This document shows positions 1-32,000 of a stretch of DNA of 32,000 bases, in pieces (position 1 is the stretch's first letter; each line of letters starts with the position of its first letter). Origin of the DNA: an uncultured archaeon. GTDB lineage: Archaea > Iainarchaeota > Iainarchaeia > Iainarchaeales > DATDZZ01. The stretch covers positions 84,207 to 116,206 of the forward strand of contig CAYJVY010000002.1 in the NCBI GenBank assembly GCA_964373795.1. The letters are read 5' to 3'. The notes under the pieces are model-generated. The model searched no databases, had not been told where the DNA came from, and was given only the letters and a program-made list of their open reading frames with translations. The position numbers were made by a program, and so were the translations under genes.

Positions 1-3000
1 CTTCATGCAATAACTGTATTCCTTCATCGTATTTTCCTTGAGCTTCAAGTATTTCATACATATAAGCTCTAACTCCTATTTGTCTTTCATCTGTTTCTGG
101 AAGCAAGCTTAAAGCTTCATTAAGGTAATCCATTGCTAAATTATTTTTCCAACCTTCTTTAGCAATAATTCCTGCTTCAATTAAATAATGCACTAATTGT
201 TCTGGATTGCCTGAAAACCTTGCATGATGAAGCAAGTCTCCAATAACTTCTGCATAAACCTTGTCTTGTTCAAGGCCTGGTTCTACACTCATTACTTTGT
301 TTTCAAATACTTGTAAAGCTTTTTCATGCAATGGAGTTCTTTTTTCACCTTCATACATCATTGAATAAGCAACTTCTTGAGTTAAGTCATGAGCAAAAAT
401 GAAAGGCCTTTCACCGTTTTGAGAAGGCAATTGTTTAATTAATCCTAGTTCTTCAAGGAATACAAGGTTTCTATCCAAATAAGTTCTTTCACTTTCATCT
501 AAAAGTTCTTTCAAAACATTTGCATCAAACTCTCTTCCTAATGCACTTGCAGTTTGAATAGTTTTTTTAGCAGTTGCAAGAAGTCCATCAATTCTTTGAG
601 AAATTGTTGCTTGAATTGTTCCGGGAATTTTTTCCTCCATTTCTTTTAGTTTTACTAAATTAACCTTACACTCTTTTCCTTCTACTTGAATTATTTTTGT
701 ATCTCTTAAAAATCCAAGCATTTGTTCAATGAAATAAGGAACTCCTTTTGCTTTAGAAATATGCGGCACTACTTTTTCAGGAATTTCTATTACTCCTAAA
801 AACTTTTTAGATAAATCTAGTGAAGTTGCTTCATCTAAATTACTTAAATCTAATCTGTTTCCTTCATCTAAAAATCTATGAGTAATTCCAGGTCTTTGAT
901 CTGCCCAAAAAATCACATTAAAGCCTTGCAATTCATCAACTATTTTGGATAAAAAGTTTTCAATTCTTTTATCCATTACATCTCTGTCTTTAACTGCTTC
1001 ATCTTTTGCATAATGCAAGTCCTCTAAACCCAAAACCAATGGAGTTTTCAAAGACCTTGCTTTAACTAAATCAATCAAAGTTGATTGAATTAATTCTACT
1101 CTGGCTTTTGGATCAATGTCTTTTACTTCTTCTAATTCAAATCCTAGTTCATCTAAAACTATTTTAGTTCTCAAGTCAACTAATTTTTCATCCGAATATT
1201 CAGGAGAAATTGGTTCAGTTAAAAGTTCTTTTACTTGTCTTGAAACCTCTGCAATAGCTTCTTCTCTTGATTCTCTACCAGTTAATTTAAAAATATCTCT
1301 TAACCATCCATGCAAAATAGCTGTATTCTTGTCTTTTCCATAAATTGGAATGCTTGAAGTAATTGCATCAAAACCTTGTTCGCGAAGCCTTTTAATTGCT
1401 TCAAATCTAATTCTAGATTTTCCTAGTCCAGCATCTCCCACTACATTGAAAAACCTGTTCTTTCCTGAAACAGGTTGAGCAGTTTTTGCATTAATTAAGT
1501 GTTCTAAAACATGTTTTTCTACTTCACTTAATTCTTCGCTTCTTCCAACAAATTCTGTTGCTTTTTCTCCAAACAAAATATCTAACTTGTTTCTGAGAAC
1601 TTCTCTTTTAACAGTAAAAATATTGATTGGCGCTGAAACTCCTTTATATTTTCTTTGCCCTAATGCTTCAACTTCAAATTCTCCTCCTTTAATTGATCTT
1701 CTAACTCTATCAGAAATAAGAATTTCTCCTTCTCCTGCGCCTTGCATGAAACGAGCAGCAACATTTACTCTGTCTCCGCCTAAATCAGGTTTATTTCCAA
1801 ACCAAGTAATTCCAACTCTTCCAAAATTGATTCCAGAACCTAAACGCAGGTTAACTGTTTCTCCAAATCTTTTTCCAATTGCATTAATTGCTTTATCCAT
1901 TTCCAAAGACAATTGAGTTGCAAAATAAATATCTCTTTCAGTTACTCTATCAGCTCCAAAAGTAATAAAGGCTCCAGTAGCCCCCATTTTTTTAACAAAA
2001 GTTCCTCCACGCTCTGAAGTTAATTCCTCCATTTTACGAAAACACTCTTGCCTTAAAGCCTCTCTTCTAGCTGCAGGCAAACCTTGAACTTGTGAATCAA
2101 AATTTTTTATTGAAGTAAACAACATTGTTGCATGCTTTAATTCTTGTCTAGTAATTCCAAAAGCTGCATGAGCTAATTTCATTCTAACAGTTCCACCAGT
2201 TTTTCCTTTTTCAACAAATTCTCCGATTGGCTTGTCAGTTGCTTCAATCAAAAAATAATGCTTGTCTCCTCCACCCTTTGGATCTCGTAAAGTTATTTCT
2301 CTAAATTTTGCTCCCTCAAATTCATTTGAAAACCTTGCATTAACTAATATTTGCCCTGCTCTTGCAGCACTCTGCAATTTAATTGTATCCTGAATTTGAG
2401 GCCCTAAATGAGTTGAAATTGCGTCAAGTGAATCAATTTTTTTCAAGGTTGCTTCATCTACTTGAATTGCATTAATTCCACTTGAAACACTTAAATCATC
2501 GGTTAATCTTTCACTAATTACTCTGTTTTCTCTTCGCAGAGATTTACTGAATTCAGGTAAAGCTCCTTGAACTGAATACAATGTTTTCAATGCATCAGTC
2601 ATTGAATCAAATAAAGCATAAACAGCATCTCCTTCCCCTAAATAAAACACTCCATGATTTTTATCCACATGACCTAAAACCATTTCCTGAAATTTATTCT
2701 TAATAGTATCCAATTGCTCTACATGTTCTTCTCCAAATCTTTCAGACAAAGCAGTATAACCGGCTAAATCAACTTTAATTATTGCAAGATTAGCTTTTTC
2801 TGGAACCTCAAAAACTCTTTCCCTTGCCGGAGCCACGCCTTTAGGAATTCCTTTTCTTCTTGCCTCCTCTTCTTCTTCTCTTTCCTCAGCTGCAGCTTCT
2901 GCTCGTCTTCTAGCAGCATCTACTGCTTCCTCTTCTTCTGCAGCCCATTCAATAGGAGGAACTTTTTTTCCAGCAACTGCTTCTTCTCCAACAGGAGCTT

Positions 3001-4486
3001 CTCTTACAGGAGCTTCCACTGCTTCTCTTCTCACAGGCTTTGAAGGTTCTACAGAAGGCCTTTCAAATTCAAAATCTTTTTGCAATTCATTGAATGGCTT
3101 TCCAATTGCTTCTCCTAAAACCCTTAAACCATTTCCAAAATCATTTTCATTAAATAATTGTTGTAACACGCTTAGCTTTGAATTGAATTCAATTATTTCT
3201 CCAGTAGACCTAAGAGAAGAAGCCTTTCTCTCCAATGCATTGAAAACCTTTTCCCCAATGAAAACTCTTTCGCCTAGAGAAGTAGAAGAAAATCTTTCCC
3301 GCAATTCCTTTACTTGTTGAACAAATTGTTGAATAAAAGAATCCTTTCTTTTTTCAACCTCTAAAGAAATTGCTTTAAAATCTCTTTCAGTTAAAGAAAT
3401 TTCTCTTTCAACTTCTTTTCTCTTTAAACCAAATTTGTCTTTAAAAAACTTTTTAGTTAATTCAAAAACTTTACTTAAATGAGAAACTACTTTTTCGATT
3501 TTCTTTTTCTTCAAGCCAGCTCTTTTCAAACGCCATCTCCAAAACATTGTTCTAAGCTTTCCAAAAGCCCACCATTTTGCAGCCAAGGCTTTCTGTAATT
3601 TAATTTCAATTTTTAAAAGATTTAAAGAAAGCCTTTCAACCTTGTCTTGAGAATTCAGTAAATCTAATTCAGCTTTTAACACTTTTTCTTCTCTTAAAAC
3701 ATCTAAATCAATTTTTTCAGGCTGAAACTCTTCTCGCTTTTTTCTTTTCTCCTTTAATTCTTCAGCTTTTCTATTAAACTCTGCCAATTCGCTTGCAATA
3801 AATCTAGGTAAAGGTTTTACAATTTTTTTAGGAGAAACAATTTCATCCCTTAAACTAGGAGATTTTAAAGCAAGGCTTCCTTCAACTGCAGGCTGCTCTC
3901 TATGCACTTCAGGAGCTTCAACCCTTACTTCCCCCATGTCCTTAAATACATGTTTTGTAACCTTTGCGGGTTTAAACAAGGGTTCAGGACGTTTTCCTTC
4001 TCCAGGGACTTCTCTTTCTGGTTCTCGTCTTTCAGGCACTTCTCCATGCCCTAAAGGTTCAGATTTTTTAGGAGGTTCTCCAGCAGCAGCAAAAACCCTT
4101 AAACGATTAGTTCCCTCTGTCCATCGAAGATTTTTTGGAAGAGGAATTGCTCTTGCTTCTGCTCCAGTTGTTCCAAGCTTTAAAGCCCTTGCTTTTTGTT
4201 TTTCAGGCTTTAAAGGAGGCTTGCCTGTTCTAGCTTTTTGAATTTGAGATTCAACTTTTTCAAGAACTCTTTTTGCTTGTTCATGTTTTTGCTGCAAGCG
4301 ATTTAATTGAAGTCTAACACTTGTCTTTAAAGACTTTTTTGCTTGCAATTTTTTTCTCTGATTTAAAATTCTTTTCTTTAATTCTTCAACTTTTTTTCTG
4401 CGTTCCATTAATTCTTGAACACGTTTAGCATCTGCATATAAGTGAGAAATATTTGCTTTCCTCATACTCGAAGACCTTCTTAACAT
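1..4486 (-). CDS. Giant multidomain signalling protein with its start in the window and its 3' end off the left edge (at least 1495 aa visible). Order: coiled-coil/low-complexity N-region, two tandem class III nucleotidyl-cyclase homology domains, AAA_16/STAND-type P-loop NTPase, TPR-like C-terminal repeats.
   Basis: My translation of the minus strand from the ATG at 4486-4484 (MLRRSSSMRKANISHLYADAKR...) stays open to base 1. It is absent from the ORF track because no stop lies in the window. Motifs read: IIKVDLAGYTALSERFG and LGEGDAVYALF (cyclase domain 1, about 2794-2250); GGDRVNVAARF (domain 2, about 2133-1610); VVGDAGLGKSR Walker A (1438-1415); LVLGLEDLHYAKDEA; FIFAHDLTQEVAYSMM; then TPR-like helices up to the window edge. 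Confidence 0.8.
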   Translation of the reverse strand, partial: MLRRSSSMRKANISHLYADAKRVQELMERRKKVEELKKRILNQRKKLQAKKSLKTSVRLQLNRLQQKHEQAKRVLEKVESQIQKARTGKPPLKPEKQKARALKLGTTGAEARAIPLPKNLRWTEGTNRLRVFAAAGEPPKKSEPLGHGEVPERREPEREVPGEGKRPEPLFKPAKVTKHVFKDMGEVRVEAPEVHREQPAVEGSLALKSPSLRDEIVSPKKIVKPLPRFIASELAEFNRKAEELKEKRKKREEFQPEKIDLDVLREEKVLKAELDLLNSQDKVERLSLNLLKIEIKLQKALAAKWWAFGKLRTMFWRWRLKRAGLKKKKIEKVVSHLSKVFELTKKFFKDKFGLKRKEVEREISLTERDFKAISLEVEKRKDSFIQQFVQQVKELRERFSSTSLGERVFIGEKVFNALERKASSLRSTGEIIEFNSKLSVLQQLFNENDFGNGLRVLGEAIGKPFNELQKDFEFERPSVEPSKPVRREAVEAPVREAPVGEEAVAGKKVPPIEWAAEEEEAVDAARRRAEAAAEEREEEEEARRKGIPKGVAPARERVFEVPEKANLAIIKVDLAGYTALSERFGEEHVEQLDTIKNKFQEMVLGHVDKNHGVFYLGEGDAVYALFDSMTDALKTLYSVQGALPEFSKSLRRENRVISERLTDDLSVSSGINAIQVDEATLKKIDSLDAISTHLGPQIQDTIKLQSAARAGQILVNARFSNEFEGAKFREITLRDPKGGGDKHYFLIEATDKPIGEFVEKGKTGGTVRMKLAHAAFGITRQELKHATMLFTSIKNFDSQVQGLPAARREALRQECFRKMEELTSERGGTFVKKMGATGAFITFGADRVTERDIYFATQLSLEMDKAINAIGKRFGETVNLRLGSGINFGRVGITWFGNKPDLGGDRVNVAARFMQGAGEGEILISDRVRRSIKGGEFEVEALGQRKYKGVSAPINIFTVKREVLRNKLDILFGEKATEFVGRSEELSEVEKHVLEHLINAKTAQPVSGKNRFFNVVGDAGLGKSRIRFEAIKRLREQGFDAITSSIPIYGKDKNTAILHGWLRDIFKLTGRESREEAIAEVSRQVKELLTEPISPEYSDEKLVDLRTKIVLDELGFELEEVKDIDPKARVELIQSTLIDLVKARSLKTPLVLGLEDLHYAKDEAVKDRDVMDKRIENFLSKIVDELQGFNVIFWADQRPGITHRFLDEGNRLDLSNLDEATSLDLSKKFLGVIEIPEKVVPHISKAKGVPYFIEQMLGFLRDTKIIQVEGKECKVNLVKLKEMEEKIPGTIQATISQRIDGLLATAKKTIQTASALGREFDANVLKELLDESERTYLDRNLVFLEELGLIKQLPSQNGERPFIFAHDLTQEVAYSMMYEGEKRTPLHEKALQVFENKVMSVEPGLEQDKVYAEVIGDLLHHARFSGNPEQLVHYLIEAGIIAKEGWKNNLAMDYLNEALSLLPETDERQIGVRAYMYEILEAQGKYDEGIQLLHE

Positions 4487-4610
4487 TAAAAAATCACTAT
4501 AAAATCCATTAACTAATTAATAAATATATGAATTTTTAGTATTAATAAGGATTTCTAGTTAGCTCTAACGTAAAAGTTGATTAACGTTTGTGAAAGAAAG
4601 TTTTATATGT

Positions 4611-4632
4611 TATAATTATTATAATAATTATA
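4611..4632. promoter_or_regulatory. Perfect 22-bp palindrome (tataattattataataattata) about 30 nt upstream of the first TA operon; candidate operator and/or TATA region.
   Basis: I checked the reverse complement base by base and it equals the forward sequence. A GGGGGTG Shine-Dalgarno-like motif follows, just before the ATG at 4663. The AT-rich background makes palindromes more likely by chance. Confidence 0.35.
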
Positions 4633-4662
4633 GAATTTACATATTTTATAGGGGGTGTTGAA

Positions 4663-4869
4663 ATGGCGACTACAACTATTGCTGTTTCTACTCAAGTTAG
4701 GAATTCATTGAATGAGTTTGGTTTTAAAGGCGAGAGTTATGATGCAGTTATTAAAAGACTTCTTGAGAGTGTAAAAGAAAGACAATTACAAGAGCTTTTA
4801 ATGAACGAATCTAATACTAGTACTGTTAGTGATGCTTTGAAGAGGGCGAAAAAACAGTGGCAAAAGTAA
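4663..4869 (+). CDS. Small antitoxin-like protein (VapB/DUF217-type putative antitoxin pattern).
   Basis: 68-aa ORF. The N-terminal pattern TTIAVSTQVRNSLNEFGFKGESYDAVIKRLLE resembles the family consensus TI.v..e.y..L...k..geSfsdvI.rLl. It has an SD-like motif upstream and overlaps the next ORF by 13 nt. Confidence 0.6.
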   Translation: MATTTIAVSTQVRNSLNEFGFKGESYDAVIKRLLESVKERQLQELLMNESNTSTVSDALKRAKKQWQK

Positions 4870-5195
4870 TAATCACTAATGACTTAGAAAAACAAATCAA
4901 CAAGGTTTTCAAAAAAGAATCAATTGAAATTCTTTCTTTATTGCTAACGTTAGAGGAAAACCCTAAAAAAGGCAAAGAAGTTGGAGTTGTTGGAAAAATA
5001 GTTGTCAAAGAATTAAAGTATAACAAATTTAGGTTTAATTTTATTACTGACATGTTTAAAGTAAAATTTTTATCAGTGGAAGAACTTAAAGATTTGCTGA
5101 TCAAATTTGTTCGAATGCCAGAGAAAAAAGACCAGCAAAAAACAATTGCAGAAATAAAGCACATCCTAAAAAACTTAGGTCAAGAAGGGTTTTGA
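4857..5195 (+). CDS. Putative RelE/ParE-superfamily-like toxin partner with a GTG start.
   Basis: 112-aa ORF that overlaps the stop of the upstream antitoxin-like gene. The segment LEENPKKGKEVGVVGKIVVKELKYNKFRFNFI resembles the RelE/ParE core (..nP..G..l.g.l.g.r.lr.g.yRi.Y.i). The assignment rests on pattern only. Confidence 0.4.
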   Translation: MAKVIITNDLEKQINKVFKKESIEILSLLLTLEENPKKGKEVGVVGKIVVKELKYNKFRFNFITDMFKVKFLSVEELKDLLIKFVRMPEKKDQQKTIAEIKHILKNLGQEGF

Positions 5196-5282
5196 TTACT
5201 AGCAAGAAAAAGCATTACATAAATTCTAATTCTTTTCACAAAACAAATATTTAACTAGTTTATTTTTCCTTAAATATCTAAA

Positions 5283-5356
5283 GGGTGTATAGCTCAGCCT
5301 GGTAGAGCAACGGTCTTATACACCGTGCGTCGGCGGTTCAAATCCGCCTACGCCCA
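5283..5356 (+). tRNA. tRNA-Ile with genomically encoded anticodon TAT (UAU, reads AUA); no encoded CCA.
   Basis: Hand-folded cloverleaf. Acceptor GGGTGTA/TACGCCC (one G-T pair); D arm GCTC-AGCCTGGTA-GAGC; anticodon arm ACGGT-CTTATAC-ACCGT (anticodon TAT, A37); variable loop GCGTC; T arm GGCGG-TTCAAAT-CCGCC; discriminator A. It is GC-rich against the AT-rich flanks. Confidence 0.9.
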
Positions 5357-5477
5357 TAAGCCTTTCTTTAAAAAAGAAAGCCTTGGGAAAGAAAAGGTTG
5401 GCAAAAAGAATTTGTGAAAAAAAATTGAATTTTAGGGATTTAAATTGAAGCCAAGAATTAAGCCTAGAAAAAAAAGA

Positions 5478-6578
5478 ATGCTTGTTAAGGGAGCAGTAAT
5501 TGGCGCGCTAGCTTTAGGAGCTGTTGCAGGAGTAAAAATTCGGGGAAACGTATTGCATGAAAGAGCTGTTGCAGCAATTTCAAAAGCTTCAAGTGAAGCA
5601 AAAGAATTAATTGATAGAGTAAGAATATTGGAAAATGTTTTTGACAAGCCTTCAGAAGAACAAGTGCGAAAAGCTTTAGCATTAAAGTTTGATTTTCATA
5701 GAAGAATTATAGATGCTAGAGCTGCTTTAAGTGAAGCAAGAAAAAGAGCTGCTGCTTTGAAAACAGGAAAAGAAAAAGCATTACAAGAAATTAAAGCACT
5801 TGAAGATACTTTAAGAGAACTTGAAACAGGTTTTACTATAATGGGAAGAGTTCCATTAATAAATGAAAGAGCAATGCAGCACATGGAAAAAATTGCCGAA
5901 GCATTGGAAGCAGAACATAAAAAATTATATGAAGGCTTTAGTAACACAAATTCAGAAATGGGAGGAGTATTAATTTATGATACTGAAAGAAATGCTTTTA
6001 ATTTTCAATTAGTTCACGATAAAACTGAAATGCAAATAAAAGCAGGTTTCAAGGAAATAGAGCAAGGAAATTTCACTAACATTAATGGATTAAAACAACG
6101 ACTTCAAAAGGCTTACTCTGATAGACCTGAAATTTATGAAAACAGAGAGGACGGCTTAAATTATTTAAGTGAATTAAATGATAAAAAAAAAGTTTTAGAA
6201 AAAGAAATTGGCAGGCTTCCAGGAAACTCTAGTGAAAGACAAAGGCTAACTCAAGAACTTGTTTCCTTAACTCAAGAAATTTTGAGGGCAAGAAATTTAT
6301 TGTTTTCAACAATTTCAAAAGATTTAGAGCAATACTATTTTTCTTTAGGAGCCATGCACGAATATTATTTAGATAATTCTCTTTTCAGTTATTCTCCTAA
6401 ACAAGTGTTATTGGCATTTCATTCTCATCCAAAAGGAGGCAGAGCAGGAGAAAGAGACATTAATAATTGTTTTACTTATGGCCCTCAACTAGTTATAAGA
6501 ATTTTGCCTAAGAGAATTGAGTTTCAGGTTTTCGTGAAAGGAAGAGAAGTACTTTATAAGGGATATAACATTCAATAA
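5478..6578 (+). CDS. Membrane-anchored coiled-coil protein with a possible degenerate JAB/MPN-like C-terminal motif.
   Basis: The track ORF is 5445..6578 with a TTG start; the first ATG is at 5478. It has an N-terminal hydrophobic helix (GAVIGALALGAVAGV), a long Lys/Glu-rich helical region, and C-terminal AFHSHPKGGRAGERD resembling HxHP...D. The motif spacing is not canonical. Confidence 0.55.
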   Translation: MLVKGAVIGALALGAVAGVKIRGNVLHERAVAAISKASSEAKELIDRVRILENVFDKPSEEQVRKALALKFDFHRRIIDARAALSEARKRAAALKTGKEKALQEIKALEDTLRELETGFTIMGRVPLINERAMQHMEKIAEALEAEHKKLYEGFSNTNSEMGGVLIYDTERNAFNFQLVHDKTEMQIKAGFKEIEQGNFTNINGLKQRLQKAYSDRPEIYENREDGLNYLSELNDKKKVLEKEIGRLPGNSSERQRLTQELVSLTQEILRARNLLFSTISKDLEQYYFSLGAMHEYYLDNSLFSYSPKQVLLAFHSHPKGGRAGERDINNCFTYGPQLVIRILPKRIEFQVFVKGREVLYKGYNIQ

Positions 6579-6582
6579 AGAT

Positions 6583-8085
6583 TTAATGTTTTTTGAAAGA
6601 TTTTTTTAATTCATGGAATTCAAAAGTTGTTAAAGACTTTAATGATTTGAATATTCTGTAAAAAGGAATTAATGCAAAAATTAGAAATAAAAGTATTGCA
6701 GTAACGCCTCTACTGTAAAGAATTGGCACTCCAAATTTAGGTAAATCTTTGTACAATAAAAAAGTAACCCATGCAAGGCATAAAACAATGAACGAATTTA
6801 AGGCAATTAATTTTAATTGCGCAATTGTAAAAGGAGTGTGTTTTTCTAAATTGGTTTTAACTCTTAACGGAAAAATTTCCGGCAAAAAGCTTACAAGTTT
6901 TCTATGCAAGTCAATAAAATTATATAATGGTTGAAAAATTATTACACTTAAAGCAATTAATAGAAATCCAAGAGAAGAAATTAAACCGCTTTCTAATCCA
7001 GCTAAAACTGGAGCAGCAGAAGAAGCAATTATTACAACAAATTCCCCTAAAGGAGTTAAAAGAATTGCTGTAACAGAAGAGTCTTTTCTTGACAAACCAA
7101 ATAACGGACCAAAAATTGCAAAAACTATTCCATTCACTAAAATAATTCCTAAAATCAATAATACAGTTAGAAATGCAAAAAAAGCAAGTGTTTGAATTTC
7201 AGGTAAAACAACTTTGTTTAAAGATTTATCGAAAAAAATGGATGTACCAAAAGCAACAAAGAAAAACACTAAAAAGAAGTCTCGTAAAAAAACAATGTCT
7301 CTTTTAATTTTTTCACCAGATTGAGTTGCATTTAAAGCAAACCCAGCAAAATAAGCTCCTAAAGCAGAAGACAATCCTAAAAAAGATCCAAGAGTTGCAA
7401 CAACTAATCCAATTCCAATTGCATACAAAGTAATCTCTGTATGACCAAAACCTTTTTCTAAAAGCCATTGCTCTACTTTTTTAGATAAAGTGTAAACTAC
7501 AAAAAAAGTTGAAACAGCAAAAACCAAGGCAGCTAAACCAAGGCTTAAAGGATTGGTTGTTGTAGAAGAAAGACTAGTAATGAATACAAGTAACAAGATT
7601 CCTAAAAAGTCTTGCAGAATAAGAATTGCAACAGCTAATTGAGCTGGAGGATCTTTTAAAAGCCCTTTATCAATTGCAAATTTTGCAACAATTGCAGTAC
7701 TAGTGGAAAACAACATGAATCCAATTACTATTGAAAACAAAGCCGAGTATCCAAACAAATACATTATTAGAAAACCAATTCCGGTTAAACCAATCATGTC
7801 AATTATTGCTAATCCAAGAGTAGCCGAACCCGCTTCTAAGAAATCCTTCAAGGAAAGCTCTAAACCTAAATAAAATAATAAAATAAATAAACCCATTTCT
7901 CCAAAACCAATAACTAATGGATCAGATGGACGCAAAAAATTCAATAAAAAGGGGCCTAAAAGAAATCCAGCAAAAATAAATCCTAAAACTGGATTTAAAT
8001 TAATTTTTCGAACAACAATGCTTAAAGCAATTGCAATAATAATAACTATTCCAATAGTAGTTAAAGGCAAAGATTCTACAGACAT
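6583..8085 (-). CDS. Monovalent cation:proton antiporter (CPA2 / Kef-NapA-like Na+/H+ exchanger family), membrane domain only.
   Basis: 500-aa polytopic ORF. The N-terminal LNPVLGFIFAGFLLGP motif and 12 or more hydrophobic segments are typical of the Na_H_Exchanger fold. No RCK/TrkA domain is visible. Confidence 0.8.
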   Translation of the reverse strand: MSVESLPLTTIGIVIIIAIALSIVVRKINLNPVLGFIFAGFLLGPFLLNFLRPSDPLVIGFGEMGLFILLFYLGLELSLKDFLEAGSATLGLAIIDMIGLTGIGFLIMYLFGYSALFSIVIGFMLFSTSTAIVAKFAIDKGLLKDPPAQLAVAILILQDFLGILLLVFITSLSSTTTNPLSLGLAALVFAVSTFFVVYTLSKKVEQWLLEKGFGHTEITLYAIGIGLVVATLGSFLGLSSALGAYFAGFALNATQSGEKIKRDIVFLRDFFLVFFFVAFGTSIFFDKSLNKVVLPEIQTLAFFAFLTVLLILGIILVNGIVFAIFGPLFGLSRKDSSVTAILLTPLGEFVVIIASSAAPVLAGLESGLISSLGFLLIALSVIIFQPLYNFIDLHRKLVSFLPEIFPLRVKTNLEKHTPFTIAQLKLIALNSFIVLCLAWVTFLLYKDLPKFGVPILYSRGVTAILLFLIFALIPFYRIFKSLKSLTTFEFHELKKSFKKH

Positions 8086-8195
8086 TTAAATCAGAAATAC
8101 TAAGTAAAACCTTATTTAAAAATGTTTAGCAGTAAAGCATTAAATCAATTAATAAAAATCTATTGCATGAGAATTTTAATTTAAAGGGAATTGAA

Positions 8196-11075
8196 ATGAA
8201 ACACAACCTTGAACCCTATTCTTTGCAAAAAGAAGAAGAGATAAGAAAATTCTGGGAAAAAGAAAAAATTGCTGAAAAAGTTAGACAAAAAAATGCAAAG
8301 CATAAAAAGAAATTTTATTTCATGGACGGTCCGCCCTATGCAACAGGTCATATTCATATGGGCACGGCCTTGAATAAAATTTTGAAAGACCTTGCAATAA
8401 GGTATTGGAGAATGAAAGGCTTTCATGTATACGACAGGCCTGGATATGATACTCACGGAGTGCCAATAGAGCATCAAATTGAAAAAAAACATGAATTTAA
8501 AAGCAAGCAAGACATTGAAAAATTTGGAGTAAAAAAATTTGTTTCAGAATGCAAGCAATTTGCAACTCAATTCATTGACACAATGAATTCAGAATTCAAT
8601 GACTTAGGAGTGTGGATGGATTGGAGCAATCCATATCTAACTCTTTCAAATGAATACATTCAAGCAATATGGTTTGCATTCAAAAAAGCTCACGAAAAAG
8701 GCTTACTATACTTAGGAGATTACTCTGTTTGGACTTGCACTAGATGTGAAACAGCTGTTGCATTCAATGAAATTGAATACCAAAAACAAACAGATACATC
8801 TGTTTACGTTAAATTTCCAATGCAAGGCCAAGAAAAAACTTTTCTAATTATTTGGACTACTACTCCTTGGACTTTGCCTGGAAACACTGGAGTAATGGTT
8901 CACCCAGACTATGAATATGATTTCGTGAAAATGAGTAACGGAGAAAAATGGGTTATTGCAAAAGAAAAAACTCAAGAATTAATGAAAGCAATTGAGGCTG
9001 GTTATTCAATTGAAAAAACAGTTAAAGGAAAAGAATTAGAAGGCCTTAAATACGAAAACCCTTTACTAAAAAATTTAAAGCTAGGAAAACTAGAAAAAGG
9101 TTATAGAGTTGTTTTAAGCGCGCGTTACGTGAACGTAATAGATGGAACTGGATTAGTTCACTGCGCCCCAGGATATGGAAAAGAAGATCGCGAAGTAGGA
9201 GTAAAAGAAGGCTTGCCAGTTATATGCATGGTTAAAATGAATGGCTTCTTTGATGAAAGAGGAGGAAAATATTCAGGAAAAAAAGCCCGCATTGTAGACG
9301 AAGAAATAATTTCAGATTTAGAAGCAGAAAAAATTCTTGTATTCAAGCATCCATTTACACATGACTATCCTGTTTGCTGGAGATGCAAAACTCCTTTGCT
9401 TACATTAAGTCATCCTCAATGGTTTTTCAAAATAACAGACATTCAAGAAAAAATGATTGAATTAAATAAAAAAGTTAAATGGAGTCCAAACTCAATGCAG
9501 GCAAGATTTCAAAACTGGTTGGAATCTCTTTCCGATTGGCCTGTTTCAAGGGCAAGGTATTGGGGAACTCCTCTTCCAATATGGGTTTGCAGTTCATGTA
9601 AAGAAAAAAAAGTAATTGGATCAATTCAAGAACTATTAAAAGAAAGTGGATTAAAAAAAATTCAAGAAATGCATAAGCCTGAAATAGATGAAATATTAAT
9701 TCCATGCAAATGCGGAAAACAAATGCATAGAGTTCCAGAAGTATTAGATGTATGGTTTGATGCTGGGTCAAGTTCTTGGGGCGCACTAGATTTTCCTGAA
9801 AACGAAAAATTATTCAAAGAGTTTTGGCCAGCTCAATTAAATATTGAAGGAACAGATCAATTCAGAGGATGGTGGAATGCTCAAATGATTTTATCCACTA
9901 TTTGCTTTGATAAAAGTCCTTTCCAAAATGTAATGGTTCATGGAATGGTTTTAGGAATGGGAAAAACAAAAATGAGCAAATCTCTTGGAAACATTGTTCA
10001 ACCAACTGAAGTAATTCAAAAATTTAACAGAGACTATTTAAGGTATTTTTTCACTTCAAACAGTAAAGGAGAAGACATTGAATTTGATTGGGAAGCCTTC
10101 AAAGAAATAAACAGATTCTTCAACATTTTATGGAATACATACAATTATGTAAACCTTTACTTAGACATTGACTTTAATGAAAAAATTGATTTAAAAAAAC
10201 TCGAAGTAGAAGATAAATGGATTTTAAGCAAACTAAATTCATTAATTAAAGAATGCGCAGAGGGATTTGAAGAATACAATTATGCAAAAATAGCTTACTC
10301 TATAGACAAATTTGTAGTAGAAGATTTATCCAGAACATTCATTAAAATGATTCGCGACAGAGTGGATTCAGTTGAAGAAAAAAAAAGCAAATCACTGCAA
10401 AAAACATTAAATCAAGTGCTTTACTCATTGCTATGCGTTTTAGCTCCAATTACCCCTCATTTAAGTGAATACATGTATTTACATGCATCAAAACAAAATA
10501 AAAAAATTGATTCAATTCATTTACATTCATTTCCAGAAATTGAAAAAAAATTGCTGAACAATGAATTGGAAAAAGAAATGGAGTTAGTGAAAGAAATAAT
10601 TCAATTAACTGCAAGCATGCGAGAAGAAAAAAAATTAAAACTAAAATGGGTTTTAAAAGAATTAATTATTCAAATAGAGCCTTCAAAAATTAAATCTTTT
10701 TTGCCTTCAACTCAAGAACTACTTGCAAGAATGAGTAATGTAAAAAAAGTTCTAATTTCAAGTTCTCAACCAAAAGGCGAATTAGTGCAAAAACAATTAG
10801 AAGGATTCACTCTATATCTAAGAATAGATGCAGATGAAGAATTAAAACAAGAATGGGAGCTCCGCGAACTAACAAGAAAAATTCAAGACACTAGAAAAAA
10901 ATTAAACTTAAATCCAACTCAAATAGTTCAATTAAACATTTCTTGCTCGGATTCTGATTTCTTAAAAAAATTTGGAAAAGAAATAGAGCAAGACACTAAT
11001 ACAAAAATTTCTTTAAAAGAAGGAATAAAAGAAAAACTACTTGAAAGAGAATTCTTTATTGAAATAAAAGCTTAA
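8196..11075 (+). CDS. ileS: Isoleucyl-tRNA synthetase.
   Basis: Class I signatures PPYATGHIHMGTA (HIGH) and KMSKS. IleRS-specific blocks GYDTHGVPIE and IWTTTPWTLPGNTG. Zinc-type CxxC pairs. The track ORF starts at TTG 8163; the ATG at 8196 (MKHNLEPYS...) is the more likely start. Confidence 0.92.
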   Translation: MKHNLEPYSLQKEEEIRKFWEKEKIAEKVRQKNAKHKKKFYFMDGPPYATGHIHMGTALNKILKDLAIRYWRMKGFHVYDRPGYDTHGVPIEHQIEKKHEFKSKQDIEKFGVKKFVSECKQFATQFIDTMNSEFNDLGVWMDWSNPYLTLSNEYIQAIWFAFKKAHEKGLLYLGDYSVWTCTRCETAVAFNEIEYQKQTDTSVYVKFPMQGQEKTFLIIWTTTPWTLPGNTGVMVHPDYEYDFVKMSNGEKWVIAKEKTQELMKAIEAGYSIEKTVKGKELEGLKYENPLLKNLKLGKLEKGYRVVLSARYVNVIDGTGLVHCAPGYGKEDREVGVKEGLPVICMVKMNGFFDERGGKYSGKKARIVDEEIISDLEAEKILVFKHPFTHDYPVCWRCKTPLLTLSHPQWFFKITDIQEKMIELNKKVKWSPNSMQARFQNWLESLSDWPVSRARYWGTPLPIWVCSSCKEKKVIGSIQELLKESGLKKIQEMHKPEIDEILIPCKCGKQMHRVPEVLDVWFDAGSSSWGALDFPENEKLFKEFWPAQLNIEGTDQFRGWWNAQMILSTICFDKSPFQNVMVHGMVLGMGKTKMSKSLGNIVQPTEVIQKFNRDYLRYFFTSNSKGEDIEFDWEAFKEINRFFNILWNTYNYVNLYLDIDFNEKIDLKKLEVEDKWILSKLNSLIKECAEGFEEYNYAKIAYSIDKFVVEDLSRTFIKMIRDRVDSVEEKKSKSLQKTLNQVLYSLLCVLAPITPHLSEYMYLHASKQNKKIDSIHLHSFPEIEKKLLNNELEKEMELVKEIIQLTASMREEKKLKLKWVLKELIIQIEPSKIKSFLPSTQELLARMSNVKKVLISSSQPKGELVQKQLEGFTLYLRIDADEELKQEWELRELTRKIQDTRKKLNLNPTQIVQLNISCSDSDFLKKFGKEIEQDTNTKISLKEGIKEKLLEREFFIEIKA

Positions 11076-11100
11076 ATTTATGCACTTAAAAGGATTTTGA

Positions 11101-11412
11101 ATGCCTGAAAAAAAATTAGAAGACATTGTTGTAATGAATGAGCCTCAAAAATTCAGTGAAGAAGATGTTGAAGAAATAGCTATTCAAGTCAGAGAACAAT
11201 CAAAAAAATCTGGTTTTGTTAAAGGAATTATTGCAATTGTAATTGGATTGGCAATAGTTTTATTTATTGCTCCAACGGGGCAATACACTTTATTTGGAAC
11301 TTCTTTTGGACAACTTGAATCAATTGCATTATTTGCAGGAATTATGTTAATTTTATTTGGATTAAATGAAATATTTCAATTTATGTCAATGCTTAGAGGA
11401 GGACAACAATGA
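11101..11412 (+). CDS. Small two-TM membrane protein, function unknown.
   Basis: 103-aa ORF with an acidic N-terminus and two hydrophobic helices. Its stop overlaps the acyP start (ATGA at 11409-11412), which suggests translational coupling. Confidence 0.55.
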   Translation: MPEKKLEDIVVMNEPQKFSEEDVEEIAIQVREQSKKSGFVKGIIAIVIGLAIVLFIAPTGQYTLFGTSFGQLESIALFAGIMLILFGLNEIFQFMSMLRGGQQ

Positions 11413-11678
11413 AAAGACTTCACTGCATTATTTCAGGAATAGTTCAAGGAGTTGGATTTAGATTCTTTGTTTTCCGCACAGCAAGCGAACTAGAATTAAA
11501 TGGATGGGTAAAAAACTTGTTTGATGAAAGAGTTGAATTAATTGTAGAAGGAGAAGAAAAAAAATTAAAACAATTTCTTGAAAAAATCAAAAAAGGTCCT
11601 TTATTTGGAAGAATTGAATCAGTTGAAGAAAAATGGCAAAAAGCAACTCAAGAATTTAATTCATTTGAAATCAAATAA
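11409..11678 (+). CDS. acyP: Acylphosphatase.
   Basis: 89 aa. It carries the signature ISGIVQGVGFRFF plus NGWVKN and VELIVEG, and the size is typical. Confidence 0.85.
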   Translation: MKRLHCIISGIVQGVGFRFFVFRTASELELNGWVKNLFDERVELIVEGEEKKLKQFLEKIKKGPLFGRIESVEEKWQKATQEFNSFEIK

Positions 11679-11809
11679 AACTATTTTCTGCAAACAAAAA
11701 TTGCTTGCTTTTTATTAGACTTTTTCCTCTTAATTTTGCAAGCTTTTTTTAAAAGCTTTTAATTGTTTCGTGTTTTAAATTTGTAGAAAAAAGTAATTTG
11801 TGAAATTTT

Positions 11810-13387
11810 ATGGATTTAATTGTTAAAGGATTAAGTTTAAGCATTGGAAAACAAGAAATTTTCATTGACGAAAGTTTTGGAATCAAGGATGGTGCAAAGG
11901 TTGGAATAATTGGCAGAAACGGAGTTGGAAAAACAACTTTGTTGAAAACAATTATGGGAAACATTGATTATAATGGCACAATAACTTGTCAAGGCAGAAT
12001 TGCTTATTTTGCACAACATATTGATGTTGACATTAATTTGACTGTTTTAGAAGAATTAAACAAAGGCTTTGATTCAAAAGCAATTGAAGAAGAACTAAAA
12101 AGCATTGAAAAACAAATGGTTGATCCAAAAATCAATGAAAACTTGGAAAAAATAACAAAAATTACTGAAAGATATTCTGAACTGCAAGCAAGACTACAAG
12201 AAGAAACAGAATACAAATACTCAAACAAAGTCCAAGAAGTTTTAAAGACTTTAAGAATTGATAATTCTTTTGCCAGGAAAAAAGTATCAGAGTTAAGCAC
12301 TGGACAAAAAGCAATTCTTTCTTTGGCAAAAATTTTTTGCTCTAAATGCGACATACTTTTATTGGATGAACCAACAAACCATTTGGATTTTGAAAGACTT
12401 GGCATTTTAGAAGAATATATTTCAAGATTTAAAGGAACTATATTAATTATAACACATGACAGATTTTTGTTGGACAAAGTTGCTGACACTATTTTAAAAA
12501 TTGAAAACGGCCACATAATAAAATTCCCAGGAAATTATTCTGCTTATGTCAAGCAAAGAAAAATGTTATTCGAAGCACAATTACGTTCATTCGAAAACGA
12601 AGAAAATTATTTAAGAATTCAAAGAGATAAAATTGCTCGAATTGGAAAAAGCCCTGCAAAAGTAAAACAAGGACAATACAGGGAAAGGCTTTTGGAAAAA
12701 AGAGAAAAAATTGACAAACCAGACATGGATAAATCAGACTTCAAAGTGCATTTTAGTTCCAAAGAAATAAAGTCTCCAATAGTTTTAACTTTAAAAGAAT
12801 TAACTATAGGATATACTAAACCAATTCTTGAAAAAATTAATTTAACAATTGGTTTAGGTAACAGAATTGTAATTGTAGGCGAAAACGGATCAGGAAAAAC
12901 AACTCTGCTTAAAGCAATTGAAGGCCGGATTGCACCTCTTTCAGGCGAAATAATTTTTGCACACGAAACACAAATAGGATATGCAGATCAAGACTTAAAA
13001 GAATTAAATTATGAAAACACAGTTTATGATGAAATCAACAATGAATGCCAAGACTTGCCAACAACCAGAGCAAATCTTTCAATGATTGGATTCAGAAAAG
13101 ACGAAGAAGTGGAAAAAAAAGTTTCATCTTTAAGCATGGGAGAAAAATCCAGACTAAATTTATTGAAAGTTTTATTGCATAAACCAAATTTTTTGCTTTT
13201 AGATGAACCAACAAATCATTTAGATATTGATGCAAGAGAAATAATTGAAGAAGCTTTCCTTAATTATAATGGCGCAATTTTGGCTGTCTCACATGACAGG
13301 TATTTTATCAAAAAAATTGCAGACAGAATTATAAAAATAGAAAACAAAACATTAAAAGAAATGATTAGAAAAAACACTTTCAGTTAA
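11810..13387 (+). CDS. ABC-F family ATPase (two ABC cassettes, no TM domain, charged inter-domain linker).
   Basis: Walker A motifs GRNGVGKTT and GENGSGKTT. Signature variants LSTGQK and LSMGEK. Walker B LLLDEPTNHLD occurs twice. An Arg/Lys-rich linker lies between the cassettes (QRKMLFEAQLRSFENEENYLRIQRDKIARIGKSPAKVKQGQYRERLLEKR). Confidence 0.85.
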   Translation: MDLIVKGLSLSIGKQEIFIDESFGIKDGAKVGIIGRNGVGKTTLLKTIMGNIDYNGTITCQGRIAYFAQHIDVDINLTVLEELNKGFDSKAIEEELKSIEKQMVDPKINENLEKITKITERYSELQARLQEETEYKYSNKVQEVLKTLRIDNSFARKKVSELSTGQKAILSLAKIFCSKCDILLLDEPTNHLDFERLGILEEYISRFKGTILIITHDRFLLDKVADTILKIENGHIIKFPGNYSAYVKQRKMLFEAQLRSFENEENYLRIQRDKIARIGKSPAKVKQGQYRERLLEKREKIDKPDMDKSDFKVHFSSKEIKSPIVLTLKELTIGYTKPILEKINLTIGLGNRIVIVGENGSGKTTLLKAIEGRIAPLSGEIIFAHETQIGYADQDLKELNYENTVYDEINNECQDLPTTRANLSMIGFRKDEEVEKKVSSLSMGEKSRLNLLKVLLHKPNFLLLDEPTNHLDIDAREIIEEAFLNYNGAILAVSHDRYFIKKIADRIIKIENKTLKEMIRKNTFS

Positions 13388-13397
13388 AAATTAGAAA

Positions 13398-13538
13398 TTA
13401 TTTAAATTGCCTGCTAATTTCTGATTTAAATCTATAACCACATTTCTTGCAAGCAAATTCTGTTTCAGTTGGCTTGATTGAAGGCATTTCTTCTACTTCC
13501 CAACTTTCACATTTCGGGCAAACTCTTGATTTATACAT
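13398..13538 (-). CDS. Unlisted 46-aa zinc-ribbon protein.
   Basis: My translation: MYKSRVCPKCESWEVEEMPSIKPTETEFACKKCGYRFKSEISRQFK-TAA. It has two CxxC pairs. GGAGTG lies 6 nt upstream of the ATG. It sits directly downstream of 13561..13854 on the same strand. Confidence 0.5.
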   Translation of the reverse strand: MYKSRVCPKCESWEVEEMPSIKPTETEFACKKCGYRFKSEISRQFK

Positions 13539-13560
13539 TTAAAGCACTCCAAAAAAAAAT

Positions 13561-13854
13561 CTACCATGGATTAAATTCTTTATTGCATTTTTTGCAAATA
13601 TAATGATAACCAACTTTACTCAAGTCTTCAATTTTTTCAATATTTTTTTCTGATTTGCATTCAAGGCAACAAGTTTGTTCAATGTATTCAATTAATTGTT
13701 TTTCAGTTCTAGTGAATCCACAGTTATTGCACTTCAAAACAAATTTTTCATGTGTTGGAGCTAATTGCACGTCTTCTCTTGGATTATCAACTTCAATTGA
13801 AAAATTTAGTTCAGTCCCACATTTCGGACAGGCATTGTTTGATGCTTTTTTCAT
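13561..13854 (-). CDS. Small multi-zinc-ribbon protein (four CxxC pairs).
   Basis: 97-aa ORF containing CPKCG, CNNCG, CLEC and CKKC. Confidence 0.6.
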   Translation of the reverse strand: MKKASNNACPKCGTELNFSIEVDNPREDVQLAPTHEKFVLKCNNCGFTRTEKQLIEYIEQTCCLECKSEKNIEKIEDLSKVGYHYICKKCNKEFNPW

Positions 13855-13962
13855 TCAAATCCATTTAAATAAGCTGCAAAAAATATTTTAATTATTGGAT
13901 TGATCTTAGAAAACAAATTAATTCAACTTAAATTCTTTTCTGAAATAACTTTATTGAATAAA

Positions 13963-14337
13963 ATGGCAGAACAATATTGTGAAGCTTGCAAGAATGCTGA
14001 AAAGGGTTTATTGGAAATAAACTCCAAACAGCGCATGGATCTTGTTAGGATTGAAACAATGATGAGTTGTGGTTGTGGAGGTAATGTAACTCACACAATT
14101 TTTTTATGCAAAAAATGTAACAAATACTATTTAATTAGGTATGAGGCACATTGGCCTCCCTCTAGTGAAGACATTTATATATATGAAATAAACAAAAGTA
14201 AAGCAATAAAAGCAGTTCTAGAACTAAAAAAATGTAAAAACTTGGAAAGTGATTCATGCCAGTGTACAATTCACAAAAACTCAGAACAATTACATGCTGA
14301 ACTTGAAGGCGAAAAAAAATATTTCAAAAGCCTTTAA
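13963..14337 (+). CDS. Small Cys-rich protein, function unknown.
   Basis: The track ORF starts at 13900 with a non-ATG codon; the ATG at 13963 (MAEQYCEACKNAEKG...) is the more likely start. It contains CEAC, CGCGG, CKKC and a C-x-C near the C-terminus. Confidence 0.5.
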   Translation: MAEQYCEACKNAEKGLLEINSKQRMDLVRIETMMSCGCGGNVTHTIFLCKKCNKYYLIRYEAHWPPSSEDIYIYEINKSKAIKAVLELKKCKNLESDSCQCTIHKNSEQLHAELEGEKKYFKSL

Positions 14338-14363
14338 TAGAAAATTTTCAGAATTCACACACA

Positions 14364-14705
14364 CTATTTTCCTAAAACCTTTTTCAAAACTTCAATTTTT
14401 GCATTGCAAAACTCTATCTCTATTGTAGAGGCTGGAATTGCAAAAGATTTTTTACATAATGGATGGTAACAGGTGTGTTGGCATTTTGGATCTCCACACC
14501 TGCAGATTCCCTGTGCACCTTCTAAATAAAAATCTAATTGATCGAGCTCTTCCAAAATTTTTTCTCTCTTGCCTTCTTTTAATTCTCTTTCTTTTTCTTT
14601 TCTATATCTTTCTACATGCTTGTCGAAATTTTTACTTAAGTCATTAAAATATTCTTTTGCTTCTTCTGGCAATTCATCAAATTTTGAAATTTTTTTCATA
14701 ACCAT
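14364..14705 (-). CDS. Small charged protein with a Cys/His-rich C-terminal module, function unknown.
   Basis: 113-aa ORF with a Lys/Glu-rich helix followed by ICRCGDPKCQHTCYHPLCKK. Its start lies 1 nt after the stop of the upstream gene 14707..15120, suggesting an operon. Confidence 0.55.
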   Translation of the reverse strand: MVMKKISKFDELPEEAKEYFNDLSKNFDKHVERYRKEKERELKEGKREKILEELDQLDFYLEGAQGICRCGDPKCQHTCYHPLCKKSFAIPASTIEIEFCNAKIEVLKKVLGK

Positions 14706-14706
14706 T

Positions 14707-15120
14707 TCACTTACCCTCCACCTTAAACTCTTTTACATGAGGGTATTGTTTTTGAATTGCTTTCTTCAACTTTTTAGCTGCATCTTCTTTTGAAGACCCT
14801 ACTGCAGCCATTCTTGTTTCACTTGAATAGGCTGCATACTTATATAATCCAACATTATAATTGTCAACATAAATTGTTAATTTCTCTGGAACATCTTTTT
14901 TTGGAACAGGTTTGTGTTCTTCATGGCTTAACCCATGTGCAACTGTAAGAACCATGTTTTCAGATCCACAGTAAAGGCACTTAGGGGTTTTGTTTTTCCA
15001 AACAGCTATTTCATCTCTATGACAACAATTATTACAAATAAATATATGAGTAAGAAATCCCTCTCCTTTTAGATATTTTTCTTTCATTTTTTCAAGCTGT
15101 TCAACGTCTATTTCACACAT
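14707..15120 (-). CDS. Small protein with an N-terminal zinc ribbon, function unknown.
   Basis: 137-aa ORF containing CNNCC...CLYCG. Confidence 0.6.
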   Translation of the reverse strand: MCEIDVEQLEKMKEKYLKGEGFLTHIFICNNCCHRDEIAVWKNKTPKCLYCGSENMVLTVAHGLSHEEHKPVPKKDVPEKLTIYVDNYNVGLYKYAAYSSETRMAAVGSSKEDAAKKLKKAIQKQYPHVKEFKVEGK

Positions 15121-15315
15121 AATTTCGCCTCAAACTCTTTTACAACCATCTACAAATCAATAATATTTAATCAAACAACAATATTAATTAGACTGTAAAT
15201 GAATCAAAAAAAAAGATAAATTATTAGTCAAGCAATACTGTAGCAATAATTAGTGGAAATAAAATATTTGCAGAGATGTTTTCCTTTCGTCTAAGAATTC
15301 GTGAGCAGTAATTGA

Positions 15316-16302
15316 TCAGTCAACAAAAGCGCCAGCAACTAATAAAGGAAACAAAATAGTTGTATCACCTACAACTTTCACTGTTTCTGCGCCTGCGGAA
15401 ATCTTGCCCCAACTCTTTGCTTCTTCTGGTTCAGCTCCAGAATCAGAGCCATCAAATTCAGAAGCAGTATTCAAGTAAACAGCATATTTTGCTCCTTCAC
15501 GATACATGTTTGCATTGCAAAGAGTGTGTTTTACTACTCCAGAACCAAGAATTAATAACCCTGTTTCATTTGCATCTAAAACCATTTCAACTAATTTATG
15601 ATGATCCATTGCTTGATCTATTTTCAATTCTTGAGAAATATTGTAATTAAAGAAATAAACATTGTCTCCAATTGCTCCATCCATGAATGCAGGGCAAAAA
15701 ACAGGAATTCCATTCTTTTGAGCCCAAAAATAAATTGATTCTTCATTATTAATTTGGTTACTCATTTCATTAATTATTTCTGAAGGAGAAAAAATTTTTT
15801 TCTCTTTACGTTGGCGTTCAAGAAATTGTTTTAAAATTGGTTGAAAGAATTCTTCAAACCAAACATACCTATCATTTGGAACAAAAATGTTTCCAATTCT
15901 GTTCACTCCTTTTTCTCTAAGCTTTACTCCATCTGCTCTGAAATCTCCTTGAAGGAAAGCGAATTTGGTTTTAATGAAGTCTTCTTCAATGCCTCCAGTA
16001 GTTGTTACAAGGCAGTCAACTAATTTGTTTTGAACTAAGTAACGAATTATTTCGCGGTTGCCGGAAGAAACTTGATTTGAAGTGAAACCTAAAAAAATTG
16101 TTACTTTTTCTTTACGCATTTTTTTAATTATTTCAACTGCTTTTCCTAAATTAGAGGCCTGAAAACCTGCGTCTTTAAATGAATTCAAAAATTTTTTGAA
16201 TTCCAAGCCTTGATCAAAGTCATATCCTTTAATTGAGGTTCCTTCAAATTTCGAGCTTTTTTTAAAAATGCTTTTCTTTGCATCTTCAAAGGTTTTCTTC
16301 AT
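15316..16302 (-). CDS. dys: Deoxyhypusine synthase.
   Basis: 328 aa. Blocks read: GFTSNQVSSGNREIIRYLVQNKLVDCLVTTTGGIEEDFIK, LILGSGVVKH, and the catalytic-lysine context EEAKSWGKI. Confidence 0.9.
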   Translation of the reverse strand: MKKTFEDAKKSIFKKSSKFEGTSIKGYDFDQGLEFKKFLNSFKDAGFQASNLGKAVEIIKKMRKEKVTIFLGFTSNQVSSGNREIIRYLVQNKLVDCLVTTTGGIEEDFIKTKFAFLQGDFRADGVKLREKGVNRIGNIFVPNDRYVWFEEFFQPILKQFLERQRKEKKIFSPSEIINEMSNQINNEESIYFWAQKNGIPVFCPAFMDGAIGDNVYFFNYNISQELKIDQAMDHHKLVEMVLDANETGLLILGSGVVKHTLCNANMYREGAKYAVYLNTASEFDGSDSGAEPEEAKSWGKISAGAETVKVVGDTTILFPLLVAGAFVD

Positions 16303-16331
16303 ATTAAATCAAACAAGAATAAAAAGAATTT

Positions 16332-16505
16332 TTATCCTAAGACTTTTAAAAATTTTAAAAATACTAATCCAAGAGAAACAACAATTGATGCTCCTACAAC
16401 AAATTTAGGGGAAATCTTTATCCCAGAATCTGATTCAAATATTTGCATTATTCCAATACTAGAACTTGGCCCTCCAACTGTTGGCCCTGATTTAACTAAT
16501 TTCAC
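16332..16505 (-). CDS. secG: Unlisted 57-aa tail-anchored protein resembling archaeal Sec61beta/SecG; GTG start.
   Basis: My codon-by-codon translation: GTG-KLVKSGPTVGGPSSSIGIMQIFESDSGIKISPKFVVGASIVVSLGLVFLKFLKVLG-TAA. GAGGTGA ends 4 nt before the GTG. The GIKISP motif followed by a single C-terminal TM matches the Sec61beta family pattern. Confidence 0.6.
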   Translation of the reverse strand: MKLVKSGPTVGGPSSSIGIMQIFESDSGIKISPKFVVGASIVVSLGLVFLKFLKVLG

Positions 16506-16602
16506 TTTTTCACCTCTGCCTGCATTATTTTATAAGAGTTAACAATTTTATATTGGTTAAGGATTATAAATATATTATTTTGAATCATTTTAAGTGAATT
16601 AA

Positions 16603-17538
16603 ATGGATTTAGGAAAAATGAAAAACGCTTTAGGAATGCTTTCACATGTAGCAGTATTAATTGCTTTACTGCTTGTACTACTTGGAGTGCTTACTTGGAC
16701 TGGAATAATTAGATGCAGTGTTATTCCTACTTGGTGTGATTTGTATGAAATGGTTGTAGGCGAGCCAAAAATATTAATTGTTTACGGAGATGATGGATTA
16801 GGGGATCCATTAAAATTACAACAAGTTTTTGAAGACAGAGAAGTATTAGGAAAAAGAGTTGATGCAAAGCATTTCAATTTCATTAGTGAAAATAATTTAA
16901 AAGAATACAATTTAGTAATAGTTGAACGCGCTAAAACCTTGTCAACAAAAAAATTAGAAGACTTGCTAAGCTATGCAAACGCAGGAGGAAAAAGATTAAT
17001 TTGGACAGCAGATAGTGGAACTGCTTTAACTGCTCAAGACATTAAAGACGATTTATATTTATATGAAGACGAAGCATTTGGAAAAGGCAAGCCACATGAA
17101 AAAATTGGGGCATGGGCTAGAAAAAACAAGGAAGGAAAAATATTGAATTTAGAAAACTTTATTTCAGTTCATTATATAGGAAATTATTGCAAGTTAACTA
17201 ACTGCATTACTCCTAATTCAAAATCCGGAAAACTAGTTGCAACTGATTCAAGTCATCCACTGGTTTTTGCTTTACGTTCAGACTTGGATTACTATGGAGA
17301 TTTTACTGTAGTAGAAGAAGTGAAAGGAGTTGGAACAAACATTATTTTAAGCTTGGATGCAGGAAAACCAATTCCAATAAAAGAAGATGAAACTAAAAGA
17401 ATTGTTCCATTAATTGTAACATCTGGAACGCTTACAGAAAACATAATGTATTATGCTTTTCCATTAGAACAAGCCCTTGAAAACGAAAACAAGTATCCTT
17501 CATTAATTCAAAACATTTACAAAACAAGTTTTAGGTAA
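16603..17538 (+). CDS. Membrane-anchored protein, paralog 1, with a possible GATase1/ThuA-like fold.
   Basis: 311-aa ORF with an N-terminal TM. It shares blocks with the next gene: EPK.LIV.G ... EYNLVIV ... GGKRLIWTADSGT. Confidence 0.6.
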   Translation: MDLGKMKNALGMLSHVAVLIALLLVLLGVLTWTGIIRCSVIPTWCDLYEMVVGEPKILIVYGDDGLGDPLKLQQVFEDREVLGKRVDAKHFNFISENNLKEYNLVIVERAKTLSTKKLEDLLSYANAGGKRLIWTADSGTALTAQDIKDDLYLYEDEAFGKGKPHEKIGAWARKNKEGKILNLENFISVHYIGNYCKLTNCITPNSKSGKLVATDSSHPLVFALRSDLDYYGDFTVVEEVKGVGTNIILSLDAGKPIPIKEDETKRIVPLIVTSGTLTENIMYYAFPLEQALENENKYPSLIQNIYKTSFR

Positions 17539-17652
17539 AAAATCACGTAAGATTTAAATAGGTGAACGAACTTTACTACAACAAAACTATTATAAATAAA
17601 AGAGTGAATTAAATTAATATAAGTCAAACAAAAAATGGAAGGTGAAGAATAA

Positions 17653-18567
17653 ATGGCTTACCCTGAAGGCGGAGATGCTGGAACTGAACCATTGCCTAGT
17701 GGCGGAGGATATGATTACGGGAACTACGGAGGAGAAGATCTTAAAACAAAGTTATTGAAAAACTTTGAAGGATTTATTCCACTAATTTTAATTATCATTA
17801 TTGGATTCTTTTTACTTTCAAGACTAAATATTTTAACTCCTGAAATGCCTTTAATTGGTCCAATAGTTGCAATTGCTGGCGGTCAAGGAGACGAGCCAAG
17901 AGAAATGCTTATAATTGGAAAATCAACTCCTTTAACTTTAAATTTATTAAATCAAAACAGAAAACTAGTAAGATATGACATGCGGACAGCAGGCGAATTA
18001 GATCGAAACCCTAAAGAAGTTTTAGCTCAATATAACATGGTTTTATTTGATCAATCAACTGAAAACGATAAAACAATTCCATTCGAGGTAGCAGAAGCAT
18101 TAAATGAATGGGTTAAAAAAGGCGGAAAACTATTAATTGTTCAAAACTCTGGAACTCAGAGAAGAGGAGCATTTGATGTAATTGGCTGGGAAGCAAGCTT
18201 TGGAGCAAAATTTGTTCCAGTTAGCTGTGAACCAGGAGCAGATAATCAACCAAGATGCTTGAAATCAATTGGAGTAGCAAGAGGAAAAATTATTGCAGCA
18301 AAAAGAAATCACAGAGTAATGCAAGGAATTGAAATTGCTCCAGCAGCTCCAGAACAATATTATGCATTAGAATTATTTGATGTAGGAGTAGAAGGAGGAG
18401 CACAAGAACTTGCATACTTTGAAACCTTTCCAGACAAAAAAAGATTCACTGCAATAGTTGAAGCAAAATCCCCAATATCAATTGGATTAGGAAAAGTATT
18501 ATACTTCAACTATGATTTAGGAAAATCTCCAGGAATATTTGAAAACACTTTAAGGTATTTAAAGTAA
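17653..18567 (+). CDS. Membrane-anchored protein, paralog 2, with a Gly/Tyr-rich N-terminal tail.
   Basis: 304-aa ORF. GGTGA lies upstream of the ATG. It has a TM helix and shares blocks with paralog 1: EPREMLIIG ... QYNMVLF ... GGKLLIVQNSGT. Confidence 0.6.
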   Translation: MAYPEGGDAGTEPLPSGGGYDYGNYGGEDLKTKLLKNFEGFIPLILIIIIGFFLLSRLNILTPEMPLIGPIVAIAGGQGDEPREMLIIGKSTPLTLNLLNQNRKLVRYDMRTAGELDRNPKEVLAQYNMVLFDQSTENDKTIPFEVAEALNEWVKKGGKLLIVQNSGTQRRGAFDVIGWEASFGAKFVPVSCEPGADNQPRCLKSIGVARGKIIAAKRNHRVMQGIEIAPAAPEQYYALELFDVGVEGGAQELAYFETFPDKKRFTAIVEAKSPISIGLGKVLYFNYDLGKSPGIFENTLRYLK

Positions 18568-18591
18568 AAAGCTTTTTTAGAAAAAAAGCTT

Positions 18592-18703
18592 GCAAAAAAA
18601 CATATTAGCAAAAAAAACATATTAGCAAAAAAACAAACTAGCAAAAAATTTAGAAAAAAAAGTTGCAAAAAAAATGCAAAAAACTTTGCAAAGTGCAAAA
18701 AAA
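18592..18703. repeat. Array of nine degenerate GCAAAA(A)n / TGCAAA A-tract repeats in the intergenic region upstream of albA.
   Basis: GCA(A)n units start at 18592, 18608, 18625, 18641, 18653 (GAAAAAAAA variant), 18665, 18676, 18688 and 18695. CATATTAGCAAAAAAA occurs twice in tandem. Spacing is 16-17 bp at first, then 11-12 bp. Confidence 0.6.
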
Positions 18704-18806
18704 GCCTTAAATCCTTATTTTTTCTTTTTTTTATTAAAAAACTTGTTTTATAAATCTTTTTTTTAATAGTTATTTAAACAATAATCAAAAACAGGAGTGA
18801 TTCAAA

Positions 18807-19079
18807 ATGTCAGAAGACAACACTATATACGTAGGAAAAAAAGGAACAATGAGTTATGTATTAGCAATAGTAACTCAACTAAATCAAGGATCTAGCGAGG
18901 TATTCATTAAAGCTAGAGGAAAAGCAATCAGCAGAGCAGTAGACGTAGCAGAAATAGTGCGAAACAAGTTTGCAAAAGACTTGCAAGTAGGAAGCATTGG
19001 AATTTCAACAGAAGAAGTTCAAACAGAAGACGGGCAAGCAATAAAGGTTTCAGCAATTGAAATCCTGCTAAGAAAGTAA
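18807..19079 (+). CDS. albA: Chromatin/RNA-binding protein Alba.
   Basis: 90 aa. Blocks read: [43 protein letters not shown], and [19 protein letters not shown]-like motif upstream. Confidence 0.9.
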
Positions 19080-19212
19080 TAACAGCTATTCAATTTAGCG
19101 AAAAATTATTTTTCTATTTCTTTTTTATTTTCTTTTTCAAAAACACGCATAGTTTGAAATCCTAATTCTTGCAAGATGAACTTGTATGTCTTTTTTAAAC
19201 GAAAAGTATTTA

Positions 19213-19237
19213 TATATCATGATTGTATCATGATATA
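19213..19237. promoter_or_regulatory. Perfect 11-bp inverted repeat with a 3-bp spacer (TATATCATGAT-TGT-ATCATGATATA) between a TATA-like box and the ATG of the wHTH gene; candidate auto-operator.
   Basis: Verified base by base. A third ATCATGA copy sits at 19247-19253 inside the first codons. The TTTATATA box lies at about 19208-19215. Confidence 0.5.
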
Positions 19238-19239
19238 CT

Positions 19240-19728
19240 ATGACTGATCATGACTTTATTAATAAAGGTTTTTCAAGGGAAGAAAAAAAGTTAATGGAAA
19301 ACATTAACGATAAATTCAATGAATTTACTTTTGATGTTCAAGAAATAATGGAGTTAAGTGAAAACCCTGTTTTTGTTTCAATTCTTTTATTCAAATTAGC
19401 TGAAGAAAGAAGGAAAACAAATCAATTACTTGAAGAATTAAATAAAAAATATGATTCAATAATGCTTGAATTAAAAACTAAAGGCACTTCTGTTGGCGAG
19501 GCTCACCAGCTAACAACTGAAGAAGACATTAATGTTCTTCCAGAACAAGATCAACAAATCTTAAATTTAGTTCAAGATAAAGGTTTAACTTCTGCTGAAG
19601 AAGTTCAAAAAGCATTAAGTTATAAGGGAAGAAATGCTGCTTCCCAAAGACTTAACATGCTTTACAAGCAAGGATACTTAAAAAAAATTCAATCAGGAAA
19701 AAAAGTTTTATTCTTACCAGTAACTTAA
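19240..19728 (+). CDS. Transcriptional regulator with a C-terminal winged helix-turn-helix (MarR/TrmB-like).
   Basis: 162 aa. The C-terminal stretch LPEQDQQILNLVQDKGLTSAEEVQKALSYKGRNAASQRLNMLYKQGYLKKIQSGKKVLF is a typical wHTH pattern. Confidence 0.6.
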   Translation: MTDHDFINKGFSREEKKLMENINDKFNEFTFDVQEIMELSENPVFVSILLFKLAEERRKTNQLLEELNKKYDSIMLELKTKGTSVGEAHQLTTEEDINVLPEQDQQILNLVQDKGLTSAEEVQKALSYKGRNAASQRLNMLYKQGYLKKIQSGKKVLFLPVT

Positions 19729-19753
19729 TGCGTTTCAATATCAACTCCCACGA

Positions 19754-19816
19754 CAAGCCATGAATCCTTCAAAGGTTCAATAACCCTCTCAAACCCCCTT
19801 TTGGGTTCATGGTTTG
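19754..19816 (+). ncRNA. Candidate structured element: a long hairpin (14-bp outer stem including 2 G-U pairs, 5-bp inner stem) in a GC-elevated intergenic region. Strand unknown.
   Basis: 19754-19767 (CAAGCCATGAATCC) pairs with 19803-19816 (GGGTTCATGGTTTG). 19771-19775 pairs with 19797-19801. Local G+C is about 46% by my count. A second 8-bp hairpin, AACCTTTT-AGA-AAAAGGTT, lies at 19855-19873. Confidence 0.25.
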
Positions 19817-20041
19817 CCTTATCAATTCAAGATTTTAGTCCTTAACTTCCAAACAACCTTTTAGAAAAAGGTTGACGAAAAAAGCACAAAACCTTTGCCT
19901 CAAACAAAGAAATCGGGTGAAAGAAAAGCGTTTAAGAAATTCAAAAAATTAAACGCTTTTTCTTCTATTTTCCTCATTTTTTACTTTGCAATTGTCGAGG
20001 TCAGTGAAACTATTTTAAATTTTAAAGACATAAATAATAAC

Positions 20042-20431
20042 ATGTTTTACGGATATTTTTCAATCATTAGAGAAAAAGTTCAACAAATTGGTTTTAGACC
20101 ATTCCTTACATTAATTTTTTTAGAGTATAATTTGGATGGAAAGGCTTGGAATTCATCTCTTGGAAACATTGTTGAAGTAGAGGTTTGGGGCAAAAAACAA
20201 GATATTGAAAGATTTTACAATGATATTAGAGCTTTAAAACTTAAACCAAAAGGAGCCAAACCAGAATTTGTTTCAAAAATTTCATTAAAAAAATCTAAAG
20301 GCCCAAATTATTTGAAGGTAATTAGTTACAATCAATATCTAATGTATCAACAATTAAGTAAAGGAATTGAAGTTCAAAAAAAGATTCCAGAAAAACTTCA
20401 AGAACTAATTAATTTAACAAAAGAAAAATGA
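20042..20431 (+). CDS. Acylphosphatase-like fold protein (divergent), function unknown.
   Basis: The track ORF starts at 19895 with a non-ATG codon; the ATG at 20042 is the more plausible start. REKVQQIGFRPFL...GKAWNSSLGNIVEVEVWG loosely resembles the acylphosphatase / HypF N-domain pattern (VQGVGFR...G.V.N...G.V.i...G). Confidence 0.4.
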   Translation: MFYGYFSIIREKVQQIGFRPFLTLIFLEYNLDGKAWNSSLGNIVEVEVWGKKQDIERFYNDIRALKLKPKGAKPEFVSKISLKKSKGPNYLKVISYNQYLMYQQLSKGIEVQKKIPEKLQELINLTKEK

Positions 20432-20459
20432 TCCACAAATAATTTTGCCAAAACAAAAT

Positions 20460-20945
20460 TCAATTCTTTCCAATTAATTTTTTTCCTAATTTCTGTAAAG
20501 CAGTTTTTGCATAAACTTTTATTTGTTCAGCAACGCCGTATTTAGAGTTATCTAATTCTTCAAGCGAGAACCATTTACATTCATCACTAATTTCTTGTTC
20601 AGATAATTCAAGTTTGTCTGTACCAGATTTTGCAAAATAAGTTAAAGTAACATGTTCATGTGACTCGTTAATTCTGTTCCGATTAAGAAATTGTGGAGGA
20701 ATTAATTCTTTATAGCCTTTGCTTTGAAAAAACTGAAAATTTTTGTCTTTGTAAAGCGTAACATTTAATCCAACTTCTTCTTTCACTTCTCTTAAAGCTG
20801 CTTGATTTGGATCTTCATCAAGTTCTACATGTCCTCCAACACTTAACCAAAGCTTGTATTTGTCGTGTTTACGTAAAAGAACCTTGTTTTTATAAACAAC
20901 AAAAACCTCTACAGTGAAATCAATTTTTTCATGAACATGAGGCAT
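20460..20945 (-). CDS. NUDIX hydrolase.
   Basis: The Nudix box GGHVELDEDPNQAALREVKEEVGL matches Gx5Ex7REUxEExGU. The ATG at 20945 (MPHVHEK...) is preferred over the track start at 20996. Confidence 0.85.
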   Translation of the reverse strand: MPHVHEKIDFTVEVFVVYKNKVLLRKHDKYKLWLSVGGHVELDEDPNQAALREVKEEVGLNVTLYKDKNFQFFQSKGYKELIPPQFLNRNRINESHEHVTLTYFAKSGTDKLELSEQEISDECKWFSLEELDNSKYGVAEQIKVYAKTALQKLGKKLIGKN

Positions 20946-21008
20946 AACAACCAAAACTACCAACCAAAATAAAAAGATTATTTGAAGGAATTGCAAACTC
21001 CAAGAATT

Positions 21009-21341
21009 TCAATCTTCTTTCAATTTTCTTATTTTTTTAATTAGCGCATCTTGATATACTTTGAATGCCTTTCGATTCTCTTTCTTGTAAATATATGGCG
21101 TTGCTAAATCTTCTTTGCATTTTGGACATCTTAGTATTTGAATTTCATTCAATGGCATAGTTTCAAGATTAGTCAGCTTCTTGGGGAAAAAAATTCTATC
21201 AAAGTAAAGTCGTCTTAAATTTCCAGGGCCATCTTTTTGGTAAGTAAGAATTTGTTCACCACAAATTCTGCAAAATAAATTAAATAATCTTGAAATTCCT
21301 CTTGTGCTTTGATATTTATCTTTTTTAAATTCAGTTACCAT
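21009..21341 (-). CDS. Small zinc-ribbon protein, function unknown.
   Basis: 110-aa ORF containing CRICG ... CPKC. Confidence 0.55.
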   Translation of the reverse strand: MVTEFKKDKYQSTRGISRLFNLFCRICGEQILTYQKDGPGNLRRLYFDRIFFPKKLTNLETMPLNEIQILRCPKCKEDLATPYIYKKENRKAFKVYQDALIKKIRKLKED

Positions 21342-21376
21342 ATGTATACAATAATAAGAAAATCATTTATTAATCC

Positions 21377-21408
21377 TTTTTTGAGTTTAATTGCAAACAA
21401 ATTTAAAC
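21377..21408 (+). promoter_or_regulatory. Copy 1 of an identical 32-bp element (ttttttgagtttaattgcaaacaaatttaaac) with a TATA-like ATTTAAA, ending 21 nt before the ATG at 21430.
   Basis: Matches 23240-23271 base for base. It lies in a divergent intergenic region. Confidence 0.6.
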
Positions 21409-21429
21409 ATTTAACTGCAAATAAAGTTA

Positions 21430-22338
21430 ATGAAAAAAACTTTTTATCATTTCACAGTTGAATGGCTGAATTTTTTTACTAAAGATGGCTTGGATTTAGA
21501 GGGATTTCTTTTTAGAGCAAAAAAGCCAACAAAAACTGCTTGGATTCATGTTCATGCAATGAATGATTTTTCTTTAGATGAAAAATACGTTGATTCAATT
21601 AAAAAAATTGCGTTAAAAAATAATATTTCTTTTTTTGCATTCAATAACCGTGGAATGGGACACATAAATGTTTTCAGAAAAATCAAGAAAAAAGAAACAG
21701 ATTTTGTTATGATCGGCACTTCTTTAGAGAAATTCAAAGAATGTGTTTACGACATTGACGGAGCAATTAATCGATTAAAAAAAGAAGGATTTAAAGAATT
21801 TGTTTTATCAGGGCATTCAACTGGTTGTCAAAAAATTATATACTATTTATTTAAAGTAAAAAACAATGCAGTAAAAGCAATTGTATTTCTTTCCCCAGTG
21901 GATGACATTACATTTGATGTAAAGATTTTAGGGAAAAAATTTAAACCAGCTTTCGAGCTTGCAAAAAAACTTGTAAAAACAGGCAGAGGAAAGGAAATAA
22001 TGCCTTTAAAGTATTCAAGTGAATATTGGTCAGCACAAAGATTTTACAACTTGTACAAAAAGAATTCAATTGAAGGAGATATTTTTAATTACACTAAGCC
22101 TTTAAAATTTTTGAAGAAAATTAGTCAACCAATTCTTAGCTTGCTTTCGTCTGAAGAACAATTTTTAGCTGAACCAGCAAAAGAAATGATTGAAAAAATC
22201 AATTCAGTTACAGTGAATGCTCTGTCTGATGGAATTGCATTTAAAGGCGGCGATCATTGTTTTCGAGGCAAGGAAGACATATTAGAAAAACTAGTTGAAA
22301 CCTGGATTCAAAAACTAAAAAAAGGCAAAGCAATTTAA
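21430..22338 (+). CDS. Alpha/beta-fold hydrolase (serine nucleophile elbow GHSTG).
   Basis: 302 aa. It has VLSGHSTGCQ, and its size and secondary-structure pattern fit an alpha/beta hydrolase. Confidence 0.7.
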   Translation: MKKTFYHFTVEWLNFFTKDGLDLEGFLFRAKKPTKTAWIHVHAMNDFSLDEKYVDSIKKIALKNNISFFAFNNRGMGHINVFRKIKKKETDFVMIGTSLEKFKECVYDIDGAINRLKKEGFKEFVLSGHSTGCQKIIYYLFKVKNNAVKAIVFLSPVDDITFDVKILGKKFKPAFELAKKLVKTGRGKEIMPLKYSSEYWSAQRFYNLYKKNSIEGDIFNYTKPLKFLKKISQPILSLLSSEEQFLAEPAKEMIEKINSVTVNALSDGIAFKGGDHCFRGKEDILEKLVETWIQKLKKGKAI

Positions 22339-22468
22339 GAACACGACAAAAACCCTTCCGCAAAAAATTTTGGAAAAAAATCATCCATTTAAAAATGCCA
22401 AGTTATACAATTGTCGAAAACTTGTGAAGCAATAAAAATCTTTTCTTTGCGAAAATGCTTTAGTTTAA

Positions 22469-22891
22469 ATGAAAATTTACTTGGATTCGAATGTGCTTAT
22501 TTCTGTGTTGCGAGAAGAGATTGGCAGAAATTTAAGATTACTATCTGGTGAAGCAGAAGAGTTTCTTAATTACGCAAGAGACAATAAAATTGTAATTGTT
22601 TTGTCGGATTTGTTTTTCATTGAATTAGAAGATGTAATATCTTACAACAAACAAAGTGTCATAGAGTTCATTAAAGAAAAAGGAATTATTTTTGAAGAAG
22701 TTAAAATGTTACAAGATGACATAGAAAATGCAAAAAAATTTGAGAAAATAGGCGTTCATTCACCCGACTCAAAACATATAGCAATAGCAATTAGAATAAA
22801 GTGTGATTGTATTGTGACATTTAATTTGAAGGATTTTGAAAAAGCAGCAAAATTTATTCAAATAATTGAACCAAAATATTTCAAACCTTGA
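22469..22891 (+). CDS. vapC: PIN-domain (VapC-like) ribonuclease toxin.
   Basis: 140 aa. MKIYLDSNVLISVL at the N-terminus, acidic residues in LSDLFFIELE and HSPDSKHIAIA, and C-terminal TFNLKDF. Confidence 0.75.
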   Translation: MKIYLDSNVLISVLREEIGRNLRLLSGEAEEFLNYARDNKIVIVLSDLFFIELEDVISYNKQSVIEFIKEKGIIFEEVKMLQDDIENAKKFEKIGVHSPDSKHIAIAIRIKCDCIVTFNLKDFEKAAKFIQIIEPKYFKP

Positions 22892-23168
22892 ATCCCTTTT
22901 TCTTTGCAAATTTCAAAAACGCTTTCTGCTTTTCTTCACGACTTATAAGATTTCCGTCCCAGCCATTTTCTAATGCGCCTAGAGCAAATTTTCTTGTCAA
23001 AAATCTTGACCTTTGTTTTTCATCAGTTACAAGTTCTACCTGCAACAATTTCTCCCTGATTGCATCCTTCAAAAACTCGCTTCGTGAAGAATAAAGCTTT
23101 GAATTCTTAATCATTTTATCAATCGCTTCAATGAACTCATCATTTACAACAGTAGTCAAAGTACCCAA
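22881..23168 (-). CDS. Ribbon-helix-helix (CopG/MetJ-like) DNA-binding protein, putative antitoxin/regulator; TTG start.
   Basis: 95 aa. TLTTVVNDEFIEAIDKMIKNSKLYSSRSEFLKDAIREKL is a classic RHH pattern. It converges on the PIN gene and their 3' ends overlap by 11 nt. Confidence 0.7.
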   Translation of the reverse strand: MGTLTTVVNDEFIEAIDKMIKNSKLYSSRSEFLKDAIREKLLQVELVTDEKQRSRFLTRKFALGALENGWDGNLISREEKQKAFLKFAKKKGFKV

Positions 23169-23239
23169 AAAAACACCTACTAGCTAATGACTAATAGGTG
23201 ACTAACAATATTTAAAGGTTTCTTTATCACACATTATCT

Positions 23240-23271
23240 TTTTTTGAGTTTAATTGCAAACAAATTTAAAC
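23240..23271 (+). promoter_or_regulatory. Copy 2 of the identical 32-bp element, upstream of the intein-containing ATPase gene.
   Basis: Matches 21377-21408 base for base. It ends 50 nt before the ATG at 23321 and 28 nt before the TTG at 23300. Confidence 0.6.
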
Positions 23272-23320
23272 TAATTTTTTGAATGAAAACTTTTATTAAT
23301 TGTTAAACTGTATTATTTTC

Positions 23321-24931
23321 ATGCCTATTTCACTTAAAGAAGAATCTTCAGTTATTGGAAGAACTGCTAAAGATTTGAAAAAATATGGAGAAAAAGGAAC
23401 TGCTTATTTAGGGAAAACAGTTCTATCAGCTGGAGATAATCCAACTCTTGGAAGAAAAGTTTTAGTTGATATTTCCAAACCCCATTTAGTTTTAATTTGC
23501 GGCAAGAGAGGAGGGGGAAAATGTCTTCACGAAGACACTTTAATAACTCTTGACAACGGAGAAGAAATTCCAATCAAAGAACTTGAAAAAAATAATAATA
23601 AAATAATTGCTTTAAATGATAAACTAAAATTAATTCATACGTATAAAACAGAATTTTACAAACGAGAAGTGAATAAATTATTGCAAATAAAGCTGCGAAC
23701 TGGAAAAGAAATAAAGTTAACTCCTGAACACCCTATTTTTACTATTGATGGATGGATTCAAACAGAGGAGTTAAATGTCGGCAGTAGAATTGCAACTCCT
23801 AGAAAAATTAATTTTATTGGAAATGAAGTCCTGGAAGAGTTTAAAGTAGTGCTGCTTGCATACTTAATTGCAGAGGGACATTTAGGAAATAAAAAAGTAT
23901 TGTTTTCAAATCAAGATGAGAAAATTATTCAAGAATTTAAAGAATGTATTAAAAAATTTGATGAAAACCTTGTTGTAAAAAAACACGGCAAAGACTGTTT
24001 TACTGTTGTACAAAAATCCATTAAAAGAAAAATTGATTACGTAGTAAGAAGTGATGGAAGGTTTGCAAAAGGAAGTAAATTTAATAAAAAAAGCGTTACT
24101 GAATGGCTTGAAGCATTTGAACTCTATAACAAGAAATCAGAAAAAAAATTTATTCCAAAAGAAATATTCAAATTAACTAAAAAAGGATTAGCACTATTTT
24201 TGAATAGATATTTTAGCTGTGATGGAACAATTTATTTTGATTCAAATACAAAAACTTACAGAATTAGTGTTTCTTCTGCTTCTGAAATGCTTGCAAGGCA
24301 ATTGCAAAGCCTGCTTTTAAGATTTGAAATGGTTGGAGTTTTAAGAAATAAAAAAAGTAAGTTAAATGGAAAAGAGTTTAAAAGCTTTGAATTAGAGTTA
24401 AAAGGAAAAAATGTTGAAACCTTCATTAAAGAAATTGGATTCTATGGAAAAAAAGAAATTAAACAAAATGAAGCCTTAAAAAAAATAGAAAACATTAAAA
24501 GAAATACAAACATTGACACAATTCCAAGAGAGATATGGAAAACTTACAGGCCAAAAAGTTGGACTGAAATTGGTAAAAAAATTGGCTATGCAATTCCAAA
24601 GAGTTTAAGGGAAAGCATTTATTATTCTCCTTCAAGGCAAAAATTATTGCAAATAGCTAAAGCAGATCATCAAGAAAAAATAGTTGAACTAGCTGAATCA
24701 GATATTTTTTGGGATGAAGTAATTGAAATAAAAGAACTTGAAGGAAAATTTAATGTATATGATATTGTTGTTCCGGAATTCCATAACTTTGTTGCAAATA
24801 ATATAATTGTTCACAATTCTTATTCAATGTCAGTTGTAATGGAGGAATTTTGTTTACAGCCTGCAGAGATTAGGCAAAGAATTTCTGTTATAACAATTGA
24901 TACTGGGGGAATTTTTTGGACTTTAAAATAA
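23321..24931 (+). CDS. HerA/FtsK-superfamily (DUF87-like) P-loop ATPase, N-terminal part. The Walker A motif is interrupted by an intein and the ORF ends at an in-frame TAA.
   Basis: The N-extein ends ...HLVLICGKRGGGK and the C-extein resumes SYSMSVVMEEF..., so splicing would restore GKRGGGKS. The track start at 23300 is TTG; the first ATG is at 23321. Confidence 0.75.
   Translation: MPISLKEESSVIGRTAKDLKKYGEKGTAYLGKTVLSAGDNPTLGRKVLVDISKPHLVLICGKRGGGKCLHEDTLITLDNGEEIPIKELEKNNNKIIALNDKLKLIHTYKTEFYKREVNKLLQIKLRTGKEIKLTPEHPIFTIDGWIQTEELNVGSRIATPRKINFIGNEVLEEFKVVLLAYLIAEGHLGNKKVLFSNQDEKIIQEFKECIKKFDENLVVKKHGKDCFTVVQKSIKRKIDYVVRSDGRFAKGSKFNKKSVTEWLEAFELYNKKSEKKFIPKEIFKLTKKGLALFLNRYFSCDGTIYFDSNTKTYRISVSSASEMLARQLQSLLLRFEMVGVLRNKKSKLNGKEFKSFELELKGKNVETFIKEIGFYGKKEIKQNEALKKIENIKRNTNIDTIPREIWKTYRPKSWTEIGKKIGYAIPKSLRESIYYSPSRQKLLQIAKADHQEKIVELAESDIFWDEVIEIKELEGKFNVYDIVVPEFHNFVANNIIVHNSYSMSVVMEEFCLQPAEIRQRISVITIDTGGIFWTLK
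23522..24817 (+). mobile_element. Intein of 432 aa with a LAGLIDADG homing-endonuclease domain, inserted in the ATPase P-loop.
   Basis: Cys1 context CLHEDTLITLDNG. Block B is LTPEHPIFT. LAGLIDADG-like blocks are LLAYLIAEGHLG and LFLNRYFSCDGTI. The C-terminus reads VYDIVVPEFHNFVANNIIVHN, followed by the +1 Ser. Confidence 0.85.
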
Positions 24932-24991
24932 CCGAACGAGGAAGAAAAAAAATTATTAGCTGATCCTGAGTGGAGGTTAGAGCCTCAAGGA

Positions 24992-25921
24992 ATGAAAAAT
25001 GTTCGAGTATTAGTTCCAAAAGGAAAGCTTTCATTTTATAAAGAAAAAGGCTTGCCAGTTGACGGAGCATTTAGTTTGAATATTTCTGAATTAAATGTAA
25101 CTGAATGGATGGCTTTATTTCAATTAACTTGGAGTGACCCAGAAGCAGTGTTAATTACAAGAGTAATTGAAAAACTGCAAGAAGAAAAAAAAACTGGATA
25201 CGGGTTTGAAGAAATAGTTAAAGAAATTAAAGCTGATTCAGAGTCACAGGATTTAACTAAAAAAGCTTTAGCTAACAGGTTTAAAGTAGCTGATTCTTGG
25301 GGGTTGTTTGAAAAATATGGTACTCCAATTAAAGAAATTGCTACTCCTGGAATGCTTTCAATAATTGATGTTTCATCGTATAGTCAATCAATTGGAACTG
25401 AAGGAACCAGAGACATTGTAGTTGCAATGCTTGGAAAAAAATTATTCGAAGAAAGAATGTTGTATAGAAAAGAAGAAGAAATTAATTTAATTAAAGGCAA
25501 GCAAAGAATTAGTGAAATGCCTATTGTTTGGATGTTAATAGATGAAGCGCATATGTTCATGCCAAAAGATAGGGAAAGCCTTGCATTAAAAGTGTTGCTT
25601 GAATGGGTTAGAGTAGGCCGTCAACCAGGATTAAGCTTGCTTTTAGCAACCCAGATTCCAAACAAATTACATCCAGATGCAATTTCTCAATGCGATTTAT
25701 TTATTTCTCATAGAATGACTGCTCAACCAGATATTCAAGCAGTTTCACAGTTAAGGCCAAGCTATTTACATCAAAACTTTGACAAATACTATGAAGAAAT
25801 GCCTAAAGAAAAAGGTTATGCATTAATTTTAGATGACAACACTGAAAGAATTTGGATGATTAGAATCAGGCCAAGGCTTACATGGGATGGAGGAAAAACA
25901 GCTTCAGTATTTAAAGAGTAA
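24992..25921 (+). CDS. HerA/DUF87-like ATPase, C-terminal part (Walker B and downstream motifs), in the same frame as 23321..24931.
   Basis: VWMLIDEAHMFMP is the Walker B motif; GRQPGLSLLLATQIPNKL and CDLFISHRM match HerA-family blocks. The frame is open from 24932, directly after the TAA at 24929-24931. GGAGGT at 24972-24977 lies 14 nt upstream of the ATG. Confidence 0.75.
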   Translation: MKNVRVLVPKGKLSFYKEKGLPVDGAFSLNISELNVTEWMALFQLTWSDPEAVLITRVIEKLQEEKKTGYGFEEIVKEIKADSESQDLTKKALANRFKVADSWGLFEKYGTPIKEIATPGMLSIIDVSSYSQSIGTEGTRDIVVAMLGKKLFEERMLYRKEEEINLIKGKQRISEMPIVWMLIDEAHMFMPKDRESLALKVLLEWVRVGRQPGLSLLLATQIPNKLHPDAISQCDLFISHRMTAQPDIQAVSQLRPSYLHQNFDKYYEEMPKEKGYALILDDNTERIWMIRIRPRLTWDGGKTASVFKE

Positions 25922-25997
25922 CTCTTATTATACTAGCCAGAATTTTAATTCGATATGTATAAAAATGACTTCAAGCATAATTTGTTAGGTGAATTAA

Positions 25998-26175
25998 AAT
26001 GGAAACTGTTTCAGTAAACAAACAAGCAATACAAGACTTAGTTAAGGTAAAAGAAGAATTTAATGCAATAGTTGAATCAATTGAATTAATGTCTAATAAA
26101 GATTTTATGAAATCTTACAATAAATCAAAGCAGCAAATAAAAAAAAGACAATTCGATGATTGGAATGACTTATAA
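25998..26175 (+). pseudogene. RelB-like antitoxin gene apparently disrupted by a 1-nt frameshift near 26100.
   Basis: Frame A runs from ATG 25998: METVSVNKQAIQDLVKVKEEFNAIVESIELMSNK, then GFYEILQ-stop at 26121-26123. Frame B reads KDFMKSYNKSKQQIKKRQFDDWNDL-stop at 26173-26175 and overlaps the relE start by 11 nt. The joined reading ...IELMSNKDFMKSYNKSKQQIKK...DWNDL fits archaeal RelB-type antitoxins. Confidence 0.45.
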
Positions 26176-26413
26176 AATTCTTCCAACTAAAGAGTTTTCA
26201 AAAGACTTTAAAAAGCTAGATAAATTCTTTCAAGAACAGATTAAGAAAAAAATTCAAGAAATAAGCATAGATCCTGAACGCTATAAACATCTTCAATACG
26301 AGTTAAAAGGAAGCTCTAGAATAAGGATTGGAAAACTAAGAATAATATTCTCTTACAACAAACAATTACAAGAACTATATTTAGAAAAAATTGTTTTTGA
26401 CCATAACTATTGA
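26165..26413 (+). CDS. relE: RelE/StbE-family toxin.
   Basis: MTYKILPTKEFSKDFKKLDKFFQEQIKKKIQEISIDPERYKHLQYELKGSSRIRIGKLRIIFSY matches the RelE pattern (y.i...f.kdlkkl...P...k.L...lkg..r.RiG.yRiiy). The ATG at 26165 is preferred over the track start at 26156. Confidence 0.85.
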   Translation: MTYKILPTKEFSKDFKKLDKFFQEQIKKKIQEISIDPERYKHLQYELKGSSRIRIGKLRIIFSYNKQLQELYLEKIVFDHNY

Positions 26414-26455
26414 AAAAAACAAAAAAATTAATAATATAAAAACACTAATTTTTTT

Positions 26456-27451
26456 ATGGCTAAAAAAATTCCAGTAGTAGCAGTAGTTGTTCCAACTACT
26501 GGAGAATTTCCTCAAATAACTGATGCAATTAGAAATGCAGGAAAAGCATTGAAAAGTAAAGGAGTTAAACCATTGTTTATAGTTTCATCCAATAAAAAGT
26601 TATCCGGGGAAAGAATTAAAGCAATTCAAGGCTTAGGAGAGGAAGTGAATTTCTTAGTTATTGAAAATGGAAGAATTGGAAATCAAATGATTGCAGGATT
26701 TGATTTTGCTGTAAACAAATCAGATGTAATTACAATGCTGCCAGATGATTTTGTTTTTGAAGCTCAAGGAATTTATTCAACTGTAAAACCTGTTTTAAAC
26801 GGAAGATATGAATTTGTTAATAGTTGCTGGCATTATAAAGATTCTAGATTTGCTAAAAGCTTTCCAGAACCTCAATACTTGAATGAAGTAACTGTTTCAA
26901 GGCTTGTAACCTTGGCAAATCCCGCTTTTCATCCACGAGATTTAAGATTAATGCCTGCACTAAGACAAGCAGAAAAAGAAGGAAAACTTTTTCAAACATA
27001 TACTGGATTGCTTTCACTTAAATCAAGTGAATGGAGTAAAGTAAAGCAAGCAATGCAAACAGTTTTACAAGGAAAAGAAGAAGAAATAAATGTATGGGCT
27101 TTTGAAATTGCTTTAATGCTTTCAGCTTTTCATGCTAGAAAAAAAGTTGGAGCAGTGCCAGCTAAAAGGCTTTTTGAACACGAATGGCCTTCAGAACAAT
27201 CAATTCAAGCATTAAGAGATAAAAGGCTTTTACAGTTTAGAGTTGCAACTGAAGTAATTAAAACTTTTTTAGAACGAACTAATCAAGCTCATAAAATTCC
27301 TTTACTTGAAGAAATTGTTCGACAAACAATTCGCAGGATTCAAAAAGCCTCTCATCACACTAAAGAAGAAGTATGGAAAAGATTAGAGAGAATGAGAAAA
27401 CAAAAAAAGTTTAGAAAACAATTTCCTAAAATAAGAAAAAAATTAAGATAA
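26456..27451 (+). CDS. GT-A-fold (family-2-like) glycosyltransferase-like protein with a strongly basic C-terminal tail.
   Basis: 331 aa. VVAVVVPTTGE, ENGRIGNQMIAGFDFA and MLPDDF (DxD-like) fit a GT-A layout. The tail is RMRKQKKFRKQFPKIRKKLR. The assignment rests on pattern only. Confidence 0.5.
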   Translation: MAKKIPVVAVVVPTTGEFPQITDAIRNAGKALKSKGVKPLFIVSSNKKLSGERIKAIQGLGEEVNFLVIENGRIGNQMIAGFDFAVNKSDVITMLPDDFVFEAQGIYSTVKPVLNGRYEFVNSCWHYKDSRFAKSFPEPQYLNEVTVSRLVTLANPAFHPRDLRLMPALRQAEKEGKLFQTYTGLLSLKSSEWSKVKQAMQTVLQGKEEEINVWAFEIALMLSAFHARKKVGAVPAKRLFEHEWPSEQSIQALRDKRLLQFRVATEVIKTFLERTNQAHKIPLLEEIVRQTIRRIQKASHHTKEEVWKRLERMRKQKKFRKQFPKIRKKLR

Positions 27452-27529
27452 ATTCAAAAAAAAACTAGACAACATGACATTTATGACAAGTAAAGTTTAT
27501 ATTTTTAAGAATAGTTATTTAGTGGTGTT

Positions 27530-28234
27530 ATGCCTGCTAGAATGAGACAACACGAAAAAATTCACAATTCTCAAGTAGTAATTGGTAGAAGACTTAAGGG
27601 AAATAAAGATCGACTATTAGATAGAGACAGATTAATAGTAAAAGTTGAAATGGAAGGCGCTAACAAAGGCAGATTAGGGGTTTATCTTAAAGAGGAAAAT
27701 AATCTTCACATTACTCATTATGCCGAGGGACCAGATAATTTTCATCTCAAACTTCCTGAACATCAGAGACTTGTTATTCCTAATGCAAGAACTTCTCCTG
27801 AAATGCAGGATGCAATCCATGTAACAAACATTGGGAAACCTCCAAAACATGTCCCTCCAAGAGTAATTTACGATATGTTGAAAGACATGTTTGCTATTGC
27901 AAACAACTTAAGGGCACAAAAAATAATACACACAAATCAATTTGAGTTTGATCCGATTCCTTTGCAAGGCAATTTTGACAACAGATTACTAGAAAATCGT
28001 CAACTAGTTGTTGAAATAACAAATGGAAAATATAAAGGTTATATAGGGGTTTATTCACACAATCGAAGGCACTTGGATATAACACATAAGCCAGTTAATG
28101 TTGAAGGCTTTCACGAAGTCAGCACAGGCCCTGGAGGGGCATTTGGTCCAGTAATTGGCGGAGACGAATTTGTTAACCCACTTCTTATAGGTGCTAGAAT
28201 AATCAAAAACATAAGGCCTTCATCGGCTCCATGA
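27530..28234 (+). CDS. Hypothetical protein with an internal domain duplication; no family recognised.
   Basis: 234 aa. Repeat 1 is DRLIVKVEMEGANKGRLGVYLKEENNLHITHYAEGPDNFH. Repeat 2 is RQLVVEITNGKYKGYIGVYSHNRRHLDITHKPVNVEGFH. The shared pattern is L.V...G..KG..GVY......L.ITH......FH. Confidence 0.6.
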   Translation: MPARMRQHEKIHNSQVVIGRRLKGNKDRLLDRDRLIVKVEMEGANKGRLGVYLKEENNLHITHYAEGPDNFHLKLPEHQRLVIPNARTSPEMQDAIHVTNIGKPPKHVPPRVIYDMLKDMFAIANNLRAQKIIHTNQFEFDPIPLQGNFDNRLLENRQLVVEITNGKYKGYIGVYSHNRRHLDITHKPVNVEGFHEVSTGPGGAFGPVIGGDEFVNPLLIGARIIKNIRPSSAP

Positions 28235-28262
28235 TTTTGAAATTTTTTTCTCAATAAAAAAA

Positions 28263-28790
28263 TTAAATTTCAAGTTCAATAAAATCTGCGTTTCCTAAAT
28301 TAATTCTTTTTTCTAAAATCATTTCCGTGACAAACCATATAGGCCCAGTATGAGTAACAATGCAAACGCTTTCAAATTCAAGGGAATTCAATAAATCAAT
28401 AAATTTTGAAAGCCTTTGAGTAAAAGATTCAATTGATTCTCCTCCTTCAACTGAGTAATTCCATTCCTTGATTTTTTCAACTATATCTGGATAATGTTTT
28501 TTAGCCCAATCCTTATTCATGCCAGTTAAAAACCCATATTTATTCATTTCCCTTAAATCATCTCTAAACTCTGAAGCCAGCTTTAATTCGTTTCCAATTA
28601 TTTCAGCTGTTTGTTTTGCTCTTTTCAAAGAAGAAGAAAAAATTTTTTGAATTCCTTTTTCACTTAATTTTTTAGCCAAAATTTTTGATTCATTTACTCC
28701 TGCAGAAGTTAATTCATCGTCCGCCCATCCACCAAAAGTGTTATTTAAGTCATCTAATGCTTGTCCATGCCTGCATAAAAAAATCTTCAT
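28263..28790 (-). CDS. Histidine phosphatase superfamily protein (phosphoglycerate-mutase-like / CobC-like).
   Basis: 175 aa. It has the N-terminal IFLCRHGQ (RHG motif) and a downstream VTHTGPI histidine motif. Confidence 0.8.
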   Translation of the reverse strand: MKIFLCRHGQALDDLNNTFGGWADDELTSAGVNESKILAKKLSEKGIQKIFSSSLKRAKQTAEIIGNELKLASEFRDDLREMNKYGFLTGMNKDWAKKHYPDIVEKIKEWNYSVEGGESIESFTQRLSKFIDLLNSLEFESVCIVTHTGPIWFVTEMILEKRINLGNADFIELEI

Positions 28791-28900
28791 TAAATCCCTT
28801 TAAACAGTTAAAAATTAATAAAAACATTGTCAACTGAACCATCTCACACAAGTAGCATGACATATCATCTTTAGATTGCTTCCAGTCTTGCCTGCTTTTG

Positions 28901-29084
28901 ACTCAGCTTCGCCGGCTGCGACGTCTCGTGCGTCGAGCACGAGGGGTCACGTGACCCTTCAGCTGCCGTCTCGCGCGGCAAGCGCAATGCCCATACGAAC
29001 ACTCAGCCTCGCCGGCTGAACGGCGCTTCAAGGGCTGAACCTTGCGCGGCTGAACGGCGCACGCTCGCCACGTGCTCGGCGAAG
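28901..29084. other. Non-coding GC-rich island (about 65% G+C) with internal repeats and multiple hairpins; candidate structured RNA or protein-binding element. Strand unknown.
   Basis: The 18-mer ACTCAGC(T/C)TCGCCGGCTG occurs at 28901 and 29001. The 14-bp palindrome GGGTCACGTGACCC is at 28944-28957, and a second CACGTG is at 29069-29074. The hairpin CTCGTGC-GTCGA-GCACGAG is at 28925-28943. Three hairpins carry the loop GCTGAA, at 29010-29025, 29029-29044 and 29043-29061. No start-containing ORF is present. Confidence 0.45.
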
Positions 29085-29783
29085 TTAGAATTCTTTTAGT
29101 TTTGCATCTAATAGTTTTCCTAAGCGATCAGTTTTTTTAATTAAATCAGGAGAAGACTTAATTGATAATTCTTTCAAGTTTTTGAATTCAATTCTTGTAT
29201 GAGGGGAATCAATTACAAATTCTTGAGGTTTTGCAGTTCTTAAAACATAGTGTAATACTTTTGAAAGCTTTGAAGTTGAAACCTTTAAATAACTGGGAGA
29301 AATTTTTTCTGTTCCAGTTTTTTCAGCTGTTTCTTTTAAGTCTAATACTCCAATCATTTTTGGGCCGAAAAAAACTTCTTTGGTTTTTTGGTCTTTTAAA
29401 ACTGCAATTAAAAAATCTAAAGCATTTTCTTCTTTTTGAAATACATAAGTTGCTTCAGTTCTAAAAGAATCTAAAAACAAGTCAGCTCTAAAACTTGGTT
29501 CTTCAAATCTTTTAATTGTTTTCTTTAAGTTACTTAAATTTGATTCAAGCACTTTAAAATTTGAAATAATGGATGAGTTAGAAATTTCTTTTTTAAAAGT
29601 GTTTGAAAGAGTTGGATGTGATTCAGTTAATTCTTCTAATAAAGAAGTTTTTTCTTGAATGTCTTTTAATGAATTACTTAACTCATTTAAATCATGCAAT
29701 AAAGAATTAGTTTTATATAATTTTTTTTCTAAATCAGTTAATGAATGAGTTAAAACTATTTGTTCTTTTTTCTTTTCCTCCAA
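29085..29783 (-). CDS. Hypothetical coiled-coil protein; TTG start.
   Basis: 232-aa ORF. GGGGGT lies 6 nt upstream of the TTG at 29783. The N-terminal half is Ser/Leu/Glu-rich and helical. No family recognised. Confidence 0.55.
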   Translation of the reverse strand: MEEKKKEQIVLTHSLTDLEKKLYKTNSLLHDLNELSNSLKDIQEKTSLLEELTESHPTLSNTFKKEISNSSIISNFKVLESNLSNLKKTIKRFEEPSFRADLFLDSFRTEATYVFQKEENALDFLIAVLKDQKTKEVFFGPKMIGVLDLKETAEKTGTEKISPSYLKVSTSKLSKVLHYVLRTAKPQEFVIDSPHTRIEFKNLKELSIKSSPDLIKKTDRLGKLLDAKLKEF

Positions 29784-29876
29784 AATACAACCCCCTTTAA
29801 CCCCATTATATTGTATCTTTTCTTTATAAAAATCTTTTCATTAACTAATCCTTAATAAAAGTGTTGAGCGAAAAAA

Positions 29877-30332
29877 ATGGATAAAGAAAAAAAATTGCTT
29901 TACTTAGTTGCGTTTGCATTTATTGTATTGCTTGTATTAAGTGTTTTACAATTAATTGGGCAAAGAGTTCCAAATGAATTCACTGAAGCATTTCTTGAAA
30001 GAAATTCCTTGCCTGAAAAAGTAAAAGCAGGAGAAGAATTTACTATTAACATGTTTTTAACAAACAATCAAATTCAAGACTTAAACTTTGAATTCTTTGT
30101 AGTAGAAGGAGAGCTAGCAAATGATGTAAATACATTAATAGTAAGAGAAACAGGCTTAATTAATGCAAACATTATTTTGAAAGGAAAAGAAAAAATCAAG
30201 AAAAAAGAAATGAAAAAGATTCCTTTAAAATTAAAAATAACTTCACCTGGAGAAAAAAAGGTTGAAGTAAAATTCAAGCATGAAAAAGAATATTACTTTC
30301 ATTCACTGTATTTTTGGACATTAGTTGAATGA
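29877..30332 (+). CDS. Membrane-anchored small protein with a probable beta-sandwich ectodomain, function unknown.
   Basis: 151-aa ORF with an N-terminal TM (LLYLVAFAFIVLLVLSVLQLI). Its 3' end overlaps the convergent gene by 34 nt. Confidence 0.5.
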   Translation: MDKEKKLLYLVAFAFIVLLVLSVLQLIGQRVPNEFTEAFLERNSLPEKVKAGEEFTINMFLTNNQIQDLNFEFFVVEGELANDVNTLIVRETGLINANIILKGKEKIKKKEMKKIPLKLKITSPGEKKVEVKFKHEKEYYFHSLYFWTLVE

Positions 30333-31774
30333 GTTTCTAAAACCCTTGTTTCAACATCTCCACATAAAATTCCGCCATAACCTATTACTCCAAAAAAACA
30401 ATTAGCATAATAATTCAAACTGTAAACTTTGTTGAATGCAGGAACAAATTTATAGTTTGGAGATCTAAAAGCATCGTCTTCAAAGTTTAAAATTAAAAAT
30501 TGTGCATTAGAGTCTTTTAAAAACATGTAATCGCTTGAATTTAAATCTTTTTTTTGCAAAAACTGTAATCCTTGCACTGAAAACTTGTCAGTGAAAGCCT
30601 CTAAAGGCAATCCAGTTAGAGTTTTATTTCCTAGATTAGAGTAAAGTCCTAAGCCTTCATTAAATGCTGGTTCAGCTAAAATCATTCCTTGAACGTTTTG
30701 AGATTCAAGCCAGTTAATTGCTCTTAAATCGTTTAAAGTGATTTTTGCAAAACTAGAAGTAAAATCAACATTTATTACAGAGAAAAATAAAAACAATCCA
30801 AAAAAAACAATTAATCCAAAAAAAACCCAGAACTTGTTAAACAATTCATTTTTTTTAAACAATACAAGCAATGAAACTATTCCTACACTTAAAAATTTTG
30901 GTTGCTCCCAAGGTCTAAGCAATCCACTTAAAAAAAAAGCAATTGAAGCAAAAAAAGAAATCAATGAAAAAATAAACCAATAAATTTGAGTTCTAGTGCG
31001 CAAATCAAATAAAGATAAAATTATTAGAGGCAAAACGAAAACAATGATTTGAAAAGCCATTACAGGCAAGTAATTAGAAAAATTAATTGCAACAAAGTCT
31101 GCTCCAGAAATTGTTCCAACTGCATTTAATTTAACTCCATTAAATACAAAAAGCCATACAAGTAATAGAACTGCAAAAAAGGGAATGAAGGTTTTCCAAA
31201 ACTTTTTTTCTTTAAAAAACGCAATTAAAAAAGGCAAGGAAAACATTATAAAAGCCAAGTAATTCCAAAACAAATTCAAGGAAAGCAAAAGAGAAGCAAT
31301 TCTCCATTTATCTTTTAAAGCTAAAACTAAGATTAATGGAAAAACAAAGAAAACAAAAACTTCAGGGCTTTGAGAAGCAGCAGAAATAATTGTAGGCAAA
31401 AAAGTAATTAACAGAGCTCCAACTAGTGATTCAAGTACTCCAACAAATCTTCTAAACAAGAGAAAAAAAGTAACAGCATTTAAGGAACTTAAAAAAGGCA
31501 AGAAAAATAATGCCAAAAGCCAAGAAGAAAAACCTGTAAAAACACTCATTGAAGCAATAATTGAATGATAGAAAGGAGGATAAGTATAAGGAATTAAAGG
31601 ATTATCTGGATCAAATTCAGGAATAAAACCTGTTACAGTAATGTTTTGTGCAAGTTTAATATGATAATTTGAATCATAATACAAAGGCATTTGAAACATT
31701 AAAATAGGAAGAAAGCGTAAAATAAGTGAAATAAAAAAAATCAATAACAAAATTAATTTTTCAGTTTTATTCAT
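30299..31774 (-). CDS. Polytopic membrane protein, GT-C-fold glycosyltransferase-like (ArnT/PMT/STT3-like N-terminal pattern).
   Basis: 491 aa with 10 or more TM segments. Its first-loop motif, LYYDSNYHIKLAQNI...YPPFYH, resembles the GT-C acidic-loop pattern. No WWDYG motif is seen, so I do not call it AglB. Confidence 0.5.
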   Translation of the reverse strand: MNKTEKLILLLIFFISLILRFLPILMFQMPLYYDSNYHIKLAQNITVTGFIPEFDPDNPLIPYTYPPFYHSIIASMSVFTGFSSWLLALFFLPFLSSLNAVTFFLLFRRFVGVLESLVGALLITFLPTIISAASQSPEVFVFFVFPLILVLALKDKWRIASLLLSLNLFWNYLAFIMFSLPFLIAFFKEKKFWKTFIPFFAVLLLVWLFVFNGVKLNAVGTISGADFVAINFSNYLPVMAFQIIVFVLPLIILSLFDLRTRTQIYWFIFSLISFFASIAFFLSGLLRPWEQPKFLSVGIVSLLVLFKKNELFNKFWVFFGLIVFFGLFLFFSVINVDFTSSFAKITLNDLRAINWLESQNVQGMILAEPAFNEGLGLYSNLGNKTLTGLPLEAFTDKFSVQGLQFLQKKDLNSSDYMFLKDSNAQFLILNFEDDAFRSPNYKFVPAFNKVYSLNYYANCFFGVIGYGGILCGDVETRVLETHSTNVQKYSE

Positions 31775-31897
31775 TCAATTCACTTAAGTCTTGATTCAAT
31801 AATTTAGAGAAGAAAAGAATTAAATACTTCATTCAACTGAAAAAAGCAAAGCAAAAAATATTTAAAGAAGCGTTACACATTTAATTACAGGGAAACC

Positions 31898-32000
31898 ATG
31901 AAATTACTGCATTTAATTTTGTTTGCATTGCTTTTAAGTTCAATTGTTTCAGCAAATGAAATCAATGCTCCAAAAGAGGTTTCAACGCAAGCTAATTGGA
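31898..32000 (+). CDS. 5' end of a secreted/exported protein (signal peptide); truncated by the window edge.
   Basis: The ATG at 31898 gives MKLLHLILFALLLSSIVSANEINAPKEV..., which is signal-peptide-like. Only 34 codons are visible. Confidence 0.4.
   Translation, partial: MKLLHLILFALLLSSIVSANEINAPKEVSTQANW

Follow-up and report, generated by a model that had tools for sequence, protein, structure and literature searches.

The start of the window (the whole 32,000-nt stretch of archaeal DNA that was analysed) holds a very large gene with two incomplete class III cyclase domains, and it raises the question of whether these two domains could together build one working active site and, if so, what kind of enzyme this would be. 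An ORF scan gave a minus-strand open frame spanning 4516..2 that crosses the window edge, and the gene is missing from the ORF list because its frame leaves the window, as an earlier reading of the DNA (the sequence-only reading) had correctly pointed out. There are two candidate start ATGs, at 4486 and 4465, giving proteins of 1512 and 1505 aa, respectively; the second has an SD-like GAAGGT upstream and is the start of the NCBI protein P0001 (1505 aa, from a 138.5-kb contig), which shows 100% identity to the window protein. The same reading proposed recovering the missing C-terminus from the contig; P0001 ends only 17 aa past the window edge (...LLHEAWIRLGGTVKELYAEEK), with no large hidden part. 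That a frame of 1,505 codons is unbroken at around 32% GC argues for selection. The protein consists of about 550 charged residues, a first cyclase domain (CHD1), a linker of about 29 residues, a second cyclase domain (CHD2) and a STAND ATPase, followed at the C-terminus by about six helices, with the following coordinates in the window:

2..4486, minus strand: cyclase-STAND coding sequence, aa 1-1495 of 1512 (open frame and match to P0001).
2837..4486, minus strand: N-terminal extension, aa 1-550 (composition and hydropathy).
2243..2806, minus strand: CHD1, aa 561-748, divergent class III cyclase domain of C1 type (hhalign, CyaC 1wc0, phmmer, conservation in P0033, AlphaFold2 secondary structure).
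2150..2236, minus strand: inter-domain linker, aa 751-779, predicted to be disordered (AlphaFold2 pLDDT <50, model residues 201-229).
1601..2149, minus strand: CHD2, aa 780-962, class III cyclase domain of C2 type (Pfam, alignment to CyaB 3r5g, hhalign, Foldseek).
362..1555, minus strand: STAND NTPase module, aa 978-1375, comprising nucleotide-binding domain, helical domain and winged helix (AAA_16, AlphaFold2, Foldseek, conserved columns).
2..340, minus strand: C-terminal helical repeats, aa 1383-1495 plus the 17 aa off the window (AlphaFold2, helices 418-529 of the model).

For CHD2, the Pfam family Guanylate_cyc (PF00211) covers aa 780-951 (E 3e-17; 63 bits versus a gathering threshold of 21.9), the domain aligns in hhalign with canonical CHD profiles at a probability of 99.8%, and the predicted model matches CyaB with a TM of 0.85 (Foldseek). 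Both metal-binding Asp residues are absent, their positions being occupied by S792 (2111-2113, in LFTSIKNF) and A836/T837 (1976-1981, in GATG 835-838). Retained are the purine-binding Lys (K832/K833, 1988-1993), the transition-state residues N908 (1763-1765) and R912 (1751-1753), the gamma-phosphate Lys K946 (1649-1651), and D901 (1784-1786) as a candidate substrate Asp. The loss of both Asp together with the retention of N908 and R912 had already been proposed, and S792, GATG, N908 and R912 are all in place. The purine-specifying Asp is ambiguous: D901 lies at Asn-7, and in P0033, a Candidatus Diapherotrites fragment that is the sole close relative of the protein (36% identity), the loop is four residues longer and the position corresponds to Gly by ungapped count.

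CHD1 gave no Guanylate_cyc match in the Pfam search of the protein. Nevertheless, an exhaustive phmmer search with this domain retrieved 19 matches besides itself, Guanylate_cyc being present in 18 of them, and a two-sequence CHD1 profile aligned over the whole domain with Spirulina CyaC (1wc0; E 4e-5). Class III cyclases accounted for all 23 PDB matches of the CHD1 profile, with none to GGDEF domains, and hhalign against canonical CHD profiles gave a probability of 99% (E 1.4e-18). On these profile comparisons, CHD1 is a true class III cyclase domain despite the Pfam miss. The metal-binding residues D573 (2768-2770) and D620 (2627-2629) are kept, exactly where the sequence-only reading had located them, as is the phosphate loop, DxxG[FY]T. 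Where Asn and Arg would be expected, CHD1 has Q699 (2390-2392) and K703 (2378-2380), in a register where GPQIQDTIKL of CHD1 is aligned with GDaVNvAaRL. The Asn-x3-Arg motif had been placed at Q705/R709, which is right in that Gln stands for Asn but six residues out of register, and with the shift to Q699/K703 the Arg is replaced too, by Lys. Additionally, the Lys position corresponds to L616, the beta4-beta5 arm is swapped for a conserved helical motif, LKKIxxLD, and no counterpart of the phosphate-binding Arg of this arm was seen in CHD1.

One dimer interface would therefore offer the full catalytic set, with D573 and D620 from CHD1 and K832/833, N908, R912 and, less certainly, D901 from CHD2, whereas, to judge from these residues, pairing CHD1 with itself or CHD2 with itself could give no active site. 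The same split occurs in P0033, which is identical at D573, D620, K833, N908, R912 and K946 and in which the degenerate catalytic positions are likewise not restored, an argument from conservation that rests on two family members and is thin. The earlier idea of complementarily degenerate domains sharing one composite site of C1/C2 type is backed by where these residues fall in alignments with canonical CHD profiles and with solved cyclases, and by the comparison with P0033.

The presence of an AAA_16/STAND NTPase after the cyclase domains was also borne out. Pfam AAA_16 scores 27-31 bits on this module, slightly below the cut-off of 32.6, and its AlphaFold2 model (pLDDT 87) retrieves Apaf-1 with Foldseek (3sfz, E 5e-10; 1z6t, E 5e-9, TM 0.55) as well as the STAND-TPR protein 6mfv. 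Walker A (GDAGLGKS, G1017-S1024, 1415-1438) and Walker B (LVLGLEDLH, L1150-H1158, 1013-1039) are intact in this module of predicted Apaf-1-like fold, which also contains R1198 and a GxP at 1248-1250 among the conserved columns of a 32-sequence alignment. After the winged helix, AlphaFold2 predicts around six helices, making a C-terminal sensor of about 130 residues that we describe as a putative minimal TPR-like sensor stub; this stretch aligns with the beginning of the TPR region in a bacterial protein, the L007 ORF (see below), in a weak BLAST match (E 0.23). The TPR repeats announced by the sequence-only reading come down to these helices, since Pfam TPR families are absent from the protein even at E 10. 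The Pfam families proposed in that reading as a check were thus recovered in part: Guanylate_cyc for CHD2 and not for CHD1, AAA_16 below threshold, and TPR not at all.

The N-terminal extension is rich in Lys, Glu and Arg, and includes a Pro/Glu-rich segment (around aa 100-235) and, further on, an acidic linker rich in Ala and Glu (around aa 480-555); from composition alone, it is probably helical or disordered. We found no homologs of it in Pfam, the PDB or the sequence database, and no transmembrane segment by Kyte-Doolittle hydropathy (19-residue maximum of 0.92).

We consider it reasonably probable that this protein is a class III nucleotidyl cyclase that is cytosolic, STAND-regulated and pseudo-heterodimeric, and that shares the logic and domain order of soluble adenylyl cyclase (sAC); its most likely activity is that of an adenylyl cyclase. 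CHD1 and CHD2 would pair head-to-tail across the flexible linker of about 29 residues, and their single catalytic site would convert ATP to 3',5'-cAMP and pyrophosphate; the second, pseudo-symmetric pocket would be dead and perhaps regulatory. The STAND module could gate a preformed catalytic core by switching its conformation or oligomeric state with ADP/ATP, and its input might come from the short C-terminal helical stub, from the 550-residue charged N-terminal extension, or from both. Counting against an adenylyl cyclase are the packing in the AlphaFold2 model, the remodelled arm of CHD1, the ambiguous purine Asp and the lack of a cAMP partner among the 30 ORFs.

In the AlphaFold2 run of CHD1-CHD2 (23-row alignment, pTM 0.62), each domain folds as a CHD and the top Foldseek matches of the two-domain model are the AC9 and sAC cyclase cores (E ~5e-16). 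When the orientation of the two domains is compared with that in the sAC and AC9 cores, the TM is 0.34-0.40 and the rmsd 12-15 Å, so the model is without the canonical packing of the intramolecular head-to-tail dimer that the sequence-only reading had envisaged. Such a result favors a composite site between chains, in which CHD1 and CHD2 of different protomers would come together and STAND oligomerisation would switch the enzyme on, and this agrees with the inducer-dependent multimerisation by which STAND proteins work (PMC4381067). Likewise, the closest relatives by BLAST score are single-CHD STAND-TPR cyclases, which are obligate between-chain dimers. However, the disordered linker of 29 residues should, by its length, allow intramolecular pairing. 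Moreover, sAC and the membrane cyclases, which have an equal complementary split, pair inside one chain, and it is their cores that are the top fold matches; we regard a site between chains as unlikely.

It is less likely still that the protein is a pseudo-enzyme without catalytic activity, in which the cyclase domains would do no more than bind nucleotides or provide a scaffold within a STAND signaling hub. A divergence of CHD1 so strong that Pfam misses the domain, its remodelled dimer arm, the ambiguity of the substrate Asp position and the lack of a cAMP-binding partner within the window all speak for it, but every residue for one site is present and conserved in the 36%-identical relative, in the complementary pattern expected of an active enzyme. 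Random decay would not preserve such a pattern across relatives this distant.

The neighbors of the gene in the window are housekeeping genes, for a tRNA-Ile, a Na+/H+ exchanger, IleRS, an ABC-F protein and deoxyhypusine synthase. The last of these is adjoined by Sec61-beta, a pairing that, like the Diapherotrites source of the closest homolog, supports an archaeal origin of this AT-rich DNA, probably from a DPANN member. No genes for a cAMP receptor or a phosphodiesterase were found among the 30 ORFs scanned, and the defence role hinted at earlier from the STAND module gained no support from the genes around it or from PADLOC. Thus, although STAND NTPases with effector domains are common in defence and some euryarchaea carry pyrimidine cyclases that are relatives of the class III enzymes (PMC10249747), the protein is very improbable as an antiviral sensor, with an Avs-like STAND and a Pycsar-like cyclase effector raising a cyclic nucleotide alarm upon infection, given that no PADLOC model matched it, that its neighbors are of housekeeping type with no cNMP-activated effector gene adjacent, and that CHD2 has the purine-type Lys.

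Among known systems, the CHD2-STAND region is homologous to that of single-CHD cyclase-STAND-TPR proteins (Rv0386, Rv1358 and Rv2488c type, and the core of the TOMM kinase/cyclase TIGR03903). It shows 26% identity to P0002 across some 700 residues (E 7e-30), and TIGR03903 of NCBIfam is matched in part (E 3e-40; 138 bits versus a cut-off of 706). Proteins of the Rv0386 type have one complete CHD, are obligate homodimers and carry extended arrays of TPRs and, in many cases, a LuxR helix-turn-helix (PMC9552081), whereas the archaeal protein has two complementary half-competent CHDs, almost no TPR and no helix-turn-helix match in Pfam and profile searches. The membrane adenylyl cyclases AC1-9 also divide the catalytic residues over two CHDs per chain, and the AC9 soluble core heads the fold matches together with sAC; CHD2 has LFTSIKNF, with Ser at the first metal position, and mammalian C2 domains closely resemble it there. 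Conversely, the membrane domains, coiled-coil transducer and G-protein regulation of AC1-9 are absent, and a STAND module is found instead.

In sAC, C1 and C2 are followed by a predicted STAND P-loop domain (PMC12802110). This order, with helical repeats after the STAND domain, is common to sAC (ADCY10), the archaeal protein and bacterial relatives of Cloacimonadota type with C1-C2-AAA_16-TPR (the L007 ORF and P0052-P0060); in sAC-type proteins C1 has only the metal Asp and C2 only the Lys, Asn and Arg, as in CHD1 and CHD2. The archaeal protein is colinear with L007 (BLASTP E 1e-33), whose best solved relative is human sAC, matched over both cyclase domains (E 1e-21). Likewise, CHD1 is like C1 and not C2, and CHD2 is closer to C2 than to C1. 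There are also differences: sAC-type proteins begin at C1, without the 550-residue extension; L007 has many TPRs instead of some six helices; the class IIIb Thr at Asn-7 in sAC (T405) and L007 is D901 in the archaeal protein; and Leu616 replaces the bicarbonate-site Lys of sAC C1 (K95, which precedes the second metal Asp by four residues; numbering from the alignment and established knowledge). In a neighbor-joining tree, about 80 of 100 bootstraps united the two archaeal proteins with the sAC-like clade of bacteria, a grouping that long branches and a shared AT-rich composition could cause. Ordinary single CHDs give both archaeal CHDs higher scores than sAC-type C1/C2 do (BLAST, hhalign), so that a common origin of the tandem arrangement is not proven; the likeness may reflect either shared ancestry or convergence. 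It places a sAC-like layout in a domain of life for which we know of no characterised cAMP-making enzyme. The sequence-only reading considered the layout unusual and named the Rv0386 type as a known counterpart, but tandem CHDs joined to a STAND module are already known from sAC, which is nearer, and from its colinear bacterial relatives.

The minus-strand frame of the cyclase-STAND gene is open from position 4516 to 2 and continues past the edge of the window, which explains its absence from the ORF list, as already noticed in the sequence-only reading. There are two candidate ATG codons, at 4486 and 4465, for a protein of 1512 or 1505 aa, respectively. The single 100%-identical database entry (P0001, an NCBI protein of 1505 aa from a 138.5-kb contig, without product name) begins at the 4465 ATG and has the C-terminal end ...LLHEAWIRLGGTVKELYAEEK; from this end point, just 17 residues of the protein fall outside the window, and the C-terminus missing from the earlier reading is thereby recovered. 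Residues are numbered here as in that reading, starting at the 4486 ATG, and the protein is organized as follows:

aa 1-550, N-terminal extension, without Pfam, PDB or database homologue
aa 561-748 (approximate limits), first class III cyclase homology domain (CHD1), with profile-level evidence
aa 751-779, linker, AlphaFold2 pLDDT <50
aa 780-962, second cyclase homology domain (CHD2), Pfam Guanylate_cyc over 780-951 (E 3e-17)
aa 978-1375, STAND module, AAA_16, with a fold match to Apaf-1
aa 1383-1512, C-terminal helices, about six in the AlphaFold2 model

The presence of two cyclase domains in one chain, previously proposed by eye, was borne out, with CHD1 requiring profile methods. A Pfam search of aa 551-775 returned zero matches, and the single-sequence PDB matches of CHD1 were weak and ambiguous (E 0.03-0.05), with a cyclase at E 0.03 and a GGDEF domain at E 0.045. 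An exhaustive phmmer search against 1.84 billion representatives retrieved 19 proteins besides the query itself, 18 of them containing Guanylate_cyc; the sole true relative among them was P0033 (MDO8627419.1). A two-sequence profile built with the CHD1 from both proteins matched Spirulina CyaC across the whole domain (E 4e-5), and all 23 of its PDB matches were class III cyclases. Likewise, hhalign comparisons with two independent canonical CHD alignments gave values of 99.1% (E 1.4e-18) and 98.7% (E 4e-16). A GGDEF domain, with equally weak single-sequence matches, was ruled out because the profile searches matched class III cyclases only. Additionally, an AlphaFold2 model of aa 551-965 (pLDDT 77, pTM 0.62) showed the CHD secondary-structure pattern in both halves. 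Standard domain annotation, which shows one cyclase domain, conceals the tandem complementary design of this protein. Within CHD1, aa 676-694 (in the window segment 2243-2806) contain a conserved D-x3-LKKI-x2-LD motif, predicted to be helical; in both the cyclase-STAND protein and P0033, the LKKIxxLD motif replaces the canonical beta4-beta5 dimerization arm.

Catalytic positions were mapped by alignment to canonical CHD profiles together with CyaC, for CHD1, or CyaB, for CHD2. CHD1 retains D573, in a DxxGYT loop, and D620, the two metal-binding aspartates, and has L616 at the Lys position. Alignment of GPQIQDTIKL to GDaVNvAaRL places its Asn and Arg positions at Q699 and K703, and the same register is obtained by counting back from the next strand (GQILV in CHD1, GEILI in CHD2). 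Q705 and R709, assigned to these positions in the sequence-only reading, were rejected from the CyaC and canonical profile alignments, being off by six residues. In CHD2, the first metal Asp position is occupied by S792 and the second by A836 or, if a one-residue gap is placed differently, by T837; this domain keeps K832/K833, N908, R912 and K946. By ungapped count, D901 is at Asn-7, the purine-specifying position, and aa 899-903 are modelled as a strand; the purine-specifying residue is uncertain because the CHD2 beta4-beta5 loop is four residues longer in P0033. These alignments show CHD1 to supply metal ligands only and CHD2 partner residues only. From this split, neither CHD1-CHD1 nor CHD2-CHD2 pairs could be active, and a complete site could form only by pairing of CHD1 with CHD2.

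The complementary degeneracy, also described previously, is conserved. P0033, the only close relative found, is annotated as 'adenylate/guanylate cyclase domain-containing protein, partial [Candidatus Diapherotrites archaeon]', and it is colinear with the cyclase-STAND protein through CHD1, CHD2 and the STAND module, with 36% identity. Both share D573, D620, K833, a KPD motif, N908, R912 and K946, and P0033 restores none of the degenerate positions. It provides no gene neighbourhood, since it is alone on a contig of 2,161 bp. A metagenome scan yielded no further archaeal members and a bacterial protein similar to soluble adenylyl cyclase (sAC, or ADCY10), L007; a scan of genome contigs, which did not include the source genome, retrieved distant bacterial single-CHD proteins only.

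The STAND module was modelled with a pLDDT of 87, and its best fold matches were to Apaf-1 (3sfz, E 5e-10; 1z6t, E 5e-9, TM 0.55), to the STAND-TPR protein 6mfv, to CED-4 and to NB-ARC domains of plants. Its motifs are intact and occupy conserved columns in a 32-sequence alignment: Walker A (GDAGLGKS, 1017-1024), Walker B (LVLGLEDLH, 1150-1158), R1198 and GxP (1248-1250). Pfam AAA_16 scored 27-31 bits, slightly under the 32.6 cut-off. The STAND part of the earlier assignment was thus sustained, but the claim of TPR repeats is much weakened, because Pfam found no TPR family in the C-terminal part up to E 10 and about six helices are all that follows the winged helix in the AlphaFold2 model. The Pfam check suggested in that reading recognized CHD2, left AAA_16 just short of its threshold, and matched neither CHD1 nor TPR.

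The N-terminal extension is rich in Lys, Glu and Arg, with Pro-rich and Ala/Glu-rich stretches, and shows no transmembrane segment from composition and hydropathy. We found no homologues of these 550 aa in Pfam, the PDB or a word-indexed protein database; the last negative is weak because the same search missed the query protein itself (P0001), as well as P0033, despite queries (alignments or segments) that contained their sequence.

From its sequence, the cyclase-STAND protein is most likely a STAND-regulated pseudo-heterodimeric adenylyl cyclase, in which CHD1 and CHD2 would pair head-to-tail, the composite site would use ATP, and the STAND switch would gate the cyclase core. The top Foldseek matches of the tandem model were to AC9 and sAC, in each case to the two-domain core, with E about 5e-16 across 450-480 columns. 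However, structure prediction did not reproduce the head-to-tail dimer anticipated previously: the domains were well folded, but the canonical interdomain geometry was absent from the AlphaFold2 tandem model (TM 0.34-0.40, rmsd 12-15 Å versus AC9 and sAC). An interchain pairing of CHD1 with CHD2, dependent on oligomerization, is therefore a possible alternative. A role in defence, hinted at in the sequence-only reading, found no backing, with zero PADLOC model matches to the protein. We found no cNMP-binding genes in the window.

The gene is located in a region with a GC content of 0.28-0.37, and its neighbours include genes for tRNA-Ile(UAU), a Na+/H+ exchanger, IleRS, an ABC-F ATPase and deoxyhypusine synthase. 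Features in the window comprise:

5283-5356, plus strand, tRNA-Ile with anticodon TAT (UAU), about 800 bp upstream of the cyclase gene and on the opposite strand
11810-13387, plus strand, ABC-F-type double ABC ATPase with an ABC_tran_Xtn linker (E 2e-52)
15316-16302, minus strand, deoxyhypusine synthase, adjoining a 57-aa Sec61-beta gene (locus L005, 1798-1971)
22469-22891, plus strand, PIN-domain protein, VapC-type toxin-like (E 1e-7)
23300-24931, plus strand, intein with LAGLIDADG endonuclease (Pfam E 8e-29 and 4e-17)

The tRNA, whose anticodon is an uncommon means of reading AUA, was the sole match in an Rfam scan of the window. The ABC-F family is mainly bacterial and eukaryotic. The segment with the deoxyhypusine synthase and Sec61-beta genes is also present in the Logan assembly of run ERR3478686. 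The intein is inserted exactly within a P-loop (…LICGKRGGGK/CLHEDT…HN/SYSM…, slashes marking its ends), and the C-extein has a stop after only about 37 aa; a 309-aa ORF (24992-25921), without Pfam match, may be the rest of its host ATPase. This is one of nine ORFs of 150-490 aa without significant Pfam match (coordinates include 5445-6578, 16603-18567, 24992-25921, 26456-27451, 29085-30332 and 30299-31774), and their abundance suggests a poorly characterized lineage. Taken jointly, the GC content, the pairing of deoxyhypusine synthase with Sec61-beta, the intein, the numerous ORFs lacking Pfam matches and the Diapherotrites origin of P0033 point to an archaeal host, probably of the DPANN group.

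A signalling protein of 1,512 residues is unexpected in a small-genome lineage. cAMP has been measured in archaea, and reviews consider the archaeal enzymes synthesizing it to be uncharacterized; those annotated as class IV 'cyclases' proved to be phosphatases, and predicted class III cyclases are very scarce in archaea (PMC10249747; PMC8646023). With its putatively complete composite active site, the cyclase-STAND protein is a concrete candidate for an archaeal cAMP-making enzyme.

The earlier interpretation was largely right, but the novelty of the architecture, deemed unusual there, was overstated because the layout already exists in sAC-type proteins. PMC12802110 describes full-length sAC as C1 and C2 with a STAND P-loop domain, the latter predicted, and PMC11006738, citing Kobayashi et al., mentions an sAC-related adenylyl cyclase of Chloroflexus that is activated by bicarbonate. 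Likewise, L007 (1270 aa), which has relatives in Cloacimonadota (P0052-P0060), contains two Guanylate_cyc stretches, AAA_16 and many TPRs by Pfam; its best solved relative is human sAC, colinear over both C1 and C2 (E 1e-21), and its colinear alignment with the cyclase-STAND protein (E 1e-33, 24% identity) extends from the first metal Asp as far as the beginning of the TPR region.

Whether this likeness reflects a shared origin with sAC is addressed by hhalign, BLAST and neighbour-joining signals that are conflicting or weak. Common descent is favoured by the resemblance of CHD1 to sAC-type C1 (hhalign 77-81%) rather than C2 (0.3%), by the greater proximity of CHD2 to C2 (98%) than to C1 (45-69%), and by a neighbour-joining tree of CHD2 plus the nucleotide-binding NOD/STAND region (585 columns) in which the two archaeal proteins join the sAC-like clade, with a bootstrap support of about 80 (100 replicates). 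Conversely, both CHDs score far higher by hhalign against ordinary single CHDs than against the sAC type, and BLAST with CHD2-STAND gives single-CHD STAND-TPR proteins a slight edge over sAC-like ones (142 versus 120 bits). Additionally, the taxa grouped with the archaeal pair are all long-branched and, judging from their Lys/Ile/Asn-rich sequences, probably come from AT-rich genomes. The single-CHD STAND-TPR cyclase P0037, which at 30% identity is one of the best matches to CHD1 outside the family, was also placed with the sAC-like clade, and its Lys/Ile/Asn-rich sequence suggests a low-GC origin; its placement may be due to compositional attraction, or the protein may connect the single-CHD forms with the tandem-CHD ones.

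We consider it rather unlikely that three propositions hold jointly: that DPANN archaea of the Diapherotrites lineage evolved a C1/C2-type cyclase-STAND protein independently of eukaryotic and bacterial sAC, by joining of a second CHD to a single-CHD cyclase-STAND ancestor followed by complementary residue loss; that the product is a genuine cAMP synthase; and that the unique, charged extension of 550 residues serves for localization or input, e.g., at a host-contact site. If the architecture did arise independently, it would be another convergent pseudo-heterodimeric cyclase.

The protein is a possible prokaryotic equivalent of full-length sAC, with a sensor region that is much shorter and, since what the STAND domain does in sAC has yet to be established (PMC12802110), it could offer a simpler system for STAND control of a preformed cyclase core. 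It differs from sAC in two hallmarks: the purine position is D901 rather than Thr, and the bicarbonate site has L616 rather than Lys. The cyclase-STAND protein is a deeply divergent archaeal variant of the already known sAC-type layout, distinguished by its Pfam-invisible first cyclase domain, its unique N-terminal extension and its minimal sensor.

Follow-up and report, generated by a model that had tools for sequence, protein, structure and literature searches.

A single G+C-rich, non-coding island stands out in 32 kb of AT-rich archaeal DNA. Its internal arrangement of short repeats and palindromes is far beyond chance, and from its predicted folding it amounts to more than three hairpins and is best seen as a closed domain in which two pairing regimes compete. 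The island is without a homologue in any collection searched and is a singleton; our verdict is that of a so far unclassified candidate for a structured RNA or a palindromic element, which is of a known general kind and of no known family. Tentatively, and at a probability of roughly 35%, we favor a structured minus-strand RNA maintained by selection, which would form either the 3′ UTR of the upstream 232-aa gene or the spacer between this gene and the downstream histidine-phosphatase-family (His_Phos) gene. Below, "the window" denotes the whole stretch of 32,000 nucleotides analyzed, and all coordinates, including those of Table 1, refer to it.

A G+C-rich non-coding island behind a minus-strand gene

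Sliding-window analysis bore out the original prediction that G+C content at this point rises above that of the tRNA gene: positions 28884-29084 reach 65.7% G+C, as compared with 58.1% for the tRNA-Ile gene and 30.9% for the window, and the 184-nt core reaches 67.4%. The richest 150-nt interval (28910-29059) has 68% G+C and exceeds the average of all such intervals (30.9%, sd 5.4) by 7 SD, whereas the runner-up in the 32 kb, situated within a coding region, has 49%; the island is the sole peak of this kind. As had also been predicted, it directly follows the stop of a minus-strand gene, beginning one base after the TAA (29087-29085) of the 232-aa open reading frame.

The island is non-coding. 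The earlier statement that it holds no open reading frame with a start codon needs qualification, as GTG- or TTG-started frames of 42-47 aa are present, but stops occur in all six frames and G+C by codon phase (0.73 / 0.64 / 0.66) carries no period-3 signal. Its short open reading frames are absent from the protein collection searched, and the concatenated six-frame translation gave no match at E up to 10 against 5.8 billion protein clusters. A relic of a G+C-rich protein-coding gene is ruled out by the stops in six frames, the lack of a period-3 signal and the absence of a protein match; an intron or read-through is ruled out as well, frame continuity across the island being absent.

Table 1 Features of the island and its surroundings (window coordinates; paired energies are for the plus / minus strand)
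Feature	Position	Strand	Basis or remark
G+C-rich non-coding island (core)	28901-29084	minus (proposed RNA sense)	composition, no open frame, folding
Hairpin 1, CGCCG / GCTGAA / CGGCG	29010-29025		alone -9.1 / -8.4 kcal/mol
Hairpin 2, CAAGG / GCTGAA / CCTTG	29029-29044		-6.0 / -5.3 kcal/mol
Hairpin 3, (T)GCGCG / GCTGAA / CG(G)CGC(A), bulged G	29043-29061		-8.3 / -7.7 kcal/mol
Perfect 7-bp hairpin, CTCGTGC / GTCGA / GCACGAG	28925-28943		-13.0 / -11.8 kcal/mol
Closing helix (predicted), left arm AGCTTCGCCG	28905-28914		pairs with 29077-29086
Closing helix (predicted), right arm CGGCGAAGTT	29077-29086		abuts or overlaps the TAA stop, 29085-29087
18-mer copy A, ACTCAGCTTCGCCGGCTG	28901-28918		includes reverse GCTGAG copy, 28902-07
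18-mer copy B, ACTCAGCCTCGCCGGCTG	29001-29018		includes reverse GCTGAG copy, 29002-07
14-bp palindrome GGGTCACGTGACCC (28944-57), then reverse GCTGAA copy (TTCAGC, 28958-63)	28944-28963		
Upstream 232-aa open reading frame, orphan	29085-29783	minus	stop codon abuts island
Downstream 175-aa histidine-phosphatase-family gene	28263-28790	minus	PF00300, E 1e-33
AT-rich spacer, island to His_Phos gene	28791-28900	minus	first T-runs past island (T5 starting at 28824)

Both flanking genes lie on the minus strand. The upstream 232-aa protein matched only itself among 5.8 billion protein clusters, belongs to no Pfam, PHROG, NCBIfam or PADLOC family, and has an unusable AlphaFold model (pLDDT 52); the gene is an orphan of uncertain reality. 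The end of the island is situated about 110 nt upstream of the His_Phos gene, whose 175-aa product is weakly similar to alpha-ribazole phosphatase, below the curated cut-off, and whose closest relatives are at most 50% identical and non-syntenic, being found in Mur-ligase operons of bacteria or in archaea with an unrelated gene context. Between the stop (29085) and 28824 the minus strand has no T4/T5 run, so that a polymerase transcribing the 232-aa frame should read through the island; with 260 nt separating the stop from the first such run, this T4-free tail is the longest of 24 genes.

Independent short-read assemblies were available as Logan contigs (L001-L003) of runs ERR3478686 and ERR4904391. 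Two of them (one each from ERR3478686 and ERR4904391) extend from the 232-aa gene into the island for 51 and 60 nt and match the window at 100% identity, and the third (ERR3478686) starts 30 nt inside the other island end and continues into the His_Phos gene. All three break within the island, at 29034, 29025 (the end of L002) and 28930. Hairpin 3 is present in both L001 and L002 and hairpin 2 in L002 and partly in L001, whereas of hairpin 1 only the last base (29025) is covered; the island center (28931-29024), which includes nearly all of hairpin 1, is present only in the window's own assembly. The differing break points would be better explained by coverage lost among G+C-rich hairpins than by a repeat boundary at a fixed place. 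The earlier concern that the segment might be a chimeric insertion is therefore answered for its junctions: both occur in independent assemblies, recurring in two runs, and a one-off chimeric junction is excluded. It is very improbable that the central part, seen in a single assembly and flanked by contigs of both runs that stop inside the island, arose as a chimera or through faulty assembly, since 60 + 30 nt of island around the two junctions are 100% identical in two runs and the island ends are predicted to pair as one closing helix, which would be unexpected for a chimera.

Repeats, palindromes and predicted folding

Several layers of repetition are superimposed in the island. The 8-mer GGCTGAAC occurs three times within 42 nt (29014, 29033, 29048), each time on a different short stem, and is absent from the rest of the window; 0.42 copies would be expected, and three copies were reached in 0 of 100 shuffles. 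More broadly, 6 of the window's 29 GCTGAR sites fall inside 153 nt of the island as two opposed triplets, with forward copies (the hairpin "loops") at 29015, 29034 and 29049 and reverse copies, missed in the original prediction, at 28902, 28958 and 29002. Because of these reverse copies, every GCTGAA loop has an internal complement. The 18-mer previously placed at 28901 and 29001 is indeed found there, with 17/18 bases identical and no further copy in the 32-kb window outside the island, and a 14-mer, CGGCTGAACGGCGC, is also present twice. Copy B of the 18-mer is itself a hairpin (TCAGCC/GGCTGA, -9.5 / -10.6 kcal/mol) that competes with hairpin 1. Duplication of a whole unit in tandem was rejected, as the island halves align to each other only over the 18-mer; Tandem Repeats Finder reported no array in the island. 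The perfect 14-bp palindrome GGGTCACGTGACCC and the second CACGTG, at 29069, are likewise where they had been described, and the island holds 7 palindromic hexamers.

Such a density of sites might be read at the DNA level, as a cluster of protein-binding sites for regulation, recombination or replication, and the opposed GCTGAR triplets, the two CACGTG, the perfect palindrome and the palindromic hexamers would all suit this explanation. We nonetheless give it only a slim chance. The GCTGAR sites are spaced by 56, 44, 13, 19 and 15 bp and show no helical periodicity; the neighborhood contains no integrase, Orc/Cdc6 or replication gene, nor does the skew turn at the site; and binding sites need no 67% G+C over 184 bp.

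One element of the predicted fold was missed in the original prediction. The island is framed exactly by a perfect inverted repeat of 8 bp, CTTCGCCG/CGGCGAAG (28907-14 / 29077-84), which extends to 10 bp on the plus strand; in partition-function folding the resulting closing helix of 8-10 bp has a probability of 0.99-1.0 on both strands. Inside it, the mutually exclusive hairpins of the original prediction (28925-31/28937-43 and 28919-23/28931-35) were recovered, the first of them having P 0.99 on the minus and 0.65 on the plus strand in the full-length ensemble, and the suspected long-range pairing was found as a 14-nt complementarity, 28931-44/29068-81. The three consecutive hairpins with a common GCTGAA loop fared less uniformly: hairpins 1 and 2 are perfect, with a 5-bp stem and a 6-nt loop, but hairpin 3 is bulged and has 1-2 bases in common with hairpin 2, so that not all three can be fully formed at once. 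Two or more perfect hairpins with a common hexaloop were nevertheless obtained in only 2 of 5000 dinucleotide shuffles of the island, and 2.17 Mb of unrelated DNA contained one other such pair.

Folded alone, the right-hand part of the island gives the row of three hairpins. The full-length ensembles differ from this picture. On the plus strand hairpin 1 alone of the three persists (P 0.87), and the loop sequences of hairpins 2 and 3 have 29003-09 and 28959-64 as their partners. None of the three exceeds a probability of 0.5 on the minus strand, where the prevailing structure is a closed multiloop whose three arms are 29072-45, 29035-28954 and 28950-18. Hairpin 2 is displaced by long-range helices in both. 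The proposal that an invariant hexaloop on varying stems constitutes a recognition module thus applies to only one possible conformation, of which hairpin 1 survives in the plus-strand ensemble, and the other GCTGAA/UUCAGC copies are mostly predicted to be paired with reverse-complement copies in long-range helices on either strand.

As to the sense strand, the minus strand folds at -101.2 kcal/mol (z -2.79), a stability reached by 0 of 200 shuffles, compared with -93.5 kcal/mol (z -1.80) and 7 of 200 shuffles for the plus strand. At least 7 pairs in the high-probability helices of the minus strand are G.U and would turn into A.C mismatches in the plus-strand RNA, and G outnumbers C on the minus strand (66 vs 58). 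From these weak asymmetries, namely the lower energy and z-score, the G.U pairs and the excess of G over C, we propose that the minus strand is the RNA sense strand. A small RNA gene of its own on the plus strand, which would run antisense to both neighbors and display up to three GCUGAA hexaloops as a multi-site recognition platform, is in our estimation decidedly unlikely. It would gain from the persistence of hairpin 1, from a U.G pair in helix 28931-44/29068-81 that is valid only on this strand, from T4 runs past the island at 29094 and 29100, and from loops with G at position 4, like ANTAR-bound hexaloops (PMC8934654). The TATA-like TTTAGAT at 28870-76, about 25-30 nt upstream of 28901, could serve as its promoter element, but is a poor match in a flank that is AT-rich throughout; moreover, hairpins 2 and 3 are displaced in the plus-strand ensemble, the folding z-score is the weaker one, and this strand offers neither a partner protein nor a downstream gene to regulate.

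Known families, relatives and analogous systems

The original prediction had recognized no tRNA, 5S, SRP, RNase P, C/D-box or riboswitch signature by eye, and neither models nor patterns matched one. Against Rfam 15 (4227 models) the island has no match at the gathering threshold; its best match, chrB-a, scores 18.5 bits where 43.9 are required (E 0.33-0.88), and the sole gathering-level match in the 32-kb window is a tRNA at 5283-5356. ARAGORN and the tRNA covariance model found no tRNA or tmRNA in the island. Its G-UUCAGC-C loops are like a tRNA T-arm only in UUCA, having a loop of 6 nt, not 7, and a G in place of A58. For C/D box sRNAs, neither TGATGA nor even TGATG occurs on either strand of 28880-29100, and CUGA occurs three times per strand. 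With regard to H/ACA sRNAs, a single ACA is present on the plus strand (28999) and none on the minus strand, the corresponding models gave no significant match, and the hairpins are without the tandem GA/AG k-turn signature. SRP, RNase P, 5S, the cobalamin riboswitch and ribozymes were discarded as candidates without a model match, as was a Type III toxin-antitoxin RNA (ToxI-like), given that no tandem repeats of about 36 nt are present and the neighboring proteins have no PADLOC match. No bacterial-type promoter or terminator was detected in the region, and no terminator-like site in 28600-29400.

These results bear in particular on a 5′ leader or riboswitch-like regulator of the His_Phos (CobC-like) gene, encoded on the minus strand, which we consider a poor prospect. 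The island lies on the same strand about 110 nt upstream of this gene, has a size typical of riboswitch aptamers and contains mutually exclusive pairings, and the gene product is weakly similar to alpha-ribazole phosphatase; yet none of the riboswitch aptamer models, cobalamin included, matches the island at E up to 10, the curated cut-off for a CobC assignment is not reached, and an AT-rich stretch with T-runs and a TATA-like sequence before the start codon suggests that His_Phos has its own promoter.

Relatives were sought at the nucleotide level as well. Comparison by blastn gave no island match in phages and a single 44-nt match (E 0.05) in plasmids. The three-loop pattern returned only tandem coding repeats among the matches listed, both in 185,579 species-representative genomes and in IMG/VR viral contigs, and none of these listed matches resembled the island when filtered for hairpins and AT-rich context. 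Among the matches listed for the 18-mer in viral contigs were two chance occurrences in a coding region of roughly 50% G+C. In JGI metagenomes, ACTCAGC plus two loops gave at least 23 matches, of which those listed were all tandem repeats or G+C-rich coding DNA. As the DNA pattern scans required exact motifs, they exclude close copies and not diverged relatives. No transposase, integrase, ANTAR, RAYT-like or known RNA-binding protein was found among the 35 window proteins and 2 short open reading frames of L003.

The island can nevertheless be compared with systems of the same general kind. Base-composition screens of AT-rich hyperthermophilic archaea were reportedly carried out by Klein, Misulovin and Eddy in 2002. 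In AT-rich genomes, G+C-rich intergenic regions are enriched for structured RNAs (GC-IGR pipeline; PMC6429828, PMC11109978). As an isolated G+C-rich non-coding intergenic block, the island is exactly the signal that such screens use; their candidates, however, need conservation and covariation, whereas the island is a singleton without either and has a G+C content above that of its own tRNA. A different likeness is offered by the CsrB/RsmZ sponge RNAs, in which one loop motif is carried by several unrelated stems within an RNA of 100-350 nt. The island has this multi-hairpin logic in common with them, but its motif is GCUGAA/UUCAGC and not GGA; the RsmY model scores 8.8 bits on it (E 5.1), and CsrA is not known from archaea.

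The closest precedent for such hairpins is the ANTAR dual-hexaloop motif, comprising the targets of EutV, AmiR, NasR and GnfR and the EutX/Rli55 sponge, in whose loops the first position is A and the fourth is G (PMC8934654). In common with it, the island has tandem hairpins with the same hexaloop on different stems, one hairpin being exclusive with an alternative structure. It departs from the motif in that the plus-strand loops read GCUGAA (G1, G4) and the minus-strand loops UUCAGC (U1, A4), with A1 missing, and in having three hairpins and not two, no overlapping intrinsic terminator and an archaeal host; to our knowledge, hairpin-dependent termination is not used in archaea. No ANTAR domain occurs among the 35 window proteins and the 2 short L003 frames, and the resemblance may be taken at most as a functional analogy. 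One elaboration, which we regard as rather unlikely, is that the island encodes a lineage-specific RNA of an AT-rich, probably DPANN-type, archaeon that acts as a switch: its three UUCAGC/GCUGAA loops would either dock a protein or RNA in a multivalent manner or be sequestered by their internal complements, and terminating ribosomes would open the closing helix, making it a functional analogue of ANTAR or CsrB RNAs without a sequence relationship.

Among palindromic DNA elements, bacterial REP/BIME sequences and REPINs exist in tens to hundreds of copies, are associated with RAYT transposases and are classically located directly past a stop codon; between co-directional genes their palindromes can stabilize the upstream mRNA. 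The G+C clusters and double-hairpin elements of AT-rich fungal mitochondrial genomes are multi-copy and 30-60 bp long. The island is like the former in consisting of G+C-rich imperfect palindromes of alternating orientation past a stop codon and between co-directional genes, and like the latter in placing palindromic G+C in an AT-rich spacer, but it is a single archaeal composite of 184 bp, present once in 32 kb, without a RAYT and without a match elsewhere. The main rival explanation, credible if unlikely, is that a palindromic element of foreign or selfish origin, comparable to REP/BIME arrays, MITEs or the G+C clusters of yeast mitochondrial DNA, has lodged here and has no dedicated cellular function. 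Short imperfect palindromes running both ways, the 3+3 GCTGAR sites, the 7 palindromic hexamers and the 8-bp terminal inverted repeat would be expected of it, as would a position directly past a stop between co-directional genes, a composition alien to the genome, the absence of any homologue or known RNA family, and short-read contigs that break within the island, as at repeats. The same break points, on the other hand, differ between runs (29034 vs 29025), which fits coverage loss better. A mobile element is further disfavored by the single copy in 32 kb, with even the 8-mer GGCTGAAC nowhere else in this window, by terminal repeat flanks (..GACTCAG / TTAGAAT..) without a target-site duplication, by the lack of a transposase or RAYT-like gene among the 35 window proteins and 2 short L003 frames, and by the lack of similar sequence in phages, plasmids, viral contigs, genomes and JGI metagenomes for the patterns tried and among the matches listed.

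A candidate minus-strand RNA domain

We return to the reading that we favor, a minus-strand RNA domain behind the 232-aa gene. That 184 nt at 67% G+C are embedded in 31% G+C DNA without coding constraint argues for either a recent arrival or selection on structure. As neutral DNA should drift to the AT-rich composition of the genome, the island looks maintained and not decaying. Its closing helix, with a predicted probability of about 1, coincides with the limits of the G+C-rich block, and the non-random repeats, the reproduced junctions and the precedent of structured RNAs in G+C-rich intergenic regions likewise speak for this reading. The minus strand should be transcribed, since both flanking genes are on it and no T4/T5 run precedes 28824. 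Transcription, sense strand and function are here inferred from sequence and predicted folding.

Mechanistically, a helix of 8-10 bp would close the island from the base after the stop codon, and inside it the full-length RNA could adopt a compact three-arm structure (fold A). During transcription the right half would be made first and might form a row of small hairpins with UUCAGC loops (fold B). With three UUCAGC and three complementary GCUGAR copies, exchange between the two folds would be possible. The 5′ arm of this helix would begin just past the UAA and be covered by a ribosome terminating there, so that translation of the 232-aa frame should keep the domain open. Such a stable 3′ structure may block 3′-to-5′ decay and thereby stabilize the upstream message; alternatively, the domain may be released as a stable small RNA derived from the 3′ UTR, and it could double as a platform for a binding partner.

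Several observations count against an RNA. No homologue is found in any collection searched, the folding z-scores are modest, stable folding is in any case expected of G+C-rich sequence, and 67% G+C, above the 58% of its own tRNA, seems more than a mesophile-like RNA would need. In addition, the contigs of both runs break inside the island, its center is uncorroborated and the upstream orphan is doubtful.

For a single locus without relatives, function is not inferable by comparison, and the island could equally be an inert palindromic insertion, which limits its practical value at present. It also holds a caution for composition-based screens, as a striking G+C island can be entirely unplaceable. 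If it functions as an RNA, a poorly known lineage of archaea, in which few regulatory RNAs have been described, would gain an unclassified structured RNA, and the island would provide a compact natural example of one loop motif on several stems competing with its internal complements. The lineage of the host is very sparsely sampled, and elsewhere the window encodes a deoxyhypusine synthase and an intein with a LAGLIDADG domain.

Short-read contig ends within the island

Three Logan short-read contigs (L001, L002 and L003), which come from two independent runs (ERR3478686 and ERR4904391), all break off inside the island, the non-coding hairpin-rich block of 67.4% G+C, and leave approximately 95-105 nt of it unassembled. 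Coverage loss at such a G+C-rich hairpin block is the likely cause of these ends, while population heterogeneity or the presence of additional copies of the island may also have produced them.

Features of the window discussed in this section, with positions in nucleotides
Feature	Position	Strand	Detail
Cyclase/ATPase ORF	2-4486	minus	>1495 aa; extends past left window end
tRNA-Ile, anticodon TAT (UAU)	5283-5356		67 bits
Difference tract, L003 vs window	24883-24988		106 nt
In-frame TAA in ATPase gene	24929-24931
Proteins without family	26456-28234; 29085-31774		331, 234, 232, 151 and 491 aa
Left TTAGAT	28870-28876
L003 start	28930
L002 end	29025
L001 end	29034
Right TTAGAT	29106-29111

Surroundings of the island

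Copies of the hexamer TTAGAT, which continues with GC or TGC, flank the island on both sides in mirror orientation. The left copy is placed 25 nt upstream of the island's repeated 18-mer at 28901, with 31 nt separating this copy from the closing helix (28907), and the right copy 22 nt past 29084. The hexamer could serve either strand as a weak TATA-like element, or could have arisen by chance in AT-rich DNA. More broadly, the island is enclosed by a patch of lineage-specific genes, with ParE and PIN toxin genes adjacent. The series of proteins encoded here gave no family match in Pfam, PHROGs, NCBIfam or PADLOC; the 491-aa member is a multi-pass membrane protein, and for the 232-aa member zero homologues were found among 5.8 billion clusters.

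Other genes of the window

The window copy of a HerA/DUF87-like ATPase gene, which carries an intein (Intein_splicing and LAGLIDADG), is split by an in-frame TAA. In L003 (3010-5610), a contig of ERR3478686, the same gene is a single intact ORF of 866 aa. Over 5.7 kb, L003 and the window differ at 17 positions, every one within a tract directly after the C-terminal junction of the intein. This tract could stem from strain-level recombination, from a pseudogene allele or from an error in the local consensus.

At the left end, the minus-strand ORF encodes an adenylate/guanylate cyclase catalytic domain (E 3e-17) and, after it, an AAA_16 STAND-type ATPase. For an archaeal genome that is small and AT-rich, such a signalling protein is unusual. 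The ORF also accounts for the slight G+C bumps at 2800-3000 and 4000-4200. The sole RNA gene detected in the window was tRNA-Ile, whose UAU anticodon is a rare means of decoding AUA.
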